In this document: positions 1 to 64,000 of the stretch, piece by piece
How the letters are laid out: every line of letters starts with the position of its first letter
Position numbering within the stretch: position 1 is the stretch's first letter
Source: a bacterium
GTDB taxonomy: Bacteria; Patescibacteriota; Minisyncoccia; Phycocordibacterales; UBA5272
NCBI GenBank assembly: GCA_023267635.1
Contig: JAHFMX010000006.1
Coordinates: forward strand, 1,940-65,939
Length of the DNA stretch: 64,000 bases
Direction of reading: 5' to 3'
Program-made: the position numbers and the translations under genes
The notes under the pieces: model-generated
What the model saw: only the letters and a program-made list of their open reading frames with translations
Databases searched by the model: none
Told to the model about the DNA's origin: nothing

Positions 1-69
1 TGTTTGGCGTTGCTCAATTCTAATTCCAATGAGTCAAACATTAACTGACACAATCATGGAGTTAAAATT

Positions 70-681
70 ATGAGATCAATAACAAACGTTTACACGATAA
101 CAGCTACCGATGATGATGGTATCTGCTTATCTCAAACTCCCGGTGGAGCGGGGGCACTCACTATAAATGGTGCCCTCCTTGCTGGGATACCTACAGCACA
201 GCACGTAACCATAGCCTGTGCTGGTAATGAGACTGCAAGAACCTTCACCATAACAGGTCTTGGATTAAATGGGCAGACTAGAACTGAAGTAGTAACAGGT
301 GTTAACGCTGCAACAGCAACAAGCCTACGTAACTTTTCTATTGTAACTTCTGTTGTAGTTGATGCTGCAACAGCGGGCGCAATTAAAGTTGGGTTTGTGC
401 AAACTGCTGAACTGGTCTGGATGCCTTTAAATCATTATGCTCAGGGTATTAACTATGGCTGGATGGTTACTGTAACTACTGCTACATATTCGATTGAAGG
501 CACACATAGCGACATACAAGACTCAACAGTCACGGCATTACCATTTACTATTAGCCCAGCCGCTACTGCTACAGCAGCAGGCTACTCTACAGTACCTTGT
601 AGAGCTGTGAGGGTGAATCTTACAGCCTGGACTTCCGGTACAGTGACTGTACAGCTCACTCAAGCTGATGGTGCAAAATGA
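70..681 (+). CDS. virion structural-module protein, function unknown (Thr/Ala-rich, probably beta-rich)
   Basis: Long ORF with GGAG Shine-Dalgarno 8 nt upstream; first gene of a co-oriented tightly packed structural block; no recognisable catalytic motif. Confidence 0.4.
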   Translation: MRSITNVYTITATDDDGICLSQTPGGAGALTINGALLAGIPTAQHVTIACAGNETARTFTITGLGLNGQTRTEVVTGVNAATATSLRNFSIVTSVVVDAATAGAIKVGFVQTAELVWMPLNHYAQGINYGWMVTVTTATYSIEGTHSDIQDSTVTALPFTISPAATATAAGYSTVPCRAVRVNLTAWTSGTVTVQLTQADGAK

Positions 682-1403
682 GAGTTAGAGACTTAGTTTC
701 GATAGTCAGGGAAGATTATTTGAATGATGTTAAGGCTCAGAAGTATCTGCACAGTGACGCTTCTTTGCTTCGTAAATTCTCTGAGGCAGAGAAGCAAGCA
801 TGTAGCCGTGCAGACCTGATATTCGACAGCACAACCTCGGAGTTCTCAAGGATAACTCTTGTATCCGGGGTGTCTGCTTACAACTTCAGTAACAAGGTTA
901 TAAGCATTGGTGATGTTGTGTATGCCAGTAAGGTTTTGGTTAAGAGGTCACGTGATGGTCTTGATAGGGATTTTCCATTTTGGCGAACCGATGCAGGTTT
1001 AACCAACTTTGATATTTCTTACTCCATTTCTGGAAGAACAATCCAGCTTAACCGAATACCTGCTGATGTAGAAGCTGGGACGTATCTTTACCTAGAAATC
1101 TACCGGCTCCCTTCAGTATCATTGCAAGACCTTAATCAGGAGTTTGAGATTCCTGAAGAACATCAAAGGTCATTGATTTACTGGGTTCTGCATGAGTGCT
1201 ATAAGAAACAGGACTCAGATATATTTGATCAGGAGAAAGCTGACTATTTTCTGGCAAGATTTACACAAGAATTTGGTAGGCCAATTTCTGCAATACAAAG
1301 ACAACATAACTTAGAATCTACAGCTACATGTCAGATATTTCCTGAGACATCAAGAATCAGAAGAATGCGTGTTACAGCTGAAGATAATCCTAATGAATGG
1401 TGA
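678..1403 (+). CDS. hypothetical structural-module protein
   Basis: ORF with ATGA start/stop overlap with upstream gene (translational coupling). Confidence 0.4.
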   Translation: MRVRDLVSIVREDYLNDVKAQKYLHSDASLLRKFSEAEKQACSRADLIFDSTTSEFSRITLVSGVSAYNFSNKVISIGDVVYASKVLVKRSRDGLDRDFPFWRTDAGLTNFDISYSISGRTIQLNRIPADVEAGTYLYLEIYRLPSVSLQDLNQEFEIPEEHQRSLIYWVLHECYKKQDSDIFDQEKADYFLARFTQEFGRPISAIQRQHNLESTATCQIFPETSRIRRMRVTAEDNPNEW

Positions 1404-1409
1404 GGTGCT

Positions 1410-1691
1410 ATGACAAGAGGGAATAGAGGTAATGATTGTGAACCTCCTTCAATTGATGACTTAACAGGAATTGATGGGCAATCATATTGTACATACGTAG
1501 CCATCCTGAATGAAAGATTGACAAATGTTATCCGAATACAAAATGAGCAATTGACCACAAGTAGGCTGATGCTGAAAAAATTAGAACAAGTGACAACTTT
1601 TCAGAATAGATTAATCGGGTACTCTGTTTCTGTAAGTGTAGTTATAAGCTTGCTGTGGGATTATGGAACGAAGTACCTCAAAGGCATTTAA
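1410..1691 (+). CDS. small coiled-coil protein with C-terminal hydrophobic segment (paralog 1)
   Basis: Shares motif TTFQNRLIGYSVSVSVVISLL with the next ORF (LVNFQNRAIGASMAASAILTAL); predicted helix plus one C-terminal TM-like segment. Confidence 0.4.
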   Translation: MTRGNRGNDCEPPSIDDLTGIDGQSYCTYVAILNERLTNVIRIQNEQLTTSRLMLKKLEQVTTFQNRLIGYSVSVSVVISLLWDYGTKYLKGI

Positions 1692-1887
1692 TGCTCAAGT
1701 TTTTACTGGCATACTTTCTGAAAGGATAAAGTACCTGGAGTCTGAGTTGGCTAGATGTAAAGAAGAGATCATAGAGCTAAACAGGAAAATTGAAGAGTTA
1801 GTAAATTTCCAAAATAGGGCTATTGGGGCTTCTATGGCGGCAAGTGCTATTTTAACAGCACTACTGAAATATTTTTTTAATGTGTAA
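1663..1887 (+). CDS. small coiled-coil protein with C-terminal hydrophobic segment (paralog 2)
   Basis: Paralogous to 1410-1691 (FQNR-IG-S motif plus hydrophobic tail); overlaps it by 29 nt in another frame. Confidence 0.35.
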   Translation: MERSTSKAFNAQVFTGILSERIKYLESELARCKEEIIELNRKIEELVNFQNRAIGASMAASAILTALLKYFFNV

Positions 1888-1908
1888 TAAAATAGTCGGG
1901 AGGCTATC

Positions 1909-2325
1909 ATGGCTAATGCAATTTACCCAAAGTGGAAAGAAACAATAATGAAGGCTGAGGCCAATAGTGAACTTGACTCCGCAACAGGAGCTACAGGTGT
2001 CTATGTTGCTTTAGTTGATACAGGTACTTATACCTATTCTTCAGCACATCAATTTTACAGCTCATTGTCCGGTGTTGTCGGTACGGATCAAGAAATTCTA
2101 ACCAAGACACAAACAAGTGGTGTTTTCGATGGTGACAATGTGACTTTCCCTGCTGTTACTGGTGCTACTGTTGAAGCTCTGGTTATCTACCGTAAAAATG
2201 GTGGTGCAAACACCACATGGCCATTGATAGCTTATATAGACACTTCAGTAACTGGATTGCCAGTAACACCTAATGGTGGTGACATTGGTATTACCTGGAA
2301 TGCTTCCGGTATCTTTGCTTTATAA
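1909..2325 (+). CDS. hypothetical virion protein
   Basis: ORF with GGGAGG SD; position in structural block. Confidence 0.4.
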   Translation: MANAIYPKWKETIMKAEANSELDSATGATGVYVALVDTGTYTYSSAHQFYSSLSGVVGTDQEILTKTQTSGVFDGDNVTFPAVTGATVEALVIYRKNGGANTTWPLIAYIDTSVTGLPVTPNGGDIGITWNASGIFAL

Positions 2326-2328
2326 GCC

Positions 2329-4644
2329 ATGACTACCTGGTTTATTGACCCATTAAATGGGACAAACTCGGATGCCAGTGCAGGAAATGGTGATAGCTTC
2401 GCAACTAGAAGGAAGAGTATAAGTAACATAGTTGCTGCTGCTTCAGCTCCTGGGGACACTGTTAAAATCATGGGGAGCCCTGATGCAACGAGCTTAGGTG
2501 TTACTGGTGTCTGGACAGAAGGACCTCCAACTTCTGGAGTTGCTATAACAAGTGCCTCTAATGCTACACCTATAGTAGTTACTCAAGCAAGCCACCCTTT
2601 TGTAAATGGTGATACAGTCTTCATTGCTAATGTTGGTGGCAACACCAACGCTAATGGTCTATGGGATGTAGCTAATAAGACCAGCACTACGTTTGAGCTC
2701 AAGAATCCTGATGGAACAAACTCAGTGGGTAACGGATCATCCAGTGGTGGAAACTCTCAGCTAGTTAATTCTCTTCGTGTTAAGTTAGCTTCAGCCGTGA
2801 CTAAAACTATTTGTCTGACTGGTAACAAGGGAACAAAAACTAACTGGACTGCTTCAGCTAATGTGACTTGTACTGTTGACACTTCCGATTGGAAAGAAGG
2901 TCAAGAGTGCCAAAAAATTGATATTGCTGCGGGGTTCACTACAGGGCTTGCTGCATATATCCCTTTAGCAGGTGCTACGGATTTTAGTGCCTACCAACAA
3001 ATTACTTTCTGGATCAAACAGACTTCAGGGACTATAGGAGCAACGGGGGACATTCAGATTAAACTTTGTTCTGATGCTGTGGGGGCTACTCCGGTAGACA
3101 CGTTTAATATCACGACAGTAGGTGTTTTGAACTACTGGATGCCTATCACAATAGATAAAGGCTCAGCTCTTGGTGCTTCTATCCAATCAGTCTCATTTAA
3201 TGTAGTGACAGACAATGGTGCACAGATATTTTTTATAGACAACATGCAAGCGTGTAAGGCTAGCTCTTCTGCTGATAGCTTGACGCTTAACAGTCTCATA
3301 GGTAAGGCAAATACTGGTGGTAGGTTTTATGGTCTGTGCTCTATAAATAATAATTTGATATTTTTAGGTCAGGATAACAATCAAAGAGTAGTCTACAACA
3401 ACACTCCTAGGGGGTACTACACAGTTGGTGGAAGTGGTACTGTAACAACCTATAAACGGGAGTGCTTCAAGACAACCCCCGCCACATCCCTTGGAGGCTT
3501 TGTCCAAGAGGTGAAGGAGGCAGGAACTTCAGGCAACCTTATTAACTACTCAGGTGGTTGGAACACAACCGATATGACTACACAAACGATGGAGACGTGG
3601 TTTGATGGGCAAAATAATAACGGTTACGGCATCTATCTCGGATCACTTGACTATATAGGTATGAGTAAGATTGGCTTTGTCAGGTACTACACACTAAATC
3701 TAGCTTCAAATTTTAGTGTTTTCTCTTTACTAGCTTCATCGAACAATCTTATCGGCATTTTAGGAACTTCCTTCAATAGGGGCTCCTTCACAATAGATGC
3801 TTGTAATAATCACCAGCAATCAGGGATTAATTTAGGTAATCAGAATAGTATTACTGTTGGTGAAGCTAATGGGAGTTTGACTTTTGGGCTAGCCATAGCA
3901 GAAAATAATAAGTTAACAGCCACTGATATTTGTGGAAATGTAAGTTATGGGATTAGTAGCAATGGGGCTAATAAAAATACTTACTATGTAACAAATATAA
4001 AAAATAATTCTGCAGCTGGGATTCTTTTTCAGAACTCTGATGGGCATCTTGTTGTTGGGGCAACAATTGAAGGCAATGCTTCTTATGGTATTTTGTATGC
4101 AGGTACCTATCATAAAGCCTATCTTAGAAACTGTATTATAAACCAAGCTACTGAAGTTAGTGGCACAGCACAAACATATAGTGGGGATGGTGGTATTTAT
4201 TCTCAAAAGCATGATCAGACCTTAAACAACCACTATAATTTTTTGAATAACGGCATTATTCAATCAGAAGCTTCTGTGAGGCATACAGCATCTGGGATTT
4301 CCTGGAAGGTTTCCCCAACATCTACAGCCTATGTTTTTGATGCCTTCCCATTCATACTACCAGTAGCTAAAGTTGCTTGTAATGCTAGTGCCTTAGTTAC
4401 AGTTAAGCTTTGGATGCGTAGAACTAACACGGGATTGACCGCAAGGCTTGTTTGTAAAGGTAAACAAATTGCTGGGGTTGATGCTGATGTTACTTCAGCA
4501 ATGACAGTGGCTGCTGATACCTGGGAAGAAATTACTATAACTTTCACACCTTCTGAAGTTGGTGTAGTTGAAATTACTGCTGAATGCTTTGGAGGAACAA
4601 CATACAGTTTGTATGTTGATGATTTAACAATAACACAGGCATAA
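2329..4644 (+). CDS. tail spike / tail fibre protein with right-handed parallel beta-helix (pectate-lyase-like) repeats
   Basis: 771 aa. The central region shows tandem N/G/S/T-rich ~22-aa turns (e.g. NNLIGILGTSFNRGSF, GNVSYGISSNGANKNTYYVTN, GNASYGILYAGTYHKAYL), typical of beta-helix tailspikes. Confidence 0.5.
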   Translation: MTTWFIDPLNGTNSDASAGNGDSFATRRKSISNIVAAASAPGDTVKIMGSPDATSLGVTGVWTEGPPTSGVAITSASNATPIVVTQASHPFVNGDTVFIANVGGNTNANGLWDVANKTSTTFELKNPDGTNSVGNGSSSGGNSQLVNSLRVKLASAVTKTICLTGNKGTKTNWTASANVTCTVDTSDWKEGQECQKIDIAAGFTTGLAAYIPLAGATDFSAYQQITFWIKQTSGTIGATGDIQIKLCSDAVGATPVDTFNITTVGVLNYWMPITIDKGSALGASIQSVSFNVVTDNGAQIFFIDNMQACKASSSADSLTLNSLIGKANTGGRFYGLCSINNNLIFLGQDNNQRVVYNNTPRGYYTVGGSGTVTTYKRECFKTTPATSLGGFVQEVKEAGTSGNLINYSGGWNTTDMTTQTMETWFDGQNNNGYGIYLGSLDYIGMSKIGFVRYYTLNLASNFSVFSLLASSNNLIGILGTSFNRGSFTIDACNNHQQSGINLGNQNSITVGEANGSLTFGLAIAENNKLTATDICGNVSYGISSNGANKNTYYVTNIKNNSAAGILFQNSDGHLVVGATIEGNASYGILYAGTYHKAYLRNCIINQATEVSGTAQTYSGDGGIYSQKHDQTLNNHYNFLNNGIIQSEASVRHTASGISWKVSPTSTAYVFDAFPFILPVAKVACNASALVTVKLWMRRTNTGLTARLVCKGKQIAGVDADVTSAMTVAADTWEEITITFTPSEVGVVEITAECFGGTTYSLYVDDLTITQA

Positions 4645-4647
4645 GAA

Positions 4648-5913
4648 ATGGCCTTACCTACTGCTTCAGATTTAGTAACTCTGAACTTCTCCTACGATGG
4701 CTACCCTTGCTGTGATATTTCTCTTACTACTCCACAGTCTACTAGCCTGGATGTTTCTTTTAAAGCACTTCCATTTGTAGGAGCTCAGGGAGGTACATTT
4801 GCACAGACCTTAAACCCAAGCCTATTTACCAACACTAGTACGTTCTATGTCCCTACAGTGTCTGGTGGAGAAGTAACTCTTACACCAAGTTTCTTCACTA
4901 ATGCTAATACAACTTATACAGCATTTGTTAGCCATAATGTTAATGCTGGTCTATTTAGCAATACCAACACATTCTATTCTGCAACTGTTATTGATGTCGG
5001 AGTACAGCTTCACCCGGATTTGTTCTCTGGCACTAGCACGTTCTATGATGCAACAATAACTTTTGGTGCAGTAACGCTCACACCAAGCTTATTTAGCAAC
5101 ATCAACACGTTTTATGCAGACATCATAGTCAAGTACCTTAGCCCTGATCTGGAAGTTAATACAAATAACTTTTTTGGGGGCTCTGTATCGAAGTCTGTTG
5201 CACCTTCTTTATTTAACAACATTAATACTGTTTATGCCCATACAGTAACCCCTGGATCGGTGACGCTTGCCACAAGCCTATTTAGTAGCACAAACACATT
5301 TTACACGCATACATTAGTTGCAGGCAAGGTGCCGCTGCTTCCAAGCTTATTAACTAATGCAAACAGTTTTTATTCTCCTGCTGTAGCAGGTGTAGTAGCT
5401 TATATCTACCCTGATTTACTTTTAAATAGTGCCATATTTTACTCAGCTAAAATATCACTAAGCCTTCTCCCAAGCTTATTAACAAACAGCAATACATTCT
5501 ACACCGGAGAAGTACATACTGGGTTTGTAGGGCTTTTCCCAAGTATATCTATAAATACCAGCACGTTCTACGTGCCTACAGTAGCCCCTGGAGCAATAAC
5601 TCTTACACCCAGCCTCTATGCAGACCTTGACACGTTTAATGCAGCTACAGTCACACGTGGGTCTGTGGTACTTAATCCTGGGCTTATAACTAATAGCAGT
5701 GTGATATTTTCTCCGGCTGTGTCGTTATCATTGAAGCCAAGTTTATTTGCAAACACTAATCTGTTTTATAGTGGCTCTATTGCTACCGGAGCAGTTTCAT
5801 TATTTCCGGGGCTTTTTACTAACACAAATACGTTCTTTGAGCCACAAGGCTTTCACTTTGCATCAAGAACACCAAAGCAGCGCAAGGTATTTGTACCTAT
5901 GGGAGGCTTTTAA
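4648..5913 (+). CDS. virion protein built from ~16 tandem ~21-24-aa repeats (consensus PSLFTNTNTFY-x-TV-x-G-x-VTL)
   Basis: Periodicity directly visible in the translation (PSLFSNINTFYADIIV, PSLLTNANSFYSPAVAG, PSLFANTNLFYSGSIATG and so on); beta-solenoid or fibre-like. Confidence 0.55.
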   Translation: MALPTASDLVTLNFSYDGYPCCDISLTTPQSTSLDVSFKALPFVGAQGGTFAQTLNPSLFTNTSTFYVPTVSGGEVTLTPSFFTNANTTYTAFVSHNVNAGLFSNTNTFYSATVIDVGVQLHPDLFSGTSTFYDATITFGAVTLTPSLFSNINTFYADIIVKYLSPDLEVNTNNFFGGSVSKSVAPSLFNNINTVYAHTVTPGSVTLATSLFSSTNTFYTHTLVAGKVPLLPSLLTNANSFYSPAVAGVVAYIYPDLLLNSAIFYSAKISLSLLPSLLTNSNTFYTGEVHTGFVGLFPSISINTSTFYVPTVAPGAITLTPSLYADLDTFNAATVTRGSVVLNPGLITNSSVIFSPAVSLSLKPSLFANTNLFYSGSIATGAVSLFPGLFTNTNTFFEPQGFHFASRTPKQRKVFVPMGGF

Positions 5914-6105
5914 ATGACTAACCTACTACCAAGCCTATTTGTGAACATTAATACCTTTTCTGTTACATCCAGTAGCACTTCAGGCACTTATGTCTCTAAT
6001 TATGGGGGCTTAGTTTATAGGGAAGACAGAGTGGTTTATAATGCTCAAAAAAGGAAGAGTGTTACACTTTTTCGTAGAGACAAGCACATCTTCATTGAAC
6101 AATAG
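5914..6105 (+). CDS. small ORF whose N-terminus carries one more copy of the same repeat (LLPSLFVNINTF)
   Basis: Starts 1 nt after the TAA of the previous gene, in the same frame, with its own GGGAGG SD 8 nt upstream. Confidence 0.35.
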   Translation: MTNLLPSLFVNINTFSVTSSSTSGTYVSNYGGLVYREDRVVYNAQKRKSVTLFRRDKHIFIEQ

Positions 6106-6113
6106 GAGCTACT

Positions 6114-6629
6114 ATGTTTTATAGCGATTTTGAAAAGAAATTACACATCCCAGGGTTTCATGACCCCAATGACATTCGCCCTATGGGGTGGTTATTCAAG
6201 CCCCCAATTTGGATAGCTGCCACAACTTACTCAAAATCAGATGAAGAAAACTTTGAGATAGTCATACCTTCAGTATTTTCTGGCCTTTATTTCTTCGTAA
6301 GAAACCCAGGAAAGTCCGGCGCAACTGAACCCACATGGGTTAGGAAGGAAGGAAAACTTACAGAGGATGGCACTTTAGGCTTGATCTGGGAAGCTAAGAA
6401 CTACAATCTTATGCCGGTGAACGAGTATATTGTTGCTGTCACTTATATCACTACAAACAGCGTCACAGTCTCTTCAACCTCATTTACCACAGGCTCTTCT
6501 GATTTTGTAATTGATGTGTTGCCAGTTGCAGCGGTGACTGCCGGAGAATTTGAGATCACTACCAGAGTGACTAAAAACACAGGTGCCAAGTTTGATGCCA
6601 CTATGGTCTTCAAAGTTGGGGAGCGTTAA
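6114..6629 (+). CDS. hypothetical virion protein
   Basis: ORF with AGGAG SD in structural block. Confidence 0.4.
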   Translation: MFYSDFEKKLHIPGFHDPNDIRPMGWLFKPPIWIAATTYSKSDEENFEIVIPSVFSGLYFFVRNPGKSGATEPTWVRKEGKLTEDGTLGLIWEAKNYNLMPVNEYIVAVTYITTNSVTVSSTSFTTGSSDFVIDVLPVAAVTAGEFEITTRVTKNTGAKFDATMVFKVGER

Positions 6630-6632
6630 GAC

Positions 6633-7886
6633 ATGGCTAAGCCTAACTTGAGAAATTTCAGTGTAGGCCCTTTCAAAGGGATGAACAATAGACTCCCTAG
6701 AAGAGACATGCCTGCTGATGTGCTAGCTAATGCTGTGAATGTTTTAGTTGATAACTCAGGCAAGGCGATCTTTCCGGCTATTGGCAAGACTCAAGTTTAT
6801 AGTGGTACCAACGTTCACTCTATCAAAGAGTTCCTTGACGTTACATTGTTTGTTGACAATGGAATTCTCAAGAAGCTTAATTCTAATTACACAGCAACTA
6901 CTATTTTAGCCGGTGTTGGGTCTTCTCCTATGTTCTATGAAGAACTGGGGGATCATGTTTATTTCTCCAACTCAATCTTGATGGGGCGCTACTCAAAGAC
7001 CCTACAAATCTATGAGCCCTGGGGTATAGATCGCCCAGCCTTTCAGCCATCTTGTGAGGCATCATCTTTCGGTGGGCTCCCAGCAGGGGAGTATAGGGTT
7101 GCAATAACATGGGTTGGTGCTTGGGAAAGTGGCACTACTACAGGAAGGAAAGTGGCCTTGCTTGATGGCCAAGGAATAAGACTCTACAACTTCCCGACAC
7201 CACCGTCTAATGCTGAGGTTATGCGGGTCTATGTAACTGCCACAAACTCAAAAGAGTATTATCTTTTTTGGGAGTATCCGGTAGGGGCAACAGACATAAC
7301 AATCACAAAGCTAAACCCCCAAGGAGTTGTCCCAACAATCCCTTTGAAGACTATGTACCACTACACTCCTTTAGTCAGGGGAAAGTTTGTTGTTCACAGT
7401 GGCAGGATTTATTATACTCGGAAGAATCGGGTGTTTTTTACGGAGCCAAAGAATTATGGTCTGGCTAAGCCCCTGCAATACTGGACTTTTGATGGTGAGA
7501 TTAAAGCTCTTTATTCGATACCCCCATTATTGTTTGTGCATACCGACAAGACCCTCTACCAGATTACTAACATTGATTTAGATGGTGCACCAGTAATAAG
7601 GAAGTCTGTAAGCTACGGAGCTACACCTAATACTGAAGTTCCTGATCAAACTATTGATGCAGGTTACACGTTCACCAAGCACGGGTTCCTTATGGTAGAC
7701 AACCAAGGAAGCTCAAAGGAGCTCAGCTATAAGGACAATGCTCTTCCTTTATTCTCTAAAGGCACTATGAGCATTGTCGAAAAAGATGGTATGAAGTTTT
7801 TATTGTTTTTCGGTAGAGGGGGTACTCAAAACCCGCTTGCTGATAAAGAGTATAATTCAACAGAACTGGCTCGCGGGAGCCTCTAA
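6633..7886 (+). CDS. hypothetical virion/tail protein
   Basis: 417-aa ORF tightly coupled to flanking genes. Confidence 0.45.
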   Translation: MAKPNLRNFSVGPFKGMNNRLPRRDMPADVLANAVNVLVDNSGKAIFPAIGKTQVYSGTNVHSIKEFLDVTLFVDNGILKKLNSNYTATTILAGVGSSPMFYEELGDHVYFSNSILMGRYSKTLQIYEPWGIDRPAFQPSCEASSFGGLPAGEYRVAITWVGAWESGTTTGRKVALLDGQGIRLYNFPTPPSNAEVMRVYVTATNSKEYYLFWEYPVGATDITITKLNPQGVVPTIPLKTMYHYTPLVRGKFVVHSGRIYYTRKNRVFFTEPKNYGLAKPLQYWTFDGEIKALYSIPPLLFVHTDKTLYQITNIDLDGAPVIRKSVSYGATPNTEVPDQTIDAGYTFTKHGFLMVDNQGSSKELSYKDNALPLFSKGTMSIVEKDGMKFLLFFGRGGTQNPLADKEYNSTELARGSL

Positions 7887-7910
7887 TTTTTATTTTAATA
7901 GGTAACTAAA

Positions 7911-8711
7911 ATGGCACATAATCCTAACATGGCTAATTTGGTAATGTACTACTCAGGTGGAGGCTCTAATAGTGTTACTACAGCTTCAATTGGTGGTGCA
8001 ATATCTTCGGCAAGGGTAACTTCACAAACAGCAACAGCATTAACTACGTTAACCGGAGTCACCATTGATGATGCTATGGGTAACGGAGAAGGCGACGGAA
8101 CTTTGTCTTTTGCTTCAGCAACCAAGACTTTAACATGGCAGCCTCAAAATGGTAGTGCCGGAACCCCGGTAACCATAACAGAAAGTGGTACATGGTTTAT
8201 CCAGGGTTACAACAATGGGGTCAATAACGGTGGTGCCCTATGTGTGACTGTTGTTTACGCAAGCTTGCCAACAGTCAACATTAGTAATACAGTTACTATT
8301 GCAAACAGAACTGAAAAGATGTTCTTAAACTTGACGGAAGATGAGACCAATACCGGCGTAACCAAGTACCATTGTTTCGCATTGAAAAACACACATGCCA
8401 CTAAAAAGATAGTGGACATTAAGATGTGGGTTAGTAAGAATCGTGAGGGTGCAGCTGAGTCTCTTTACCTTGATCCTTTGGCGGCCAGTAATGGTGCGGT
8501 AGGCCCGACTGCGGTGGCTAATGAAAATACAGCACCTGCTGGTAGTACGTTCGTTGTTCCAACATCATCCACTGATGCAGCAGTTCTTAGTTTCGGTACT
8601 TTGTTAGCCGGTGAAGTCAGGTTCTTCTGGCGTAAAGAGGCAACACCAGCTGGGCTTGATACTGCAGTTACAGCTAACACGTTTGTTGCTAGCATTTCAA
8701 TGAGGGGTTAG
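7911..8711 (+). CDS. hypothetical virion protein
   Basis: 266-aa ORF, T/A/G-rich. Confidence 0.45.
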   Translation: MAHNPNMANLVMYYSGGGSNSVTTASIGGAISSARVTSQTATALTTLTGVTIDDAMGNGEGDGTLSFASATKTLTWQPQNGSAGTPVTITESGTWFIQGYNNGVNNGGALCVTVVYASLPTVNISNTVTIANRTEKMFLNLTEDETNTGVTKYHCFALKNTHATKKIVDIKMWVSKNREGAAESLYLDPLAASNGAVGPTAVANENTAPAGSTFVVPTSSTDAAVLSFGTLLAGEVRFFWRKEATPAGLDTAVTANTFVASISMRG

Positions 8712-8713
8712 TC

Positions 8714-9145
8714 ATGGCACTTTATAGTTTATCTTTGATCTCAACGGTTACAACCAACAACGCGCCCGCATGGGGGTTCTTGGCCTCCTCAGATCAAAGC
8801 CCAAAGATTTATGAAATTCACTTAGACATAGGTGCAGCTACAGCTTCAACTTATGGATTGGGTAGAGCAGCTGCAGCAGGCACGCAGACATCTTCAGTAG
8901 CGGTTCTCCCTAATGGACCAGCCGATGCTACAACTAATAAATCTACTTGTGCTAGCACATGGTCTGCAGCTCCTACTATCCCGGCACAGTTCCTTAGACG
9001 CAAATATTTACCGGCTACGATAGGCTCAGGTGTTATCTGGACGTTCCCCGGTGGTCTTGGTGTTGCTGCTTCTTCTGAACTGGTGGTCTGGAACCTTAAC
9101 ACCAATTCAGCTTCTTTGCATGTAACTGTTGTTTCTGAGGAGTAG
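8714..9145 (+). CDS. hypothetical virion protein
   Basis: ORF coupled to upstream gene. Confidence 0.4.
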   Translation: MALYSLSLISTVTTNNAPAWGFLASSDQSPKIYEIHLDIGAATASTYGLGRAAAAGTQTSSVAVLPNGPADATTNKSTCASTWSAAPTIPAQFLRRKYLPATIGSGVIWTFPGGLGVAASSELVVWNLNTNSASLHVTVVSEE

Positions 9146-9148
9146 TAC

Positions 9149-9373
9149 ATGGAAATTAAATTACCTGGCTTTATTTTGAGGTTGTATACTGAGCTTGCTG
9201 ACTTGCAAGAAAAGCAAAGGAAGCTCTTAAACTTTGTGGTCTCCCATGAGTATGACAGCCTTTCTGAAATCGAGAGACAAATTTTGGATAAAAGAGTTGT
9301 GATAATTCAGGACTACATAAATAACATTGGTGAAAGCTTGTTTGTTTTCAGTAAGGAAAGGCATCATGCCTGA
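9149..9373 (+). CDS. small hypothetical protein
   Basis: ORF in structural block. Confidence 0.3.
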   Translation: MEIKLPGFILRLYTELADLQEKQRKLLNFVVSHEYDSLSEIERQILDKRVVIIQDYINNIGESLFVFSKERHHA

Positions 9374-9572
9374 TACCAGAACTGTAGCTTACCTACAGAT
9401 TGAGATAAAAGAGTCAGGGGCGCTTTCTGTGGCTGGTAGCATTGACAATGAAGCGTATGCTATTGCCGCACTTCAAGCGGCTATTGATGCTGTGCGTTCA
9501 CATCACAGCCATAAACAGACTCTTATTATCCCAGGGTACGACACAGATGTGAACAAGCTTAGAACTAACTAG
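9366..9572 (+). CDS. small hypothetical protein (start trimmed to internal ATG with GGAAAGG SD)
   Basis: ORF 9327-9572; the internal ATG at 9366 avoids a long overlap. Confidence 0.3.
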   Translation: MPDTRTVAYLQIEIKESGALSVAGSIDNEAYAIAALQAAIDAVRSHHSHKQTLIIPGYDTDVNKLRTN

Positions 9573-9581
9573 GTAAGCTAA

Positions 9582-10778
9582 ATGATATTTGATAGTTACA
9601 ATTATGATCTGTACAGCTTAAGAAGATTTAAGCAAGGCTACTCAGAGACTTATAACTGGGACTATCCAATATATATTTCTGCTCCTTCTGGCTCTGATGG
9701 CTTTGCTTATGTTACTTACGCTGAGGATTTTAGTGATCTTATTTCTCTTGATGCCTATGTCAGAACTGATGTAAATTTTATAGATCAATTCTCTCTGGCT
9801 GCTTATAAGTCTTATGCGGAAGATTTCCAAGATACCATTTCACTAAAAGTTTATGCTCGATCACAGGCAAACTTTACTGATCAACTAAGTTTGGCGATTT
9901 ATAACCTTACTCAGGCAGATATGACTGATCAACTAAGCTTGTCTGTTTATAAATTAGCTGCTGCTAGTTTCACAGATCAGGTAAGTCTAAGCATATACCA
10001 AGCTACTCAGGCTTTGTTTATTGATGACATATCACTGAGTGTTTATAAGAACTTCAATGTTGGTTTTGTAGATCAATTAAGTCTATCAGCATTAGCAGGA
10101 AGTAGTATTACATTCATTGACAGCCTTGATCTTAAAATTTACACAGCATCAAGCGTTCTTTTCAAAGACATAATTAGTACCTCGGTCTACACCCCAGCAA
10201 CCGTGGCCTTTGTAGATCAGCTCAGCATATCTGCACTAAAGACTTATTACCAATCAGTAATAGACCAGATAGCTATGTCTGTCTACGCTGGTACAGAAGT
10301 TGGCTTCATTGATCAGATCAGTCTTGCAGCAGTTGAGAAGTACATTGGCTATGCGCTTAATTTGGAAACAGGTGCTTTATCTAAATTAGAGGGCTTCAAG
10401 ATTGATACCGTTTCTGGAAGGTTCTGCTGTGATAAGAATGGAATCTACACATTCGATGGCAGTTTAAATATTGCAGCACAGATACCCGCTTTTATTGAAA
10501 CCGGTGACTTGAGCTTGAAAAGCAATGCTTTGAAAACTGCTTCTTATGCTTATACCATTCAAGAAAGTGGCCCGATGGTGCTAACTGTTACAGCTGATTC
10601 AGAAGACTTTGAATATGACATTGACGCTGTTGATGTACCTTTTGAAGTGAGCAGAACTAAACTTGCTGACGGGGTTTCAGATGTTTATTGGAAGTTCAAA
10701 CTTGCTAACTCCAATGGTAGCTCAAATAAAGTCCACAGTATAGACTTGTTGGTTTCAGAAAAACAGAGGAAGTTCTGA
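9582..10778 (+). CDS. virion protein with ~12 tandem ~20-aa repeats (consensus F-x-DQLSLS-x-YK-x-x-x-A)
   Basis: Repeats visible in translation (FTDQLSLAIYNLTQADMTDQLSLSVYKLAAASFTDQVSLSIYQATQALFIDDISLSVYK and so on). Confidence 0.5.
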   Translation: MIFDSYNYDLYSLRRFKQGYSETYNWDYPIYISAPSGSDGFAYVTYAEDFSDLISLDAYVRTDVNFIDQFSLAAYKSYAEDFQDTISLKVYARSQANFTDQLSLAIYNLTQADMTDQLSLSVYKLAAASFTDQVSLSIYQATQALFIDDISLSVYKNFNVGFVDQLSLSALAGSSITFIDSLDLKIYTASSVLFKDIISTSVYTPATVAFVDQLSISALKTYYQSVIDQIAMSVYAGTEVGFIDQISLAAVEKYIGYALNLETGALSKLEGFKIDTVSGRFCCDKNGIYTFDGSLNIAAQIPAFIETGDLSLKSNALKTASYAYTIQESGPMVLTVTADSEDFEYDIDAVDVPFEVSRTKLADGVSDVYWKFKLANSNGSSNKVHSIDLLVSEKQRKF

Positions 10779-11776
10779 TGCAGTGGAGGGGTAAAGAACT
10801 TGGCTCTCAGGAAATGAAACCGGTTACATTTAAACTTTATGGTGATCCTGGGGTTGCTTCAAAGTATATGGATAAAGGACGTTTTCATTTAGGCGAACTT
10901 AAACTAAGGATGCAGCTTAATAGCAATTTGACATGGGGAGAGCAAAGAATAGATGTTGTTGATGGGACGATAATACATGTCATGACAAATAGAAATGGGT
11001 TATCAGATATTGATGAAATTACTATAGATGTTACAGCACTAGCTGATAAAACACCAAAAGAGAAGATATGTAAAGGCTTCATAGCTATGGTCAACGCAGT
11101 TAACTTTAACAGTGTTAACACACAGCTTAATGTACAGGGTCCTGATGACACTACACACACTTTTTTACATACAACGTATACCCCAGCAGCACAATTTGTC
11201 TACTTGGAAAATGCTGTTCCCGGCATTATACCTAATACTTTTGATGATACTGATGATCCTGAAGTTGGTGGGTACAAGAGAATACTGTATGGAGAACTTT
11301 CTACAGATTCAGTAGACTATAAGTATGCACCATTACTAACTTTTCGTAATTCCAGGCAGAATATAGCTGTGTGCAGGGGCATACCAGTTTATAATGGATC
11401 ATCTATTACTGTAACTTATTCTGTAAATTTTGAAGGCTTTATTGCGGTAGTTCCAGGAAGTATAACATATAATTTTATAGACCCTGAACTTTCTGGTAGA
11501 GACCCTGATTTATCAGGGCCTAATAACACAGTTTCAAGGGCTTTTCATAACTTCACAGCAACAGCTAGTGTGCCAAAAGGTGACTATGTACTACAAGCTG
11601 CTGGTAAAGTTGATGTTCTTTTGATTTGTGATAAAGGGTTAGAAAAAGCACAGTTTACTTTTTCTGATGTGAACACTATTTTTTATTCTCAGGAAATGGT
11701 AGTTACTGTTGGTAAAAAATTTAAGAATGTATCAGAGATAGTTAAAGTCAGAGACTTAACTACATTAATAAGCTAG
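10778..11776 (+). CDS. hypothetical virion/tail protein
   Basis: 332-aa ORF, ATGA-coupled to upstream gene. Confidence 0.45.
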   Translation: MQWRGKELGSQEMKPVTFKLYGDPGVASKYMDKGRFHLGELKLRMQLNSNLTWGEQRIDVVDGTIIHVMTNRNGLSDIDEITIDVTALADKTPKEKICKGFIAMVNAVNFNSVNTQLNVQGPDDTTHTFLHTTYTPAAQFVYLENAVPGIIPNTFDDTDDPEVGGYKRILYGELSTDSVDYKYAPLLTFRNSRQNIAVCRGIPVYNGSSITVTYSVNFEGFIAVVPGSITYNFIDPELSGRDPDLSGPNNTVSRAFHNFTATASVPKGDYVLQAAGKVDVLLICDKGLEKAQFTFSDVNTIFYSQEMVVTVGKKFKNVSEIVKVRDLTTLIS

Positions 11777-11786
11777 GAGTAAAAAA

Positions 11787-13712
11787 ATGGGCTCAATAAC
11801 GTTTTTTAAGCCACCACAAGATGGAACTCTTGGTAATTGGCCTAATTGGTATCCGGATAGTTCAGGGATAAAGACCTACACAGAAGACAGGTTCGATAAA
11901 GCCATTGCTTACAGAGACGTTGTTTTAAACAACCTCTATTCAAAACTGGCTGACTTGAATGATGATCTGCTTGCTTTACAGCAATCTCCTGGTGCTACTG
12001 CCAACATAGACTTGGCTGTGCTTGACACACTAAATGCTACGTTCGAGAAGCAGGTAGCTCCGGTTAAACCCACTATATCAGTGGCATTCCCTGATGCCCC
12101 GGCAGATGCCGTACTTGGTACTGTGTCACCTTTTGTCCTTGAGCCAGTACCCGTGTTGACAAGGGCTGAGCCTATTGCTAAAGAGATAGCTCCCCCATCT
12201 AAGTTCACTAAAGTTGCCCCTACTATGGAAGACCTTCCTGTACGTGGTTTCCCTGCTACCCCTACATACACACTACCCACAGTGCCACTAGCTAGAGCAT
12301 TAGTTCTACCAAGTGATCCAGTAATTGATGACGTGCAGTTCTTAGGTGTTACACCCGACAGACTTGGTACTCCAACACCCTACACTTTCACCTTCACTGA
12401 CCAGGATTATGAGTCAGCACTTAGCACTCAGTTGAAAAGCACACTGCTTGATCTGGTTCTTAACTTCAGACAGACAGGTCTCGGTGATACCATACTCAAT
12501 CAAAAATGGGATCAGGGGCGTGAACGCACTAACGCCGTGATGCAAGGAGCTATCTACAACATTTCTCGCTTATTCGCCAGTGCCGGGTGGGACTTGGATA
12601 CTGGCTCCGAAGCAGAACTCATTATGCAGGCTATGGGTGCCAAAGAAGAGCAAGATATACTGGAGTCAAGAAATATTCAGGTATCAGAAGCAACACTCAT
12701 ACAAAACAACTTCCAGTTTAGCTTCACTCAAGCCTTAGCATTAGAAGGTCAATGGCTCTCACATCATGATACCCAGCAACAAAGGGCACTGGATGCAGCC
12801 AAAGCTGTACTTGATGCTTCAGTCCAATATGGAAACTTACTAGTGGCTTACCTTCAGGCTGACGTAGCTTTGTACACAGCTAATGCTACAGTCTTCGCTG
12901 AAAGGATCAAAGCTTCTTTGAACAAATTGGAAATTTACCGGAGCAAGCTGGAAGGTCTTAAGCTCATTAGTGAGCTTAATCAACAAGACATTGACCGTTA
13001 CAAAAGTCAGATCGAGGCAATTGTAGCTGTCTTTGGTCTCTACAAAGATCAACTGGAAGGTGAGAAGATTAAGATTGAGGCTGATGGCTTGAAGGTTCAA
13101 CAATTCCAGGGTAGGATTTCTGCTTTCGCAGAAGAGCGCCAAGCTAAGGCTTTAGAATATGAAGGCTTCAAAAGTGAATGGGGTGCTGAAGAAACCAAGG
13201 CCAGAGTCTTCCAGTCCATTGTTGACTCATTCAAAGCGAAAGCTGATGTGATGAAATCTGTCAATGAGTCTAAACTTCAGAAGATGGATGCAGACATTAA
13301 GCTTAACTTTGATGTACCACTGGACATTCTTGACAAGAAGACAAGTGTTTACAAGGCTAAGATTGATGCTAAACGCTCAGAGATCGGGGCAATCACAGAC
13401 CTTTACAAAACGGATGCTGATGTTTTTGGGACACTTACCAGTGCAGAAAGTACACGTGTCACTTCTGAATTGAAGTCTGTAGAGCTTAAGCTTGATGGTC
13501 AGGTGAAAAAAGTGACAACTGAGTTGGAAGCATTTAAAATTAACTTAGGTAATATATTATCACAGAAAGAATTGCTAATTTCTGGAGAAGAAAAGGAAGC
13601 TGCTCTCTTGGCTCAAGTAGCGTCCAGCATAACCGGATCAGTAAGTCATTCATGTGGTATCAGTGGTTCTTCTTCTTACCCGAATGCAGAACCAATACTT
13701 GTAACAACTTAG
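11787..13712 (+). CDS. putative internal virion / ejection protein, C-terminal half coiled-coil
   Basis: 641 aa; the long K/E/L-rich heptad region after residue ~330 is seen in the sequence. The internal-virion/ejection role is inferred only from position upstream of the giant ORF (order resembles podovirus internal core gene sets). Confidence 0.4.
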   Translation: MGSITFFKPPQDGTLGNWPNWYPDSSGIKTYTEDRFDKAIAYRDVVLNNLYSKLADLNDDLLALQQSPGATANIDLAVLDTLNATFEKQVAPVKPTISVAFPDAPADAVLGTVSPFVLEPVPVLTRAEPIAKEIAPPSKFTKVAPTMEDLPVRGFPATPTYTLPTVPLARALVLPSDPVIDDVQFLGVTPDRLGTPTPYTFTFTDQDYESALSTQLKSTLLDLVLNFRQTGLGDTILNQKWDQGRERTNAVMQGAIYNISRLFASAGWDLDTGSEAELIMQAMGAKEEQDILESRNIQVSEATLIQNNFQFSFTQALALEGQWLSHHDTQQQRALDAAKAVLDASVQYGNLLVAYLQADVALYTANATVFAERIKASLNKLEIYRSKLEGLKLISELNQQDIDRYKSQIEAIVAVFGLYKDQLEGEKIKIEADGLKVQQFQGRISAFAEERQAKALEYEGFKSEWGAEETKARVFQSIVDSFKAKADVMKSVNESKLQKMDADIKLNFDVPLDILDKKTSVYKAKIDAKRSEIGAITDLYKTDADVFGTLTSAESTRVTSELKSVELKLDGQVKKVTTELEAFKINLGNILSQKELLISGEEKEAALLAQVASSITGSVSHSCGISGSSSYPNAEPILVTT

Positions 13713-13721
13713 GAGTAAATC

Positions 13722-15350
13722 ATGCTTAGTGAATTAAATAGAATGAGGGGTGACATCCTTGGTGTAGCCGGAGTTCCCGGAGGTTTAAATGCCTTGAGGG
13801 AGGACTTACTCACACCATCTTTCGCTAAAGGCGGCATGATACCCTACAAGGATGGTGGCATGATAGTGGGGGAAGGCACACCAACGTCGGATAGTATTTC
13901 TGCTGAGCTCCCACCCGGCGCATTTATTGTATCTGCTAAGATGCTCAAAATGTTTGGCCAGCCTTTGTTTGATTATATCCTGTCTTTAGGTGAGACAGCT
14001 GCGGAAGACACTGGAGAAGGTCAAGAAGAGGCACCTGTTAAAGTCTCACAAGGTGAACTCTACATACCACCGGAAGCAGCCAAAGCTTTTGGCCTGGACA
14101 AGCTACAAGGCATGGCTGATGCAGCTAATGGTAAGGCTCCTATGCTAGGAGAGAATGCAGAAATGATGCCTGATCAGGAAAGTATGCCTGAAGGTTCAAT
14201 GGAGCCTCAAAAGTTTTCTGATGCAGGTGTTGTCAAGAAGAAAGATGATGATTACCTAGGCATACCGGAAGCCGGCAGGAATGCTGCAAAAGCTGTAATA
14301 GGAGAGAAGGGCTATAATGCTGTTACGGGTGCAGTCAACTCAGGTGAAGCTGCTCTAGGTGCAGGTGCAACTGCTTTGAAGGACTCAGCTGTTTCTGGGA
14401 CTCAAAGAATTGGTAATGCTTTTCAAGGTAATCAACAGGGCTATGGCCTTTTGGATGTCCCCGGTAAGATTTTTAGCAGACCTGTTGATCAGGTTACTGC
14501 ACCACAAACAGCAGCTACCCCTTTGACTAAGACTCCTGCTACAGCGCCTACCACACCCCCTATCGCTGCAACTCCTACAGTAACGGCTAAACCACCACAG
14601 ACTACAGTACCTTCTCAATCCACTACATCTTCACAACCTGGCAGGTCTCAAGTTGACATAGCTGATGCAGCCACAGCAGCACTAGGTGTACAAAATCAAC
14701 AACGTTGGGAGGCTCAGGATGCCCAAGCTGCACAGGTAAAAGCTAATCAGGATAAGACACAGCAAGCTAAAGATGACGCTGACTTCCGCAGAAGACAAGA
14801 CCAGTACTTTGACACCTTGTACAAAGAGCAAGGTGCAATCGGTAATGCCTTGAATAATGGTATTCCGGTCGAGGCAATACCTAAGAAATCAGCTGGTGCT
14901 GAGTATGCTTTGGGGGATCGTGGACAAACTTTACAAAACCAACTTGGTAACAGGCAGTCTGATGTTGCTGAACAGAACAGCATAAGATCAAATGCCCAAG
15001 AAGATAGAAGAACAGAAGCACTTAAAGGATACTACGGCGGGCATAGTGACACACCAAAAGTGGGAGAAAATAAATTCTCAAGGGATGAAAATGGTAATAT
15101 TTACCCTACTTCAGGCCCAGTGGCTGACCAAAAGTATGCTCAGGAAGCTCCTGCAAGGGCACACAAATTCATAGCTGAAAACTTGTTTAGTGACCCTTTG
15201 TCAATAGACCCCTCTGATCCTGAGATAAATAACCCAACTACCAGAAGTTTCATTCAGCAGTTACTAAGCACTAACCCTGATAAGGCTAATGAGCTCTTCA
15301 GTAACCCAGCTGTTAAGGCACACTTTTCTAAATTCGTACCAGCACAATAA
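13722..15350 (+). CDS. putative internal virion protein with low-complexity Pro/Thr/Gln-rich linker
   Basis: 542 aa; segment TAPQTAATPLTKTPATAPTTPPIAATPTVTAKPPQTT; adjacent to giant ORF. Confidence 0.4.
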   Translation: MLSELNRMRGDILGVAGVPGGLNALREDLLTPSFAKGGMIPYKDGGMIVGEGTPTSDSISAELPPGAFIVSAKMLKMFGQPLFDYILSLGETAAEDTGEGQEEAPVKVSQGELYIPPEAAKAFGLDKLQGMADAANGKAPMLGENAEMMPDQESMPEGSMEPQKFSDAGVVKKKDDDYLGIPEAGRNAAKAVIGEKGYNAVTGAVNSGEAALGAGATALKDSAVSGTQRIGNAFQGNQQGYGLLDVPGKIFSRPVDQVTAPQTAATPLTKTPATAPTTPPIAATPTVTAKPPQTTVPSQSTTSSQPGRSQVDIADAATAALGVQNQQRWEAQDAQAAQVKANQDKTQQAKDDADFRRRQDQYFDTLYKEQGAIGNALNNGIPVEAIPKKSAGAEYALGDRGQTLQNQLGNRQSDVAEQNSIRSNAQEDRRTEALKGYYGGHSDTPKVGENKFSRDENGNIYPTSGPVADQKYAQEAPARAHKFIAENLFSDPLSIDPSDPEINNPTTRSFIQQLLSTNPDKANELFSNPAVKAHFSKFVPAQ

Positions 15351-15355
15351 ACGAC

Positions 15356-18300
15356 ATGGCTAACTTAATTGGGCAGCAAGCTAGAGTAAAACCTTCAGAT
15401 GATCAGGATTTTTTAGGTGCCATAAATAGTTATGGGGGGGCATCAAGCACTTCTGCTACTACTCAGAAGAACCCTGATCAGGAATTCACTGACACCATAA
15501 ATAGCTATGGGGATCAGACAGGAACTCTGGGTGCCTATGGGCAGACTTTTGTTCAAGCTGCTAAAGGCGTACCAGGTTTTATTGGACAAGCAATAGAAGG
15601 AGGTACTCCATTTGACCAAGAAAATGGTGTTGATCAAATAGTAAAAGACACTCAAAAATCTAATGAAGAATTTGCTAGTGGCTCTGATGCAGAACAGCCA
15701 GTTCTTGGTGGTCTTGCAAAAGTAAAAGATATAAAAGGGTCAGCTGGAAGTTTGACCAGCTCCCTAGCAACTATGGCACCAACGGTTATAGGGGGCTTGA
15801 TTGGTGGTGCTTTAGGTGGTCCAGCAGCACCATTGACAGCAACAGCAGGTGCTACTATTGGGGGGCTTATAGGTGGGGGTCTAGGCTATCTAGGCATGTC
15901 CAGACAATCAGAGAATCAACTAATACGTGATGTTGTTGACAAAGAAGATCAAACAAGGTCAGCTCAAGGTAAACCATTACTAAATCAAGATGAAAAAGTA
16001 GCTAAGCAGAATGCTCTGCTTGAGTCGGGAGACCCACAACTACAAGGATTTGCAGAAGCTGCTGGGGAGACTATAGGTAACTTCCTTGAAATTGCAGCAG
16101 CCATGACACCTTTAGGCAAGCTTGGAAATGTCCTGAAAGCTGTTGGAGGCCCATTTTCTGGGGCTTTAGCTACAGCAGCCTTAAGAGGTACAGGGATACT
16201 AGCTGTTGAAAACATAGAAGAGCAAGCTACCAATCTTGTACAAAACCCTATTGCAAAAAGACAAGGGCTTCCTGAAGCCACTGCAGCTGAGACAGCAAAG
16301 CAAACAACATTAGCTACATTACCATTTGCAGCTCTTGGAATGGGGGTTGGTGGTTATCATGACTATAAATCAGCAAAAAAAGAAAAAGACTTCCAAGAGT
16401 ATTTAGCCGGTGCTTCGACTGAAGAACTACAAAGCAATATACAGACTTTACAAACTCCATCACCTGAAGATGATGAGCAAACAGCCCAGTATAAGCAAAG
16501 TCTAGCCCAAGCTTATACTGATGAACTTAACAGCAGAGGTACTACAGATGAAAATAACAACCAGGCAACAGGTGCAGAGCAACCTTCGGGAATCGGGGGA
16601 ATTGCTAATAGGCCAACTACACTTGATAGAGGAACTCCAAAGCAAGAACCAGGAACTAATGGACAAGGTGTCAATGTTACTGAACCTGCTGGAGCTTCAA
16701 GAAGAAGTGTGGAACCCATTCCACAAGAAGAAACCAGACAACCTGGACTTGATGAGCGTGGAAGTACTCTAAGTAACATATCTGATGAGGGCTTAAAAAA
16801 AGCCATAGAGCTTCTGAACAAACATGAAACTGATTCTCCAGAAGCCATTAAGAGTAAAGAAGATGCTATAACTTTTTACAGCAATGAACTTGAAAGAAGA
16901 AAACCACCCACCCAACCAATAGAGGAAACTCAAAATGAAAAACAAAAAATCACCAATGAAACCGATGCCAATGCCAATGAAGCAAATGCCGAAACCGGGC
17001 AAGGGCAAGAAGGGTTGCAAGTAATCCAACCAAACATAACTCAACCAAACATAACTGAAGAGGGTACAAACCTTGAGCAAGCAGGCACGGCAACGTCAAA
17101 GAATGCGGGACAAACGACAAAAGAGGAAACAGGAACTACCACAGTCAGTAGTACTGGTGAAGGAGGGCTAGTTAATGTTAATCAAGCAGCACCTGTCACA
17201 GGTATTGGAGCAGAACAAGCAAAGCAGGGAACAAGTTTTGGTCAACCAGGACTTGCTGAGTCTGTTGAAGCCCAGCAGAAAGAAGAAGTTGTGGGCTCAA
17301 TTCCTACAACTGCTTCCGTGGGAGCCACAGGTGCACAGAAGTCCAAAGCCCCAGTAGTAAGTGAGGGAGCTCCCCAACCTGCTACAGCAGGGGGACAAAC
17401 AACTCCTGACTACTCATACCTCTCTGACAAAGGCTTCACCCCTGAAGAAATACAACATGTAGGAGAAGCAAGTAAGACCCACAAAGACCTTAATGGCTGG
17501 GCACGAGGTAGATTTGGGTATGATCGGGTCAAGGGTGTCAACTTCACACAATCAATAGCACCTAATGCACCTGCCATTAATAATGAAGTGGATGCAGCAG
17601 CACATGAAGCAGCAGCTTCCCCATTAAATGATCTTGCACATCCTTCACAAGCTCAGATAGAAGCAGAAAACCCAAAACTAGGACATATTGAAAACTTTCA
17701 TGGCATGTCAATTTCAATAGAGAATCCTGAAGGCTCGGTTCGTTCTGGTGTTTCACTGGAGGGCAGACCTTGGCAAAATACTTTAAAAAACCATTATGGG
17801 TACATCAAAGGCACAGTGGGTAATGACAATGATCATGTGGATACTTTCATTGGGCCTGATGTTGGTTCTCAAAAAGCCTTCATAGTCAACCAAAACCATG
17901 TTACCAGAGGCATAGGAACTAATAGGTTTGATGAGCACAAAGTCATCCTTGGGGCAAAGACCAAGAAGCAAGCTCTTCAAATCTATCATGACAATTATGA
18001 AAAAGGTTGGCAAGGCATGGGAAGCATCACTCAAATGTCTGTTGGTCAATTAAAGGAGCAGCTAGGTACTGGGAAGTTAACGAAGCCTGTTTTGCAAGAG
18101 CAAGTTAGTCAACAGGAAACCAACCAATCTAATAAGCCTGAAGCTCCCACACCTAAAGGTTACATGAGCACTGGGGATGTTTTTTCAAGGTTAACATCAA
18201 AACAAAGAGCTTTTCATAAGTCAGGGAAACTTATTGTAGTTCCTACAGAGGAGCAACTTCCTGCTAGTCTAAGACCTAAAAAAGGTGAGGAATCCTCAAT

Positions 18301-21300
18301 ACCTGGGCTATATCACCCCAAAGAAGATAAGATTTATGTTGTTGCACACAACATCAAGCATGATGAGCTAAATGGCCTTCTCGCCCATGAGTTTTTACAT
18401 AGGGCTGTTCGTGTAGATAAAGTATTCAAAGGTAAGTTTGACAAATTTGATAGAGGTCTCACTGCTCGGTTTAATATGGCTGGTCGTGGTATTGGTTCAG
18501 ATATTGAGAAAGCAGCTTACAAGCATGTTGTTGATGCTGGTACCCCACAACACCAATTATTAGATGAGTATAAGTCCTACTTGGTGCAAGAGTATGCTAA
18601 GAACCCTGATAGCTTTGTTGGTGAAATTAAACGACTAATTGAGGAATTCATCGCTGCCATTAAAGTAGCCCTTGTTAAATCTGGACTTGATTCTGGATTC
18701 ATTGAAAAGCTAACACCTGCCGATCTGTATGAAATGAGCAAGTATGGAGCTGAGCAGGTTGAATCTACGCAACCACAAAAGAATAATGAAGCCCTTAAAT
18801 CATTCATTGGAGTTAAATCTCAGACTGCTCCAAAATATGAACTATCCACTGCCATGTCTGATATTGAAGCAGGAGAAAACCCTGAAGGGGTAAGGAAAGA
18901 CACTGGCTGGTTCAAAGGAGCTGACGAGCATTGGAGATTTGAGATTGATGACAGTGAAGCAAAGCTTGATGAAAAAGAAGTTAACACACTAAAGGGGTAC
19001 TACAAATTAGGCAGGCTAAGTGGGCTTGAAAAAATTCTTATACACCCCAAACTTTTCGCAGCTTATCCGCAGCTTAGAACTATTGGTATAAAGTTTGCAA
19101 AACTTCAGGAAGGTGTTGGTGGTGGGACAAGCCAAGATGGGAAATTCATAACTCTGAATGTTGACCTTAAAGACGATAAAATTTTATCAGTTCTTTTACA
19201 TGAAGCCCAGCATGCCGTTCAAATACATGAAGGCTGGGCTGGTGGGGGTTCCCCATCAACTTTCCAAAAGGAGTTTGTTGAAAGAGTGGAACTCTTAGAA
19301 AAAATTGTAAAAGATATAAATAATGAGCTATCTGTCCAAGCAGGCATAATGAATAAGTATGAAGTCAGAGGGTCTTACAGAAAATATACAGCTCCTGAAG
19401 GGTACACTGCTGCTGCAAAATATGATGAACTAATGCAGGAAAGATCAGATGCTGCGAAATCTTTAAGACGGATTGGTCTACTTAATGATGTAGCGGATAC
19501 CTCACGTAAAATATATTCTAGGTTATATGGTGAGATTGAGGCACGTAATGTGCAGAGAAGGATGGACTTTTCTGCACAAGAAAGGGAGAAGTTTTCTCCT
19601 GAAGGTACCCAAGATTACGCAAATAAAGACGCTGTTATTCTGTGGGCTAATGCTGATGTTAAGGGCTTATTATTTCCTGAAAATGAAGCAGACCTACTTT
19701 ACTCAAAGAAAACTAAAACTCAAGAAGGAATTAAATTAAATGAAAGAAAACCAACTGAAATCTCTACAAAAGAAACCTCAGAGTACACAAAAAGAAATAT
19801 CCTCAATACCAGCAGACTTGACAGAACTAGTCATGCAGAAAAAAGGTATTTCCAAGAAAGAAGCGGAAACTCTGCTGAGAGAGTTCGGGGCATAAAAGGA
19901 GTTTTCTCACCAGGAAAGAGCATAACTTCCGATTTTGAAAAAGCTGGAGTACCTAGCCCTGAGTACCATGAGTGGTTTAATGGTAATAAGATGGTTGAAA
20001 AGTACATGGGCATTATGACTAAAGCACAGAACACGAAGTTTGGTGCCGCAGTTTACATCTACCCAAAAGAAGATTATCGGAAAATGAGAATCTTTGTAAC
20101 ACCGGATGAGCTCTCAGGGTTTGCACTAAAGACTGACGGCGATATTGTTAGTGTAGTAAGCTTACCAGAAGCGCCTTCAGGTAGAGTTTACTCAATGATG
20201 GCGCTTGCTACGGAACTTGGTGGCACTAAGCTCGACGCTTTTGATACTGTTTTACCTGAAATTTATGCTGTGTCTGGTTTCAAAGAAGTTGGCCGGGTAA
20301 ACTGGAATGAAGACTACAAACCTGATAACTGGGATAAGGAGGTTTTCAGTAAGTTTAATAATGGGGAGCCAGATGTGGTCTTTATGGAGTATGACCCCAC
20401 CTATAGCCCTTTTAAAAGATCAGAGATAGAAGTCTCATTGTCTAATGCACAGCATACAATACCTGGTATTTCCAAACTCACTAAAGAATTTGTAGATGGA
20501 GATACCACAGCTGGTGTTCTGTTGAGGGAGCTCGGCCATGACTCTTTAGACTACCTGACTTCAGGTATAAAGTCAGTAAGCATAAGTTACAAAGACCCAA
20601 CTGGTGTGTATGGTGGAGACAAAGAGCCTTCACTTGGAGTAGCTGCATCCTTTGAAGAAAAAGATCGGAAAGAAGTTCTTAGAGCCTTAGCACAATTTGC
20701 TAAGAACTTCGACCAAGAACAATTTCATGTACTAGGCTCAGTAGGCACAAATACTGAAGTCATGCACGTCTATGATGATGGCTCTTACAATACCAAAGTT
20801 TATAGCTTCACTTTAAATAAGGTGCCAAGTGAAAAAGAAGTTAGCAAATTAATTAATAACTCAGGATTATATGGGCTAACCATTTCCGGTAGCACCCTTG
20901 AATCCTACTATGTGGAGCAAGATCAAAATGACGCAAATGAATACAAAGAGTGGACAAGTAAAATCGACAAGCTCCACGAAATTATCTCCGGCAGAAATCT
21001 CAAAAGCTATGGAGAAAAAGTGGCGAGACTCTGGGTCTACGGTAGCGGAAACAGAGCCATCAGCTATGGTCAAATTGAAGGCAAATTTCACCCATCGTAC
21101 ACCGACCAAGGGCAAAAAGCTTCTCAACGGGTAGCTTCAAGATTGATTGGCAGAGACGTTAAAGCCCCTTCAATACCTAAAACAGTTACTCCTGAACAGA
21201 AAGCACTACAAGCCTCAATTGCTCAAGCTTATGATGAAATGCGAATCAATGCCCTTGATCAGACGAACGTTATACGAGCCTACAAGGAGCTAGCTTCAGA

Positions 21301-24300
21301 AGTTCTTGATCAATACAATGCTATGCCCATAAAAGTTGAAGTCTGGTCTGGCCAAGGAGAGCCCTATTCTGCTAAAGGCAAAGTGTCTTCTGCTGAAATG
21401 AGGAAAGACATAGCTGAAAATAACCATCTTTACATCTATAAAACAGAAGCAGATTCTTTCGGGCCTCCTGGTGTCATCTATGATAGTCACCCTCTTCTTG
21501 AGCAGACTGGTATTAAGGACATCAATGGAGTTCCTTTGGTCTACAATGACCTGCTCCGGGCAGTGCATGACTATTATGCACATACGATGACTGATGCTTC
21601 TTTTGGTCCAATAGGTGAAGAAGCAGCCTGGAAAACCCACATGCTGATGACACGTAGCCCTTGGGCAAAGTGGGCATTGACATCGGAAACTCGCGGGCAG
21701 AATTCATGGGTTAACTTTAGGGCTTCAGTACAAGGGCTTCCATTGAATGAGAGGGGTTTTGCCATCCAGAAAGTTGATCTACTTCCAAAGAAGTTCCTCT
21801 ACACTGGAGATATTGTTGCTGATGCTAACTTGTCAGAATTGCCTGATGAGGGTGCTCTTTACTCAAAGAATCTTAATATGTCAAAAGAAGCAAGGATGCA
21901 GCGTGCTGTAGAACAGGGGTTTGATACTAGCAAGATTATGTACCACGGAACAGGTGGCAACATTAAAGCTTTCGACCTAAGCTTCGGTGGTCAAACTAGC
22001 CATAGTGAGGTTGGCAAGCTTGGTGTGTCACTTTCTGATGCCCCACTTGTAGCAAATGAGTTTGCAGGAATGGCGGGTAGAAGAGAATTACGCAATGCGA
22101 ATGTTATGCAGCTACTTTACAAGCCTGGTAAGCAGCTTGAGATTAATTTACCAGATGCAGGTCTAGTGGACACCATAAAGAAGGCCTGGGCTGATGGGTA
22201 TGATAGTGTTCGATTCAATAACTACAGAACTCCTTTAGGCTACAAAGGTAATGTGTACATTATCAGGAGACCAAGTGACATTCGTTCTATCTACGCTGCT
22301 TTCGATCCTTCTCAACATGGCAGTTCAGATATTCTTTACTCAAAGAATCTTGACCTGTCTCATAAGGCAAGAATGGAAAGAGCTGTTGAACAGGGCTTCA
22401 ACATCAATCATAAATTCGTTCATGTGTCTCCTCATGCTTTGCCTACTGAATTAAGAAATGACAAAACCCTATATCTGAGTGATAACTTTAAATACGCAGA
22501 ACGCTATGCTAGCCCCAGTGCATCTTCAATGGGTGGAAAAACAGGAGACTACTACAGCAACTTAGCCCCAACAAGCACCCCCGTTTACATAAAAGAGAAG
22601 AATGTCTTTGATACTAGAAAACCAAAAGACCGTAAACTATTTAATGAGAAATTTTTAAACAAATATGGCAATGGCACACCACTACAAAAATCTGGGCTCC
22701 CAGATTGGGTAGAAGCAGAAGACTTTAGAGAGTTCTTTGAAGACAACAACCTTGACTATAATGGTGTTATTGTTGATGAAGGTGCTGACCCTAATGACAA
22801 AGGTGGTGTAACTAAAAGAGGTATTAGCTATGCTATGTTTGATCCTTCAGCAGTAAGATCAGTGCACGCAGCATTTGATCCTGCACAACAAGATAGCTCA
22901 GACATTCTTTATTCTAAGAAAGCCAAACCAGAACTTTACTCTGCTTTGGAAAGAGGCATTAACAATTCTCCAGATCGTATTTTCAATGCCCCGGCTTCTC
23001 AGGTTAAGTCATGGCTAAATAGCAATGCACCTAAACTTGGAATTAAATCCGATGAAATTTACTGGACTGGAATTAATGAGTACCTTGACTCTTTAGGTAA
23101 TACTAAGACCAGCAAGCAAAGTGTTCTGGAATTTATAAGTAAGAATAAAGTTAATCCGATTGATAAAATTCTTGGTGTGGAGTCAAAAGACCTTAATGAT
23201 ATTAGATTAGAAATTAATGATCTTGAAAATGAGATTGATGTACTGGAGCATAATTACCCAGGGTCTAGTGGAAATGAAGTCTATGAAGAAGATGAAGATG
23301 GTAATGAGGTCTATGCTGATAGTGACTACGTGCAGGAACTTAGGGATGAGCACGAGAAGATTATAGATGAAAAGACAAAAGAACTTGACAGATTAAAAGA
23401 AGATGAAGAAGAACTTGCAGAAGAGTCTGAAGGCAAGCATTCTGGTGATCGGTTAAACTTACCTAATGGTAGAGATTATAGGGAGCTGGTTGTAACAATA
23501 CCTGGCATTAGGAAATTTAATGAAGAAGATGCCACACACTTTGGGGATGTTGGTGAGGGTACACAAATTTCATGGATTCGATATGACTCAAGAACTGATG
23601 CTAATGGAGAGTCTTCTTTATTCCTAGAAGAGGTACAAAGTCAACGTGGAGCGGAGGGCAGAACTAAGGGCTTCGGTGACTATGATGTAGTAAAAGCACA
23701 TGAAATATCAAAAAAGCTTCATTCTATAGCACTTAAAGAAATCAATCTTGAGAGTGAATTAGAGAATAATGGAGGTACACTTAGTCCTGAAAAATGGAAA
23801 GAGCTAGAATCTTTAAAAGAAGAGCATGACTTATTAATTGCTGAACAGAAAAAAGAAGAGTCTAAGAGAACGCTGGTACCACCTGCACCCTTTATAACTG
23901 ACAGTAAGAACAAAGCTACTAACACCTACATATCACTGCTTCTAAAAAAGGCAGTCATACAGGCAATAAATAATGGGCACTCCTCTGTAAGCTGGACTAC
24001 CGGAGATCAACAAGCAGATCGTTATGATCTTAGTAAAATGGTATTAGCTATTAGGTACAATCATTTAGGAGACTTAGTTACTACTAAAGTTGATGATAGC
24101 GTGTGGCAGACAATAGCTACTGGAGTACCAGAAAATAAAATAGCTGACTACATTGGGAAAGAAGCAGCAGAAAAGTTGCTAAGTCAAGATAAGGATGTCT
24201 ATGGGCATAGAACTATTACAGGTAATGACTTAAAAGTAGGTGGTGTATGGACTGGGGATATGTATGGGGATGCTCGGGGTTTAAATGCGCAAGGCAAACC

Positions 24301-27300
24301 TTCATTGATAACTCAGGCTGCTTCAGAAATTTCACGTAAGTTCGGTGGTAGGATAGGGGCTATAAGTATCCCAGGCCTAAGATATAGGAGCGAATTTGGC
24401 AATCCATCAATAACACCAGAATTAGAACAGCCGGCTTTGATTATTACTCCTGAAATGCGAGAAAAAGTTCTTGCTGAAGATTTGCCTTTGTTCTCACGTA
24501 GAGCTACATTTACACAGACAGTACAAAATCAGTTTCAAAAAGTAAAGCACTTCGCTACCGGCTTCGATCAAGGTATAAGTACACTTGCTGATATGCGCTC
24601 TGTGCTTAGCACTGGTCACATGCCAACTAAGCACATAGATAAACAAAGTATCCTGGATAAGGTTGCTACATACTTAGTCGATTCTTCAAGACCTTTTGAT
24701 GTCTGGACAAGAAGGCTTCCTAACACTGTTAAAGCAGCTCAATTAGTACTCTCAAAAGACCTAGCTAAACGTAGAACCGCTGTCATGAGTAAAGAAGCTC
24801 TTGATACTTATTTGCGGCCTCTATCAAAAGTAATTAAGAAAATAGCTTCCGATATTGGCATGGATCATTGGGCTGCTCAGTCAATGGCGGGGTACTGGAT
24901 GTCAATGAGGTATGCCATAGAAAAGAATCAAGACTTCATTAGACAAGACAAAGAAGCTTATGAGCAAGCAATCACTAACCTAATGTCTAATCCAACTAAT
25001 GCAAGCCTAGTGAAGCTGGTAAACAAGGCTGCTGATAAGCAAGCTGCCAGGATTGCTGCCATCAATGAGCAAAGAGAAATCGACCCTAATAATGAAACAT
25101 TACAAGCAGGCTTGGCCGGCGGTTACAATGACTTCACAGCTACTAAGCTTATGAATGAAATCGAGTCCAAGATACCAAGAGCTTACCTGGAAGAAGCTGC
25201 ACAGCATATATACGACATGATGAAGTGGAAGACAGAACGAGATTTGAAAAACGGTAAGGTTACACAGGAGCAAGTAGATAGTTGGTTCAACTCACCCTTC
25301 TATGTACCATTAACCGGTGATCCAAGTGTAGACGAGTCAGAAGATAGCTTGTTCAACCCAGGCGGCATAAACCAAGCCAAAGATAAGTCAGCTGTAGGAC
25401 GTAAAGGCAGTCTGGCACAGAGCGGTATTGATGCGGCGACCGAACAAGTAGAGAAGTCAGCTAAGTACCACGGTTGGGTAGACTTCAAGAACAGACTGGT
25501 CGAAACTTATGATGAGCTTATTGCTGAGGAAATGGCACAGGGTGCTAGTAAACAAGAGGCCAAGGATAATGTAGAACGTGAGTATGGAATAACCAAGACT
25601 CCTGAAACAAGAGTCGTTGGTACAGATCAAGGTGCTTTGCTACTTCCTTCACAGAACCCCACAGGCATAACTGTTCGCAAGAACGGGGAATCTAATGTCT
25701 ATGATCTCCATAATCAGGAAGCAGTAGATGCTTTGAAGAGCGTGAATAAAGAAGATGTTCCTAGCATACTTCGTCCTGTAGCCAACTTTACCAGAACTTA
25801 TGCACGCTTCGTTACTCAGCTATTACCCGGTTTTGGTCCGGTTAACGCTATACGTGATACATGGGAACGGTCAGAAAATATCCGTACACGGGTCTTAGAA
25901 GAGTATCCTGATCTAAATATGGATCAAGTTGCAAGAGACGCTATTAAAACCGCAGCAGACCCCAGGCTAATACGGAAGATAGCCGGTGTTATGCTAGAGA
26001 ATAGTTCTCTAAGCTCTAAGTTCCCTATTAATGAAGATGACCCAGACATCAAAACCTTAAGAGCTTTGATTGAGGAAGGTGGTGCTTCCACGGTAGGTGA
26101 CTACCTTGCTACTTCAGGCAGAGACCTTGCTAAGCAAATGAAAGATTCCCTGAAGCTCTCTACAGAAGCCTGGAACCTGGTGTCAGCCTGGAATAACTCC
26201 TTCGAGTTGGTTTCATCCTTATCAATCTTCAAGGCACTTACCAGCGCAGGGGTTAACAACAAGACTGCTGCAGCCACAACCCTTAACTTAATGAACTTTG
26301 GTAAGCAGGGCACTATGATAGGCCCCCTGAAAGCTCTATATACCTTCGTCAACCCCACAGTACAGGGGGGTCATCAGCTCTTACAGACGCTGACTACACG
26401 AAAGGGGCAAGCCAGGGCAGTTGCATACACTTTGGCTGGTATTGCCCTCTATGGCATGCTACGTGCCTGGGATGGAGACGACGACGATCTTGGTGAAAAC
26501 AAGATGGACAACCAAGGTATGTTCATTTCAGAACGTAACATCCTGATACCTTATGGTGATGGAAACTACGTGAAAGTGCCTGTAGGCTTTGGTCTTCCTC
26601 AGCTTACCTGGTCTGCTGCTGTTAACCTTGATAAATGGATGTTTGGTAAACAGAAAGGTGAAGACACCGTGGCTGGTATCTTGAAGTCTACAGCTAGAAA
26701 CTTCGCCCCGGTAGCTCCCAGTGAAACCAACATTTCACAGCATCCTATTTACTGGATGGCTCAAACGTTCTCACCACAAATAGCTAAGCCTTTAGTGAAT
26801 GTAGGCTTGAATATCAACACCTTTGGTTCTTCTCTAACCAATGCAGGGTATGGTAAAGAAGGCATTTCTGAAGCTCTACAGGGCAGGAAATCAACTGCCC
26901 AGGAATGGAAGGACATAGCAGTTGAGCTGGGCAAACTGGGTATTGATCTTTACCCGGAACAAGTAAGAGAAATAGTTCGGGGCTTCGCTGTTGGGCCTGT
27001 TAATGAAGTTATCAAAGCTACAATAGAAAATCCTAATAGAGAGAAATTAGGAAGAACAACAGTCAATAACCTGGTTGATAGATGGGTATCAGTACATGAC
27101 AGTGGGGCTTTGAAAGAGAGGCTGTATTACATGCACCGTGATGAGATGAATGCCGCTGCTAGAAAAGAATCACTTGGAACTGAGCTAAGTTCAAAAGAGA
27201 CAGGTTTAGCTAAGCTTAATAGATCAATAAGCAAGCTTGAAGGCTCAGCTAATGGCAAGCGAGCTGCTGCTGCTAAAGCTATTAAAGCTGGTAAGTCAGG

Positions 27301-27385
27301 ATCAGAGTATCTTGCACAAGCCAACAAAATAAGAGATAATGCAGAGCGCATAACACGCAATTACTACAATGCACATGTGGAATAA
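15356..27385 (+). CDS. giant 4009-aa multi-domain protein, candidate injected polyvalent/ejection protein with two zincin-like HExxH motifs
   Basis: Uninterrupted 12 kb ORF. N-terminal glycine-zipper hydrophobic segments (VIGGLIGGALGG...IGGLIGGGLGYLG). HEFLH at nt 18386-18400 and HEAQH at nt 19199-19213. Four copies of a D-I/L-LYSK linker motif. C-terminal hydrophobic stretches. Confidence 0.7.
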   Translation: MANLIGQQARVKPSDDQDFLGAINSYGGASSTSATTQKNPDQEFTDTINSYGDQTGTLGAYGQTFVQAAKGVPGFIGQAIEGGTPFDQENGVDQIVKDTQKSNEEFASGSDAEQPVLGGLAKVKDIKGSAGSLTSSLATMAPTVIGGLIGGALGGPAAPLTATAGATIGGLIGGGLGYLGMSRQSENQLIRDVVDKEDQTRSAQGKPLLNQDEKVAKQNALLESGDPQLQGFAEAAGETIGNFLEIAAAMTPLGKLGNVLKAVGGPFSGALATAALRGTGILAVENIEEQATNLVQNPIAKRQGLPEATAAETAKQTTLATLPFAALGMGVGGYHDYKSAKKEKDFQEYLAGASTEELQSNIQTLQTPSPEDDEQTAQYKQSLAQAYTDELNSRGTTDENNNQATGAEQPSGIGGIANRPTTLDRGTPKQEPGTNGQGVNVTEPAGASRRSVEPIPQEETRQPGLDERGSTLSNISDEGLKKAIELLNKHETDSPEAIKSKEDAITFYSNELERRKPPTQPIEETQNEKQKITNETDANANEANAETGQGQEGLQVIQPNITQPNITEEGTNLEQAGTATSKNAGQTTKEETGTTTVSSTGEGGLVNVNQAAPVTGIGAEQAKQGTSFGQPGLAESVEAQQKEEVVGSIPTTASVGATGAQKSKAPVVSEGAPQPATAGGQTTPDYSYLSDKGFTPEEIQHVGEASKTHKDLNGWARGRFGYDRVKGVNFTQSIAPNAPAINNEVDAAAHEAAASPLNDLAHPSQAQIEAENPKLGHIENFHGMSISIENPEGSVRSGVSLEGRPWQNTLKNHYGYIKGTVGNDNDHVDTFIGPDVGSQKAFIVNQNHVTRGIGTNRFDEHKVILGAKTKKQALQIYHDNYEKGWQGMGSITQMSVGQLKEQLGTGKLTKPVLQEQVSQQETNQSNKPEAPTPKGYMSTGDVFSRLTSKQRAFHKSGKLIVVPTEEQLPASLRPKKGEESSIPGLYHPKEDKIYVVAHNIKHDELNGLLAHEFLHRAVRVDKVFKGKFDKFDRGLTARFNMAGRGIGSDIEKAAYKHVVDAGTPQHQLLDEYKSYLVQEYAKNPDSFVGEIKRLIEEFIAAIKVALVKSGLDSGFIEKLTPADLYEMSKYGAEQVESTQPQKNNEALKSFIGVKSQTAPKYELSTAMSDIEAGENPEGVRKDTGWFKGADEHWRFEIDDSEAKLDEKEVNTLKGYYKLGRLSGLEKILIHPKLFAAYPQLRTIGIKFAKLQEGVGGGTSQDGKFITLNVDLKDDKILSVLLHEAQHAVQIHEGWAGGGSPSTFQKEFVERVELLEKIVKDINNELSVQAGIMNKYEVRGSYRKYTAPEGYTAAAKYDELMQERSDAAKSLRRIGLLNDVADTSRKIYSRLYGEIEARNVQRRMDFSAQEREKFSPEGTQDYANKDAVILWANADVKGLLFPENEADLLYSKKTKTQEGIKLNERKPTEISTKETSEYTKRNILNTSRLDRTSHAEKRYFQERSGNSAERVRGIKGVFSPGKSITSDFEKAGVPSPEYHEWFNGNKMVEKYMGIMTKAQNTKFGAAVYIYPKEDYRKMRIFVTPDELSGFALKTDGDIVSVVSLPEAPSGRVYSMMALATELGGTKLDAFDTVLPEIYAVSGFKEVGRVNWNEDYKPDNWDKEVFSKFNNGEPDVVFMEYDPTYSPFKRSEIEVSLSNAQHTIPGISKLTKEFVDGDTTAGVLLRELGHDSLDYLTSGIKSVSISYKDPTGVYGGDKEPSLGVAASFEEKDRKEVLRALAQFAKNFDQEQFHVLGSVGTNTEVMHVYDDGSYNTKVYSFTLNKVPSEKEVSKLINNSGLYGLTISGSTLESYYVEQDQNDANEYKEWTSKIDKLHEIISGRNLKSYGEKVARLWVYGSGNRAISYGQIEGKFHPSYTDQGQKASQRVASRLIGRDVKAPSIPKTVTPEQKALQASIAQAYDEMRINALDQTNVIRAYKELASEVLDQYNAMPIKVEVWSGQGEPYSAKGKVSSAEMRKDIAENNHLYIYKTEADSFGPPGVIYDSHPLLEQTGIKDINGVPLVYNDLLRAVHDYYAHTMTDASFGPIGEEAAWKTHMLMTRSPWAKWALTSETRGQNSWVNFRASVQGLPLNERGFAIQKVDLLPKKFLYTGDIVADANLSELPDEGALYSKNLNMSKEARMQRAVEQGFDTSKIMYHGTGGNIKAFDLSFGGQTSHSEVGKLGVSLSDAPLVANEFAGMAGRRELRNANVMQLLYKPGKQLEINLPDAGLVDTIKKAWADGYDSVRFNNYRTPLGYKGNVYIIRRPSDIRSIYAAFDPSQHGSSDILYSKNLDLSHKARMERAVEQGFNINHKFVHVSPHALPTELRNDKTLYLSDNFKYAERYASPSASSMGGKTGDYYSNLAPTSTPVYIKEKNVFDTRKPKDRKLFNEKFLNKYGNGTPLQKSGLPDWVEAEDFREFFEDNNLDYNGVIVDEGADPNDKGGVTKRGISYAMFDPSAVRSVHAAFDPAQQDSSDILYSKKAKPELYSALERGINNSPDRIFNAPASQVKSWLNSNAPKLGIKSDEIYWTGINEYLDSLGNTKTSKQSVLEFISKNKVNPIDKILGVESKDLNDIRLEINDLENEIDVLEHNYPGSSGNEVYEEDEDGNEVYADSDYVQELRDEHEKIIDEKTKELDRLKEDEEELAEESEGKHSGDRLNLPNGRDYRELVVTIPGIRKFNEEDATHFGDVGEGTQISWIRYDSRTDANGESSLFLEEVQSQRGAEGRTKGFGDYDVVKAHEISKKLHSIALKEINLESELENNGGTLSPEKWKELESLKEEHDLLIAEQKKEESKRTLVPPAPFITDSKNKATNTYISLLLKKAVIQAINNGHSSVSWTTGDQQADRYDLSKMVLAIRYNHLGDLVTTKVDDSVWQTIATGVPENKIADYIGKEAAEKLLSQDKDVYGHRTITGNDLKVGGVWTGDMYGDARGLNAQGKPSLITQAASEISRKFGGRIGAISIPGLRYRSEFGNPSITPELEQPALIITPEMREKVLAEDLPLFSRRATFTQTVQNQFQKVKHFATGFDQGISTLADMRSVLSTGHMPTKHIDKQSILDKVATYLVDSSRPFDVWTRRLPNTVKAAQLVLSKDLAKRRTAVMSKEALDTYLRPLSKVIKKIASDIGMDHWAAQSMAGYWMSMRYAIEKNQDFIRQDKEAYEQAITNLMSNPTNASLVKLVNKAADKQAARIAAINEQREIDPNNETLQAGLAGGYNDFTATKLMNEIESKIPRAYLEEAAQHIYDMMKWKTERDLKNGKVTQEQVDSWFNSPFYVPLTGDPSVDESEDSLFNPGGINQAKDKSAVGRKGSLAQSGIDAATEQVEKSAKYHGWVDFKNRLVETYDELIAEEMAQGASKQEAKDNVEREYGITKTPETRVVGTDQGALLLPSQNPTGITVRKNGESNVYDLHNQEAVDALKSVNKEDVPSILRPVANFTRTYARFVTQLLPGFGPVNAIRDTWERSENIRTRVLEEYPDLNMDQVARDAIKTAADPRLIRKIAGVMLENSSLSSKFPINEDDPDIKTLRALIEEGGASTVGDYLATSGRDLAKQMKDSLKLSTEAWNLVSAWNNSFELVSSLSIFKALTSAGVNNKTAAATTLNLMNFGKQGTMIGPLKALYTFVNPTVQGGHQLLQTLTTRKGQARAVAYTLAGIALYGMLRAWDGDDDDLGENKMDNQGMFISERNILIPYGDGNYVKVPVGFGLPQLTWSAAVNLDKWMFGKQKGEDTVAGILKSTARNFAPVAPSETNISQHPIYWMAQTFSPQIAKPLVNVGLNINTFGSSLTNAGYGKEGISEALQGRKSTAQEWKDIAVELGKLGIDLYPEQVREIVRGFAVGPVNEVIKATIENPNREKLGRTTVNNLVDRWVSVHDSGALKERLYYMHRDEMNAAARKESLGTELSSKETGLAKLNRSISKLEGSANGKRAAAAKAIKAGKSGSEYLAQANKIRDNAERITRNYYNAHVE

Positions 27386-27740
27386 TCTAAAGATGAGATA
27401 CAGTTACAGTTTTGATGAGGAAGTATATTTTGGTGATTTTGATGAGCTTGAAAAAGCAGCAAACTCTGGATTTAAGGAAAGGCCTGAAGTTGATAAATTA
27501 TGGGTTGGCGAACGACATGATCCAGAGCCACATGATTTTATATTACCCGAAAGCATACTTGAAAGCTTATTGTGCAATGCTTATGATGAATGTGGTGATT
27601 TGTGTGGAGATTGGCTGTCAGGCATACTTAAGGATTCTGAGAAGCTTAAAGAGCTGAAAACGCTTATTGGAGACTGGGTTCAAGCTAACGACCCACCGAA
27701 ATTTTGGGTTGTTACCCATCCAGTTTTATTTAAAAAATGA
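27369..27740 (+). CDS. hypothetical acidic protein
   Basis: ORF overlapping the end of the giant gene; true start may be the internal ATG at 27393. Confidence 0.3.
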   Translation: MHMWNNLKMRYSYSFDEEVYFGDFDELEKAANSGFKERPEVDKLWVGERHDPEPHDFILPESILESLLCNAYDECGDLCGDWLSGILKDSEKLKELKTLIGDWVQANDPPKFWVVTHPVLFKK

Positions 27741-27943
27741 AACTAATTAAATGGTTTTTAGGTGCTGGAGGATTCAGTAACTATGGTTTTGAATTCTCAC
27801 CAGCAAACTTTAAGTACATGCGTGCAGATAAAGCTTTAACTCTGCTCTTTTTTTGGAGGCCCTTAGCATTCGCTCTATGGGCATACTCCATAATACTGGA
27901 TAACTTCATTAACTTAGTAGCAGCAAGGTTTAAGAATGTCTGA
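27737..27943 (+). CDS. small membrane protein
   Basis: 68 aa with hydrophobic segment LTLLFFWRPLAFALWAYSIIL. Confidence 0.3.
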   Translation: MKLIKWFLGAGGFSNYGFEFSPANFKYMRADKALTLLFFWRPLAFALWAYSIILDNFINLVAARFKNV

Positions 27944-28238
27944 TAATAGAACACATCAAAGGCGAGTAGACGATAGATTTAAAGATGAGGTTCTTGAAAA
28001 AAGACATGAAGAACTTGAGCTCTACGTAAGGATTTTCACAGCCAAAGTAGACGGTTATATCGCTGCCATAAATTTATCATTAAAAGTTATGGGCTTTGGC
28101 CTTACTCTTTTTGCTGGTATTGTGGGATGGCACGCTAAAGAAAGTGAAACTACATTAAGAGAACTTACCAGTAATGTTAATTCTCTTACTACTAGTGTAG
28201 CTATTATAAATGCTGAAAGGCCTATAAAGAGGGACTAA
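27936..28238 (+). CDS. small single-pass membrane protein
   Basis: 100 aa, one TM (IAAINLSLKVMGFGLTLFAGIVGW); last gene of the plus-strand unit, stop overlaps the convergent minus-strand stop. Confidence 0.3.
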   Translation: MSDNRTHQRRVDDRFKDEVLEKRHEELELYVRIFTAKVDGYIAAINLSLKVMGFGLTLFAGIVGWHAKESETTLRELTSNVNSLTTSVAIINAERPIKRD

Positions 28239-28573
28239 AATCTACCCCGTGTCAAAAAACTTAAAGCTAGCTTATTATCAAGACCTATCTTCCCACTTCC
28301 TGCCTTTTCTACTTTCTCTTTTGCTCTTTCTTTTAGTTTGTGTCTTTGCTTATGCTGATTAGTGAGCTCCAGCATTTCTTTCAAGTCATTTGAGCCTAGC
28401 CAACTCATTACTTGGGTTAGATCATAAGCAGACTCATTATGTGGGAGGGTTAGAACTTTTTTTGGGAACTTGCAACCAGGTGTAATTGACAGCTCATTAA
28501 TTCTTTGTTGATGGATACCCAGCATCTTTGCCAAGTCCCTTCTGGTTATTTTTGTCTCTTTGTCATAGAGCAT
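28235..28573 (-). CDS. helix-turn-helix DNA-binding protein
   Basis: ITRRDLAKMLGIHQQRINEL HTH-like segment, basic C-terminus. Confidence 0.45.
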   Translation of the reverse strand: MLYDKETKITRRDLAKMLGIHQQRINELSITPGCKFPKKVLTLPHNESAYDLTQVMSWLGSNDLKEMLELTNQHKQRHKLKERAKEKVEKAGSGKIGLDNKLALSFLTRGRF

Positions 28574-28874
28574 CTAAGCTACCACTTTTTATGCTCTCTA
28601 TTCTTTTGTCAATCATATAAGTTTCTAGCCACTCATGCTCTTTCAAATTAGGGTCATCACAGAATGAAAAAGCATGTTCAGAGCACTTAAGCATACCTAA
28701 GCTGTAAAGGTAGATCAGAGTTTCAAGAGGGTTATATGGTATACATATCTGCCCAAAGCTTATTTTATTTATGTAGAAGAAATCCAGGTCTCTGTTATCA
28801 GGGCTTCTTTTCAAAGCTTTTGATAGCTCAGGCATAGGCATCGGATTGATAAGTTGTAAATGTATACTAATCAC
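28563..28874 (-). CDS. hypothetical protein
   Basis: ORF in minus-strand block. Confidence 0.3.
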   Translation of the reverse strand: MISIHLQLINPMPMPELSKALKRSPDNRDLDFFYINKISFGQICIPYNPLETLIYLYSLGMLKCSEHAFSFCDDPNLKEHEWLETYMIDKRIESIKSGSLDAL

Positions 28875-29107
28875 ACAATCACCTGCGTTATTTTCTCAAG
28901 GCTCTCAAAGCCAAAATAGGCTTTTGAAACTTCATCTGTATTTGAATTTATCTCTACTGAGAGTACAACAACTCTAACTTCAAAAATAAATGTATCACCT
29001 GGCTTTACTTTAAGAAGTTCTTCTGGGATAGGCTCATTTTTGTGTGTGAGATAAAATCTTTCAGAATCAATAGACAAGTACCCACTAATGCTTTTATGTG
29101 TGTTCAT
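28871..29107 (-). CDS. hypothetical protein
   Basis: ORF, ATGA-coupled. Confidence 0.3.
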   Translation of the reverse strand: MNTHKSISGYLSIDSERFYLTHKNEPIPEELLKVKPGDTFIFEVRVVVLSVEINSNTDEVSKAYFGFESLEKITQVIV

Positions 29108-29526
29108 AAGAAATCCTCTTCATTTATTTTATCAAGATTATTAAAGCCAAAACGCTCTGCTGCTAACTCTGCTGCTTTTACTGCCCTATCAAGACTACCA
29201 CTTATAAAAAGAGAGCCATTGTGTTGTATAAGATGCCTGAGGCTATCTATTGCTTCCTGCTCAGTTCTACCAAGGCCCTCACACCAATTTCCATGAAAGT
29301 CTTTATTAAAAGGATTACTGTCCCATGAGTACGCCTTTGAAGCATTAACATTGGGGAGCCCAAAAATTGAAACTCCACACCTTGCCGCAAACTTATCAGC
29401 TACCTTTTTAATGTATACAGGGGTTGACCCTGCTATAGCAATGTCAACACATTGATAGGCTTCTACATCATTCGTCATCTTTGTCATAGTGGAATCCATC
29501 ATCATCTTCATGACCGAGTGGTGCAT
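29104..29526 (-). CDS. hypothetical protein
   Basis: 140-aa ORF, no motif recognised with confidence. Confidence 0.35.
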   Translation of the reverse strand: MHHSVMKMMMDSTMTKMTNDVEAYQCVDIAIAGSTPVYIKKVADKFAARCGVSIFGLPNVNASKAYSWDSNPFNKDFHGNWCEGLGRTEQEAIDSLRHLIQHNGSLFISGSLDRAVKAAELAAERFGFNNLDKINEEDFL

Positions 29527-29586
29527 TTTTTACAAGCCCATACCACACAAAAGCGGCAAGGAGTAGTAGTAGTAAAATTAAAAGTA

Positions 29587-29991
29587 TCATTTTGTTGTCC
29601 TGAATTTAATGTTGTAAGAGATCAAAGTGTACCCATCGGGTAAGGAAGATTTCAGCCTCAGAAAGTAGTCAGTATCTGGTGTCAGGTCTGAAATAACAAA
29701 TTCATGGAGAGCTTGCACTCCGTCTCCTGGAGCATTGGTTCTATCATACGTTGGGGGCTCTATAGTGCTTATAGGTGTTTTCCCCAAGTACCATGAACCG
29801 GAACAATCTACATTGCAATGCCAACTTACAGAAACTTTGGTTGTCGTGAGATTAAGAATCTCCACGTCAATCATTGATAATGGTGGTGATGGATCGGCGG
29901 GTGCCTTTGGCCCTGAAAATAGCAGTATTGCCGTTGCTATTGCAATAGCGAGTAGTGTCTTGATGTGGTGTGTTAAAGATTTAGAGTTCAT
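29587..29991 (-). CDS. secreted protein with fibronectin-type-III-like domain
   Basis: N-terminal signal peptide (LLAIAIATAILLFSGPKAPA); C-terminal LTPDTDYFLRL plus W/Y pattern typical of FN3. Confidence 0.45.
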   Translation of the reverse strand: MNSKSLTHHIKTLLAIAIATAILLFSGPKAPADPSPPLSMIDVEILNLTTTKVSVSWHCNVDCSGSWYLGKTPISTIEPPTYDRTNAPGDGVQALHEFVISDLTPDTDYFLRLKSSLPDGYTLISYNIKFRTTK

Positions 29992-30184
29992 AATTTTTAC
30001 CTATTGCTTTGTGATATTCGGTCTGATTTAAATGATTGACTACTGACAGGGCTTCATTATAAGTCCCCATGTCTTGATCAACCTGGGTGTTGGTTTTGGC
30101 ATCCATAACCTTGTATATGTCATGGATTGACCCATTAGATCGTGAGTGAATCATCTTGATAAAGTAGCGACCATCCCTGCTCAA
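29981..30184 (-). CDS. small hypothetical protein
   Basis: ORF only. Confidence 0.25.
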   Translation of the reverse strand: MSRDGRYFIKMIHSRSNGSIHDIYKVMDAKTNTQVDQDMGTYNEALSVVNHLNQTEYHKAIGKNYEL

Positions 30185-30372
30185 CTTACACCTCGTTCCA
30201 GCTTGTCAAGACGGTTTAGTATGTTGGTCATGATGCTATCTGTGACACCTTGCTGTTGTAGTTTGAAGATTCTATACATCCTTATAGCAATCTTAACATC
30301 CTCAAATGTTAAGCCTTCACAGACATCCAGCATTTCAGATAAGCTGTACTTTCTTTGTCCTACTGTATCCAT
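30181..30372 (-). CDS. small hypothetical protein
   Basis: ORF only. Confidence 0.25.
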   Translation of the reverse strand: MDTVGQRKYSLSEMLDVCEGLTFEDVKIAIRMYRIFKLQQQGVTDSIMTNILNRLDKLERGVS

Positions 30373-30775
30373 TACATTTTCCTTTTAGTTTTACAAGATT
30401 TTGATTTTGTTCTGTACACTTCTGTTATAAAGAGCAGAAACCAGTGTGCTGCAAAGGCTAGTCCTTCCACCCCTCACCCCCAAAAAATGGGGGCTTCTTC
30501 ATTATTTTGTCCCTTATCACTAAAGGGATCAAAGAAAGCACCACTATGCTGCAAACCACAGCTACGAAGGGCTTTACCACAAGATTTTCAAACAGAACGT
30601 GAACTAAGGTAATCATAATGAAAATCCTGATAAGTTAGTGACAATTTCATAGGTAATGAACAGGTATACTGATACTATCATAGCCGTCCATATTGGTTCA
30701 AGGTTTACCATTTTTAGGCTCCACATAGATTAAAACTAGTGCTTAATATAACATAAAACAACAAAAAAGCAATAC

Positions 30776-32281
30776 TTATTTTCTTTTCCTTTGTTGTGCC
30801 AATTTCTTTAGGCCATCAAATAAAGACTCCTGGCAGTATTCTTTATTCTTCAAAGCTTCAATAACAAGGCTTTCAACCGTATTTTCAGCTATCAAATGGT
30901 GTACAAACACATGAGAATGTTTGTTCCCTTGTCGGACTAGCCGTTGTATCAGCTGGTCATAGTTCTGGTAGTTCCATGTCAAAGTATACCAGCAAATATG
31001 TTGCCCACACCCCTGTAAATTAAGCCCCAGGGCCATAGATTGTGGTTGGCCGGCCAATAGTGGGAGCTTCCCCGCATTCCAGTCAGCTACGATCTTTTGA
31101 CCTTCTTTTACATTAACACCACCACCAATGTAGGGTAGGTCTTTGCCGAAACGCTCTTTAAGCCTTTCAAGGTCATGATTGAACTCATAAGCTACCAGCA
31201 ATGGCTCCCCATTCAGCTCATTTACAAGTGCTTCCAGGGCTTCACCCTTGGCATCATGAAGGGGCATCCAATCTTTTTTCTTATTCTTCTTCTGCTCTAT
31301 CTGGAACCCAGTTATTGTAAGATCAGGCTCCATGTAAATCCCACCACTGGCTATTTGCCTGCATCGGCTGGACTTAATAGCAGCTGTTCCAGCCACGATA
31401 AGTTTACTGTCTATCTCTGCAATCAGGTTCTCTTCAAATTCATCATAGAGCTTGCGCACCTTCGGGGGAAGCTCTATATTGACCACATTATTAACCACAA
31501 CGGGGAGCTCCAGATAATCCCGTGCTTGGAGCTGGAAAACAAGCGGCTTTATAGCTTCATAGATTTCCTTCTCTTTGCCGGGCTTCACCGTCCAGTTATA
31601 TCCTGAGTAGTCAGAATCAAAGTAGTTCATCCTGTAGTGTGTTATGTACTTCCCTAATGCTTGCCCACTATCTAGCATGTAGCACTCACCAAACAAGTCC
31701 AGGAGCCCATTAGATGCCGGTGAACCAGTAAGCCCCCAGCGCCGGGTGAATGTGTCCAGGATAAGCTTCATGAGATCAAAGCGTAGTGTATTATGGGCTT
31801 TGAATGCTGAGAGCTCATCAATAACAAGGGTGTCGAAGCCCAGGTCTAGCCATCTTCTTTGTTGCTCTTTGGTAAAAAAGTATTTCTTTTTACCATTCTT
31901 ACTACCCTCACTTGGTTTGATCAACCATTTAAGGCTCTCCGGGTTAATGATGTAGATGTCGGCTTCACGTTCAAGAGCCTGCTCTTTTTTTGTTCCGGTT
32001 ATGATCTCAATGCGTAGATCGAAGGTCTGAGTCCACTTCTTGATTTCCTGAGCCCACACATTATGGCACACCCACGGTGGTGCAATTATAAGGGTTTTAT
32101 AGATTTGTCCTTCAGCCATAAGCTTCTTAAGGGCGAGAAGAGTCACTAAGGTTTTCCCCAGTCCAGGCTTCATGAATAAGCCCACAGACTGGTTGTCGAG
32201 AAGGAACTTCAAAGCTTTCTTTTGGTAAGCATGAAGTACAGCTTTTTGTGGGGGTCTGTAGTAGGTTAGTTCGTTACTCAT
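30776..32281 (-). CDS. SNF2-family (DEAD/DEAH-like) helicase
   Basis: Motif I FMKPGLGKTL, motif II LVIDELSAF, motif VI QLIQRLVRQGN (QxxRxxRxGQ). Confidence 0.75.
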   Translation of the reverse strand: MSNELTYYRPPQKAVLHAYQKKALKFLLDNQSVGLFMKPGLGKTLVTLLALKKLMAEGQIYKTLIIAPPWVCHNVWAQEIKKWTQTFDLRIEIITGTKKEQALEREADIYIINPESLKWLIKPSEGSKNGKKKYFFTKEQQRRWLDLGFDTLVIDELSAFKAHNTLRFDLMKLILDTFTRRWGLTGSPASNGLLDLFGECYMLDSGQALGKYITHYRMNYFDSDYSGYNWTVKPGKEKEIYEAIKPLVFQLQARDYLELPVVVNNVVNIELPPKVRKLYDEFEENLIAEIDSKLIVAGTAAIKSSRCRQIASGGIYMEPDLTITGFQIEQKKNKKKDWMPLHDAKGEALEALVNELNGEPLLVAYEFNHDLERLKERFGKDLPYIGGGVNVKEGQKIVADWNAGKLPLLAGQPQSMALGLNLQGCGQHICWYTLTWNYQNYDQLIQRLVRQGNKHSHVFVHHLIAENTVESLVIEALKNKEYCQESLFDGLKKLAQQRKRK

Positions 32282-32942
32282 TTTCGAACCTGATCATTAA
32301 CTCAGGGTAGCACTCCATCCAGCTATCTACGTGATAGGAATTTACCTCGCCGTAGTTTGCATCAAAGACTTTCTTTGGTAGCTTTCCAGTCATGAAACCA
32401 TGACGCTTCAGATCGAACCAACTAATTGTTTTCCAGCTAATGTTATTGACGTGGGCTACACGCTTAATACTTAGCCACTCTTCAGACTCATCAAGACGTT
32501 CTTCAAGTGCTGCTGCTTTACTGGTTACATTTTCAAGTTGTGACAAAGCAGTTTCTTTCTCCTTTTCACTTTCAATTAATGCTTGCAATGCTGCTATGTA
32601 ATTAGCTGGAAGTTTTGGTTGTGCTGCTTCAAGCTCCTGCCAACGATCAATAACCCTCATTAATAAATTCGTATTAAGCCTGGCAGAAACGGCAACTGAT
32701 TGTCTCTTATCAAGTTGGTATGTTTCAAGTTCTATTACTGCTCCTATATTGTTTGTGTACGAGGTACGAATTTTTCGTAACTCACCAAACTCAAGGCTTG
32801 CAGACATTTTAGAAACAATTTTCATTGCATCATTATGTCTGGTTTCTAAGAGATCAGTTATTTCTTTTAGTGTCATTGTCTGTACTTCTACCTTAATCAA
32901 TTCTTTCATTCTAAATTTCCTGTAACTCAAAAAAAACCCCAC
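32274..32942 (-). CDS. Rha-family phage regulatory protein (paralog 1)
   Basis: N-terminal TMTLKEITDLLETRHNDAMKIVSKM ... DRWQELE resembles the Phage_pRha domain; C-terminus YGEVNSYH shared with 34073-34675. Confidence 0.55.
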   Translation of the reverse strand: MGFFLSYRKFRMKELIKVEVQTMTLKEITDLLETRHNDAMKIVSKMSASLEFGELRKIRTSYTNNIGAVIELETYQLDKRQSVAVSARLNTNLLMRVIDRWQELEAAQPKLPANYIAALQALIESEKEKETALSQLENVTSKAAALEERLDESEEWLSIKRVAHVNNISWKTISWFDLKRHGFMTGKLPKKVFDANYGEVNSYHVDSWMECYPELMIRFENE

Positions 32943-33054
32943 AACCCAAACCGCGACCAGACGATTTGAATTACAGGGTTAAAGGTTGATCCTTTGAAAT
33001 GTTAAGCTGGCCGACTAAATTTCAAAAAGTAAATCTAGTCTACCAGGTGATTTG

Positions 33055-33342
33055 CTAATTGTCAAGATCAGCATCATCTAAGCCCCAAGGGTATACAGGT
33101 ACACCATAGTTCTTAATTCTTTTCACAGCTCTACGTTGCCTGTTTAAGTTCTGCTCAAAATGTGGGTGCCATGTGGGGGCTTTATCATTTACAATGTTAG
33201 GGTCCCACATAGATAAATGGTGCCTAAGTCTATCAGCCATGATCCAGTCTTTTTTGTCTTTAGCATCAAACCAGCTACGGTAGAGTTCCTGTAGCTCTTC
33301 CTTCTCTTCTGGAAGAAGCCTGTCAAGATTCTCAACATCCAT
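33055..33342 (-). CDS. hypothetical protein
   Basis: ORF only. Confidence 0.3.
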   Translation of the reverse strand: MDVENLDRLLPEEKEELQELYRSWFDAKDKKDWIMADRLRHHLSMWDPNIVNDKAPTWHPHFEQNLNRQRRAVKRIKNYGVPVYPWGLDDADLDN

Positions 33343-33754
33343 TATCTACCTCCTGGTAAATATGGTCTTGGGGAGTATTTTTATGCACTCTGTTGAACTC
33401 CTGTAATACCATAGCAACAGCATCTACGAAGCTATCTGCCCACCCACATGCATAGCCATTGTTGCAAAGCCAATCAAGTCTTTGTCTTTGTATTGCTGTG
33501 GGTTCTTCTCCGGGACACTTGAACTCCACATAGATTGACTTTCCTTTTCCAAGTAAATATTCTTGATCAGGCCAACCGTTCTTCCCAAGCTTTACATGTT
33601 GAATACCATACTCACTTAGCAAGTATGCTGATACTTTTCTTTCTATACCTGCTTCAATCCCCGACATTTTGCTTGCTCCATTCTTTATCAAGATTCCATG
33701 AAAGAAGATCAAGAAACATGTTAACTCTGTATTCTGAGACCAAAAGAGAGCCAT
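33332..33754 (-). CDS. VRR-NUC domain nuclease (PD-(D/E)xK)
   Basis: GWPDQEYLLGKGKSIYVEFKCPGEEPTAIQRQRL matches the VRR-NUC core (PD...E-F-K...Q). Confidence 0.55.
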   Translation of the reverse strand: MALFWSQNTELTCFLIFFHGILIKNGASKMSGIEAGIERKVSAYLLSEYGIQHVKLGKNGWPDQEYLLGKGKSIYVEFKCPGEEPTAIQRQRLDWLCNNGYACGWADSFVDAVAMVLQEFNRVHKNTPQDHIYQEVDNGC

Positions 33755-33826
33755 TCACAGCATACTGTACACCACCGAAAGCTTCGTCTGCTTTTTTTCT
33801 CAAGTCAGTAATTTCTTTCTTAGTCA

Positions 33827-34072
33827 TTATAGACCCCTTGACCTTTTCTCTTTATGCTCTGCTAAACTTTGGCAGTCCACACAACGAACTCTACCTAAAA
33901 GTAATCTCCCTTCAATAAGGTCTTCGCCACAATCAAAGCAAGATACACCATCCCATTGAGCAAATTGTGCTTCTTGCCATTGTGGCCGTAGCATTGCTGC
34001 TATTTCTTGCTCACTTTGCCTGGCATAAACTTCCAGACATTTCTCATAAGCTAATTCTTCTATACTCGCCAT
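33827..34072 (-). CDS. TraR/DksA-type C4 zinc-finger protein
   Basis: CFDCGEDLIEGRLLLGRVRCVDCQ (CxxC-x17-CxxC) and size typical of phage TraR-like proteins. Confidence 0.5.
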   Translation of the reverse strand: MASIEELAYEKCLEVYARQSEQEIAAMLRPQWQEAQFAQWDGVSCFDCGEDLIEGRLLLGRVRCVDCQSLAEHKEKRSRGL

Positions 34073-34675
34073 TTATACTACCTCATCGAGAATGTTTTGA
34101 TGGTAGGTGTTCACCTGTCCATATTTTGCACTATGTGCTTTTCCTAGTGGTATGCCCTTGTCTTTTGAGAGCTTCACAGCCTTCTTACCAACTCTACCGG
34201 CTTCTACTGAGTCAATTTGAAGACCAAGCTTTGAGTAGTAACCAGCAACTGTGTAGTAATCATCGGGGGTTGCTGCTATCTTTGCTTGTATCTCAATTAT
34301 TTCAGACCTCATTGTATTAAGATTCTTCTCAAACTCAACCATTGCAAGAGCTGTCTGTGCTATTAACTCCATTGCTGTTACAGGGGCTTTTATCTGCTCT
34401 TCAAGTTCTTGCCAACGGTCAACAAGCTTAGCAGTGAACTCCGGTGATAATTGAGCGACAATTACATAACTGTCTCTTTTACATATAAGATACTCTTTAC
34501 CACATACATTATTGATATTCTTGAAGTTCCCCAATGGGGGAGATTGAATTACTCCACGCTCTACAAGTCTTTCAATTGATTGCTTAACTTTATCATGCCG
34601 GGATTCTACTAATTCAGCTATTTCACGGCTAGTCATTGTCATTGCATTTTTTTGTACCATTACTTCTTTACTCAT
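34073..34675 (-). CDS. Rha-family phage regulatory protein (paralog 2)
   Basis: MTSREIAELVESRHDKVKQSIERL ... DRWQELEEQ; C-terminus YGQVNTYH. Confidence 0.55.
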   Translation of the reverse strand: MSKEVMVQKNAMTMTSREIAELVESRHDKVKQSIERLVERGVIQSPPLGNFKNINNVCGKEYLICKRDSYVIVAQLSPEFTAKLVDRWQELEEQIKAPVTAMELIAQTALAMVEFEKNLNTMRSEIIEIQAKIAATPDDYYTVAGYYSKLGLQIDSVEAGRVGKKAVKLSKDKGIPLGKAHSAKYGQVNTYHQNILDEVV

Positions 34676-34687
34676 CCTTTTCTCCTA

Positions 34688-35407
34688 TTAAAATTTACAC
34701 GGTCCGCCTTTAGCAGCACTGAAGTTGCACCACCGGCATGTGTTATTTGGTTTAGGTGGGAACCTAGTATCTTTCAACATGGGTGCAACCGCTTTCTCCC
34801 ATTTCTTTTGCAAGCCCTTAACATCAGCTTTAGTGAAAACCAAAGGATCACTTTCTGGTGGGTATGTGTCGCCGGTGTCCAGGTACACAAGTTTGGGAAC
34901 TACTTTTTCAATAGAAGGGTTGAACTTCATAGCACTAAGAGCATATAGCTCTAGCTGTTCAATGTAGTCCTGTATGTTGTACTCCCGGAATTTTCCGGTC
35001 TTCCAATCAATCACATTAAGAACATTGCCCTCAGGTAAGAACACAGCAAAGTCTAGCTTAACCCGAAGCCAGCAATTAGCCCAGTCATTGAAAACCGTTT
35101 GTGACCAGTCATTCCTGAAAGCCCATGATGCTTCAATGTGAGTTACTTGGGTAAGCTTTGAGCAATAACCACGCAGTTCTTTGAATAAGTCTCTGAAGAG
35201 CTTTAATTCTTTTGGGAGTATCCGTTTTTTACCTTTCAGATATTCTTCAGCAAGCTTATGTATATCTGATCCACGCTCCATTGCCGGTGATGCCGGTTCA
35301 GGAATCTTGTCGATGAACTTGTACTTGGCCGAGGCCGGGCAGGTCTTCCAGGTATGGTAGCGACTGATCGACCAGGATGTTAGATTTGTTGGTTTTTTAA
35401 ATGCCAT
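34688..35407 (-). CDS. Cas4/RecB-like PD-(D/E)xK exonuclease with Cys cluster
   Basis: N-terminal Cys (WKTCPASAKY), D...IDWKTGK core, C-terminal CRWC-x9-C typical of Cas4-like Fe-S nucleases. Confidence 0.55.
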   Translation of the reverse strand: MAFKKPTNLTSWSISRYHTWKTCPASAKYKFIDKIPEPASPAMERGSDIHKLAEEYLKGKKRILPKELKLFRDLFKELRGYCSKLTQVTHIEASWAFRNDWSQTVFNDWANCWLRVKLDFAVFLPEGNVLNVIDWKTGKFREYNIQDYIEQLELYALSAMKFNPSIEKVVPKLVYLDTGDTYPPESDPLVFTKADVKGLQKKWEKAVAPMLKDTRFPPKPNNTCRWCNFSAAKGGPCKF

Positions 35408-35422
35408 TTGCTTTTCCTATTG

Positions 35423-37342
35423 TTAATATTGTGGTTCAAAATATTTACGCATTCCGCCCCAGTTAGTGCCAATCTCTCCATCACTGCCCATAGGGGAATC
35501 AACTGGGACAGCCGTATGTATGATATGCCTTAATTCAGACATTACTTGTTTAACATCTTCACGGGGCACTGAAACCACGATCTCATCGTGAACGAGGAGG
35601 ATTATTTTACCAGAAGTCTCCTTATTTGTAAACTGAATTGTGGCTTCTTTCGTCTGATCTGCACTAGAACCCTGGATAAGATAGTTCAAAAGCTTGTAGG
35701 TAAAATCCACTTTCCTACCATCAATCATCTTGGGAGGCTCACAAAAATACTCACGCCCCCCGATAGTTCTAATAGGCTCACCTCTTTTCGATCTGGACTT
35801 AATGCCCTCTATCAGGCTCTTAATGCCGGGAAGTAACCTGTAGTAGGCATCTTTAATACTTTTAGCCATTGCTACTGTCACATCAAGCCCAGCAGCAAGA
35901 GCGGAAGCCCCCGAACCATAAATGATTGAAAAAGCAATTTGCTTCGCAGCGTACCGGCTTATGTCGATGTTGGCTATTTCATAGATAGCTTCTTTAACCC
36001 ATTGATGCAGGTCTACAGCAGGGTTTTCAATGAACATATCAAGCATTGCACCGTCTTCAAAGTGCGCCAATATGCGAATTTCTTGCCCGGACACATCCCT
36101 ACCTATAAGGACTTCTCCTGGAAATGGTAAAATGTAGCCTCTGCACTTTGGGAGTATGTGTACTCCTTTTATGGGTGTGACAGGTAACTTTTCTGCCTTT
36201 ACAGGATTCCGTTCTTCATGCTGCCATATCGGTTTGAATTTCTTCGGTAAATTCAATAGGTTAGGTTGTGATGAAAGCCTTCCTGTGCGTGCCCCAGTTA
36301 GACCACCAGACTCAGAAGAGCGTACCTGGTTAAACGTACAAAAAATTTTACCTTCTGAAGCGTCAGCCATAGCTAGCCAAGGCTTCATAAATGTCTGTAA
36401 GCATGTACCGAGTTGCGCCCGGTAGTTCAGCATTCCAAGCAGTTGCTTGTCATTGACAGCAACCAACAAAGCATCCTTGTTCGTAGCCACCTTACCTGTA
36501 GGTGTTAGCACAAGATTGTCTTCATCTACTTTACCTGCTGCAATCATAGCGCCCATTAGCTCAGCTGAAGAATTAAGGTTGATGTCTGTACTTGCAGACA
36601 GTGTGTCTATGATCCATGAGTCGGCCAGCTTCATACAGTTCTCAAAAGTCTTGACATCAGCTTTAAGCTTCTTATGATCTACACATACACCTCTGCGCTC
36701 CATGTCTAGTAACACAGGCATAAGACGGCGCTCACGATCATAGGCTTCAAGCATATCCCGCTCTTCTATGTCTGTCCACAGCATGTTGAACAATTGCTCA
36801 GTCTTGTCGGTATCTGAGTTAGCATACTTACCAACAATACCGGCAGGAGCATACTCCAGATACTTCATGTAATAGTGGTCGGACTTCCTAGACTTTGAAA
36901 TCTTAACTCCTTCTACCGGTTGGTGAGTTAGAAGCCATTCTCCTACCTCATCACGTTCTTCTGGTGGCATGTCTAATAGCTCTTCTGAAACCGGCTTTAG
37001 ACCTAAGTCCTTACGATGTGGGTCATCCAGGAAGATAAGGAAAAGTGTGTCATGGATTCTTGACCAATCAGGGACTGGGCATCCCATCTTAATGTCTGCA
37101 ACATCCACGTCAAACTTGCTATTGTGGAAAAGAACGCCGTCCCCGAATGTGTAGGCTTTTTTCAAAGCTTCTATTGCTTCTTCCTTGGTTGAGTTGTTCT
37201 CACTAACATGACCGAAAGCATAGTATTTCCCAGGTTTCCCAGGGTACTTAATAGAAACCCCCAGTGGTTCTGGGGGGTACTTGGGGCGTGCTTTTATTCC
37301 TTGTGTCTCGAAATCAATCGTGACTACTTTGGGGAGTTTCAT
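35423..37342 (-). CDS. family A DNA polymerase with 3'-5' exonuclease domain
   Basis: Exo I TIDFETQG; motif A GRDVSGQEIRILAHF; motif B RYAAKQIAFSIIYG; motif C LLVHDEIVV. Confidence 0.9.
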   Translation of the reverse strand: MKLPKVVTIDFETQGIKARPKYPPEPLGVSIKYPGKPGKYYAFGHVSENNSTKEEAIEALKKAYTFGDGVLFHNSKFDVDVADIKMGCPVPDWSRIHDTLFLIFLDDPHRKDLGLKPVSEELLDMPPEERDEVGEWLLTHQPVEGVKISKSRKSDHYYMKYLEYAPAGIVGKYANSDTDKTEQLFNMLWTDIEERDMLEAYDRERRLMPVLLDMERRGVCVDHKKLKADVKTFENCMKLADSWIIDTLSASTDINLNSSAELMGAMIAAGKVDEDNLVLTPTGKVATNKDALLVAVNDKQLLGMLNYRAQLGTCLQTFMKPWLAMADASEGKIFCTFNQVRSSESGGLTGARTGRLSSQPNLLNLPKKFKPIWQHEERNPVKAEKLPVTPIKGVHILPKCRGYILPFPGEVLIGRDVSGQEIRILAHFEDGAMLDMFIENPAVDLHQWVKEAIYEIANIDISRYAAKQIAFSIIYGSGASALAAGLDVTVAMAKSIKDAYYRLLPGIKSLIEGIKSRSKRGEPIRTIGGREYFCEPPKMIDGRKVDFTYKLLNYLIQGSSADQTKEATIQFTNKETSGKIILLVHDEIVVSVPREDVKQVMSELRHIIHTAVPVDSPMGSDGEIGTNWGGMRKYFEPQY

Positions 37343-37344
37343 TT

Positions 37345-37542
37345 TTAAATCTCATTTTGTGGTTCATCAGGACACCCTTTACTTTCACGTGTTCCACATA
37401 GCCAGTCGTTAGATCGAAATCTGTATCCTTGCCCTTGAGTAAAGGCTCCAGGATCAAGTCTAGGCCAATAACAAGACCTAGAAGCACAATCTTTATCACA
37501 AACATCTACCATTTTTTTAAGATTCTTATCTTTAATTTTCAT
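37345..37542 (-). CDS. small Cys-rich hypothetical protein
   Basis: 65-aa ORF coupled to the polymerase gene. Confidence 0.25.
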   Translation of the reverse strand: MKIKDKNLKKMVDVCDKDCASRSCYWPRLDPGAFTQGQGYRFRSNDWLCGTRESKGCPDEPQNEI

Positions 37543-37570
37543 CTAATACGACTTTAGGGGGCTTCATTTT

Positions 37571-38221
37571 TTAGTTTTTTGTTAATTGATAACTGCTGAC
37601 TCTGATTTCTTCAGCATAGGCTTTCAAGATGATCTTGCGTGTTGCGTAGTCCTTATCAAGACCAAGCAGGACTATGTTTTTAGCTTCTAATCTTCCTAGC
37701 ATATCAAGTTCATTAGCAGGTAGAACTTCTCTATCCAGACCTGCAAATTCACCTTTAAGGCACCAGTTTACCAATTTACTCTCATTCATGAAATGATGTT
37801 GTTCAGTATTCTTACCCTTTTCAAGTCTCATTATCTGCAAGACTTCAGACATAGCTTTATAGCTTGATGCTGCTATTGCTCTGGACTTATCCCAACTACT
37901 ACCATCACGGATAATGTTGTCAATTTGCTCATCACACCAAATTGCAAAATCAACGCTCAGCCATCTTGAATAAGGAACTGCCAATTTTGGATGAAACCAA
38001 GTCCCTAATGAGTTTTTACCAGACTTTGTGATATACCATTTGTTTATATCTGGGTATCTTCTTGTTAAAGCAGCAATGTAGGCACGGGTATCCTGCCTTT
38101 GGAGCCAATGAGCTGGATTTACACCAAAGGGTTTACCTGCTTCGGTTGCAGAAAACCAAGCAGATTTATTAAATGTTATATTTTGACCATCATACATTGT
38201 TTCTATAAGTTGCTTATCCAT
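37571..38221 (-). CDS. KilA-N (APSES-like) domain protein
   Basis: NITFNKSAWFSATEAGKPFG ... GTWFHPKLAVPYSRWLSVDFAIW resembles the KilA-N/Bro-N core. Confidence 0.5.
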   Translation of the reverse strand: MDKQLIETMYDGQNITFNKSAWFSATEAGKPFGVNPAHWLQRQDTRAYIAALTRRYPDINKWYITKSGKNSLGTWFHPKLAVPYSRWLSVDFAIWCDEQIDNIIRDGSSWDKSRAIAASSYKAMSEVLQIMRLEKGKNTEQHHFMNESKLVNWCLKGEFAGLDREVLPANELDMLGRLEAKNIVLLGLDKDYATRKIILKAYAEEIRVSSYQLTKN

Positions 38222-38481
38222 ATTTTTCTCTTTATGTTATTGTAAGGGAGCCTTATAATAACATAACCATTTAAAAATACAATAGCAAACTATAATAAGG
38301 TCTTGGTAATCTTTTGTTATGAATTTGTTTTTCATTTTTAAGATTCTATTGTAAAGTAAGGGAGCCTTATTTTATAATAAGTGATGGTTCTTGCTAAACA
38401 GATTAGTTTAAGTCTCATTGTATTGTAAGCGGAAATTACAATACATTAAAAATATAATACAGCTGATCAAATAGCAATAGC

Positions 38482-38736
38482 TTACCTAAAAAACTCACTG
38501 TCAGAAAGCTTACGGCTCTTGGTTGTCATTAAGTAGTCTCTTTCGTCCATAGCACGAAGGTAGTTAAACCGTGAATGACATCTTAGGACGAATGACTTCC
38601 TATCCTTATTGGTGAACTCCATTGTCATCATGGTCTTGGCCAACTCCTTATCATTGATCTTTTTCAAATTGGTATTCAAAGCAGCCCAGGTCTTAGTGAG
38701 CTCTTCATAGTTATTTATTATGTATTCTTGATCCAC
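38482..38736 (-). CDS. hypothetical protein
   Basis: ORF only. Confidence 0.3.
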   Translation of the reverse strand: MDQEYIINNYEELTKTWAALNTNLKKINDKELAKTMMTMEFTNKDRKSFVLRCHSRFNYLRAMDERDYLMTTKSRKLSDSEFFR

Positions 38737-38812
38737 TCTAGCCTCCTGAAAAAAAAGGCTGCTAATTAGCAGCCCCTAAGATTTTATTTACACTTTATTT
38801 TACACTTTATTT

Positions 38813-39646
38813 TTAATACTTGCCACGTCTTGCTGTAGTTTTGGCAGATGCTGTCGGTGGGGCTTTAGCAGGAGCCTTACCTTTGACAGGCTTAGCAGGT
38901 TCTTCATCTTCAGGAAGTGCATAGTCAGTTTCAATAGCCCCTTCAGCTTTATCAACTCGTCTTATGATAGCCTCCATCAAAGCATCTGGCACTTCTGAAA
39001 TTAGCTCAAAGTTGATTGCATACTGGTTTGTCATGTGTGGCTCTACTTTCAATCTGGTAATAACTCCGTAGACTGGATAATCAAACGTAGCTTTAACCTG
39101 CTTAGCAAATGTAGAGAAGTTCTTGCCTGACGTTGGTGGAATCAGTAAAGAAACAATTTCTTGGTCAGCTATTTCAGTAGCTTTAGTAAACAACTTCGGT
39201 CTACCACTAACAATGCTGCCGATAACCAGAATTTCCAGCTTACGCCTGTTGCTGCAAGCCTTCCCCCGTCCTGTACCACTTGACCCATACTCATTATTGG
39301 GGCAGCCAAGACATGTCTCATGTACTGCGTTACCCGCAATAATTACCTTTTCAGCCGGAGCCATTTCTTTTGCTCCCTCACCATAAGCATAGCAGGCAGG
39401 GGGGAATGTTTCACCGGGCTCATAAGGCCTGTCATAAAACACATTATGGAAACGGTTAGCTAAGATAACACACAGCAGCTCATTTCCAAAAACAGGGACG
39501 TCATTGAATAACAATGTGCTACCTTTAACTTGATATGCTGTAGAAGTTTGTACGGATGCCTCAGCAGTAGCCTGCCGGTCAGCGTCTCTCTTAAGTCTGT
39601 CTTTCCAGGACATGACTGCTTTATTTTCTGAATTTACTTTTGCCAT
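38813..39646 (-). CDS. putative DNA-binding protein with Cys cluster and Lys/Ala/Pro-rich C-terminal tail
   Basis: CYAYG...C-x2-CP...C arrangement and histone-like tail AKPVKGKAPAKAPPTASAKTTARRGKY. Confidence 0.35.
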   Translation of the reverse strand: MAKVNSENKAVMSWKDRLKRDADRQATAEASVQTSTAYQVKGSTLLFNDVPVFGNELLCVILANRFHNVFYDRPYEPGETFPPACYAYGEGAKEMAPAEKVIIAGNAVHETCLGCPNNEYGSSGTGRGKACSNRRKLEILVIGSIVSGRPKLFTKATEIADQEIVSLLIPPTSGKNFSTFAKQVKATFDYPVYGVITRLKVEPHMTNQYAINFELISEVPDALMEAIIRRVDKAEGAIETDYALPEDEEPAKPVKGKAPAKAPPTASAKTTARRGKY

Positions 39647-39667
39647 TTTTTTACCTTTACTTTAAGT

Positions 39668-40033
39668 TTAAATTGCCAATCTTGTTGCAGCTGAAGTCAT
39701 TAAGACAAAATCAACAACAGAGAAAGCTATTGGCTTGGCTTCTTTTTTAAATAAGCCAGTTCTTTTTACTGAATTATGATCTGGGTTCTTTTTAACCCAC
39801 TCATAAATTTCAGACCTTATGAAAAAACGCTTTTTCTTAGTTCTGAAAATCGGTCTTGGGAAGTTCCTGAACTCCTCCATTACCATTAGATCAAGACGCT
39901 CAATGTTGATTAGCCCAAGATATGCAAGAGTTTGCTTACTTGTAAAAACCTCATCGAATGAAAGACCTTTTGGGGGTGTTATTATACCACTTGGCATGTT
40001 ATTCGTCCATGTTGATACAGTTAACCCAACCAT
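39668..40033 (-). CDS. hypothetical protein
   Basis: ORF only. Confidence 0.3.
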   Translation of the reverse strand: MVGLTVSTWTNNMPSGIITPPKGLSFDEVFTSKQTLAYLGLINIERLDLMVMEEFRNFPRPIFRTKKKRFFIRSEIYEWVKKNPDHNSVKRTGLFKKEAKPIAFSVVDFVLMTSAATRLAI

Positions 40034-40206
40034 CTATCAGTTCTTTTAATACAGACAATTGTGCATACCCATATAATGTAACTGACTGTGCTGGGGTGTA
40101 CACACCTTCATCAATGCAGGCGGGACTAACTATGGTGAGTGCCCCATCTTTAATTTTCGCTATGCACCAGCCAAGGTCTTCTGCCTTAGAGTATGATGTG
40201 CCCATG

Positions 40207-40605
40207 CTACTTCACCTTATTTAAACGGATGACGACAGCCTGGAAAGTTCCTATACCGGGTATAGGCTTCTTGGCATTCCATCTTGAAGATACAGCTTCC
40301 GGTGAAAGACGTGATTGGAAGATGTCTTGAGCTTTGTTCTTAACAGCCCAGGCCATCAAGGCAACCTTGTCAGTCACGTTGTAGACTTCTTTGGTTTCTA
40401 CCCGAACTGTTGCCAGTTTCCCGGAAGCTCCTGTCATGTCACTCTTTGGTAGAGTGTCTATGATGTGATTCTTTAATGCTGACTGCTCATCATCAAGAAC
40501 TTTGATCTGTGCATTCAGTTTTGATATTTCTTCTTTCAAGTTCCACAAATGATCAGCGCATGCACCAGCCGTTCTAGGGAATTTGTATACTTTCTTTACC
40601 GCCAT
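40207..40605 (-). CDS. hypothetical coiled-coil protein
   Basis: N-terminal heptad region; no firm family call. Confidence 0.3.
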   Translation of the reverse strand: MAVKKVYKFPRTAGACADHLWNLKEEISKLNAQIKVLDDEQSALKNHIIDTLPKSDMTGASGKLATVRVETKEVYNVTDKVALMAWAVKNKAQDIFQSRLSPEAVSSRWNAKKPIPGIGTFQAVVIRLNKVK

Positions 40606-40620
40606 TTTTATTTTCCTCTA

Positions 40621-40809
40621 TTACTTTACTTTTGGGGCTATGTCTAAAACATAGCATTCTTCATATATGTCATAATAATAAGACAAAGCTTTCCACTCAC
40701 CGGATGATGTTGAAAAAATCTTAAAGTCTTCATCAAGACCTTTCTCTAAGTCAGCCTTGCTTGTAATACCAACCTCGTCTACAAAATTTAGCATTTCTCT
40801 TGGAGTCAT
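40621..40809 (-). CDS. small hypothetical protein
   Basis: ORF only. Confidence 0.25.
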   Translation of the reverse strand: MTPREMLNFVDEVGITSKADLEKGLDEDFKIFSTSSGEWKALSYYYDIYEECYVLDIAPKVK

Positions 40810-41070
40810 TTTAAGCCCTTCTATTTCTTGTTTCTAAAACTTCTGATCATCATCACTGTAGAATTAACAGTAAGGATGAAAATCATGAAGCAGTTAATTA
40901 ATGTTATAACGTCGTGCATGACTCACTTCCATTTTTCTACAAAACGTTTTCGCGTCTTTTCCGTTGGTGGGCTGAACTTAGATAGGTCTTCTATCTTTTT
41001 TTCAGCTATCTCTTTTTTCTCTTCTGGGGTTTCGCCCCATTTATTTTTTGGTTTCATTTTCTATTTTCTT

Positions 41071-41274
41071 CTATTTAGTCCAGTCTTCTACAACACTTAT
41101 TGCTGCATTCAGAGTAGGGTAGTTACCTTCATACTTTTCTTCGTTGCTTAATTCAAACACCCTAAACAATGATATTCTACCGTCTTCGTAGCAGCACACT
41201 CTGGCACGTAGACTGTAAGTGCCACATAGTACCTCAATACAACCATTGTCTAACTTCCTGGTTTCTAAATTCAT
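41071..41274 (-). CDS. small hypothetical protein
   Basis: ORF only. Confidence 0.25.
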   Translation of the reverse strand: MNLETRKLDNGCIEVLCGTYSLRARVCCYEDGRISLFRVFELSNEEKYEGNYPTLNAAISVVEDWTK

Positions 41275-41630
41275 AGAGCCTCCTTCACTTCAAAAAACAC
41301 CACATCCTTCGGTAGCTTTTTAAGCCTCTTGTCTGGAACTCTCTTCCCATTAATAAACACCATGAATTTGCCGAAAACTACACGGGTAGATTCATCCCAC
41401 CTTTCAATCACTTCAAACAGATCACCTCCAACATTAGCCACCAGTTTTATGTAGTTCCTTTCTGATGCTGGTGCTCTGTGGTTGGCATGCCGTGTACTAT
41501 GCTTTCTGCATACTGGGCCGGTTTCAGCTATCATCTCGATTAGCTCTTTGGCTTTAATTTCATTCATGGTCGTTCTCCTTGCCATAGTGGAATCCTGTTT
41601 CGTCATATTCGTAGCCTTCAGGAGCCCCAT
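41271..41630 (-). CDS. hypothetical protein
   Basis: ORF, ATGA-coupled. Confidence 0.3.
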   Translation of the reverse strand: MGLLKATNMTKQDSTMARRTTMNEIKAKELIEMIAETGPVCRKHSTRHANHRAPASERNYIKLVANVGGDLFEVIERWDESTRVVFGKFMVFINGKRVPDKRLKKLPKDVVFFEVKEAL

Positions 41631-41708
41631 TTATAAGTGCCAAGGCAATCATAGGAAGAATAACTACTACGAAAACAACCAATACAAAATATAACATTTC
41701 ATTTCCCC

Positions 41709-42116
41709 TTAAAAATTTCTTACAAACTTTTCTGCATCATCATCAAATGATGCCTCTTTTAAATAAAATCCGATGTTGTGTAACTGACTTTGGGTGAAGT
41801 CAGTAGAACGTATATCCAGTTTTCTTTCTGTTAAAACACCTGCTGCCGTAGAATGTAGCGGGTACTCATTAAGTTTCACTGAAGTGTAGTATGAAGCTTT
41901 CTTATCCAAAGTATCTGCAAACACCATCATCAATTCTGCTTCACAATCACTATTGAGATAGCCTTTAAAAACTTTACCAATAGCTTTCTGAAGTGGTATG
42001 TATTCCAACGTTTTCATTTCAAGCCTCAGTTTGGTTGTCAAATGCTTCGATGTTTCTGTTCCAGTCAAGATGCGTGTGAGTCTGTGGTTTTGATGGTGCA
42101 ACAACGTTCTCAACAA
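41709..42116 (-). CDS. hypothetical protein
   Basis: ORF only. Confidence 0.3.
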   Translation of the reverse strand: MLRTLLHHQNHRLTRILTGTETSKHLTTKLRLEMKTLEYIPLQKAIGKVFKGYLNSDCEAELMMVFADTLDKKASYYTSVKLNEYPLHSTAAGVLTERKLDIRSTDFTQSQLHNIGFYLKEASFDDDAEKFVRNF

Positions 42117-42393
42117 CAGGCTCTACAGTAGTGAAGGACTGATAGAATGTAGTTCCTACTACTGAAAAGAAAATAAGTAAGAATACTGATATTACCCATT
42201 CTGCCAAGTTTTTCATAATAATTAGCCTCTCCTATGAATCGTGCAATTGAGAAACCGCTTGTGATGACCTTCCACTTAAGGCGACTTGATCTGATATATA
42301 CCAGACTGACAAAAGTGCAATAAGCACTGCCACAAGATGAACGAAAGTGTTGACCCACTTAAATAAATTTTTCATTTCAATTTCCAATTAAGG

Positions 42394-42672
42394 TTAATGG
42401 CACCCCCTGTAAGCAATTACAGGGAGCTCTTTTACATCTTCGGGGTGCAAAGCATCAAGGACTTCATCCATCATGTTCTGCGTTTTACAAAAATAATCTG
42501 CATACTTTTCCAAAAAATCAAAGTCGTATGCTCTAAAATTAAATTTAGATTCATGCTCGTCTTTTGATAGCTTGTATCCTTCAGCTTCAAGGACATAGTG
42601 CTTGATCTTATAGTCATAAAATATTGAGACTTTAAGTGTTCCAATTGAGCTGAAGGATAGCAGGGTTCTCAT
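42394..42672 (-). CDS. hypothetical protein
   Basis: ORF only. Confidence 0.3.
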   Translation of the reverse strand: MRTLLSFSSIGTLKVSIFYDYKIKHYVLEAEGYKLSKDEHESKFNFRAYDFDFLEKYADYFCKTQNMMDEVLDALHPEDVKELPVIAYRGCH

Positions 42673-42681
42673 GACTGGCTA

Positions 42682-43218
42682 TCAGGCTATGTGAGTGAAA
42701 CGATTGTTACGGACTGCACGTGCTCTTACCAGTACAGGATCAATGCCTTTAACCCCTTCATTTATCACATAGTCAAACAGAGAAAGTTGAAAAGGCACAG
42801 TAGCCACCGGAGCGGGTGCACGAGAGAACCTTTTATTCCGTGCTTCACGTGCCGCTATCAATGTTTGGTCTATGTTTAACTCTTTGGTTTTGTCTGCTGC
42901 AGAGGTATGTACAATACCCTCAATAAGCTCGGTAACTTCAGACCACGTAGTAGTGGCAGTGTTGACACTAAAGGTTTTGTCAATGCTGTCACCTTCATTG
43001 CTGGTGCCTTTAACTATGACAACGAACCAGCCTTTGCCAAGATTGTAGTCACCGGTTTTCACAGGTTGGAAATACCCAGGCTCATTAACTTGCTCTTTTT
43101 GCTTGTAGCCAAGAGCGGAGTTTCTCAACTCACGTTCTTTACTAAGCTTTGCTATCCGTTTAATGGATTGGGCAAGAGTGGCTTGGTACCGTGCATTTTC
43201 TTCATCTTGTATGTTCAT
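42682..43218 (-). CDS. hypothetical protein
   Basis: 178-aa ORF. Confidence 0.35.
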   Translation of the reverse strand: MNIQDEENARYQATLAQSIKRIAKLSKERELRNSALGYKQKEQVNEPGYFQPVKTGDYNLGKGWFVVIVKGTSNEGDSIDKTFSVNTATTTWSEVTELIEGIVHTSAADKTKELNIDQTLIAAREARNKRFSRAPAPVATVPFQLSLFDYVINEGVKGIDPVLVRARAVRNNRFTHIA

Positions 43219-43250
43219 TTTGCTTACCTATTTTGATTAAATTGTTATTT

Positions 43251-43457
43251 TTACACTTCACTACAGATCATTCCGTTTGGGCTTCCACCCATTTCAAAAA
43301 AATCCTGTGTGAATGCAGTTATTTCGTTCATTGGTGCAGTCACTTTAACTACATCAAACTTATTGCTCAGAACATAATTTGCCGCTTCCCCTGGTATGGA
43401 AAAACGAATTGTAAGGTATATGTTCACATCTTCCCTTTTTAATTTTAGCTCTAACAT
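43251..43457 (-). CDS. small hypothetical protein
   Basis: ORF only. Confidence 0.25.
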   Translation of the reverse strand: MLELKLKREDVNIYLTIRFSIPGEAANYVLSNKFDVVKVTAPMNEITAFTQDFFEMGGSPNGMICSEV

Positions 43458-43566
43458 ACTGACTCCTGTGAGTCTGATTTAAAATTAAAAAGATGTCTGA
43501 ATCTCACAGGCTTTCCGTTTCATGTTTTAGAGGGCTACTACGGATAAGATTCCCTATTAAGGCGGT

Positions 43567-43728
43567 CTACCAGTATCTTGTGCTGTCATTCTCCAGGTCA
43601 AACATAAGCTCTTCAACTTCCGTCAGTGCTAAGTTCATAACGTCTGTCATGATTCTATTGGCTTGGTCATCAGTAATGGTTTTACCTATGTGCTCGATTA
43701 CTGACTCTAATTCTTGAACTGTGTACAT
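43567..43728 (-). CDS. small acidic protein (53 aa) absent from the ORF track
   Basis: Minus-strand ATG preceded by AGAGGA SD; translation MYTVQELESVIEHIGKTITDDQANRIMTDVMNLALTEVEELMFDLENDSTRYW; sits where the track shows only an antisense ORF. Confidence 0.3.
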   Translation of the reverse strand: MYTVQELESVIEHIGKTITDDQANRIMTDVMNLALTEVEELMFDLENDSTRYW

Positions 43729-43998
43729 TTCAGTTTCCTCTATATTCAGTTTAAGTTATTTATTCCGTTTTAGCAGAAGTCCCCTTATTAGTTGGTAGAC
43801 TTCCAGGTTCGGTATTGGTTGAACCCTTGCTTTTCCGTTGAGAGATATTCTCCCCCTATTGGGGTTTATTTGCAACTATTTAATTGCAAATAAATTAAAG
43901 TTTTTTGGGATTTTAATAAATTCAAACACTTAAGGTTTAAAATAATTATATATTTGTAAAATTAATCCGCAAGAAGTGCATTTATTTTATAGTTTAAG

Positions 43999-44247
43999 TC
44001 AGCCTTCAGCATCTTCTTCAAGCAACTCAATCTGGTCTGGTCGATAGATATGAAGCATACCGGAAATTGGTGCATCAAATTCTAAGATAATCCTAGGCTC
44101 ACCGGCTAACGTCTCGAATTCAGCTATGACAGTCCCTGTATGCTGAAAACTCCCACCTACTTTAATAGCCCTATAGGGCTCAAATACTTTGCCCATATTA
44201 GAACGGATTATCATAAATGGGAGGTGTTCTCTCCAACTGAGAGGCAT
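43999..44247 (-). CDS. hypothetical protein
   Basis: ORF only. Confidence 0.3.
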   Translation of the reverse strand: MPLSWREHLPFMIIRSNMGKVFEPYRAIKVGGSFQHTGTVIAEFETLAGEPRIILEFDAPISGMLHIYRPDQIELLEEDAEG

Positions 44248-44470
44248 CTACACAGGATTGGCCAATTACTGCTGCAGCATATCTTTTGTTTATCTCAACT
44301 AAAGCATCTACACCTTCAAGGATAGCTTCTCTATCCTTAGCCGATAATTTGCTCAGCACAGAATCAGCCTTGCCTATGGAGCTCTCCTGTTCTACAGATA
44401 CTCCATAGCCTACTGCATAATTACTAGCCAGAATACAGACAGCGGATAATATTAATACTTTCTTCTTCAT
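44198..44470 (-). CDS. small secreted protein
   Basis: Signal peptide MKKKVLILSAVCILASNYA. Confidence 0.35.
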   Translation of the reverse strand: MKKKVLILSAVCILASNYAVGYGVSVEQESSIGKADSVLSKLSAKDREAILEGVDALVEINKRYAAAVIGQSCVDASQLERTPPIYDNPF

Positions 44471-44479
44471 TTTCTAATC

Positions 44480-44791
44480 CTATTTAATTTCACCAAGCCC
44501 AAAGCATACTGGGCACATTTTACTCATTGTGGAGGCACCCCTGGTAACTTTAACCTTACCAGAGCCATCACACTGGCTACATAGGGAGATTGCAAACTTA
44601 TTGTCAGCATCTCTTATACGCAGCTCATCCAAAGCGTTTTTATAGACTTTTTGAAGATGCTTGAACTCTTCTATGTCTCCACCCTTATCTGGGTGCATGA
44701 TGTGGCTAAGCTTCTTGTATGCCTGCTTCACATCTTCAACTGTAGCACTAGTTCCCAGGCTAAGTATTTCTAAAGCAGTATAATCAGTCAT
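44480..44791 (-). CDS. J-domain protein with one DnaJ-type CxxCxGxG zinc hairpin (mini-DnaJ co-chaperone)
   Basis: DYTALEILSLGTSATVEDVKQAYKKLSHIMHPDKGGD (HPD motif); CSQCDGSGK ... CPVCFGLGE. Confidence 0.75.
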   Translation of the reverse strand: MTDYTALEILSLGTSATVEDVKQAYKKLSHIMHPDKGGDIEEFKHLQKVYKNALDELRIRDADNKFAISLCSQCDGSGKVKVTRGASTMSKMCPVCFGLGEIK

Positions 44792-44799
44792 GTAATTTT

Positions 44800-45024
44800 T
44801 CAGTATGTAATATGCACAAGTAGCCGTTCTGCTTCACTGATGCAGGCCAATTGAGCAACCCCACACCAGTCAGCCCTTACCCTTGCTGAAGCTATGTAGT
44901 TCTCAAGAAGCTTTTGTTTGGGGTAGGTACTACTCAAAGTAGCACCTATGTTGTTGATCCAAAGGAGCTCTTCAGAAGTGCTCCAGGCTGTGTTATGGGA
45001 GTAGTCTGGAGTTTCTTCTTTCAT
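44800..45024 (-). CDS. small hypothetical protein
   Basis: ORF only. Confidence 0.25.
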   Translation of the reverse strand: MKEETPDYSHNTAWSTSEELLWINNIGATLSSTYPKQKLLENYIASARVRADWCGVAQLACISEAERLLVHITY

Positions 45025-45260
45025 TGAAGTGCAATAGAAGCATTAAGATCAACTTGATCGTTAAAGAACTTGATGAAATCTTTTTTGTGTGAGGGGACAT
45101 CTACTTTCTTTATGCTGATTGAACTCCTCACGAAAGTAAGATGCCTAATCAGGCGTGTTTTTAATTTACAAGCTTCACGTTTAGATTTTGACAAGTATGT
45201 GTACCTAAGACCATTTGCTTGCAGACCTGTCACTAGATAAATTTTGGTTAACCTAATCAT
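45021..45260 (-). CDS. small basic hypothetical protein
   Basis: ORF only. Confidence 0.25.
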   Translation of the reverse strand: MIRLTKIYLVTGLQANGLRYTYLSKSKREACKLKTRLIRHLTFVRSSISIKKVDVPSHKKDFIKFFNDQVDLNASIALQ

Positions 45261-46000
45261 AGTGAACCCTTGACAGCAGATGTGATTTCTTTGAACAGTT
45301 CTTTTAAGTACTTCACTTTAGCCTTTTCACCGTATTCAACAGCGGCATCTATGTGTGCATCGAACAGGTCTCTGAAGGAAGTAACCGCCGAAAAATTTAC
45401 AGCTTTAGCCTTGGCAATCAGTTGCTTATCTGTTGCTGCTTCCAGTTTTTCAATTTGCTTTAAAGCACTTGCTAACTCTTTTTCAAGCGTCTTTACTGCA
45501 GGGTCAACTTTTGTTGTGGGTGTGGATACTTTTTCCAGTTGCTTAAGAGCCCCGGAAAGGTCACGCTCAAGCTGCTTTTTTTCAGCTTCAAGTGCTTTAA
45601 CTTTTTGAGCTGAATCTTTGCCTACTGATTTTTCAAGCTCTTTTCTGATAAGTTTTTCAGTGTTTTCCTCGGCCTTGGCAATAGCATCTTCGATCTGCTC
45701 TTCATGCTCTTCAATAGCCTGAGCAACTGCTTCATCAATTAATGCAGAAACTTCATCAAAGTCTTCCCAGCCTTCAGGGAGCCCTGCAGCTGCCGACGTG
45801 TTTGGTGTGCTTAATGTATGTGGGTTGTCTTGATTTAATGCTGCTTCTACTGACTCTGACAGCTCTTGAAGACCAGCTTCAACAACGCCATCGATGTTGT
45901 TAAGTGCCTCTGTAAAGTCTGAGAGGAACTTCTCGAAGGATTTGTTTAGCAGGTCTTCGGGGGTAGGTTCTACTACAGGTTCTGGTTTCTTTTTTGCCAT
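45257..46000 (-). CDS. highly acidic coiled-coil protein, first gene of the leftward early unit
   Basis: 247 aa from the internal ATG (MAKKKPEPV; upstream AAAGAGAA); very high D/E content; promoter-proximal position. Confidence 0.4.
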   Translation of the reverse strand: MAKKKPEPVVEPTPEDLLNKSFEKFLSDFTEALNNIDGVVEAGLQELSESVEAALNQDNPHTLSTPNTSAAAGLPEGWEDFDEVSALIDEAVAQAIEEHEEQIEDAIAKAEENTEKLIRKELEKSVGKDSAQKVKALEAEKKQLERDLSGALKQLEKVSTPTTKVDPAVKTLEKELASALKQIEKLEAATDKQLIAKAKAVNFSAVTSFRDLFDAHIDAAVEYGEKAKVKYLKELFKEITSAVKGSL

Positions 46001-46222
46001 TTTCAAATTCTCTTTATGTTGTTGATCAGGGAGGATTCCCACACGCATAATGATATAGACTTTTATACGAAAAGCAACAACTATTTGAATTATTTTTAGT
46101 TGACAGGGTTAAAAAGGCCCACCGGGTTTAGGGGTGAGCTTCGAGGCCCTTCAGAGGAAGTAGTGGCAAAAAGTAGAGGTAAGCTACTTAGGGGATATGT
46201 TAGCACATTGTCTGAAACAAAG

Positions 46223-46252
46223 TTGACTTTCTTTTTTAAAGGGTGTATTGTG
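46223..46252 (+). promoter_or_regulatory. candidate sigma70-type promoter (TTGACT-17-TATTGT) for the rightward unit
   Basis: Hexamers read directly in the divergent intergenic region upstream of the RHH gene. Confidence 0.3.
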
Positions 46253-46294
46253 TTCATCTTTCTTCACATAAATATTACAAATAGAGGGGCTTCT

Positions 46295-46513
46295 ATGCCT
46301 AGACCAACACCTATTGAACCGTTAGCTCACATTCACATTAAGATGGAGGCTAAATTAAAGCAGCAATTACAAGAACTTGCGGCTAAAAACTCAATTAATT
46401 TCACTCAATTGCTTACCAGACTTGCAGTAGACCACTTAGAAGCGGAAGCTCGCATTTATGGTATTACTGTGAACACCCTCCAGCCACGGAAGGCGGGGGT
46501 TGTAGATGAGTAA
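46295..46513 (+). CDS. ribbon-helix-helix (Arc/CopG-like) DNA-binding protein
   Basis: 72 aa from the ATG with AGAGGGG SD; KMEAKLKQQLQELAAKNSINFTQLLTRLAVDHLE fits beta-strand plus two helices of RHH repressors. Confidence 0.5.
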   Translation: MPRPTPIEPLAHIHIKMEAKLKQQLQELAAKNSINFTQLLTRLAVDHLEAEARIYGITVNTLQPRKAGVVDE

Positions 46514-49403
46514 TGTCCTTTGGTATACCAGATTCCGCCCGAATAAAACTGCCAGCAAGAAGTTTAAGCGTGATTTTGAAAATGATGTGGTAAAAAAGAC
46601 CCCTTCTGCTGATGTTAATGGGGGTATTGTGAGTATTGAAGAAGGAACTCTACTGGACTTCAAGGAACAACTGGAGAACCCTCAAGGTTATGTGGTGTGC
46701 TTTGGGACTTATGATGACGAAGCTTTTGGCTCCCCGGTGGCGTTCACAACAGCTAAAAAGGTAAAAGGAAATGAATCCATTATAGCTAGAACTAATGAGT
46801 TCTTTTCTTTCAGGGAAGGCCAGTCAGGGATCGGTATTGTTGATCATGACCCTTCTGAATATGGAAAAACATTGAGGTGGAGAGAGCTATTAAAAATTCT
46901 CATTGAGATTGACCCACAGATAGCCAAAGCTGAGTACGTAGTGCGAGGCTCTTTGTCCGCCGGGGTACACAAGACTGGTGAAAAACCTAAAGATGGTGGT
47001 GGTTTCCACATCTACTTCAATATTTCTGATATGTCTGACGTTAAGCGTTATTTTGACACTATAGGTCAGCATCTTTGGTTGAAAGGCTACGGGTTTATCC
47101 AGGTTGCCGGGGATGGCTCTTTGCATGAGCGGTGCCCTATTGATCTGTGCATGTACCAGCCTACACGTATTGACTTCATAGACCACCCGATAATTGAGGG
47201 TGAAGGGCTTGAATTTACGCCGCCTACAGTGAGATATAAAGCAGGTCTGCCCATAGACACGTCTAAGCTGGAAAAAATCACTGGATCACAAAAAATTGAG
47301 ATTGTTAAGCTTGTGAGTAAGGCTAAAGCTCTCATGAAAGATGAAGCAAAACAGAAACGGGCAGAATACCTGGAAGCAATAGATAAGATTTTAGAGGGTC
47401 AAGGTTTACCAGCTGATGAAAGAGCCCGGCGTATTGCAGATTATTCTGTGGGTAGTGAGGACTTAGCTCCAGGTACTCTACTCCAGTTTGCTAATGGAGT
47501 TGATATATCTGTTGGTGAGCTACTTGAAAGGCATGAAGAGTTTGAAGGTCTTCCATTAGTTGATCCAAGGAATTTAAGGGGGCATTACCCGGATGATTCA
47601 GCACGGTTTTTCTTCAATGAAGAGTTTAATTATCCAATCATTAGAAGCTGGGGGCACAATGGAAAGGTGTTCAGGCTTGTTAGTTATGAAAAAGCTGAAG
47701 CCAAAGAAGAGTTTGAAAAAAAGGTCTATGGTGGTGTAGAAGAGACTCTTGAGACAATGAAGAGTGATGATTCTGTGTGGCGTAGTGCTGAGTTCCTTGA
47801 TGAGTTGATGAATCTTGAGGAACTTGACGGTGCTGAGTATGACAGGGTTGAAAAGAAGCTGAAAGCGTTGGGCGTTGGTAAGGTAAAGCTTGATGATGCT
47901 TTGCGGAAACGTAAAGCTGCTTTGAGAAAAGAGAAAGGTCTTAATCAGAACGGTGGCTACAACATCACTGAATCTGAAGTTGCAAAGAATATTAGTGATA
48001 GGCTTTTTGGAACTATTTGTTATGACAACAAAGGGAAAGATTTTTACATGTATAACGAAGGGCTTTGGTCTGTTGTTTCTGATGAACTGTTGAAGCGTGC
48101 CATAGATGAAGAGCTCTATATTGATTTTCCAATGGGGTTTGGAAAGGTTTTTCTCAATAATGTGAAAGACCTTCTTAAACATGAAATGTTGTTCAGAGGG
48201 TGGGAAAACGAAAAACACTTGTTGCCATTCACTAATGGTGTGTTGGACACAAAAACAATGATTTTGTCAGACCATTCTTTTGAAAACTGGTTTAACTGGC
48301 AACTACCTTATGCTTACGATGTTGATGCAAAAATTGACGTTGTAGAAAAATGGTTGAATGAGTCATGCCTGGATAATTCTGAAAAAGTTAAAACTATAAG
48401 AGCTTTTTTTAAAATGGCGCTGTTGGGTGGTGAGCTTCAAAAATTTCTTGAGTTAATAGGCCCAGGTGGGAGTGGTAAAAGTACACTAACAAGGCTTCTA
48501 ATAAATTTTGTTGGTAAAAGAAATATAGCTACAACTGATCTTGGGAACCTTGAAAAAAGTCAATTTGAGTCAGCAAAAATTTATGGTAAACGTTTAGTTC
48601 TTATAAGTGACTCAAAAAAATTCGGTGGCGAAGTTTCAATACTCAAACAAATGACTGGTGGTGATCCGATAAGACTTGAGAAAAAAGGCATCCAACAAAC
48701 CGGAGCTGATGATTTTATTTATGGCGGGGTTGTTGCAATTGTTGCTAATGAAGCGATACAGTCCTCTGATTATACGTCCGGTTTGTCAAGGCGTAGATTG
48801 CCAGTAACATTTGATCGACAAGTCACCGATACAGATAAGGCTAAATGGGAATCTTTAGGCGGTATTGAATCAGTAATGATTAAGGAGCTTCCAGGTTTGT
48901 TGAATTGGGTTCTTGAAATGAATGAGAGTGAAGTAAGGAAAGCTATTTGTGGTATCAATGGTGTTTTGGTTTTATCAGAGCGTGAACATTTGATCACTAC
49001 AAATAAACAAGCTCAATGGATTCATGAAAATCTTTCTTTGAACCCAAAAAGTTTTTTGAGTGTGTGGGTTAGCATGAGAAAAAAAGATAGCTCTGAGACT
49101 ATAGAAGCTTGCAAGGATAAGTTGTACCCCAACTATGAAAATTGGTGTGATGAGCAAGGATTGAGACCTATAGCTGTTAAAAGTTTTTCTGAAAATATTT
49201 TAGACATTTGTAAAAGACTTGGCTTAGATGCTTGCAAAGTAGTTACCAGATCAGGAGCATACATAAGGGGTTTTGAAATACGGGATAGAGATAAAAAAGG
49301 TTTATGCTCTCCTATAACTGGAAAAGTTTTTATGGAAGAACCAAAAGAATTAAGCAATGTTATTTCTTTAACTAAAGCTAAAGGTAAAAAAAGTAAATAT
49401 TGA
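46506..49403 (+). CDS. bifunctional primase-polymerase (AEP) / D5-P4-type superfamily-3 helicase
   Basis: N-terminal AEP motifs GIGIVDHD and GGGFHIYFN; Walker A GPGGSGKST; Walker B-like LVLISD; 965 aa. Confidence 0.75.
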   Translation: MSNVLWYTRFRPNKTASKKFKRDFENDVVKKTPSADVNGGIVSIEEGTLLDFKEQLENPQGYVVCFGTYDDEAFGSPVAFTTAKKVKGNESIIARTNEFFSFREGQSGIGIVDHDPSEYGKTLRWRELLKILIEIDPQIAKAEYVVRGSLSAGVHKTGEKPKDGGGFHIYFNISDMSDVKRYFDTIGQHLWLKGYGFIQVAGDGSLHERCPIDLCMYQPTRIDFIDHPIIEGEGLEFTPPTVRYKAGLPIDTSKLEKITGSQKIEIVKLVSKAKALMKDEAKQKRAEYLEAIDKILEGQGLPADERARRIADYSVGSEDLAPGTLLQFANGVDISVGELLERHEEFEGLPLVDPRNLRGHYPDDSARFFFNEEFNYPIIRSWGHNGKVFRLVSYEKAEAKEEFEKKVYGGVEETLETMKSDDSVWRSAEFLDELMNLEELDGAEYDRVEKKLKALGVGKVKLDDALRKRKAALRKEKGLNQNGGYNITESEVAKNISDRLFGTICYDNKGKDFYMYNEGLWSVVSDELLKRAIDEELYIDFPMGFGKVFLNNVKDLLKHEMLFRGWENEKHLLPFTNGVLDTKTMILSDHSFENWFNWQLPYAYDVDAKIDVVEKWLNESCLDNSEKVKTIRAFFKMALLGGELQKFLELIGPGGSGKSTLTRLLINFVGKRNIATTDLGNLEKSQFESAKIYGKRLVLISDSKKFGGEVSILKQMTGGDPIRLEKKGIQQTGADDFIYGGVVAIVANEAIQSSDYTSGLSRRRLPVTFDRQVTDTDKAKWESLGGIESVMIKELPGLLNWVLEMNESEVRKAICGINGVLVLSEREHLITTNKQAQWIHENLSLNPKSFLSVWVSMRKKDSSETIEACKDKLYPNYENWCDEQGLRPIAVKSFSENILDICKRLGLDACKVVTRSGAYIRGFEIRDRDKKGLCSPITGKVFMEEPKELSNVISLTKAKGKKSKY

Positions 49404-49700
49404 TGTTGTGGGTAGAAACAAAATGTTATGAATGGGTTGTGAATATGTTGTGTTACAGAATATTGATTTTACTGGGTTGCGGTGTATGTGGTGGATAAAT
49501 GACACATTTAGCTATAAGGTACATATATGCATAAAACCCTACATTATAGTAGGTAATATATGTATATATGTACCCCTATACACGGACTTGAAGTGCCAAA
49601 ATCCACTGCAATCCACCGCAGCCCACGAGTGACGTGGCTTCCGAGTCATAACACCTATACACCACGGTGGTGGATAATCCACATATTTTGGGTTAAAAAG
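49404..49700. promoter_or_regulatory. candidate replication origin: AT-rich region with near-DnaA-box 9-mers and repeated CCTATACAC
   Basis: GGTGGATAA (49489-49497) and TGTGGATTA (49668-49676, reverse strand), each 1 mismatch from TGTGGATAA; CCTATACAC at ~49573 and ~49655; GTATATATGTAC AT-rich block; immediately downstream of the primase-helicase. Confidence 0.35.
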
Positions 49701-49730
49701 TTTTTTAACAATGAAAATAGAGAAAATTAA

Positions 49731-49860
49731 GATGAAAAATTTTAAAAAATAGAGAAAAAATTTTAAAAAAGAGAGAAAATTTTAAAAAAGAGAGAAAATT
49801 TTAAAAAAGAGAGAAAAAATTTTAAAAAAGAGAGAAAAAATTTTAAAAAAGAGAGAAATG
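49731..49860. repeat. six tandem 20-22-bp direct repeats, unit AGAGAAAA(AA)TTTTAAAAAAG
   Basis: Read directly; unit length not a multiple of 3 and stop codons in all frames; iteron-like. Confidence 0.8.
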
Positions 49861-50007
49861 AAGATGAAAAAATTAGGTGAAAGATTTTATGATTCAGTTA
49901 TAGATTTGTACTTATCTGAAGAACTTTTTAAATCAAAACAGGAAACCAAGAAATGACGACCGAAGAACTTTTAAAATATTTTAAAAATATTGCTGATGAA
50001 GATTTTG

Positions 50008-50190
50008 TGTTAACAGAAGATCAGCTCAAAGAAATTTTAAAACCGAAAAACATTAAACAGGAAAAAACAAAATGAGAAAAAAAGAGAAAATAAAAAATGA
50101 AGATCAGCTCAAAGAATTTTTAAAACCGAAAAACATTAAACAGGAAAAACAAAATGAGAAAAAAAGAGAAAATAAAAAATGAAGATAGTG
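50008..50190. repeat. ~90-bp tandem duplication spanning the 5' end of gene 50154-50573
   Basis: GAAGATCAGCTCAAAGAA(A)TTTTAAAACCGAAAAACATTAAACAGGAAAAA(A)CAAAATGAGAAAAAAAGAGAAAATAAAAAATGAAGAT occurs twice head-to-tail. Confidence 0.8.
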
Positions 50191-50573
50191 TAGATTTTCA
50201 ACTCGAAGGCATTCAAAGTCTTTTGAAAACCATGCCAGTTGAATATCATGATGAGGCTTATAGAAAGCTGATAGTTAACCTCCTTGATGAGTTATCAGAT
50301 TTACTTGTATGCTACAAGGAGTTAAAGACCAATGAAGACTTTGAGGATAATGATTTACTACGAAGACAAGCTTTTAAAGAAGCAGACATGGAAGGTATTA
50401 AATTTTTAAAAGGTTGGAGGATGAATATAGAGGTTGATAAAGTTAACAGGTACTTTCCTTATCCACATTGTGGGGATCACTACTACCCTATAGTCAGGAA
50501 GGATGAGTGGGGTGAGATAAAAGAATATTTTAGAAACAGAAAAAGGAAAAACAAAAGTGAAAAACTATTATGA
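50154..50573 (+). CDS. hypothetical protein
   Basis: 139-aa ORF; its first 10 codons lie in the second copy of the 90-bp duplication. Confidence 0.4.
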   Translation: MRKKEKIKNEDSVDFQLEGIQSLLKTMPVEYHDEAYRKLIVNLLDELSDLLVCYKELKTNEDFEDNDLLRRQAFKEADMEGIKFLKGWRMNIEVDKVNRYFPYPHCGDHYYPIVRKDEWGEIKEYFRNRKRKNKSEKLL

Positions 50574-50868
50574 TGAAGAAAAAAATTTATTTGAAAAAAT
50601 TATTTGGCATTTAAAATTTTTGGGTAAAAATTATTCCAAAGTTAAACATGATGAACCAAAAGATTTCAATAGGCTCATACATGAAGTTGCACAAATAGAT
50701 TTACGTGCAGCGTTGTACTTGGAAAAAGATGCCTGGAGAATTGAAAATTTTATTGAGTCTTATGAACTCGAAGAAAGTTTTTTATGGTGGGACACACCAC
50801 AAGGCGCAAAGTTTTGGGATAGCATAGCAGTCAGAGTTGGCTGGCAAAGAAATTATTTTGGAGATTAA
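50557..50868 (+). CDS. hypothetical protein
   Basis: ORF only. Confidence 0.35.
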   Translation: MKNYYDEEKNLFEKIIWHLKFLGKNYSKVKHDEPKDFNRLIHEVAQIDLRAALYLEKDAWRIENFIESYELEESFLWWDTPQGAKFWDSIAVRVGWQRNYFGD

Positions 50869-50869
50869 G

Positions 50870-51502
50870 ATGGCTGAAGTATTACCACCAAGAAAGAAAT
50901 ATATAAAATCTAAGTTGGTTGAAAAAAATCCTGCACCGAAAGGGAAGCCAAGAGGCAGGCCAACAAAGTCAGAGGATAAAGCAAAAATAAAGTTTTATGG
51001 GGGGGAAAATAAAAGGGATAAGATTGTTGCTGACTATAAACTCGGGTGCATGTCTAATCAAGACATAGCTTATCGACATGATGTATCAGAAGGCACTGTT
51101 AGAAATCATACAAAGGGACTTGAAAAAGATAATAAGTATGTTTATGAGTCAGGAATGGAGTACTATAAAAATCTAGCAAACCTAGATTCTTATGAATTTG
51201 AAGTAGTTAAAGAGATAGTTGAGCTTCGAAATTCACAACTTCATTTTATTTCCTGTGCAACAATAAAGAACGTAGCACACGTTTCACAGAAAATAAATTC
51301 AAACATGACGCTCGATGAACACTTAAAAGTCCAACACATTTTAAAGAAAGGGAGGGAGACTGTTGAACCTAGACGTGACAATCAAGCAGTAACTATCAAC
51401 CAAACAACCGGCATTAACATCAAAACATTGTCAGACGAAGAATTAATTCAAGAATCAAGGAGGCTCGACGAAAAACTAAGAATCGTGGGTGATGGAAAAT
51501 GA
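50870..51502 (+). CDS. DNA-binding protein with AT-hook-like GRP motif and HTH; terminase small subunit candidate
   Basis: KGKPRGRPTKSE; HTH-like MSNQDIAYRHDVSEGTVRNH; GGAG SD; lies 1.3 kb upstream of the large terminase. Confidence 0.3.
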   Translation: MAEVLPPRKKYIKSKLVEKNPAPKGKPRGRPTKSEDKAKIKFYGGENKRDKIVADYKLGCMSNQDIAYRHDVSEGTVRNHTKGLEKDNKYVYESGMEYYKNLANLDSYEFEVVKEIVELRNSQLHFISCATIKNVAHVSQKINSNMTLDEHLKVQHILKKGRETVEPRRDNQAVTINQTTGINIKTLSDEELIQESRRLDEKLRIVGDGK

Positions 51503-51666
51503 AAAAGAAAAAGTATACTTTAGAGATTATTGATAGAGATTCTGGTAGGGTAGTACAAACTGAAACCCGGAAAAGTGCCACAGCTTTTGATAGGCTGTGG
51601 TGTAAAGCAATCTCTAACATTAATTCATTGAAATATAAATTGAGAATTTCAATCGAAGAAACTTAA
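51499..51666 (+). CDS. small basic ORF (55 aa) not in the track
   Basis: ATGA-coupled to previous gene. Confidence 0.25.
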   Translation: MKKKKYTLEIIDRDSGRVVQTETRKSATAFDRLWCKAISNINSLKYKLRISIEET

Positions 51667-51681
51667 CCTGGGAAAAATAGA

Positions 51682-51861
51682 ATGAAAACAGACATAGAAA
51701 ACATAACACGCAAAGAACTTATAAAACTTTATGAGCATCAAGCTATCCGGATCAGAGAACTCGAAGCTGAGTTAAAAAGTCTGAAAGGTTTGAACGATGA
51801 GTTCATTGAAATAATATTTAAGCCGACGCTTGAAGAGCAGTACATATTTTTTAACACTTAG
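51682..51861 (+). CDS. small ORF (59 aa) not in the track
   Basis: ATG with AAAATAGA upstream; helical sequence. Confidence 0.25.
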   Translation: MKTDIENITRKELIKLYEHQAIRIRELEAELKSLKGLNDEFIEIIFKPTLEEQYIFFNT

Positions 51862-51985
51862 TTTGAAGTCTGACTAAGGAATACAACAAGGCTCTACACA
51901 AGGCATTATGTCTGTGATTAGTAAGAGCAGCTTAAAAAAATACCGCCAAAAATACCGCCATTAACTTAAACTGAGAGAAAATTAG

Positions 51986-52180
51986 ATGAACTTTGAAATT
52001 AATTTAAAAAATCGTGATGCACGGCGAGAAGAAGTAAGAGCAATAGCCTTTGCCCAAAAAGAGTGGCTAAGGAACAAGATTGAGCCTAATGGGGAAATTA
52101 AGAGACTATGGCCATACCAACACACTACCTCAGAGGTGAAAGTGTCACCAGCATCAAATTTGAGGGGTTCCTGTGGTTGA
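51986..52180 (+). CDS. small hypothetical protein
   Basis: ORF with GAGAGAAAA upstream. Confidence 0.3.
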   Translation: MNFEINLKNRDARREEVRAIAFAQKEWLRNKIEPNGEIKRLWPYQHTTSEVKVSPASNLRGSCG

Positions 52181-52421
52181 AATTAAAGAGACAAAAAATA
52201 AAGCAGAGTTTATAGAGGCACAAAACATTATCAATAATTTTGAAGAAGTGATAGAAAAACTCAGGTACACAAACAGGGCATTGTATGGGCACTTTAATGC
52301 TTTTGAGGAAGAGGTGTTTAAGCTTAAAGCACAGATTGATAACTTTAAAACCCAGATTAATAATTTGAAAACTGAGAACCAAGCACTTCATGATGAGTTG
52401 GGTAGACGTGGGCAATGGTAG
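52173..52421 (+). CDS. small coiled-coil protein
   Basis: Heptad-like K/E/L/N pattern. Confidence 0.3.
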   Translation: MVEIKETKNKAEFIEAQNIINNFEEVIEKLRYTNRALYGHFNAFEEEVFKLKAQIDNFKTQINNLKTENQALHDELGRRGQW

Positions 52422-52469
52422 TTTTTTTACATAAAATGTGGTAACTTATAATTTTAGAAGGAGATAGCT

Positions 52470-52619
52470 ATGCCAACAAAATCTAAGCCCCAAAAAAGAT
52501 TAATGCAAGCAGTCGAGCATAACCCTGAGTTTGCCAAGAAAGTTGGTATCCCACAGAAGGTTGGTAAGGACTTTCTTGAAGCTGACAAAGCTATTGGCAA
52601 ACTGAAAAAGAAAAAGTAG
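52470..52619 (+). CDS. small basic protein (49 aa) not in the track
   Basis: AAGGAGA SD 7 nt upstream; MPTKSKPQKRLMQAVEHNPEFAKKVGIPQKVGKDFLEADKAIGKLKKKK. Confidence 0.4.
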   Translation: MPTKSKPQKRLMQAVEHNPEFAKKVGIPQKVGKDFLEADKAIGKLKKKK

Positions 52620-52631
52620 GTATATGCCTGT

Positions 52632-52820
52632 ATGATTGAGCGATTAAATGAAGAAAGAGAGCGATGCTTGTTGGTTTTAAAGCATAATGAGACAGTGGTG
52701 GGTGACTTAGAGCTTTCAAGAAAGCTTAGAAATGATCTGTGCTTTGCAGGTGCCGCTGTTTATTTCAAGAATGAAGAGAATATTCATAAAGCTTATAGAG
52801 CTTTGAAGAGCTACGTGTAG
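52632..52820 (+). CDS. small hypothetical protein immediately upstream of the large terminase
   Basis: ORF only. Confidence 0.3.
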   Translation: MIERLNEERERCLLVLKHNETVVGDLELSRKLRNDLCFAGAAVYFKNEENIHKAYRALKSYV

Positions 52821-54977
52821 ATGTCAGTAGCCCCTGAGAGTGCTAGAGAGCTTCTAAGAGCGAAGGTCGAAGTAGCCAGAGAGATAGAGAAGCGAGAGTG
52901 TGAAAAGTCTCTAGCAGAGTTCTGTCGCTCTGCATGGCACATCATAGAGCCGGGAACTCCACTCAAGTGGAACTGGCACATTGACACTATCTGCGCTTAC
53001 ATCCAGGCTTTCCATGAGGGGAAGTTACCGGATAAGAGGTTGATCATAAACGTACCTCCAGGGACTTTAAAAAGTATCATTGTCTCTGTGATGTACCCAT
53101 CTTGGGCTTGGATCAAAGACCCTTCTACTCGGTTCTTGGCTATCAGTAACGCTGCTTCTTTGGCTACTCGTGATGCATTGAGAATGAAGTCAATCGTCAC
53201 ATCCCCTTGGTATCAGAGCCACTGGCCAACGACATTGAGGATCGATCAGAATGAGAAGAACCTGTTTGTTAATGGCACACAAGGCTTCAGGCAGTCACAA
53301 GGTATAAGTGCATGTACCACTGGGAAGCGTGGAGATTGCTTTCCAGAATATATGGAAGTGTCTACAGAGCATGGGATGAAGAAGATTACAGAAGTTAAGG
53401 TCAATGACTTGGTTTGGTCTATGAACACTAAGACCGGGGGTGTAGAGTTAAAGCCAGTCACTCACTTAGTGCACAATGGCACAAGTGAGATTGTTGAAGT
53501 AGTGCTTAGTAATGGTCAGATAATACACTGTACACCTGACCATAAGGTTTGGACTATTGAAGAGGGTATGGTTAGGGCTGATAGCTTAGTGTCTGTTAAG
53601 GGCTCTGAGCTCTCTCTTGACATCATTAGCATAATTGGCACTAATTCCAAACAATTTAGCAAGCTCTTTACCAGTCATGGTGGAGTTAACAAACCTCTCT
53701 TCACTCCTGATAAGACCTGTGTTGCTGATAGAGTAAGCACCCTCATAACCAGGGATAGTACGCCACTCAATGTTGTTAGTAGTAGAAGTATTGGGCATAT
53801 TAGTGATACCTACTGTTTGTGTGTGAAAGACAATGCTACATTATTTGTAGGAACAAGACAAGTGCTTGTCTCCAATTGTCTAATAATAGATGACCCCGTA
53901 GACAGCCAACAAGCCTTCTCTGATGTTATTAGAGAATCAGTTAACAATACGTGGGATAATGCTTTGTCATCAAGATTAAATGACATGACAAAATCCGGAG
54001 TGCTATTAATCCAACAAAGGGTTAATGAACTTGACCTTACTGGGCATCTGCTAAAAAAAGTAAAATCACATTGGACACATCTTAGCATTCCAATGAGGTA
54101 TGAAGGAACATCAACGTTTAATCCCATTAAAGATATTGGAAATGCTGAAGTAAAAGACCCAAGAATAAAAAAGAGTCAACTACTATTTCCTTCTCGATTT
54201 CCTGAGCGTGCAGTTCAATCGTTAGAGGAAGACTTAGGAGAGTATGGTACTTCGGCTCAGCTTCAACAAAGACCGGTTCCGGCAGGCGGCGGAATTATAA
54301 AAAAACATTGGTGGCGTGTCTTACCAGAAGACGAAATGCCAAAGATCATCAACGTCTTCATCAGCTTCGACACTGCGTTCTCAGAAGCAGACTCAAAGAC
54401 TTCTGCGTTCTCCGCCGCGACGCGCTGGGGTATCTTCTGGCATGAGCAAAGACAACGCTACTGTCTCTTGGCGTTGGGCATGTGGTTCGCACGGGTAGGC
54501 TACGACGAGCTACGTGCTACAGTCCAGGCCATGAACAAAGACCATGATCCCGATGTGCTACTCATCGAAAAAAAGGCAACAGGCATAAGTATCATACAAG
54601 ATTTGAAGAGATCAGTTCCAGGTAAGGTAAGAGCGTACTGCCCAGGCAAGGGAGAAGACAAGATCAGTAGAGGAAACTCAGTATCCCCTATGGTGCAATC
54701 AGGTCAATGCTATGTACCTAACAAGACTTGGGCTTTAGGTGATGGTAAGGGCAAGCTAGGTTTGATTGATTACATTGCTAGTTTTCCCGGAGGTGCACCA
54801 CCCGCGCCAGACATATTTGACTCATTTTCAGCGGCACTCATATTCATGCGCTCAGGCAATTGGCTCGGAGATCATGATGACGACAAAGACTGGACTAATG
54901 TTATCACACACGTGAGCTCTGAAGAGGAGGATGAAGACCTTGAAGACTCAGCAATACCAACTCGATTTTATGGCTAA
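52821..54977 (+). CDS. terL: terminase large subunit (ATPase plus nuclease) interrupted by a mini-intein
   Basis: N-terminal LIINVPPGTLKS (Walker-A-like, PPxxGKS class); Walker B LIIDDP re-formed when the extein junction GKRGD | CLIIDDP is joined. Confidence 0.7.
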   Translation: MSVAPESARELLRAKVEVAREIEKRECEKSLAEFCRSAWHIIEPGTPLKWNWHIDTICAYIQAFHEGKLPDKRLIINVPPGTLKSIIVSVMYPSWAWIKDPSTRFLAISNAASLATRDALRMKSIVTSPWYQSHWPTTLRIDQNEKNLFVNGTQGFRQSQGISACTTGKRGDCFPEYMEVSTEHGMKKITEVKVNDLVWSMNTKTGGVELKPVTHLVHNGTSEIVEVVLSNGQIIHCTPDHKVWTIEEGMVRADSLVSVKGSELSLDIISIIGTNSKQFSKLFTSHGGVNKPLFTPDKTCVADRVSTLITRDSTPLNVVSSRSIGHISDTYCLCVKDNATLFVGTRQVLVSNCLIIDDPVDSQQAFSDVIRESVNNTWDNALSSRLNDMTKSGVLLIQQRVNELDLTGHLLKKVKSHWTHLSIPMRYEGTSTFNPIKDIGNAEVKDPRIKKSQLLFPSRFPERAVQSLEEDLGEYGTSAQLQQRPVPAGGGIIKKHWWRVLPEDEMPKIINVFISFDTAFSEADSKTSAFSAATRWGIFWHEQRQRYCLLALGMWFARVGYDELRATVQAMNKDHDPDVLLIEKKATGISIIQDLKRSVPGKVRAYCPGKGEDKISRGNSVSPMVQSGQCYVPNKTWALGDGKGKLGLIDYIASFPGGAPPAPDIFDSFSAALIFMRSGNWLGDHDDDKDWTNVITHVSSEEEDEDLEDSAIPTRFYG
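53337..53876 (+). mobile_element. 180-aa mini-intein (Hint domain, no homing-endonuclease insert) inside terL
   Basis: Starts at Cys (CFPEYMEV, block A); TPDH block-B-like; ends VLVSN followed by extein Cys; inserted exactly at the Walker B motif. Confidence 0.55.
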
Positions 54978-54994
54978 CTTAAAATAGGAAACTT

Positions 54995-55273
54995 ATGAAC
55001 AAACTAATTTTAATCTCTATACTTTTAACTGGATGTGCTACTGCAAGCAGAGACATCACATATTCTGATGGCACTACATCACACCTCTATGTCTTTGAAC
55101 TTGGAAGGACTGAGGCAATAACAGCACTCAATGCTTCTGAGTCCAGGGACTCAAGTAACTTATCAGTAGGTTCTGCTAATGCAGATGTGAATGTAAAGGC
55201 TATTGATGCTTCAGGTGCATTGATTGGGGATGCTATTGGTACAGCTCTAAAAATATTTGTAGGTAAACCATAA
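54995..55273 (+). CDS. lipoprotein (lipobox LLTGC); candidate spanin component
   Basis: MNKLILISILLTGCATAS signal plus lipobox; glycine-rich amphipathic C-terminus; immediately upstream of the endolysin. Confidence 0.45.
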   Translation: MNKLILISILLTGCATASRDITYSDGTTSHLYVFELGRTEAITALNASESRDSSNLSVGSANADVNVKAIDASGALIGDAIGTALKIFVGKP

Positions 55274-55848
55274 TGGCAGACTTTAAAAAAGCATACAACA
55301 TAACGATCAAGAACGAAGGACTTTACAGTGTAGACCCAGATGATATGGGGGGAGAAACTTTCAATGGCATATCCAGAAAGAATTGGCCTAGTTGGAGTGG
55401 GTGGAGTGTAGTAGATGGTGCAAAAGTAAATGGAAAGCTAAGAATAACACCAGACTTCATGAACAAGATTGCTCCATTGGTTTTTAATTTCTACAAGGCA
55501 AACTTCTGGGACGCAGTGCGGGGGGATGGCATACCTAGTCAAGCTATTGCCAATGAATTATTTGACACCGCTGTGAATGTTTCTGTGCACCAAGCCACCA
55601 TGTTCTTGCAAGCGTCTCTGAACATCATGAATAACAGGGGGAAATTGTGGCAGGATATTAAGGAAGATGGTAAATTTGGTGCAGGTACTTTGAGCTCTCT
55701 GCAAACTGCGGTCAAGGTTCGTGGGGAAGCAATGGTGTACAAAGTTCTTAACTGCTATCAAGGAGCTTTTTATATCAATCTCATGGAGAACAAAGAACTT
55801 AATGAGAAGTACATCGGTTGGTTCAACAGAGTTAACACAAACATATAA
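55273..55848 (+). CDS. endolysin: GH108 lysozyme-like domain plus PG_binding_3 domain
   Basis: IKNEGLYSVDPDDMGGETFNGIS (GH108 EGGY...DP.D.GG.T..GI motif); FYKANFWD...LFDTAVN...DGKFGAGTL typical of PG_binding_3. Confidence 0.7.
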   Translation: MADFKKAYNITIKNEGLYSVDPDDMGGETFNGISRKNWPSWSGWSVVDGAKVNGKLRITPDFMNKIAPLVFNFYKANFWDAVRGDGIPSQAIANELFDTAVNVSVHQATMFLQASLNIMNNRGKLWQDIKEDGKFGAGTLSSLQTAVKVRGEAMVYKVLNCYQGAFYINLMENKELNEKYIGWFNRVNTNI

Positions 55849-55869
55849 AACAAGTAGGAGTTAAATATC

Positions 55870-57771
55870 ATGGCTACTAATATTACAGTTAATGATAAAA
55901 AATTAACAAACGTTGCAACTAATCAAGCAATATGTACTAATTTCATTAGCACAATACGATATGCAAACTTTTCGACTACTTATTATGTAACAGAAGATGT
56001 AGCTCAAATCTCTGTAATCTTTCCAAACTGGTATGTTGATCAAGGTGCCACTCAAACAGAACTAGGCTCCGGTTCAGATATTACAATAGAGGCAAGTATA
56101 GAGTACCCACCAAATGTATTTAACCCATTAACATTTTCTGGTAAAACTATAGGCACCATTCCAAATGGTGAAAATATTGTTGCTGATGCTGTGAGACTGC
56201 GACTACAAAAAGGTGAAAAATTTAAACTAAGAGGCTACTTGGTTACACCTTCAGGAATGCCATTAATAACTACTATTTTCATTGATCCTGAAGGAACTCT
56301 ATGTGAAACAAGCGCGACATTATTGACAAATAAAACTTTGGGCGGTGATATAGTCAATACATCTTCTGGTTTTGATTCACAATCTTATGGAAGCGTCGCC
56401 ATATTAGGCTTAGCGTCTGGGCCTAGTGTATATGTTATAGGAACGTCCAGGACTAGAGGCTCATTAGACATTAAGGACCTATCTCTAGGGACTGGTGAAG
56501 TATGCAGAACATTGGCTAATAGCAATATTTCTTTTTGTAATGCAGCCGTCGGCAGTGATGGAATATTCTACTTTTTGAGATCAAATGCTAAAAGAATTAA
56601 ATTACTACAGTACTATAACAACATTGTTATTTCACATGGTGTGAATGATCTTCTTTACTCCCCCGGAGCATTTTTCTCTTATTACAAAGCTGTATTGGAG
56701 TTAATACCAAAAGATATAGCAGTTTTCTTGTGTACAATAGCACCTTGGACTACTTCTACCGATGGATGGGCAACTACGACAAACCAAACTATTACAGCTA
56801 ATGAGCCAAATAGACTAGTATTTAATTCAACCTTAAAAAATGGAAAAATTAAAGGAGTATCTGGGTACTTTGACATAAATGATGCTCAATCAAGTAGCTT
56901 TCTATCTGGTAAATGGGAGCCAGGGGCAACTGATGACGGCATACATGCAAATGGTTTTGGGTATCAATTGCCAGTTTATAGAAAAGCAATAGACATAACA
57001 AAGTTTAAGCCACAAACAAACACGCAAGATAAAATAGAGTTCCCATATACTGAGGTATTCACATTTACATGGTCGTCTGGGGGAGCTAAAACATTAACCT
57101 TTACACCGACATCTGATGCTGGGATAGTCTTTGAAAACTCAGATGGTGTTATACAAAATAATGGGTTTTCTAGCACTGTAAAAAAAGGTGAGAAAATGAG
57201 GATTAAGGCAAAGTATCCAGAATTTATTGGGTATCTTAACTTCAATTCAAAAGGAGTTATTAGCACTGTATTTCCTAGTCTTACAAAGTACGTTGAACTT
57301 GTATCTTTTGACTGCTCTTCTAACACTATCTCTGGAACAATAGGAACCCTAGATTACAATCCGTTGCTCGTTAACTTTTTTGTACTTCTTAATCAATTGA
57401 CTGGAAGCATACCAAGCTTAACCAAAAATACCTTACTAGGCTCTTTCCAAGCACATTTTAATCAAATATCTGGGGGTATTCCTGATCTGAGTGCTAATAC
57501 TGTTTTAACAACATTTGATGTTCATAGTAATCAACTTACAACTTATGCAGGCGGAACCATAGGGCCTATACTAAGAACATTCAATGCTTCTAGTAACTTA
57601 CTACCTGCTGCTGAAATAAATAAAATACTGGCTGCTTTTGTAGCAGCAAACATAACCACAGGAACAAGAACGCTGACACTTGGAGGAACTGGTAATGCTG
57701 CTCCTACTGGTCAGGGAGTTACAGATAAAGCAACGCTTATAACAGCTGGCTGGACTGTTAGTACTAACTAG
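55870..57771 (+). CDS. tail fibre/spike with SGNH-hydrolase-like esterase domain and C-terminal leucine-rich-repeat-like segment
   Basis: SGNH block III ISHGVNDLL and block V TDDGIHANGFG; C-terminal NQLTGSIPSLTKNTLLGSFQAHFNQISGGIPDLSANTVLTTFDVHSNQLT. Confidence 0.5.
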   Translation: MATNITVNDKKLTNVATNQAICTNFISTIRYANFSTTYYVTEDVAQISVIFPNWYVDQGATQTELGSGSDITIEASIEYPPNVFNPLTFSGKTIGTIPNGENIVADAVRLRLQKGEKFKLRGYLVTPSGMPLITTIFIDPEGTLCETSATLLTNKTLGGDIVNTSSGFDSQSYGSVAILGLASGPSVYVIGTSRTRGSLDIKDLSLGTGEVCRTLANSNISFCNAAVGSDGIFYFLRSNAKRIKLLQYYNNIVISHGVNDLLYSPGAFFSYYKAVLELIPKDIAVFLCTIAPWTTSTDGWATTTNQTITANEPNRLVFNSTLKNGKIKGVSGYFDINDAQSSSFLSGKWEPGATDDGIHANGFGYQLPVYRKAIDITKFKPQTNTQDKIEFPYTEVFTFTWSSGGAKTLTFTPTSDAGIVFENSDGVIQNNGFSSTVKKGEKMRIKAKYPEFIGYLNFNSKGVISTVFPSLTKYVELVSFDCSSNTISGTIGTLDYNPLLVNFFVLLNQLTGSIPSLTKNTLLGSFQAHFNQISGGIPDLSANTVLTTFDVHSNQLTTYAGGTIGPILRTFNASSNLLPAAEINKILAAFVAANITTGTRTLTLGGTGNAAPTGQGVTDKATLITAGWTVSTN

Positions 57772-57788
57772 CTTTCAGTAGAGCTGTG

Positions 57789-57812
57789 ATATTATTATTA
57801 TTATTATTATTA
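57789..57812. repeat. (TTA)8 microsatellite in intergenic spacer
   Basis: Read directly. Confidence 0.8.
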
Positions 57813-57867
57813 ACTTAGGTGTAAGTTTAGTAGAGTATAAATATTTTTAGATTAGGAGATCAGTACC

Positions 57868-58713
57868 ATGGCAACACCAACTGTAACACTTTGGCCTTCA
57901 GCATCAAGTACAAAGCTGTCCAATATTTTATATGACCTAAGCACTAATACAACAGCCGGTGTGGGCACGTTTGTTGTCCCAAGCAATGTCAGTCTTATCT
58001 ATGTTGATGCTTGTAGTGGAGCCGGTGGCTCAGCCGGTGGACATTCTGCTGACCCAGGCGGTGGTGGTGGAGCCGGTGGATCAGGGCAGTGTGTTAATAT
58101 GTTATCTTTGGCAGTAACACCAGGAAGCACCCTAACATTAACAATCGGCGCAGCAGGAACACCTGGTACAGCAGGCAATGACGGTGCAACTTCAGGAGGA
58201 AACACGACAATAGATGGTGTTATATGGACTGGTTCATCAACGCCAAATTTATTCAAATTAACAGGAGGCATTCTTGCCTCAAAAGGTACTGTTACTAATG
58301 GTGGAGCAGGTGGTTCAGCAGGTAGTTCTTCTGCTGCTGCTGGAGCTACTGGCACTGGCACTGGTGCAAGTGGTGGTACAGTTTCTTCAGTTATTGGAGT
58401 TTTAAATTCGAGAGCTTATTCTGCGGCAGGTGGTTCAGCAGGTGGTGGTGCTACAGGCCCAGGAGCTGGTGGTGCTGGTACTGCTATAGGTATAGCAACA
58501 GATTCCAGTATATTTATTTCTGGTGGTGCAGCATCTGGCACTAAGGGTGGTGGTGCAGCAGGTACTAATTCACAATATGGTAAAGGCGGAGCTGGTGGAA
58601 CTGGCACAACTCCAGGTGGTAATGCTACTGGATATGGATCGTCAGGTGGCGGCGGAAGTGCTACTACAGGTGGTGGTTTAAGTATGCCAGGCTTTGTTAT
58701 GATTTATTATTGA
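57868..58713 (+). CDS. glycine-rich virion protein
   Basis: GAGGSAGGHSADPGGGGGAGGSG and repeated GG-x-G tracts, about 30% Gly; AGGAG SD. Confidence 0.45.
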   Translation: MATPTVTLWPSASSTKLSNILYDLSTNTTAGVGTFVVPSNVSLIYVDACSGAGGSAGGHSADPGGGGGAGGSGQCVNMLSLAVTPGSTLTLTIGAAGTPGTAGNDGATSGGNTTIDGVIWTGSSTPNLFKLTGGILASKGTVTNGGAGGSAGSSSAAAGATGTGTGASGGTVSSVIGVLNSRAYSAAGGSAGGGATGPGAGGAGTAIGIATDSSIFISGGAASGTKGGGAAGTNSQYGKGGAGGTGTTPGGNATGYGSSGGGGSATTGGGLSMPGFVMIYY

Positions 58714-58720
58714 GAATTAT

Positions 58721-58891
58721 ATGAAAAAAATTATTTTAATTTTACTATTTATTTCAACAAGCTTAAATGCAAAAACATATTACGTTGATAATAAAATTCC
58801 AACTGATAGTAACACATATAATCCGATAACATATTCGGCAATAGGTGGAACTGAATCAGCATTTAAAACAATTAAATCTCTTAATGCTTGA
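58721..58891 (+). CDS. small secreted protein (56 aa), very AT-rich, not in the track
   Basis: Signal peptide MKKIILILLFISTSLNA. Confidence 0.35.
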   Translation: MKKIILILLFISTSLNAKTYYVDNKIPTDSNTYNPITYSAIGGTESAFKTIKSLNA

Positions 58892-59081
58892 TATACCAAT
58901 TGACCACAGACCACTTGAGTACTCATATCACACAGAGTGTCGTGTTAAGATTGAAGAAAAGGGTTGCGCTATATGCCATGCGGGTACAGAGAAAGGCCAT
59001 ATAAGTGACCGAGTAATATGGGTAAGAAAAAATTGCATTGAAGATTCTGAAATATTAAAACGTATAGGTGAACTAAAATGA
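58884..59081 (+). CDS. small Cys/His-containing protein
   Basis: 65 aa from the internal ATG of ORF 58845-59081; HTECRVKIEEKGCAICHAGTEKGH. Confidence 0.3.
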   Translation: MLDIPIDHRPLEYSYHTECRVKIEEKGCAICHAGTEKGHISDRVIWVRKNCIEDSEILKRIGELK

Positions 59082-59383
59082 TAACTCCAGCAGTAGCAGC
59101 ACTAATACTTAACTCTTTAGGTTTTATAAAAGCTTTGCACAAAGGTGAAGAAATTGAACACAAAGAGGTGTACAAGAACACCCAGTCTTTGATGAACATG
59201 ACGTTATTTTCTCTTTGGGTGGTGTCCCAGGTATTTCCTGGGCTTGGCCTTGATGAGGGCACAGAAAACTCAATTGCCTCTGGTTTAGTTGCAATAGTCA
59301 CTGTCTATAACACATGGTGCACCAATGCAACAAGCAAGAACGTAGGACTTGGTGCTATACCAGTGAAGTCAGAAGAAGTATGA
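59078..59383 (+). CDS. three-TM membrane protein; holin candidate
   Basis: Hydrophobic segments PAVAALILNSLGFI, LFSLWVVSQVFPGLGL, IASGLVAIVTVY; 101 aa; about 3 kb from the endolysin. Confidence 0.35.
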   Translation: MITPAVAALILNSLGFIKALHKGEEIEHKEVYKNTQSLMNMTLFSLWVVSQVFPGLGLDEGTENSIASGLVAIVTVYNTWCTNATSKNVGLGAIPVKSEEV

Positions 59384-59604
59384 CCACACTGGTAGCAATT
59401 AAAGATTTAAAAATGAGATTACATGGAGAATCTTTTTGGAGGGAGTATCACAAAGGTACAGAATTTGGGCTTATGGAGTACTCACAAGAAGAACCAAGAC
59501 CTTTGTATGCACATGTCAGTCTTCCTGATGGTGGTGATTCTTGGGCACCTTTGTTCAACCACGCCAGAAAAGAGCACAAACCAATATTTTTAACGAAGGG
59601 CTAG
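59380..59604 (+). CDS. hypothetical protein
   Basis: ATGA-coupled internal start of ORF 59314-59604. Confidence 0.3.
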   Translation: MTTLVAIKDLKMRLHGESFWREYHKGTEFGLMEYSQEEPRPLYAHVSLPDGGDSWAPLFNHARKEHKPIFLTKG

Positions 59605-59613
59605 AAAAGACAA

Positions 59614-59784
59614 ATGAATAAAGTAGAAGAAACTTTAAAACACCTGGTTCTTAGAGGCCCTACGAAAAGTAGAGTAAACCTGCATAAGAATGCTAATGGT
59701 AGTTTGGACAATGCGTACTCGATTGGAGTTAAGGACGGTAAAATACTTTTGGCTAGAGAACTATTGAAGGAACTTAATAAATGA
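59614..59784 (+). CDS. small ORF (56 aa) coupled to portal start
   Basis: ATGA overlap with 59781. Confidence 0.25.
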   Translation: MNKVEETLKHLVLRGPTKSRVNLHKNANGSLDNAYSIGVKDGKILLARELLKELNK

Positions 59785-62213
59785 GTACAATGAATTATGG
59801 TCTTGGTGACGAAGATATAGCAGTTCCAACTTGGGAAGAAGCAGCTAAACCTGATATTGTAGAAGTTATGAAATTTGTTGAGGAGGCTGAGGCTAATGGA
59901 CTTGCACCTGAAGAAGTTTTATCACATGATCAGATGATGGTGTGGGAAGAATTCTTGGCTACAATGAATAGTGCAGAGCAGCCTCTTGAGCACTTTGCTG
60001 ATTTAACTGACTACATTGATAGCGTTGATCACAGTTACTTAGGGGGCTTGGCTTCCGATGTAATCAACTGGGTTATGTGGGACGAGGAAACCAGGAGAGA
60101 TTGGGAGTACCGTGAGGCAGAAGGCATTAGATTACTAGGAGTCTCAGACACACCATTAAGCAAAGCTCTCTTTGAAGGAGCGAGTCAGTTAGTGCACCCG
60201 ATACTAGCAGAGGCAACAATAGACTTCCATTCAAGAATGATGACTGAAATATGGCCTCCTGAAGGACCAGTCAAAGCCATTGTTCTTGGAGACTCAACAC
60301 CAGAACTAGAAGAACAGGCTGATCGTGTTTCAGATTACATGAACTATCAGTACACTGAAGACATGCCTGGTGGGTTTGAAGAAACTGACGCTATGCTGTT
60401 TAGGCTTACGCTTTCAGGTTCTTGCTTTAAGAAAACCTACAATGACCCTCTTACAGGTAAAAACGTTTCTAAGAAGGTAGAGGCTTCAGACTTCATAGTG
60501 CCCTACTCAGCTACAGACTTGGTATCAGCTCCACGCTTCACCCACAGATACCGGATGAATCACAACACAGTACTTAAACATCAACAAGCCGGATACTTCA
60601 CTAAACTTGTTGATGTACAACTGCCTACAACTACCAATGACACAACACAGAAATCCCCTCAACGAAGAGAGATAGATAGCGTAGAAGGGAGCAATGAAGG
60701 TTCTTCTATTGAAGACCCTACACATATTTTAATGGAAATGGTTGTGGACTTGGAAATTCCTGGAATGGAGGACACTGATCCAGTTACCGGTAAACCTACA
60801 GGCATCCTTAGACCCTACTTAGTTATTGTTGATTATGACTCTCAAAAGATTCTGCGAGTCCAAAGAATGTGGGAGCAGGATGATGAGAAGAAAGAAAAAA
60901 TTGTTGAGTACACTCATTTCAGACTTTTCCCTGGCCTTGGATTCTATGGTATGGGTCTTTTGCATTTTATGGGCAATCTGGTACTTGGTGCTAGTGGTTC
61001 GCTAAACAGTTTACTTGACTCAGCTGCATTCAGCAATTTCCAAGGGGGCTACAGATCAAGTGATGCACGAATATCTGGAGATCAGAAACCTCTGAAGCCC
61101 GGTGAATGGCGTGAGCTTAAGAACGTAACCGCAGAGGACTTACAGAAGGCTTTTTTCCGAGTGCCTTATGGGGAGCCTTCAGATGTTTTGTTTGATGTTC
61201 TGAAGTACCTGGATGAAAAAGCTTCAACCAGTTTCCTCTCAGCCGGACAAGTGATGACCGGCGAAGCAAACAACAATGCCCCGGTTGGGACAACCCTAGC
61301 TCTTATTGAGCAAGGCTCCAAGCCATTCAATGCAGTCCACATTCGTTTGCATCGTGCTATGCACGAAGAGTTCAGACGGTTGGCTAATCTTAATGGTAAG
61401 AACGTCCCTGAAGAAGGATACCCATACGCCATAGCAAGTAAGTCTAAAGTTATTTTTGCTGCAGACTTCGATGAAAGAGTCGATGTAATACCTGTTTCTG
61501 ACCCTAACATCATTAGCTCAACACAAAGGATTCACATAGCCCAAGCTGTTTTGCAAGTGGCAGAAGCCCATCCTGATGAAGTTAATATTTCTGAAGCAAT
61601 CAAGGCTTTCTTTACAGCGATCAGAGTGCCTAATGTTGATGCACTTATAGCAGATAACCAAGCAATAAAAGCCAATCAACAAAGAATGGCAGACATTGAG
61701 TATGAAGCCAAGCAGAAGGATATTGCCAAAGTACAGGCTGAGATAAACAAGCTTGAGGCTGAACGTGTACAAGTTACATTGACAGGAATGTACACAGCAT
61801 ACCAGGCGGCGCAAGTTGCCGTACAAGATGCAATGGGCACACCTGCTACGGTTGACCCTAAGACAGGAGTGGTTATTCAAGGGACTGCTCCTGGCCTTTC
61901 AGTTGCTACAGTTGCAGAACAGCTATTTCAAAGTGCCGGTGGTAAAGATTGGAATGGTTCACCACTACTTGATGAGGCACATGCTCAAGCACAACCACAG
62001 CAACCAGTTTTATCAAACTTTGCTCAAACACCTATGCAAGCACAGACAGCAGCTGTTGGTAATAACACAAGTCCAATGTTTCCGGCTAACCCTAAGATGC
62101 CTGAAGTGGGTACACCACCTTCAACAGCTCCTGTGGCAGCTCCTGCAAGTGGGTTAGTTGGAGCTAATGCAGGGATCGAAACACAAAGAGCTGATGGTGG
62201 ACTGAGTGCCTAG
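59781..62213 (+). CDS. putative portal protein with long C-terminal helical (barrel-like) extension
   Basis: 810 aa; sits between the terminase and the scaffold-like gene; C-terminal Q/A/K-rich helix (QRMADIEYEAKQKDIAKVQAEINKLEAERVQ) reminiscent of P22-type portal barrels. Confidence 0.45.
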   Translation: MSTMNYGLGDEDIAVPTWEEAAKPDIVEVMKFVEEAEANGLAPEEVLSHDQMMVWEEFLATMNSAEQPLEHFADLTDYIDSVDHSYLGGLASDVINWVMWDEETRRDWEYREAEGIRLLGVSDTPLSKALFEGASQLVHPILAEATIDFHSRMMTEIWPPEGPVKAIVLGDSTPELEEQADRVSDYMNYQYTEDMPGGFEETDAMLFRLTLSGSCFKKTYNDPLTGKNVSKKVEASDFIVPYSATDLVSAPRFTHRYRMNHNTVLKHQQAGYFTKLVDVQLPTTTNDTTQKSPQRREIDSVEGSNEGSSIEDPTHILMEMVVDLEIPGMEDTDPVTGKPTGILRPYLVIVDYDSQKILRVQRMWEQDDEKKEKIVEYTHFRLFPGLGFYGMGLLHFMGNLVLGASGSLNSLLDSAAFSNFQGGYRSSDARISGDQKPLKPGEWRELKNVTAEDLQKAFFRVPYGEPSDVLFDVLKYLDEKASTSFLSAGQVMTGEANNNAPVGTTLALIEQGSKPFNAVHIRLHRAMHEEFRRLANLNGKNVPEEGYPYAIASKSKVIFAADFDERVDVIPVSDPNIISSTQRIHIAQAVLQVAEAHPDEVNISEAIKAFFTAIRVPNVDALIADNQAIKANQQRMADIEYEAKQKDIAKVQAEINKLEAERVQVTLTGMYTAYQAAQVAVQDAMGTPATVDPKTGVVIQGTAPGLSVATVAEQLFQSAGGKDWNGSPLLDEAHAQAQPQQPVLSNFAQTPMQAQTAAVGNNTSPMFPANPKMPEVGTPPSTAPVAAPASGLVGANAGIETQRADGGLSA

Positions 62214-62430
62214 TATGAAAGACAAAGTACTTGAAGATTTAATAAGTGAATTGAAAGAAAGGAGAACTGCTGTTAGCTCAAGTATTCTGAAGGGGCGCTT
62301 AAGCTTTGAGGAGTACAAAAGGCAGTCAGGAATTTATTGTGCTATTGATGACACATTGGCAAGCATAGCAGTTAAGCAGGGTTCTGAGTCTACCAGAGAA
62401 GAAAAAGAGTTTGATGATCTAACCTGGTAA
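62206..62430 (+). CDS. small hypothetical protein
   Basis: ORF only. Confidence 0.3.
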   Translation: MPSMKDKVLEDLISELKERRTAVSSSILKGRLSFEEYKRQSGIYCAIDDTLASIAVKQGSESTREEKEFDDLTW

Positions 62431-62517
62431 ATCAGGGGGTTTTTCTTTATTGTTAAGAAAAACATGACTTATAATAATTTTGAATAAATACTCTAACTAA
62501 TTTTACATAGGAAATTT

Positions 62518-62913
62518 ATGAATTTTGAAGCTGAAAACGTGCCACTTGAAAAGTTACCTCAACCAGCAGGTTGGAGAATTTTAGTTGCACCGGTTAAGAT
62601 TGAAAAAGTTTCACAAGGCGGGATTGTCCTTGTCGATGATACTACTGAAGCAATGCAGTACTTCAGAAATGTTGGTAAAGTTTTGGCGGTTGGTAGTGAA
62701 TGCTACAAGCATCCAAAGTTTCAAGGTGGCATTGAGCTCACTGTTAAAGAACCGAGAGCCTGGTGTAAAGTGGGCGACATTATCCATTTCAATTCATTCA
62801 ATGGTGCGGACATAGTCCTCCATTATGAAGGGGAAGCGATAAAGTTAAAAATAATGAATGACGATTGTGTATTTTCGGTTATCCCTGATACGGATGTTCT
62901 GAAACTTGTATAA
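62518..62913 (+). CDS. GroES/Cpn10-like co-chaperonin
   Basis: Aligns by eye to E. coli GroES across both halves: RILVAPVKIEKVSQGGIVL ... GKVLAVG (RVIVKRKEVETKSAGGIVL ... GEVLAVG) and CKVGDIIHFN (VKVGDIVIFN). Confidence 0.7.
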   Translation: MNFEAENVPLEKLPQPAGWRILVAPVKIEKVSQGGIVLVDDTTEAMQYFRNVGKVLAVGSECYKHPKFQGGIELTVKEPRAWCKVGDIIHFNSFNGADIVLHYEGEAIKLKIMNDDCVFSVIPDTDVLKLV

Positions 62914-62944
62914 CCTGCAATAAGCAGCGAAAAGAGAGTTTACT

Positions 62945-63778
62945 ATGAATGAAGACGAGGGCTTTGACCCGGTAATAATTGATTCAGACATTGAGCTGGA
63001 TTTTGTTAATGATGAGCTTGTAGATAAGCTTGCAGAAGAAAAGAAAGTTGATGTAGAAGACAAGCCAACTGAAGACGAGGACGACGACAACACCCGGTAT
63101 GGTAAGAAGATTGAAAAGCGTTTTGCCAAGATAACTAAAAGGCACTACGAAGAGATTAACGAGTTGAAGAACCGTTTAACCTCAATGGAGAATGAGAATA
63201 AGGAACTCAAAGCTTCACAACATGCAGACAAGAGAACTCAGGAAGACCTGGACTACTCAGCTAAAGTTAGTGAGCTTTTAAAAAGTAAAAAGGAAGCACT
63301 TGATGTTGGAGATCATGATCAGGTGATTGATCTTGATCAAAAGATCATGGACTTGAAGATTGAGAAGAGTCGAGTGACTCCTCAAGTTGTTGAGTCAAAA
63401 CCTCAACAGAAAGCCCCGTCTAGTGAGGCTTCAGCACCACAAGCTTTGCTGGACTGGGAAGCTGAAAACCAATGGGTTTATAACCCTAAATTGGCTGCTA
63501 AGAAGGCTAAGGCTAATGAATTGCTTAAGTCACTTGTTGCTGAAGGCTGGGAAGTAAATGACCCAGAAACATTTGAAGAGCTTGACAAGAAGTTAGCAAG
63601 AGCTCCAGTAAATCCTTCAACAAGTGTTGATCGAGGCTCCTCTGTGGAGGGCACTGGCACTAGAGAAACCGGGCTATCAAGCACACAACGCAAACTACTA
63701 GCTGGAATGGGTCTGGATGTAAATGATCCAAAAGTAATAGCAAGGTTCAAAAAGAACACTAAGAGGAACGCAGCATGA
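62945..63778 (+). CDS. scaffolding-like protein (acidic, helical)
   Basis: Acidic N-terminus (EDKPTEDEDDDN), long K/E helices; position between portal and the next long ORF. Confidence 0.4.
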   Translation: MNEDEGFDPVIIDSDIELDFVNDELVDKLAEEKKVDVEDKPTEDEDDDNTRYGKKIEKRFAKITKRHYEEINELKNRLTSMENENKELKASQHADKRTQEDLDYSAKVSELLKSKKEALDVGDHDQVIDLDQKIMDLKIEKSRVTPQVVESKPQQKAPSSEASAPQALLDWEAENQWVYNPKLAAKKAKANELLKSLVAEGWEVNDPETFEELDKKLARAPVNPSTSVDRGSSVEGTGTRETGLSSTQRKLLAGMGLDVNDPKVIARFKKNTKRNAA

Positions 63779-64000
63779 GCAGGCCAGTAAAGAATTTAAA
63801 TACTTCAAGGGTGAGCAGAGAACAGGAAACACGTTCTTCTGCACCCTTGCATGAAAACTATGATGTGTCGTTAGATGATGACTATGAAGATGATGGTCTT
63901 TTATCTACACGTCGCATACCCGCTAGGGAAGGCTACCACCAAAGATGGGTGCGCACAACAATACATGGGGTCGAGGATTCTTCCAACGTCCAAAGAATGT
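63778..64000 (+). CDS. 5' part of a long ORF running off the window; probable major capsid protein by position
   Basis: ATGA-coupled to scaffold-like gene; open to the window end. Confidence 0.3.

Follow-up and report, generated by a model that had tools for sequence, protein, structure and literature searches.

The 4009-aa product of a single open reading frame (ORF; 15356..27385, + strand) is probably a virion-borne polyvalent protein of an aquatic podophage of about 64 kb, ejected with the DNA and delivering cargo enzymes; packaging, ejection, activity and autoprocessing are all parts of this picture that we infer. The initial annotation had described an ORF of about 12 kb filling roughly a fifth of the window (the whole 64-kb stretch of DNA analyzed here) and had proposed an injected polyvalent protein, not a virion RNA polymerase. 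The size is confirmed, the frame running from its ATG without interruption over 12,030 nt (18.8% of the window). The proposed identity is supported by matches to InPase, LPD23, LPD38 and ART-PolyVal domains, by homology of the C-terminus, by a gene order shared with Pseudomonas phage Epa33 and by the class of proteins defined in the literature (Iyer, Burroughs, Anand, de Souza and Aravind 2017, PMC5512222; also PMC4819975). The chain holds several unrelated domains, comprising InPase, two zincins, two ART-PolyVal domains and at least three further conserved domains. Judged by its sequence, this protein (hereafter the giant) is a chain of separable modules set between two conserved ends, a glycine-zipper N-terminal domain and a helical, LPD38-containing C-terminal module (C-module). 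The variable cargo that they enclose consists of the InPase, the two zincins, a GNAT-candidate domain, an H-D-H-E-H domain, two ART-type domains and a module that we call modX. The giant is thus a large new example of a kind of protein already described. Three of its segments were searched against a database of 5.8 billion proteins, and the related set referred to below consists of 342 collected proteins (624,303 aa). PADLOC and NCBIfam returned no matches.

The giant gene lies among virion genes of a phage with a portal-terminase packaging system, the setting expected of a polyvalent protein. The same window encodes the terminase (52821-54977), the portal (59781-62213) and an adaptor (678-1403). 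The placement of the ORF at the end of the virion module is as first annotated: it closes the + strand virion block, shortly ahead of the switch to the − strand replication block. Its start lies 5 nt past the stop of the upstream ORF, and its 3′-end shares 17 nt with the next ORF (27369-27740). With the two ORFs immediately upstream (11787..15350, + strand; 641 and 542 aa), it makes up a three-gene block. These two are candidate partner internal-virion or ejection proteins, and they are remote homologues of Epa33 gp59 (“structural protein 4”) and gp61, which lie immediately upstream of gp62. The 641-aa ORF has one cysteine and the 542-aa ORF has none. Taken together, gp55, gp59, gp61 and gp62 of Epa33 are collinear with four genes here, the last of which is the giant. 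A 771-aa ORF (2329-4644) was considered as the tubular tail protein B, which would have helped to assign the phage to the F116 group; its match is instead to Methanosarcina virus MetMV, so that placement in the F116 group rests on Epa33 synteny. Megablast gave no match between this phage and deposited phages, and the exact 4009-aa protein was not found in the assembly index.

The conserved N-terminal domain (15464..16375, + strand; aa 37-340) is homologous to the N-termini of two other giants, P0207 (3371 aa, E 1e-41) and P0209 (4506 aa, E 1.6e-7). It includes a Gly/Ala-rich stretch of 55 residues with zero charged positions (aa 128-182, nt 15737-15901), and 11 GxxxG motifs fall within aa 100-340. 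The glycine-zipper character first ascribed to this region therefore holds at the level of motifs; no Pfam glycine-zipper model matches, and the sole echo in the PDB is SlyB (E 0.5). The domain is followed by a linker rich in Q, E, T, G and A (16376..17635, + strand; aa 341-760) with low sequence entropy, high AT skew and no family matches, which is probably disordered. One other stretch, an orphan segment in the middle of the cargo (20453..21145, + strand; aa 1700-1930), is covered by none of the 342 collected proteins and drew no tblastn match from phages.

At the other end, the conserved C-module (24539..27355, + strand; aa 3062-4000, about 950 aa) contains the LPD38 domain at aa 3723-3883 (nt 26522-27004), which Pfam detects with E 2.6e-18 and 63.1-67.2 bits against a cutoff of 27. 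In an AF2 model of aa 3046-4009 (mean pLDDT 75.8), nearly all of the chain is helical, a make-up shared with the large internal virion protein IVP-D. The C-terminal hydrophobic stretches described in the initial annotation are present only in a weak sense: the module is predicted to be helical, with no uncharged hydrophobic 20-mer beyond aa 335 and no convincing membrane segments. The C-module occupies the extreme C-terminus in all 25 proteins that carry it, and relatives 44-56% identical to it differ in their N-terminal cargo, with Helicase_C or ART among the examples. In other contigs, too, the module stands at the end of the structural block. Five contigs encoding its closest relatives (L001-L005) were considered as relatives of the phage itself and set aside; apart from the C-module and a small number of cargo domains, they have no detectable genes in common with it, so their context serves as analogy only, as independent examples of where the module lies. 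A pattern scan of IMG/VR found no close relative of the C-module.

The link from the C-module to internal virion proteins runs through the Shiga toxin phages. A profile of the C-module aligned by hhalign to VT2-Sakai orf71 (NP_050570) with a probability of 100 and E 1.2e-51 over 640 columns, and the tblastn match falls inside NP_050570; by these alignments the C-module is firmly homologous to the C-terminus of orf71. Hardies et al. list orf71 as a T7 gp16-type IVP-D homologue of the F116 tail-structure group (Table 2, PMC4819975). We therefore read the C-module as a probable homologue of IVP-D, in its F116/Stx-phage version. The apparent counterpart of orf71 in phi24B, judging from size and domain list and without a computed alignment, is gp47 (2811 aa; LPD5/LPD1/LPD38), which is present in virions by proteomics and is a proposed ejection protein (bioRxiv 10.64898/2026.04.10.717836). 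In PTXU04, a 2198-aa protein with LPD38 as its only such domain is needed for efficient infection (bioRxiv 10.1101/2023.09.18.558157). We infer packaging of the giant from such relatives, namely from the phi24B gp47 proteomics and from the annotation of Epa33 gp62. Searches of solved structures gave no comparable link: a PDB profile search with the C-module found nothing meaningful, and no gp16, and Foldseek of the C-module model against the PDB, including solved ejectosomes, gave a best E of 0.5, with the cyanophage A4 pre-ejectosome at E 2.1.

Within the cargo, the domain nearest the N-terminus is the InPase. The conserved block IENPEGSVRSG...YGYIKGTVGNDNDHVDTFIGP singled out in the initial annotation proved to be part of a Pfam InPase domain (PF18823; 17648..18061, + strand; aa 765-902), matched at E 5.6e-44 and 149.7 bits against a cutoff of 26.8. 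Its acidic motifs ENPEG, DNDHVD and FDEHK align with the C-terminal domain of a solved portal (9b41_L, E 7e-23), and a DxDxxD motif lies at aa 824. By sequence, aa 765-902 is a predicted type I inorganic-pyrophosphatase-like domain of the polyvalent-protein clade with its acidic metal-binding residues kept.

Both HExxH motifs that had been reported, against 0.09 expected from composition, lie exactly where they were placed, and conservation supports the assignment of each to a zincin-type domain with a downstream glutamate motif. The first (18125..18754, + strand; aa 924-1133) contains HEFLH at nt 18386-18400 (aa 1011) and a conserved downstream glutamate in EY..Y/EE..AY. HE(L/F/Y)xH(R) is kept in all 14 of its homologues, and the domain is also present in the LPD38 proteins P0003 and P0005; no Pfam model matches it. 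The second is joined to an LPD23 domain (18764..19705, + strand; aa 1137-1450; LPD23 E 1.5e-17, 63.6 bits against a cutoff of 27) and contains HEAQH at nt 19199-19213 (aa 1282), followed by EGWAGGG and a GEIEARN motif. Over HEAQH, the putative metallopeptidase family DUF6782 scored 27.7 bits when the segment was scanned alone (cutoff 27) and 24.5 bits in the whole-protein scan. About 65 homologues of this second domain conserve HExQHAxQ..EGF..GG and GE.EARN.

A possible GNAT-like segment had been suggested near nt 20000-20400; there is indeed a real, widespread conserved domain at this site (19883..20425, + strand; aa 1510-1690; phrog_2563), with about 119 homologues, none of them Pfam-labelled there, but a GNAT fold was not demonstrated. 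The segment has no Pfam match, and a PDB search with the profile of its family brought up no GNAT. Aligned by hhalign to E. coli RimI (an approximate query sequence), it gave E 0.12, which is not significant, with the alignment in register over motifs A-B. A phage GNAT family beside ART domains has been described by Iyer et al. (PMC5512222). Beyond the orphan segment lies a conserved H-D-H-E-H domain (21152..21850, + strand; aa 1933-2165; phrog_3170) with invariant R..HD...H, GE, H and TRGQNS residues; it has no Pfam or PDB sequence match, a PDB profile search finding nothing meaningful, and its residue pattern makes it a possible metal-dependent enzyme.

Two tandem ART-PolyVal (ADP-ribosyltransferase-type) domains follow (21863..22915, + strand; aa 2170-2330 and aa 2335-2520). 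PF18760 matches both stretches at E 3.4e-11, with 33.6 bits for the whole protein and 44.5 bits for the segment alone (cutoff 31.2), and the two copies are 31.6% identical to each other (E 9e-18). Both the YHGT/VHVS and the G.S.S/LYLSD motifs are present. The column that holds E or D in some relatives has N in copy 1 and S in copy 2, and neither copy shows an evident catalytic Glu in what is a shallow, gappy alignment; some of the cargo may therefore be inactive. The last cargo module, modX (22913..24505, + strand; aa 2520-3050, about 530 aa), has a conserved tail, ...ITP.MR.K.L..G.PLFS. It is very widespread in giant phage proteins, occurring in over 7000 protein clusters, and has no model in Pfam, PHROG or NCBIfam. 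Its core is predicted to be rich in beta structure, with long insertions of helical hairpins, and bears a weak resemblance to the GNAT fold; an hhalign comparison of modX with the GNAT candidate at aa 1510-1690 was not significant.

Two features of the whole chain bear on its proposed ejection and processing. The motif L[YF]S[KR][KRN] occurs five times on the + strand (19697..19711, 21857-21871, 22334-22348, 22907-22921 and 24488-24502), against 0.02 occurrences expected in the giant, each time at the C-terminal tail of a domain. Related motifs (IRFS, LFSK and KYSK) occur at junctions in relatives, and the junction motif is enriched about 5- to 10-fold across the 342 related proteins. The duplicated ART domain accounts for three of the five copies, which lie in its conserved tail, and the modX tail for one; the motifs may be structural tails instead of cleavage sites. 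The other feature is the absence of cysteine, with 0 in 4009 aa, a mean of 0.066% in the 342 relatives (624,303 aa) and about 1% in the other proteins of the window. Lack of cysteine is typical of the relatives of the giant, and this scarcity fits a chain obliged to cross the periplasm unfolded. A bolder reading, which we regard as a speculative and rather unlikely one, takes the giant for a self-processing effector polyprotein. Its built-in zincins would cut after ejection at the L[YF]S[KR] (IRFS/KYSK) tails of at least four unrelated domain families, cysteine avoidance would be a family-wide adaptation to unfolded threading through the tail and the oxidising periplasm, and modX would represent a new and very common kind of GNAT-fold enzyme or CoA-binding module in the ejection proteins of phages.

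Several known systems resemble the giant in part. The proteins of Stx/933W-type podophages (VT2-Sakai orf71, 2806 aa; phi24B gp47) have a C-terminal region of about 700 aa, including LPD38, homologous to that of the giant. Like the giant, the Stx-phage protein is the last large gene product of the tail/virion block and contains a zincin-type peptidase. The two differ in cargo, with LPD5, LPD1 and a MuF-C peptidase in the Stx-phage protein and InPase, LPD23, two ARTs, modX and others in the giant, which is 1200 aa longer and only about 24% identical. Epa33 gp62 (3799 aa, annotated “structural protein 5”) is of similar size, sits in the same place and likewise has zero cysteines, a Gly/Ala-rich N-terminus, an LPD23-zincin module and a second HExxH. 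It aligns significantly to the giant only through the LPD23-zincin region (35% identity), an hhalign comparison of its C-terminus with the C-module being not significant (E 0.36). Hardies et al. describe such F116-group Pseudomonas giants (Epa33 gp62, H66 gp60) as IVP-D homologues with a cytoplasmic domain (PMC4819975); H66 gp60 has a methylase-like domain, which the giant does not. T7 gp16 (internal virion protein D, 1318 aa) closes a run of internal-virion genes and is the largest of them, is extensively alpha-helical, and is ejected and spans the envelope. Hardies et al. linked it to the F116-group giants through joined intermediate profiles (PMC4819975). Compared directly, the C-module and T7 gp16 gave a non-significant hhalign match (E 0.11 over 56 columns) and no Foldseek match, and the lytic transglycosylase domain of gp16 is absent from the giant. 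The polyvalent proteins of Iyer et al. (PMC5512222) resemble the giant in carrying many unrelated effector-type domains per polypeptide with interspersed zincin MPTase hubs, and share with it the phage-only domains InPase and LPD38 as well as ART and possibly GNAT. The Pfam models derived from that study fail to match about one-third of the giant, namely the N-terminal domain, aa 1510-1690, the orphan segment, aa 1933-2165 and modX.

Could the giant instead be purely structural, an ejection or internal-core protein whose enzyme-like domains are decayed relics or spacers that add mass and length and have no catalytic role in the cell? The missing ART glutamates, the 230-aa segment without homologues, the 420 aa of low complexity and the status of the C-module as the conserved, essential part in relatives would all suit such a protein. 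We consider it improbable given that the acidic motifs of the InPase and both zincin HExxH+E signatures are intact, the latter conserved across dozens of homologues, and that the invariant H/D/E residues of aa 1933-2165 are conserved. Moreover, whole cargo domains have been exchanged between relatives without being broken up, which speaks for each of them being under selection. It is still less probable that the giant is a cytoplasmic anti-defence or host-takeover protein, made after infection, never packaged and lying beside tail genes by chance. Such a protein would be like DarB, the head-packaged anti-restriction protein of phage P1, in name only. phrog_10089 (“DarB-like antirestriction”) does match aa 162-925; this match covers the N-terminal and InPase region only, and Pfam finds in the giant neither the N6-adenine methyltransferase and helicase domains typical of DarB nor a MuF-type head-targeting domain, the lack of which would suit a non-packaged protein. 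Against it stand the location of the gene on the strand of the virion genes, its tight coupling to both neighbors, the homology of the C-module to a protein that was detected in phi24B virions and is assigned to the internal virion proteins, the structural annotation of the syntenic Epa33 giant, and the family-wide cysteine avoidance, which is hard to explain in a purely cytoplasmic enzyme.

An assembly or sequencing error that fused two or more genes into an artefactual ORF would be a very remote explanation for what we see. The equivalent gene is split in two in F116 (PMC4819975), and similar domains are spread over several genes in MW202675; nevertheless, the frame is open over its whole length, its N- and C-terminal ends each have a homologous counterpart at the same end of the 4506-aa P0209, relatives of 3000-6800 aa are common and cysteine is missing throughout. 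Hardly credible, finally, is an N4-type virion RNA polymerase in disguise, with early-gene transcription as its main job. N4 gp50 (about 3500 aa) is a giant ejected podophage protein of the same size class and gene position, with zincin domains and, according to the literature, a C-terminal IVP-D-type module: Hardies et al. compare the F116-group giants to it and place it in the IVP-D family (PMC4819975), and for Iyer et al. it is one of the polyvalent proteins that contain zincin domains (PMC5512222). However, no RNA polymerase family from Pfam, PHROGs or NCBIfam matches the giant, in agreement with the lack of RNA polymerase motifs noted at the outset, and no solved RNA polymerase was matched in the PDB by sequence. 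All segments longer than 250 aa are assigned to other domains, except the 230-aa orphan and the linker, which are both too short for a polymerase. N4 gp50 and the giant appear to be built on one plan, in which an ejection module is loaded with cargo for action in the cytoplasm, with a polymerase domain in gp50 and putative modifying and hydrolytic enzymes in the giant.

As an ejected polyvalent protein, the giant would be produced late, alongside the products of the two upstream genes, and would be packaged into the capsid. On infection the protein would leave through the portal-tail channel in a largely unfolded state, and its conserved ends may help to build or anchor a conduit spanning the envelope. 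The cargo would enter the cytoplasm with the leading DNA and could there alter host proteins or nucleotides, so that defences are blunted or the cell is taken over. The zincins may also free the enzymes by cleaving at the L[YF]S[KR] junctions that recur along the chain. None of this changes the current picture of how polyvalent proteins work. Polyvalent virion proteins are thought to be the phage's first strike against host defences, and very few have been tested. The giant provides a clean, uninterrupted case in which an ejection module with experimentally supported relatives carries cargo of unusual length, some ten domains. No curated family model exists for at least four of them, and modX, a very large unannotated module, deserves a family definition.

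The giant ORF (15356-27385, + strand) is an uninterrupted frame of 4009 aa with an ATG start, beginning 5 nt past the stop of the upstream ORF and sharing 17 nt at its 3′ end with the next small ORF. Two HExxH motifs are present where the initial annotation had placed them, HEFLH at aa 1011 (nt 18386-18400) and HEAQH at aa 1282 (nt 19199-19213), against 0.09 predicted from composition. The proposal that accompanied them is also supported: by every sequence-testable criterion of Iyer et al. (PMC5512222), the giant falls among the polyvalent proteins. It belongs as well with the giant proteins of the F116/Stx podophage group that are of the IVP-D type (internal virion protein D; T7 gp16).

Homologues gathered in three database searches, plus an exhaustive one with HMMER, were mapped back onto the giant to set module limits. 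Pfam recognizes InPase (aa 765-902, E 5.6e-44), LPD23 (aa 1149-1204), LPD38 (aa 3723-3883), and two stretches of ART-PolyVal; scanned as a segment, the region around HEAQH also matches the putative metallopeptidase DUF6782 (27.7 bits versus a cutoff of 27). NCBIfam and PADLOC gave no matches, and among solved structures the giant's sequence matches one alone, the InPase domain at the C-terminus of the phage portal 9b41. The chain opens with a domain (aa 37-340) common to the N-termini of two other giants and containing an uncharged Gly/Ala-rich stretch of 55 residues, followed by a low-complexity linker (aa 341-760). AT skew is unusually high (0.17-0.28) at 14000-18000 of the window, a zone coinciding with this Q/E/T/A-rich linker and with the upstream ORF's last part. 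Beyond InPase lie a small zincin-type family around HEFLH (aa 924-1133), in which HExxH and a downstream EE..AY are kept in 14 of 14 members, and an LPD23-zincin module (aa 1137-1450; about 65 homologues) with conserved HExQHAxQ..EGF..GG and GE.EARN.

Part of the remaining cargo lies outside curated families. The segment at aa 1510-1690, suggested to be GNAT-like in the initial annotation, has about 119 homologues without a Pfam label; its family profile found no GNAT in the PDB, and its alignment to RimI is in register and below significance. A GNAT family adjoins ART domains in phage polyvalent proteins (Iyer et al., PMC5512222). No homologue of aa 1700-1930 was found among the collected proteins, and the domain at aa 1933-2165 (phrog_3170, p3170 below), with invariant R..HD...H, GE, H, and TRGQNS residues, has no Pfam or PDB match. 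The two ART-PolyVal copies resemble each other (E 9e-18); because the catalytic Glu expected of ARTs is not evident in either, part of the cargo may be inactive. The following module of about 530 aa, which we call modX (aa 2520-3050), was picked up in 7015 proteins at E<=1e-3, and in 4057 at E<=1e-10, when 1.84 billion cluster representatives were searched exhaustively; almost all of its carriers are giants of 2000-6800 aa. No Pfam model covers modX in the giant or in three relatives, and PHROGs and NCBIfam have none for it either. Its predicted core suggests a GNAT-like fold with insertions, a weak resemblance with no statistically significant match that we regard as a lead.

The chain ends in an LPD38-containing C-terminal module (C-module; aa ~3062-4000). 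Relatives of the last ~950 aa are 44-56% identical and occur in proteins of 1126-1681 aa that differ N-terminally, with Helicase_C in one and ART-PolyVal in others. In each of the 25 collected carriers, the protein C-terminus lies at most a few residues past the module, and on contigs with its relatives the gene is the last of the structural block, with a strand switch right after, as in the window; no other genes common to those phages and the window phage were detected. Deposited phages matching the C-module include Pasteurella phage Pmp11, more than 150 Stx/933W-type phages, and ~60-kb Burkholderia, Ralstonia, and Vibrio podophages. Its profile matched VT2-Sakai orf71 (NP_050570, 2806 aa) over 640 columns (probability 100, E 1.2e-51), and this protein is listed as the IVP-D homologue of the F116 tail-structure group, whose giants are described as combining an IVP-D part with a domain whose action has to take place in the cytoplasm, like N4 gp50 (Hardies et al., PMC4819975). 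In phi24B, gp47 (2811 aa; LPD5, LPD1, LPD38, and MuF-C peptidase) was detected in virions by proteomics and proposed to be an ejection protein (2026 preprint, bioRxiv 10.64898/2026.04.10.717836), and an LPD38-only protein of 2198 aa in PTXU04 was required for efficient infection upon CRISPRi-ART knockdown (bioRxiv 10.1101/2023.09.18.558157). A direct link to T7 gp16 was not obtained by hhalign (E 0.11), and Foldseek found no match in the PDB, solved ejectosomes included, to the AlphaFold model of the C-module, which is almost all helix (pLDDT 75.8), so the connection to T7 depends on published work.

Remote homologues of the two ORFs upstream of the giant (641 and 542 aa) occur in F116-group Pseudomonas phages; in Epa33 they are gp59 ("structural protein 4") and gp61, a synteny that supports the earlier assignment of the two ORFs as probable internal virion proteins. 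Directly after gp61 lies gp62, a 3799-aa protein annotated "structural protein 5" that, like the giant, has zero cysteines, a Gly/Ala-rich N-terminus, and a second HExxH, and whose LPD23-zincin module is 35% identical to that of the giant. A fourth gene (6633-7886) matches Epa33 gp55 in the same order. An N4-type RNA polymerase identity for the giant was rejected, Pfam, PHROGs, and NCBIfam giving no polymerase family, as was a DarB-like one, the latter likeness being limited to one PHROG label.

Two compositional features mark the giant. Cysteine is absent from its 4009 residues and nearly so from 342 related proteins (624,303 aa; median 0, mean 0.066%); the counts are 1 and 0 for the pair of upstream ORFs and 0 each for Epa33 gp59, gp61, and gp62, and most other window proteins have ~1%. 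By avoiding cysteine, this family may have adapted to crossing an oxidising periplasm unfolded. The motif L[YF]S[KR][KRN] occurs five times (0.02 expected), always at the C-terminal tail of a domain: aa 1448, 2168, 2327, 2518, and 3045 (nt 19697-19711, 21857-21871, 22334-22348, 22907-22921, and 24488-24502, + strand). Three of the five fall in the tail conserved in the duplicated ART domain, and one falls in the conserved modX tail; in relatives, IRFS, LFSK, or KYSK ends unrelated domain families at equivalent junctions, and such motifs are enriched 5- to 10-fold over the collected protein set. They may be structural tails or sites of cleavage by the zincins.

Most of a ~64-kb tailed-phage genome lies in the window. 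Its + strand block with an SU10-type adaptor (678-1403), a head-closure-like protein (6633-7886), and further virion proteins ends with the giant. A - strand block (~28 kb to 46 kb) with an SNF2 helicase and family A DNA polymerase follows, and then a + strand block with a D5-type primase-helicase, an apparently intein-interrupted terminase large subunit, an endolysin, a GDSL esterase-like protein, and the portal. GC skew and coding strand switch together at ~28000 and ~46000; cumulative skew is lowest near 46 kb, in the interval separating the - strand block from the primase-helicase gene (46506-49403), a candidate replication origin region. The terminase (52821-54977, +) appears to be interrupted by an intein, with Intein_splicing, Hint, and PT-HINT Pfam matches at aa ~168-340 flanked by two stretches of terminase PHROG matches. 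In the tail region, a cysteine-rich 771-aa ORF (2329-4644, +; 13 Cys) has as its best match among deposited sequences the archaeal Methanosarcina virus MetMV (38.5% over ~600 aa, E 3e-98), probably through a shared receptor-binding or fibre domain; its sole other match is a Variovorax phage. Between endolysin and portal, a 633-aa protein (55870-57771, +) includes a region resembling lysophospholipase L1/GDSL esterases (phrog_8480, E 3.7e-39). A processed esterase is reported to decorate the capsid of phi24B (bioRxiv 10.64898/2026.04.10.717836), a Stx phage that also has a member of the LPD38 giant-protein family. No deposited phage matches the window at the nucleotide level, and its portal shares 30-41% identity with the portals of podophages (52-65 kb) of Roseobacter, Pelagibacter, cyanobacteria, and Caulobacter; on these comparisons, the source is an uncultured aquatic podophage.

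Because relatives reach 4500-6800 aa, the size of the giant is not exceptional; what is new is its combination of cargo and the share of that cargo without any curated family. In the Manatee Spring phage MW202675.1, whose portal is related to that of the window, four separate genes (nt 7958-16620) have domains resembling the InPase-to-p3170 region of the giant and directly follow the portal, a MuF-like position, unfused and away from the tail block's end; two routes therefore exist for attaching this cargo to the virion. In the best-supported picture, we infer that the giant would be made late, packaged in the capsid, and ejected along with the DNA. The conserved C-module, perhaps with the N-terminal glycine-zipper domain, would work in the envelope-spanning ejection apparatus, and the cargo enzymes, which the zincins may free, would act on host proteins or nucleotides in the cytoplasm.

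Follow-up and report, generated by a model that had tools for sequence, protein, structure and literature searches.

Rki (gp057w) of phage RB43 was the first phage J-domain protein to be characterised: an early class C J-protein of 237 aa that acts on host DnaK. Its helix IV region is missing or only weakly conserved, its C-terminal domain is unrelated, and a zinc knuckle is lacking, look-alikes of the DnaJ zinc domain being encoded by RB43 as separate ORFs (PMC3486835). Phage J-proteins have been known since that report in 2012, and a few phage genomes already carry the annotation "DnaJ domain" for the architecture described below; the papers on phages AXL3 and PW916 go no further than listing "DnaJ" in the replication module. 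The residues through which DnaJ contacts DnaK are R22, K26, R27, K48, K51, H33, P34 and D35 (Mayer 2021, PMC8215388).

Polyomavirus large T antigen carries a J-domain fused to an SF3 helicase. D5-like helicases also belong to SF3. DnaJ-type CxxCxGxG modules are found standing alone in B. subtilis Anti-TRAP and plant BSD2, and a two-CXXCXGXG insert occurs inside HMO-2011-type phage DNA polymerases (PMC9038755). These knuckles resemble the one described here in having two CxxCxGxG motifs that make up one zinc site away from a complete DnaJ, and differ from it in that the proteins have no J-domain.

A 64,000-nucleotide stretch of phage DNA (hereafter the window) was examined in the present study and encodes what is almost certainly a J-domain plus zinc-knuckle protein, here termed mini-DnaJ. 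Only two elements of DnaJ are kept by its family, the J-domain and the repeat-2/3 zinc hairpin. What is new here is a testable hypothesis for this large uncharacterised family, which is co-inherited with one class of primase-helicase.

Gene and J-domain

The mini-DnaJ gene occupies exactly 44480..44791 and encodes 103 aa plus a stop codon, with an ATG start and a TAA stop in translation, a length that agrees with the original prediction made from this DNA; the strand, absent from that prediction, is minus. Comparison with an ortholog on contig L001, 71% identical and in a conserved gene order, gave a dN/dS of 0.107. The ORF is confirmed as a real phage protein gene by these data, its Pfam DnaJ match and its AF2 model, and the reading of this interval as something other than a gene is ruled out by dN/dS, synteny and profile evidence. 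A megablast search with window positions 43000-47000 against 50,697 phage records returned zero matches; at the DNA level the phage is therefore new.

The J-domain spans aa 1-58 (44618..44791, minus strand) and comprises a short helix I (aa 6-9), helix II (aa 18-32), the HPD loop and helix III (from aa 40), with the HPD tripeptide (aa 33-35; 44687..44695, minus strand) lying within the motif HPDKGGD. Pfam DnaJ (PF00226) matches aa 8-51 with 34.7 bits (gathering cut-off 27.8; E 2e-8), the match ending at position 51 of the 63 in the profile. Sequence matches in the PDB, obtained with phmmer, are almost all J-domains (from E 1.6e-5), joined by the Cys-rich zinc domain of DnaJ (1exk; E 0.012). 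The AF2 model (pLDDT 91) contains helix II, the HPD loop, helix III and a beta hairpin, and Foldseek paired it, at a probability of 1.00, with DnaJ zinc domains and with many J-domains of known structure, among which 5nro_B superposes with an rmsd of 1.8 Å over 50 columns. The HPD J-domain of the original prediction is borne out by all four lines of evidence, including the profile search that the prediction had named as one of its refuting tests, which returned a J-domain match above cut-off.

An extended helix III and stalk (aa 40-66; 44594..44674, minus strand) runs unbroken in the AF2 model from the J-domain to the zinc knuckle. Helix IV of canonical J-domains is absent from the model; this helix is not strictly defining, and the three-helix J-domain of Tim14 is among the Foldseek matches. 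Most members of the family have no room for helix IV because only ~30 residues separate HPD from the first Cys. Counterparts of the DnaK-contact residues listed above are K22, K26, K27, K44, Q47, H33, P34 and D35, so that four of the five basic docking residues are kept and DnaJ K51 is replaced by Q47. Across a 67-sequence family alignment H33, P34, D35, G37 and G38 are invariant; of these, the GG alone counts as independent evidence, the 107-member set having been pre-selected for HPD and CxxC.

Zinc knuckle and class assignment

The remaining module is a single DnaJ-type zinc knuckle (CSQCDGSG-x14-CPVCFGLG, aa 71-100; 44492..44581, minus strand). Its two CxxCxGxG motifs, CSQCDGSG (aa 71-78) and CPVCFGLG (aa 93-100), together make one hairpin, with a C71-C93 spacing of 22 residues and beta strands at aa 79-84 and 87-92 in the AF2 model. 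BLASTP aligned aa 71-102 to E. coli DnaJ 161-192, and positions 154-192 of NCBIfam PRK10767 match the knuckle. Mapping of the 1exk alignment to DnaJ numbering places the counterpart at C161-C186, corresponding to repeats 2 and 3, which we take to be zinc centre II. Foldseek superposed the knuckle on 1exk and 2ctt with an rmsd of 1.2 and 1.7 Å, respectively, over 35 columns. The Pfam DnaJ_CXXCXGXG model (PF00684) scored 23.8 against a cut-off of 32.7, a sub-threshold value that is expected because only half of the four-repeat domain is present. The 22-residue register is common to 89 of 107 family members, and every one of the 107 aligned members, a set selected for CxxC, has the four Cys. At the hairpin turn the family typically has Gly-aromatic (Gly-Phe/Trp), the counterpart of DnaJ QGFF, and the window protein has Gly-Ala (A86 in place of the aromatic residue). 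The knuckle is, on these similarities, a predicted zinc site homologous to the repeat-2/repeat-3 hairpin of DnaJ; the original prediction was right to propose a single zinc hairpin, the two motifs forming one DnaJ-type unit.

Mini-DnaJ shares with E. coli DnaJ the identical HPD numbering (33-35), the residues K/R22, Y25, K26 and K/R27, the residues F47, K48 and Y54 (F43, K44 and Y50 in mini-DnaJ), and the CxxCxGxG-x14-CxxCxGxG hairpin in the 22-residue register aligned at C161-C186, but is 103 aa long compared with 376 aa. No G/F tract was found between aa 58 and 70 (RIRDADNKFAISL). Repeats 1 and 4 (zinc centre I) are absent, giving two rather than four repeats; the C-terminal beta-sandwich client-binding domains (DnaJ_C, PF01556) have no Pfam match in mini-DnaJ, the dimerisation domain is absent, and the C-terminus lies three residues past the second repeat. 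Scores of the NCBIfam DnaJ equivalogs were 25-45 bits, against cut-offs of 338-619. Every part of DnaJ that binds unfolded clients or dimerises is therefore absent, and since helix IV, G/F, zinc centre I and the C-terminal/dimerisation domains are all missing, mini-DnaJ cannot be a general client-binding DnaJ. A class A (type I) DnaJ/Hsp40 orthologue is ruled out on the lack of G/F, zinc centre I, C-terminal domains and dimerisation domain, and mini-DnaJ is a class C (type III) J-domain protein. Membership of Anti-TRAP (Pfam PF15777) is likewise ruled out (16.8 bits versus a cut-off of 32), as is membership of the Rki family, the ~160-aa Rki-specific C-terminal domain having no place in a protein of only 103 aa.

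The mini-DnaJ family

An exhaustive phmmer search with mini-DnaJ returned 2911 proteins at E<=1e-3, and the full architecture is present in 107 of the 150 top cluster representatives (50% identity level). The family layout is 85-125 aa with HPDxGG, a first Cys some 25-40 residues beyond HPD, and a C-terminal CxxC-x18-CxxC; the window protein fits it with 103 aa, HPDKGG, 38 residues to the first Cys and the 22-residue register. Mini-DnaJ is a member of this large, metagenomic and widespread phage family, which is unnamed (AXL3 gp60-like) and highly divergent, and it is 27-44% identical to the other members of the family alignment.

Full-length relatives include gp60 (111 aa) of Stenotrophomonas phage AXL3, a "DnaJ domain" ORF of Pseudoxanthomonas phage PW916, a "putative chaperone protein" of Siphoviridae sp. 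ctUtU524, and UniProt A0A6J5M874. Members of the AXL3, PW916 and ctUtU524 type share with the window protein the J-domain, HPDxGG, a short stalk, one knuckle and a location in the replication module near a primase-helicase. They differ in that their gene is co-directional with a DUF3854-DUF5906 primase and 0.9-3.7 kb downstream of it, whereas in the window mini-DnaJ is divergent from a D5_N-DUF5906 primase-helicase. For T4-like Klebsiella and Aeromonas phages the matches are confined to the J-domain (aa 4-49).

Several searches for further loci were less productive. An IMG/VR scan for close relatives with the mini-DnaJ protein gave only a weak zinc-motif match, and the 67-sequence alignment was too divergent to serve as a query for the locus search. 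A tblastn search with the family consensus gave no match, probably due to low-complexity masking, and a real member (P0005) used as the query did give matches. Genome and metagenome scans based on a two-sequence alignment returned only J-domain-only matches, mostly from Planctomycetes MAGs, which reflect the choice of peptide patterns and are uninformative about the host.

Genomic context and link to primase-helicase genes

Mini-DnaJ is the fourth gene of a leftward cluster of small genes that continues into DNA polymerase and helicase genes. The three genes upstream of it, all on the minus strand, encode a 263-aa coiled-coil protein (45257-46048), a 79-aa protein (45021-45260) and a 74-aa protein (44800-45024); none has a Pfam family, and the L001 counterparts found by blastp are 55%, 68% and 71% identical in conserved order. 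A primase-helicase of 965 aa (46506..49403, plus strand), comprising D5_N and a DUF5906 P-loop domain and matching PHROG DNA primase families, is divergent from mini-DnaJ with 1.7 kb between the two starts, an arrangement also seen in L001. Its Pfam scores are 54.2 for DUF5906 (cut-off 27.6) and 40.9 for D5_N (cut-off 22.4). A location of mini-DnaJ in the early region is plausible; a scan of 43500-46700 for sigma-70 promoters and terminators found sites no more numerous than in shuffled sequence and is uninformative on timing.

A DUF5906/VapE-type primase-helicase lies within about 7 kb of mini-DnaJ in all 13 non-redundant contexts (the window, AXL3, PW916, ctUtU524, L001, L007, L008, L010, L012, L080, L133, L135 and L136). 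The helicase is immediately upstream in six of these, the start of mini-DnaJ overlapping the helicase stop by 4 nt or following it by 32 nt. As controls we reused 120 IMG/VR loci retrieved with the DNA pattern for HPDKGGDxxxF, which are mostly 150-400-aa J-proteins, average 8.8 kb and may include motif matches that are not J-proteins; the helicase was found at the sole mini-DnaJ locus among them and at none of the 119 others. The difference from the controls is significant both for all 13 contexts (Fisher p 3e-18) and for the six that were left out of helicase-model building (Fisher p 2e-10). A full-length DUF3854-DUF5906 primase-helicase homologue is present in only four of 50,697 phage records, and all four are mini-DnaJ phages.

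The link is weaker for the window and L001 than elsewhere, the genes being 1.7 kb apart and divergent. The window helicase is of another subfamily than most, a distant relative of the DUF3854-DUF5906 type, and it went undetected by a helicase model from which the window and L001 proteins had been left out. Co-occurrence could also reflect the shared descent of one broad phage clade and not a physical partnership; similar replication modules, with DNA pol A, an SNF2 helicase and a PD-(D/E)XK nuclease, are found in that clade. No J-domain/helicase fusions were found among the long hits, and the candidates P0010, P0037, P0074, P0043 and P0083 are actually J-proteins containing PDZ/PH, rhodanese, TPR or ankyrin domains. 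The primase-helicase, a conserved partner of mini-DnaJ, had gone unnoticed in the original prediction, and our full-text literature searches turned up no paper that connects a phage J-protein with a primase.

The GroES homologue

A GroES/Cpn10 homologue of 131 aa is encoded at 62518..62913 (plus strand), just downstream of the portal gene and outside the mini-DnaJ module. Its product scores 27.2 with Pfam Cpn10 (threshold 21.1) and matches phrog_3188 "co-chaperonin GroES" (1.7e-15) and PDB 3nx6 (2.4e-4). It is a divergent phage Cpn10 homologue and no GroES equivalog, since every NCBIfam GroES model scored it far below cut-off; homologues annotated as GroES occur in Pelagibacter, Roseobacter and Caulobacter phages. 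The GroES homologue that had been predicted at 62.5 kb is real, Cpn10 being above the Pfam threshold. The wider proposal, that the phage encodes co-chaperones for both major host chaperone machines, stands insofar as both homologues are present in the window phage, but other mini-DnaJ phages do not share the pairing: the 14 records that contain a homologue of the GroES-like protein include no isolate phage with a full-length mini-DnaJ, and vice versa.

Proposed function and alternatives

Family membership makes it probable that mini-DnaJ acts through host DnaK. Because the family nearly always adjoins a primase-helicase gene, DnaK is probably recruited to phage DNA replication, and recruitment of host DnaK to the phage replication machinery by mini-DnaJ is the reading that we favour on balance; taken by itself, the identification of the replication machinery as the target is plausible but falls short of probable. 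After infection, the J-domain would dock on ATP-bound host DnaK and trigger ATP hydrolysis. The zinc knuckle would supply the targeting, being the only other module of mini-DnaJ, most likely to the phage primase-helicase or the replication-initiation complex. DnaK would thus be fired on one specific native client, and the helicase would be assembled, loaded or remodelled as a consequence. Parallels are provided by the action of DnaK/DnaJ on lambda O-P-DnaB and on P1 RepA, and by that of Hsp70/Hsp40 on papillomavirus E1.

A more specific version, which we put forward tentatively, is that mini-DnaJ is a dedicated J-co-chaperone of the D5/VapE-type (SF3-like) primase-helicase, a "split large-T-antigen" in which binding of the helicase would fall to the zinc knuckle, and the J-domain would set host DnaK to work on the bound helicase. 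Large T antigen has the identical HPDKGGD, and its structures are among the PDB matches of mini-DnaJ (1gh6, 2pf4 and 1faf). In both cases the J-domain is tied to a viral replicative helicase, in the window by gene neighbourhood; in large T antigen, however, it is fused to the helicase, whereas in the window it is a separate small protein. No homology extends beyond the J-domain; the resemblance is one of function, may be convergent and amounts to an analogy rather than shared family membership. If the proposal is true, replicative-helicase assembly or origin loading in a broad phage group would depend on a virus-encoded Hsp70 adaptor, and the J-domain/replicative-helicase partnership would be a recurrent solution in polyomaviruses and bacteriophages alike. 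Confirmation would mean that phages equipped with a replicative helicase of their own still draw on host Hsp70, via an adaptor of ~100 residues, and mini-DnaJ would offer a minimal natural J-protein for dissecting the role of the DnaJ zinc hairpin. A culturable test system is available in gp60 and gp64 of phage AXL3 in Stenotrophomonas maltophilia.

Alternatively, mini-DnaJ might engage DnaK without delivering a client and so divert or titrate it away from sigma-32, in which case the heat-shock factor would be stabilised, host chaperones including GroEL would be raised, and the phage GroES homologue could use GroEL for capsid folding. Precisely this behaviour is known from Rki of RB43, an early phage class C J-protein (PMC3486835), mini-DnaJ combines an intact J-domain with the lack of any recognisable client-binding domain, a Cpn10 homologue is encoded by the same phage, and small zinc-domain-like proteins are also encoded, separately, by RB43. 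Similarity to Rki is nevertheless limited to the J-domain, as are the T4-like phage matches, the GroES pairing is not conserved across mini-DnaJ phages, and the tight coupling to primase-helicase genes would be left unexplained, which makes this account unlikely. We consider it less likely again that mini-DnaJ and the GroES homologue boost the bulk folding or assembly of virion proteins, the picture implicit in the original prediction. Both co-chaperone homologues are present above Pfam thresholds, and a contribution of phage DnaJ/DnaK homologues to the assembly of viral proteins has been discussed (PMC12619734). Mini-DnaJ, however, lacks the G/F region and the C-terminal beta-sandwich domains, the site of client binding in DnaJ (Mayer 2021, PMC8215388); its gene sits in the replication module rather than the morphogenesis module, and the conserved neighbour of the family is a helicase and no capsid gene.

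A client-less J-protein could also serve counter-defence, competing with host DnaJ for DnaK and thereby blunting DnaJ/DnaK-dependent defences or toxin-antitoxin systems. DnaJ is reported, in work cited in PMC12619734, to mediate phage sensing by the NLR-related bNACHT25; mini-DnaJ is surrounded by small mosaic genes that evolve fast, as is typical of host-takeover regions, and a polyvalent effector protein of 4009 aa is encoded in the same genome. PADLOC nonetheless gave no significant match (best E 0.0057), and no tie was found between the mini-DnaJ family and defence loci. Anti-defence genes usually occupy patchy and variable neighbourhoods, whereas the coupling to a single replication gene seen here is conserved over proteins of only 30-45% identity, and we regard a decoy role as improbable. 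The least credible account, to which we give very little weight, makes the cysteine module the business end, either as a nucleic-acid-binding zinc ribbon or as a thiol-disulfide oxidoreductase, and the J-domain vestigial. Weak PHROG matches of aa 54-102 to the zinc regions of Q-like antiterminators (E 0.0015-0.03), the weak Pfam Anti-TRAP match and the knuckle insert in HMO-2011-type phage DNA polymerase (PMC9038755) point in this direction. The antiterminator matches are, however, far weaker than those to DnaJ, and HPD, the following GG and the core residues of the J-domain are invariant or nearly so, a degree of conservation not expected of a vestigial domain.

Other features of the phage

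No tRNAs were found in the window, and Shine-Dalgarno-like motifs precede about half of the genes. The nearest relatives of the terminase and of the GroES homologue are in aquatic Roseobacter and Pelagibacter phages, with identities of <=37.5%.

Identification and gene context of the mini-DnaJ

The mini-DnaJ, a J-domain followed by one DnaJ-type zinc knuckle, is encoded on the reverse strand at 44480-44791 by an open reading frame of 103 codons running from ATG to TAA (MTDYTALEILSLGTSATVEDVKQAYKKLSHIMHPDKGGDIEEFKHLQKVYKNALDELRIRDADNKFAISLCSQCDGSGKVKVTRGASTMSKMCPVCFGLGEIK). Translation of the checked nucleotide coordinates places HPD at residues 33-35 and the motifs CSQCDGSG and CPVCFGLG at residues 71-78 and 93-100, respectively, confirming the ORF, HPD and CxxCxGxG motifs of the original prediction, whose reading has support as far as homology goes. 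Mini-DnaJ scored 34.7 bits against Pfam DnaJ (gathering score 27.8) and fell under the threshold of Pfam DnaJ_CXXCXGXG (23.8 versus 32.7), a model of four repeats of which it has two. Nearly all matches in a phmmer search of all PDB chains were J-domains, from E 1.6e-5, and residues 70-101 matched the DnaJ cysteine-rich domain 1exk, while an exhaustive phmmer search of 1.84 billion representatives returned 2911 proteins at E<=1e-3. Judged by these comparisons, the likeness to J-proteins is well past chance.

Mini-DnaJ is a real gene under purifying selection. An ortholog with 71% identity (P0002) is present on an 11.5-kb metagenomic contig (L001), with a dN/dS of 0.107 at near-saturated synonymous sites, and another short contig carries a 73-aa fragment that matches the window protein at 100% identity. 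The window and L001 share the order of a small protein upstream of the primase-helicase, the primase-helicase, a 263-aa coiled-coil protein, a 79-aa protein, a 74-aa protein and the J-protein. Identities of neighbouring genes range from 36% to 100%, with one gene replaced outright, indicating that the region is mosaic. No Shine-Dalgarno-like motif precedes the J gene, which starts 8 nt past the upstream stop codon, suggesting that its translation is coupled to that of the upstream gene. The original prediction also placed the gene in the early region, on the timing of which a promoter scan was uninformative.

Among the flanking genes, a 90-aa protein directly downstream of mini-DnaJ (44198-44470, reverse strand) has a signal-peptide-like beginning (MKKKVLILSAVCILASNYAVG) and no family match; L001 carries an unrelated 75-aa gene in its place, pointing to a mosaic swap. 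The 263-aa protein (45257-46048, reverse strand), the first gene of the leftward cluster, is acidic and coiled-coil-rich, with 55% identity in L001 and only weak SMC/JetC-like coiled-coil matches. On the forward strand, a 72-aa protein (46295-46513; 58% identity in L001) overlaps the primase-helicase start and by eye has a ribbon-helix-helix DNA-binding-like sequence, with no Pfam match; a possible role is regulation of the divergent promoter region (46049-46294).

Relationship to DnaJ and predicted structure

The E. coli DnaJ query was identical to 1xbl and 5nro_B at every residue of the aligned portion, and 1exk covers its residues 131-209 (177.6 bits). BLASTP aligned mini-DnaJ residues 1-55 with DnaJ 1-59 and residues 71-102 with DnaJ 161-192, so that C71, C74, C93 and C96 correspond to DnaJ C161, C164, C183 and C186, the cysteines of repeats 2 and 3. 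A match to NCBIfam PRK10767 at its positions 154-192 is in line with this, and the 22-residue register of the knuckle is common to 89 of 107 family members. At the hairpin turn the family consensus is Gly-Phe/Trp, corresponding to DnaJ QGFF, and the window protein has Gly-Ala. Zinc centre II of DnaJ is made up of repeats 2 and 3. This centre was reportedly found by Linke et al. in 2003 to be needed for productive cooperation with DnaK, with centre I supporting DnaK-independent chaperone activity. Mayer 2021 (PMC8215388) cites Linke et al. 2003 only for a zinc finger role in substrate binding, and gives the DnaK-contact residues of DnaJ as R22, K26, R27, K48, K51, H33, P34 and D35; the same sites in mini-DnaJ are K22, K26, K27, K44, Q47, H33, P34 and D35.

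An AlphaFold2 model based on an alignment of 67 family members (mean pLDDT 91) predicts three helices, namely a short helix I (6-9), helix II (18-32) and, after the HPD loop, one long helix III (40-66), followed by a beta hairpin (79-84 and 87-92) between the two CxxC motifs. Helix IV is absent from the model, and this is a trait of the family, since the stretch from HPD to the first cysteine is only about 30 residues long in most members. Foldseek searches of the PDB gave a probability of 1.00 for many J-domains, including the three-helix Tim14 J-domain, and superposed the model on the DnaK-bound DnaJ J-domain 5nro_B (rmsd 1.8 A, 50 columns) and its knuckle on the zinc domains of DnaJ and DNAJA3 (1exk, 1.2 A; 2ctt, 1.7 A; 35 columns). 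By every sequence and fold criterion, the J-domain is predicted to be competent.

A family of phage class C J-proteins

Mini-DnaJ is missing the G/F region, repeats 1 and 4, the DnaJ_C domains and the dimerisation tail of DnaJ, and all NCBIfam DnaJ equivalogs scored an order of magnitude under their cut-offs. On these grounds we rejected orthology to DnaJ and assign the protein to the class C (type III) J-proteins. Its relatedness to Rki, the J-protein of phage RB43, is confined to the J-domain. Phage class C J-proteins of this kind have been annotated before as a family but are uncharacterised, and mini-DnaJ adds a new, divergent member. The same end-to-end layout, at a length of 80-125 aa, recurs in 107 of the 150 top-ranked cluster representatives (50% identity level). 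H33, P34, D35, G37, G38, the four cysteines and the four motif glycines are invariant in the family alignment and F43 is conserved in more than 90%, although pre-selection of members in one alignment on HPD and CxxC restricts independent conservation to GG, F43 and the motif glycines. The top structural match in BFVD was a 'DnaJ domain' protein of 91 aa from an uncultured Caudovirales phage (E 7.6e-9).

The family is abundant in metagenomes, rare among isolates and annotated by homology. Some J-domain occurs in about 190 of 50,697 phage records, among which three phages account for all full-length members: Stenotrophomonas phage AXL3 (gp60), Pseudoxanthomonas phage PW916 and Siphoviridae sp. 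ctUtU524. The papers describing AXL3 and PW916 do no more than name a 'DnaJ' within the replication module, and no functional study of any family member was found in the literature searched.

Linkage to primase-helicase genes

The main new result is that the mini-DnaJ family is tightly linked to primase-helicase genes, one of which lies nearby in each of the 13 non-redundant contexts (13 of 13, with the window and L001 included). In the loci L008, L012, L133, L135 and L136 the mini-DnaJ start overlaps the primase-helicase stop codon by 4 nt; it follows that codon by 32 nt in L010, and the gene lies about 0.8 kb downstream in L080 (IMG/VR) and, with the same operon orientation, 7 kb downstream in L007. 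The primase-helicase encoded upstream in these loci has about 680-700 aa and combines DUF3854 with DUF5906 (domains confirmed by Pfam); a local profile detected it in every locus, truncated upstream ORFs included. In AXL3, PW916 and ctUtU524, a 'primase' or 'VapE' gene lies upstream of mini-DnaJ at a distance of 0.9-3.7 kb, and full-length homologues of the L008 primase-helicase occur in just four phage records, those of AXL3 (two records), PW916 and ctUtU524.

As a control set we used 120 IMG/VR loci (mean 8.8 kb), each with the coding motif HPDKGGDxxxF. The motif-bearing ORF was not a mini-DnaJ in 119 of them (most were 150-400 aa), and none of these 119 had such a primase-helicase (0/119); the sole locus with the helicase was the single mini-DnaJ locus (Fisher p = 3e-18; 2e-10 with only the six contexts outside profile building).

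The two genes are transcribed divergently in the window and in L001, with 1.7 kb between them. The helicase is of the D5_N plus DUF5906 type in the window (46506-49403, forward strand, 965 aa) and VapE-like in L001, sharing only the P-loop domain family with the other loci, and a profile built without the window and L001 proteins did not detect the window primase-helicase. Other mini-DnaJ lineages have a similar replication module (DNA pol A, SNF2 helicase and PD-(D/E)XK nuclease), hence part of the association may reflect common descent. No J-domain/helicase fusions were present among the long hits.

Possible role in replication

We propose that mini-DnaJ would bind host DnaK-ATP and trigger hydrolysis, with the zinc knuckle directing it to a target, most plausibly the primase-helicase or initiation complex. 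Targeting would fall to the knuckle because it is the only module besides the J-domain; mini-DnaJ has no client-binding domains. Among precedents, Hsp70 and Hsp40 promote origin binding by the papillomavirus E1 helicase, and polyomavirus large T antigen carries a J-domain on an SF3 helicase. The latter J-domain has the same HPDKGGD motif as mini-DnaJ (PDB matches 1gh6 and 1faf). DnaK and DnaJ remodel lambda O-P-DnaB and P1 RepA (Mayer 2021, PMC8215388).

Mini-DnaJ might instead stabilise sigma-32 in the manner of Rki (PMC3486835) or give generic folding help, both of which leave the linkage to primase-helicases unexplained. The same linkage is unaccounted for by a third possibility, interference with DnaJ-dependent defences, a class exemplified by bNACHT25 (cited in PMC12619734). 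The protein itself is unsurprising; what yields a specific, testable model of host Hsp70 use is the helicase coupling across the family, together with the fact that of DnaJ only the J-domain and the repeat-2/3 zinc hairpin are kept.

GroES homologue and additional genes

A divergent Cpn10/GroES homologue of 131 aa is encoded at 62518-62913 (forward strand), immediately past the portal gene (59781-62213). It is most closely related to proteins of Pelagibacter phages HTVC027P and HTVC023P, Roseobacter phages CRP-901/902 and Caulobacter phages, and relatives in Pelagibacter, Roseobacter, Caulobacter and cyanobacterial phages carry a GroES annotation. The proposal that the phage encodes co-chaperones for both major host machines holds insofar as it has homologues of DnaK and GroEL co-chaperones, but the pair is not conserved: isolate phages with mini-DnaJ do not figure among the GroES hits, nor do phages with those GroES relatives among the mini-DnaJ isolates.

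CRP-901/902 also have the terminase closest to that of the window (37% identity). The large terminase subunit (52821-54977, forward strand, 718 aa) contains an intein (Pfam Intein_splicing, residues 185-340, 37.1 bits versus a cut-off of 35.8, with Hint-module matches), around which tblastn alignments to other terminases break in two. The tail module closes with a 4009-aa 'polyvalent protein' (15356-27385, forward strand) with Pfam matches to InPase (residues 765-902, 149.7 bits), LPD23, LPD38, ART-PolyVal ADP-ribosyltransferase and a DUF6782 metallopeptidase-like region, probably a multi-effector delivered with the DNA.

On the mini-DnaJ contig L012, the same replication-proximal gene block encodes an Acb2/Tad1 hairpin domain (PF24729; 8634-9038), a known anti-CBASS/anti-Thoeris sponge fold. 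On L008, the region upstream of the primase-helicase/mini-DnaJ pair encodes a thymidylate synthase as well as HMUDK_HMUD1 and HMUDK_hel domains (2420-3831), which to judge by their Pfam names would belong to hydroxymethyl-dUMP kinase proteins; this suggests thymidine hypermodification in that phage.

Follow-up and report, generated by a model that had tools for sequence, protein, structure and literature searches.

Inteins have been described previously in the large terminase subunit (TerL) of phages. The mycobacteriophage TerL1-e intein (Gaia gp2, PMC5050341), like the one described here, interrupts the ATPase domain at the Walker B motif. Moreover, in the TerL inteins of mycobacteriophages, as in ours, the penultimate residue is commonly not His and splicing is presumed to be essential for packaging (PMC5050341). 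TerL1-e belongs to class 3, the members of which have no position-1 nucleophile and carry instead the WCT triplet, Trp B12, Cys F4 and Thr G5 (PMC5050341).

A second group of related systems comprises inteins with an antisense or out-of-frame homing endonuclease gene (HEG). Such a gene is reported for the DnaX intein of Synechocystis (Gorbalenya 1998; Gogarten 2002), others occur in actinobacteriophage inteins (Gosselin, Arsenault & Gogarten, bioRxiv 10.1101/2025.01.02.630785), and a further preprint describes an out-of-frame HEG in cyanobacterial dnaX (bioRxiv 10.64898/2026.09.14.751524). In these inteins, as in the family considered here, the HEG is an ORF of its own, which lies between the splicing blocks either antisense or in a different frame, while the intein frame is open throughout and the linker has no structure in the sense frame. 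The origin proposed in this literature is that a free-standing HEG invaded a mini-intein, and mini-inteins are the predicted decay products. The antisense types reported there are LAGLIDADG and VSR-like and the out-of-frame type is EndoVII-like, whereas the present family has NUMOD4/HNH_3 (I-HmuI-like) endonucleases. No literature report of a NUMOD4/HNH_3 antisense HEG in an intein was found. The present family differs also in that it is found in uncultured environmental phages and in many TerL families.

Two other systems bear a partial resemblance. Free-standing HEGs beside their target gene, as well as fractured genes or split inteins with a free-standing HEG (Dassa et al. 2009, PMC2677866), can be compared with two HEGs beside terL described below, but neither in the window nor in its relatives is the host gene split, and a single continuous ORF runs across the HEG. 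The ShiLan insertion (Arsenault et al. 2025, PMC11855218) likewise interrupts a phage gene in frame and hides an HNH endonuclease in an alternative frame. However, it has no splicing domain, while the flanks of the insertion studied here form a bona fide Hint domain.

The window, as the whole stretch of 64,000 nucleotides that was analyzed is called here, encodes a TerL precursor of 718 aa, intein included, on the plus strand (52821-54977). About 840 homologues of this TerL were found, many annotated as phage terminase large subunit. An intein-free homologue, P0008, which is 66% identical, matched the PHROG_38 terminase large subunit family (E=1e-74), and its AF2 model (pLDDT 85) matched solved large terminases, with 8dgc_E the best (1.4e-16) and the PhiV-1, T4, D6E, Sf6 and HK97 terminases also among the matches. 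The window protein itself gave a weak Pfam match to Terminase_6C. By way of P0008, the host protein was identified as a phage TerL, consisting of an ASCE ATPase with Walker A and B motifs and an RNaseH-like nuclease domain. The N-extein (52821-53336, 172 aa), delimited by alignment to intein-free TerLs, ends in TGKRGD and contains the Walker A sequence PPGTLKS (53055-53075), around which the P0008 model shows a strand-loop-helix. The C-extein (53877-54977, 366 aa plus stop), defined by colinear alignment, completes the ATPase domain and contributes the nuclease domain.

Removal of the intein leaves a TerL of 538 aa that is colinear with its intein-free homologues. The preliminary description had proposed aligning the joined exteins with intein-free terminases and had named an integral terminase domain as the alternative. 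The joined exteins aligned end to end in a single HSP, with 60-67% identity, to intein-free TerLs of 529-541 aa, and the alignment showed the extra 180 aa as one clean insertion behind reference position 173. Most of the approximately 100 homologues listed are 505-590 aa long and lack the 180 aa, but are otherwise colinear. The point of insertion is where the Walker B strand begins, between GKRGD and CLIIDDP, as located with the pLDDT-85 model of P0008, in which GKRGD is followed immediately by strand E176-180, made up of the equivalent residues ILVID. Cys+1 and the remainder of the strand, C-L-I-I-D-D-P (53877-53897), open the C-extein. The TerL family profile paired this segment, though weakly (E ~0.03-0.045), with ADIIIADDV of T7-type terminases, and in a single-sequence PDB search the spliced extein matched no terminase, so the Walker B assignment depends mainly on the P0008 model. 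The earlier proposal that the intein sits at Walker B was thus borne out, but the motif LIIDDP is not split internally as had been stated; the intein precedes C-L-I-I-D-D-P at the N-terminal edge of the β-strand.

The insert itself (53337-53876, plus strand, 180 aa, 540 nt) lies in the frame of the 718-aa ORF and has the features of a Hint domain. It scored 41.5 bits (E=1.6e-10) against the Pfam family Intein_splicing PF14890, for which the gathering score is 35.8. A profile of the insert matched solely inteins and BIL domains in the PDB, and the top 50 Foldseek matches of its AF2 model, a moderately confident one built from a 4-sequence alignment (pLDDT 59.5), were all Hint folds. These three kinds of match agree with the preliminary description of a 180-aa mini-intein with an initial Cys and a TPDH block, the coordinates of which were exact. 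The β-strands of the Hint fold are at residues 1-85 and 133-180, and the linker between the two halves (residues 86-132; 53592-53732) is predicted to be disordered (AF2 pLDDT 29-37) and is missing from the 141-163-aa mini-inteins of relatives. Pfam found no endonuclease domain in the sense frame of the 180 aa, and the insert is therefore a mini-intein without an endonuclease domain in its own reading frame. The earlier statement that the element lacks an endonuclease domain holds for the sense frame only, since the minus strand of the linker contains the remnant of an endonuclease gene.

The residues expected to carry out splicing are Cys1 (TGC, 53337-53339), Thr66 and His69 of block B (T66-P-D-H69, 53532-53543), Asn180 (AAT, 53874-53876), which follows Ser179 (Ser179-Asn180, 53871-53876), and Cys+1 (TGT, 53877-53879), and probably also Cys160 of block F (53814-53816). 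Cys1, the TxxH of block B, the terminal Asn and Cys+1 are invariant in 25/25 family members, and the window retains every invariant residue. The block F Cys (F4) is also invariant in the family, in the context [YF]C[LI]. The 'DNH' position of block F is Ala in the window, His in 15/25 relatives and Asn in 6 that have intact HEGs. With blocks A, B, F and G, Cys1, the terminal Asn and Cys+1, the insert has the sequence hallmarks of a class 1-type intein of the Hint superfamily. A class 3 assignment was ruled out, since the intein has the invariant Cys1 but lacks the W and T of the WCT triplet: G5 is Val, Ala or Leu and never Thr, and a Trp after block B is unconserved and offset by one position. 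The window intein therefore has only the block F Cys in common with the triplet of TerL1-e; it also resides in another TerL family and, unlike TerL1-e, contains an antisense HEG relic.

The relic is an intact ORF of 70 codons on the minus strand (53586-53798; ATG 53798-53796, stop TAA 53588-53586), codon-opposed to the TerL frame. It matched Pfam NUMOD4 PF07463 with 33.9 bits (E=3.7e-8; gathering score 23.4) and HNH endonuclease families in PHROG (E=1.5e-8). Residues 1-38 (53685-53798) correspond to the NUMOD4 module and residues 39-70 (53589-53684) to the last helix-turn-helix (HTH); these segments align, respectively, to residues 1-38 and to the last 32 residues of the 328-346-aa HEGs of three relatives, L001-L003. 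When these HEGs were compared with the whole window by tblastn, the matches fell at the minus-strand ORF only (E=4e-15 and 3e-9), and no full-length HEG paralogue that might act in trans was present elsewhere in the 64 kb. HNH_3 is absent from the ORF, and the alignment places it in the deleted region; the product cannot be a nuclease because the HNH catalytic core has been deleted. I-HmuI also has an N-terminal NUMOD4 module, but its gene lies in an intron and is read in sense, whereas the relic is antisense and its HNH core is wholly absent. An Rfam search of the window gave no family match, and hence no group I intron, and the window has no tRNAs.

Relatives with inteins of 316-441 aa at the same site have a full I-HmuI-like HEG on the minus strand, 201-346 aa long, with NUMOD4, HNH_3 and HTH modules and always codon-opposed to the terminase frame. 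In L001, L002 and L003 the minus-strand ORFs are 330, 346 and 328 aa, respectively (2963-3955 in L001 and 3775-4761 in L003), and both NUMOD4 and HNH_3 exceed the Pfam cut-offs. A profile of these three HEGs matched I-HmuI (PDB 1U3E), the HNH homing endonuclease of the Bacillus phage SPO1 group I intron, with E=1.9e-13, and the match covered the HNH core as well as the NUMOD4 module, which is the N-terminal sheet (EWKDIKGYEGHYQVSNTG). A complete HEG ORF is nested between blocks B and F in L001-L004 and in about 18 further loci; overall, the same nesting and register were seen at about 20 further loci in unrelated TerL families from IMG/VR and MAG contigs. The HEG is masked by the terminase ORF, which explains why it was left unreported by gene callers.

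Several observations indicate that the minus-strand HEG of the relatives is under purifying selection and that both frames are kept open, 1) the HEGs are devoid of TTA, CTA and TCA codons, while the same codons make up 5.5-6.9% of TerL codons elsewhere, an absence that has a chance probability per locus of 3e-11 to 3e-10 in L001-L003 and of 1.5e-5 in L004, which is shorter, 2) substitutions cluster at position 3 of the HEG codons, e.g. 104/61/174, 3) among the differing codons of L001-L003, 83-106 are synonymous in the HEG frame vs 20-23 in the sense frame, and 4) the HEGs of L001-L003 are 58-60% identical, the sense linkers 33-39%. The divergence of the Hint domain and that of the HEG are correlated, but modestly (Mantel r=0.32; 30/5000 permutations), so strict co-inheritance of the two as one unit is not claimed. 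Among free-standing HEGs, those most closely related to the nested one, L008 and L011, directly adjoin intein-less terL genes in divergent orientation, an arrangement consistent with a free-standing origin of the HEG and with its antisense orientation.

The window intein appears to be derived from this arrangement rather than to be a full member, as it retains only the 70-codon remnant. The difference in length between it and the complete inteins (180 vs 438-441 aa) equals the number of missing HEG codons. The loci can be arranged in a decay series leading from the full-length HEG through L004, which is C-terminally shortened, to the window, then to L087, where a degenerate stretch of 45 aa remains open (39 aa counted from the first Met), and finally to L085, which has a vestige only. 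An exact search for the deletion junction in viral and metagenome contigs found nothing, and an intein-based scan for close relatives returned one distant match only.

Taken together, the element is very probably a TerL mini-intein at the Walker B edge with the relic of an antisense I-HmuI-like HEG, decayed and non-autonomous. In the history proposed, the HEG would have been a separate gene on the complementary strand, placed in the interval from splicing block B to block F and exactly codon-opposed in register, so that the terminase frame would cross it antisense as an unstructured linker. An in-frame deletion of approximately 260 codons would then have cost the HEG its HNH nuclease and its middle part, leaving the intact minus-strand ORF with the NUMOD4 module and the last HTH. 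The decayed intein is predicted to be unable by itself to cut an intein-free allele. The precursor would be translated straight through the intein, which, judging from its conserved residues, would be released by protein splicing and leave a functional packaging ATPase of 538 aa, and it may be because it splices that the intein persists.

Two readings would dispense with the intein or with its relic. The 180 aa might be an integral or accessory terminase domain or a non-splicing BIL Hint domain, and the best PDB sequence match is indeed a BIL domain (2lwy, E=3e-10). However, the segment is missing in most of the otherwise colinear homologues, it breaks into the Walker B strand of an ATPase that is essential, its terminal Asn and Cys+1 do not vary in the family, and its relatives carry a homing endonuclease gene. 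This reading was rejected as very improbable. Even less credence can be given to the possibility that the NUMOD4 match reflects a chance ORF antisense to a coding region. Although a codon-opposed antisense frame often stays open by chance over short stretches, the Pfam match above the gathering score, the PHROG match to HNH families, the tblastn result and the alignment of both ends to the full-length HEGs that relatives carry at the homologous position effectively refute it.

The two remaining alternatives accept the intein and assign an additional function to it or to its relic. The 70-aa ORF may be expressed as a nuclease-free DNA-binding protein, composed of the NUMOD4 sheet and the HTH, that arose by decay of the HEG and came under selection for binding the terL site or regulating the locus; such a protein might occupy the Walker B homing site of terL, and a selfish endonuclease would then have been domesticated from within an intein. 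The ORF is intact, starts with ATG and has a candidate Shine-Dalgarno sequence, AGGT, 9 nt upstream, although conserved intein codons confound this sequence and L003 lacks it. The relic also keeps 27/32 positions that are invariant in full-length HEGs, it is 56-70% similar to these HEGs, which are 53-67% similar among themselves, the chance of an open antisense frame given the sense codons is 1.7e-4, and the deletion fused two DNA-binding modules exactly in frame. However, a recent deletion accounts equally well for all of these points, and survival of TerL demanded a deletion in multiples of three, which in this register preserves the antisense frame too. Selection is unmeasurable because the sole other copy found, L179 (ENA ERZ27279937), is essentially identical, with no mismatches. 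A scan of 53300-54300 detected no sigma-70-like promoter and no terminator on either strand, the 70-aa ORF had zero matches in protein databases and hence no free-standing homologue of the short architecture, and in L087 and L085 decay has gone further. An expressed and selected relic is consequently unlikely. The preliminary description had correctly noted Ser at the penultimate position, which is Ser179, and had taken it as a sign of an atypical, slow-splicing intein that adds conditional splicing as a layer of regulation to DNA packaging. A penultimate His (block G6) is common in inteins and non-obligatory. The window has Ala in place of the block F His in addition to the penultimate Ser, and inteins in ATPase active sites have been proposed in discussion as post-translational switches (PMC5050341). 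However, Ser is the commonest penultimate residue in the family (Ser in 18 of the 25 members, His in 4, and Ala, Gln and Thr in 1 each) and occurs also in members with intact, selected HEGs. In phage inteins the His is poorly conserved, being replaced by Gly, Lys or Ser; representative TerL inteins, including one at Walker B, spliced readily, and putting His back in one phage intein slowed splicing (Kelley et al. 2016, PMC5050341). None of the sequence features seen here indicates regulation, and a mobile HEG, a sporadic distribution and HEG decay are the history of a selfish element. The regulatory interpretation of the Ser was therefore not upheld, and conditional splicing is considered slightly less likely than an expressed relic.

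A mini-intein in a phage terminase is by itself ordinary, and the added value of this one is the history recorded on the opposite strand. That history ties the window to a large and widespread family of terminase inteins, of which no description was found, with an I-HmuI-like HNH HEG in antisense and overlapping frames kept open over up to ~1 kb. The family can be read as living intermediates of intein-HEG assembly, from free-standing beside terL to antisense-nested to relic, with the window as a clean mid-stage of the decay series. The free-standing relatives beside intein-less terL, the selected nested full-length forms and the decay series together give sequence-level support to the model of intein origin in which the splicing domain came first and the endonuclease invaded later. 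The family also provides test material for antisense gene expression inside an essential late gene, for the tolerance of Hint domains to an unstructured insert, and for the question whether conserved nucleotide-binding motifs let inteins hop between unrelated terminase families.

When the TerL gene was compared by blastn with 50,697 phage records, there was no match, and at the protein level all matches among phages were below 40% identity, so the phage represented in the window is considered to be uncultured. The best of these protein matches were to the Roseobacter phages CRP-901 and CRP-902.

The 180-residue segment in the large terminase (TerL) is very probably a mini-intein, splicing-dependent and sited at the Walker B strand, whose ancestor was an intein with an antisense HNH homing endonuclease gene (HEG) that a deletion reduced to a 70-codon NUMOD4-HTH ORF. 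A single long ORF of 718 amino acids (52821-54977, + strand) encodes TerL together with the intein, which starts at the TGC codon of Cys1 (53337-53339, peptide CFPEYMEV) and has VLVSN as its last residues, up to 53876; TGT (Cys+1, 53877-53879) and LIIDDP come next. The intein spans 540 nt, exactly 180 codons. Pfam Intein_splicing (PF14890) matched with 41.5 bits (E=1.6e-10; gathering score 35.8), PT-HINT and Hint were lower-scoring matches, and no Pfam endonuclease family was found in the sense frame. A profile built from the intein and three mini-intein relatives matched, among solved structures, only inteins and intein-like Hint domains: the BIL domain 2lwy (3e-10), NrdJ-1, Npu DnaE and gp41-1. 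The AF2 model was of modest confidence (pLDDT 59.5, shallow alignment), with Hint beta-strands at intein residues 1-85 and 133-180 and residues 86-132 unstructured; when Foldseek compared it with the PDB, the best 50 matches were all Hint domains, with target-normalised TM-scores of at most 0.82. The mini-intein proposed at these coordinates in the preliminary description was thus borne out by the exact codons, Pfam, the PDB profile and Foldseek.

A protein-collection search returned 840 homologues, several labelled phage terminase large subunit, most of them 505-590 amino acids long and without the 180-residue segment. In the joint alignment the segment was a single clean insert following reference position 173; there the homologue P0007 reads KRGD followed directly by VIIIDDP, and the joined exteins (538 residues), when aligned as had been suggested with intein-free proteins of 529-541 residues, gave a single HSP with 60-67% identity. 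P0008, an intein-free homologue 66% identical to the spliced extein, matched PHROG_38 "terminase large subunit" (1e-74), and its AF2 model (pLDDT 85.3) matched solved large terminases, PhiV-1 (1.4e-16) and then T4 gp17, D6E, Sf6 and HK97. The P-loop in this model is LIINV-PPGTLKS-helix, and the strand E176-180 (ILVID, then DP) starts exactly one residue after GKRGD, which places the intein right where the Walker B strand begins, at its N-terminal edge. The TerL family profile paired the Walker B stretch with ...SRADIIIADDV of T7-type terminases, although weakly (E about 0.03-0.045). The Walker B location originally described therefore stands, but LIIDDP is not split: the motif is uncut internally and the intein lies just before C-LIIDDP. 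Inteins occupy at least three further sites in this TerL family, following reference positions 82, 297 and 487.

All residues invariant in 25 members of the intein family were kept: Cys1, Phe2, Thr10, Gly13, C-T-x-x-H, the block F [YF]-C-[LI], the terminal Asn and Cys+1. The single unusual residue was Ala in the block F "DNH" position, which is variable in the family (His in 15 and Asn in 6 of the 25, some with intact endonucleases). The penultimate Ser had been read as a possible sign of slow or atypical splicing and of a possible regulatory layer on packaging. However, Ser is the majority state (18/25), the penultimate His shows little conservation among phage inteins, and restoring it in one intein slowed splicing (PMC5050341), while nothing was found in support of regulation. 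Terminase inteins, including one at Walker B, spliced readily (Kelley et al. 2016, PMC5050341). Since the terminase is essential, the window intein is most likely splicing-competent. Class 3 inteins have a WCT triplet and no position-1 nucleophile (PMC5050341); class 3 identity was rejected for this family, the block-F Cys being the only shared feature. That residue, Cys160 (53814-53816), at block F position 4, is invariant in 25/25 members beside the invariant Cys1 and sits where class 3 inteins have their nucleophile, although the intein otherwise fails the class 3 definition.

The earlier statement that there is no endonuclease domain holds for the sense frame but not for the minus strand, where the intein linker contains an intact ORF (53586-53798, product MPNTSTTNNIEWRTIPGYEGAYSISNTGLIRSEERFVNSTMTGKELAKLFGISANYANDVKRELRALNRH) that matched Pfam NUMOD4 (33.9 bits, E=3.7e-8; gathering score 23.4) and PHROG HNH-endonuclease families (1.5e-8). 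Three relatives (P0002, P0003 and P0004, encoded by loci L001-L003) have same-site inteins of 438-441 amino acids, whose sense-frame middles are junk-like and S/F/I/K-rich and whose minus strands carry HEG ORFs of 330, 346 and 328 amino acids. These HEGs have NUMOD4 and HNH_3 matches, both above the Pfam cut-offs, as well as helix-turn-helix segments, and their profile matched I-HmuI (1U3E) at 1.9e-13, an HNH homing endonuclease that is intron-encoded, whereas the HEGs are intein-nested and antisense. The short ORF aligned to both HEG ends, residues 1-38 and the final 32, and tblastn of full-length HEGs against the whole window found this locus only (4e-15 and 3e-9). By these alignments, the window has lost about 260 HEG codons in frame, and the nuclease with them; this deletion exactly explains a length of 180 rather than 438-441 amino acids.

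The HEG frame was exactly codon-opposed to the TerL frame in every case. In this register, each TTA, CTA or TCA codon of one gene reads as a stop in the opposite one. These codons were absent from four HEGs (L001-L004) but made up 5.5-6.9% of codons elsewhere in the same TerL genes. With synonymous codons drawn from TerL usage, an open TerL frame had a probability of 3e-11 to 3e-10 in L001-L003 and of 1.5e-5 in L004, which is shorter; the reciprocal calculation gave 4e-16 to 2e-7. Substitutions among relatives clustered at HEG-frame codon position 3 (e.g. 104/61/174), 83-106 of the differing codons among L001-L003 were synonymous in the HEG frame versus 20-23 in the sense frame, and identity was 58-60% for the HEG versus 33-39% for the sense linker. 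This pattern shows purifying selection on the minus-strand protein, with the TerL frame merely kept stop-free, as would be expected if the precursor has to be translated through the HEG region and the linker presumably discarded with the intein.

Whether the relic ORF retains a function was considered. It is 56-70% similar to intact HEGs, which are 53-67% similar among themselves over the same columns, and keeps 27 of the 32 positions invariant in them; this conservation would fit recent deletion or continued constraint alike. The sole other copy of the locus, a 2.4-kb contig (L179, ENA ERZ27279937), is essentially identical, no further close relative was found among viral and metagenome contigs, and the protein collection contained no short-form (70-aa) homologue. 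No promoter-like site was detected around the ORF (53300-54300, both strands), and its candidate Shine-Dalgarno is confounded with conserved intein codons. A retained function of the product is unlikely.

Scans with the HEG and intein alignments as queries brought up about 20 more loci that share the antisense nesting and register, in TerL families too divergent to align with that of the window. Depending on the TerL family, the +1 Cys lies 4, 3, 2 or 1 residues before the Walker B DD, and in L087 an intein of this family lies about 20 residues upstream of Walker B. These positions suggest that the intein has made ectopic moves more than once near the nucleotide-binding motif. The HEG states fall into a series from full-length (L001-L003 and others), through a C-terminally shortened form of 232 amino acids (L004), the 70 amino acids of the window with both DNA-binding ends intact, and a 45-aa open stretch (39 from the first Met) with degenerate NUMOD4 in L087, to L085/P0005, a mini-intein of 141 amino acids in which just a vestige of the HEG, with stop codons, is left. 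The closest free-standing relatives, the NUMOD4-HNH genes of L008 (903-3211) and L011 (894-3094), are divergent from and directly upstream of an intein-less terL of the same family as the nested form L032 and the relic L087, and such an arrangement offers a possible simple source of the antisense orientation. Hint and HEG divergence were only modestly correlated (Mantel r=0.32, 30/5000 permutations).

Terminase inteins are the commonest phage inteins, and the Walker B site is on record (PMC5050341). Antisense LAGLIDADG genes in inteins were credited to Gorbalenya 1998 and Gogarten 2002 by Gosselin, Arsenault and Gogarten (bioRxiv 10.1101/2025.01.02.630785), who described VSR-like endonucleases in antisense and EndoVII-like ones out of frame within inteins of actinobacteriophages, terminases included, and predicted mini-inteins as decay products. 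The present family differs in having NUMOD4/HNH_3, and its antisense, intein-nested HEG differs from a related hidden out-of-frame HNH in a non-intein insertion (PMC11855218). The cyanobacterial dnaX intein is the subject of a 2026 preprint. A non-exhaustive literature search found no mention of an intein whose antisense endonuclease is of the NUMOD4/HNH_3 type ("numod", 0 occurrences). The feature is therefore placed among the hidden-HEG inteins, a known kind of element, as a decayed representative of a new type with an antisense I-HmuI-like HNH HEG. The intein alone is ordinary; its hidden antisense history and the family thereby exposed merit a specialist's attention.

Further terminase inteins hide a same-strand endonuclease gene in another frame. 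L005 (161-2797, P0083), a second intein lineage at the same Walker B site, has a 309-aa +1-frame ORF with the motif HHVDHNPANN...CHTIHH and a weak HNH_3 match (21 bits). L106 and L109 are also among these, L106 with a +2-frame HNH_3 ORF (83 bits), and in L180 (1001-3514, P0027) the site-487 intein of the window's TerL family hides an HNH-like ORF of 201 amino acids in the +2 frame; no such hidden ORF is present in the site-297 intein of L181. Some terminases have two inteins: L069 (665-4099) has a Walker B intein with an antisense HEG and a second near the C-terminus, and L167 a LAGLIDADG-looking intein upstream near Walker A and one at Walker B.

GC content was 40.8% for the window overall, 41.1% for the intein and 45.6% for the TerL exteins. 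The 64-kb window had no tRNA genes and no Rfam families at the gathering threshold, and blastn gave no nucleotide-level match of the TerL gene in 50,697 phage records. A 4009-aa ORF (15356-27385, +) has a lysozyme- or endolysin-like segment at residues about 730-920 and matches to DarB-like antirestriction (E=1e-26) and giant virion-protein PHROGs; its product is probably a virion protein, either ejected or internal. On the + strand at 54995-62213, three ORFs lie between the terminase and the portal (59781-62213, PHROG portal 6e-18): one of 92 amino acids whose N-terminus is lipoprotein-like (MNKLILISILLTGC), one for an endolysin (55273-55848, PHROG_315 2e-33) and one for an SGNH/lysophospholipase-like esterase of 633 amino acids (55870-57771). 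Lysis genes flanked by packaging genes in this way are unusual.
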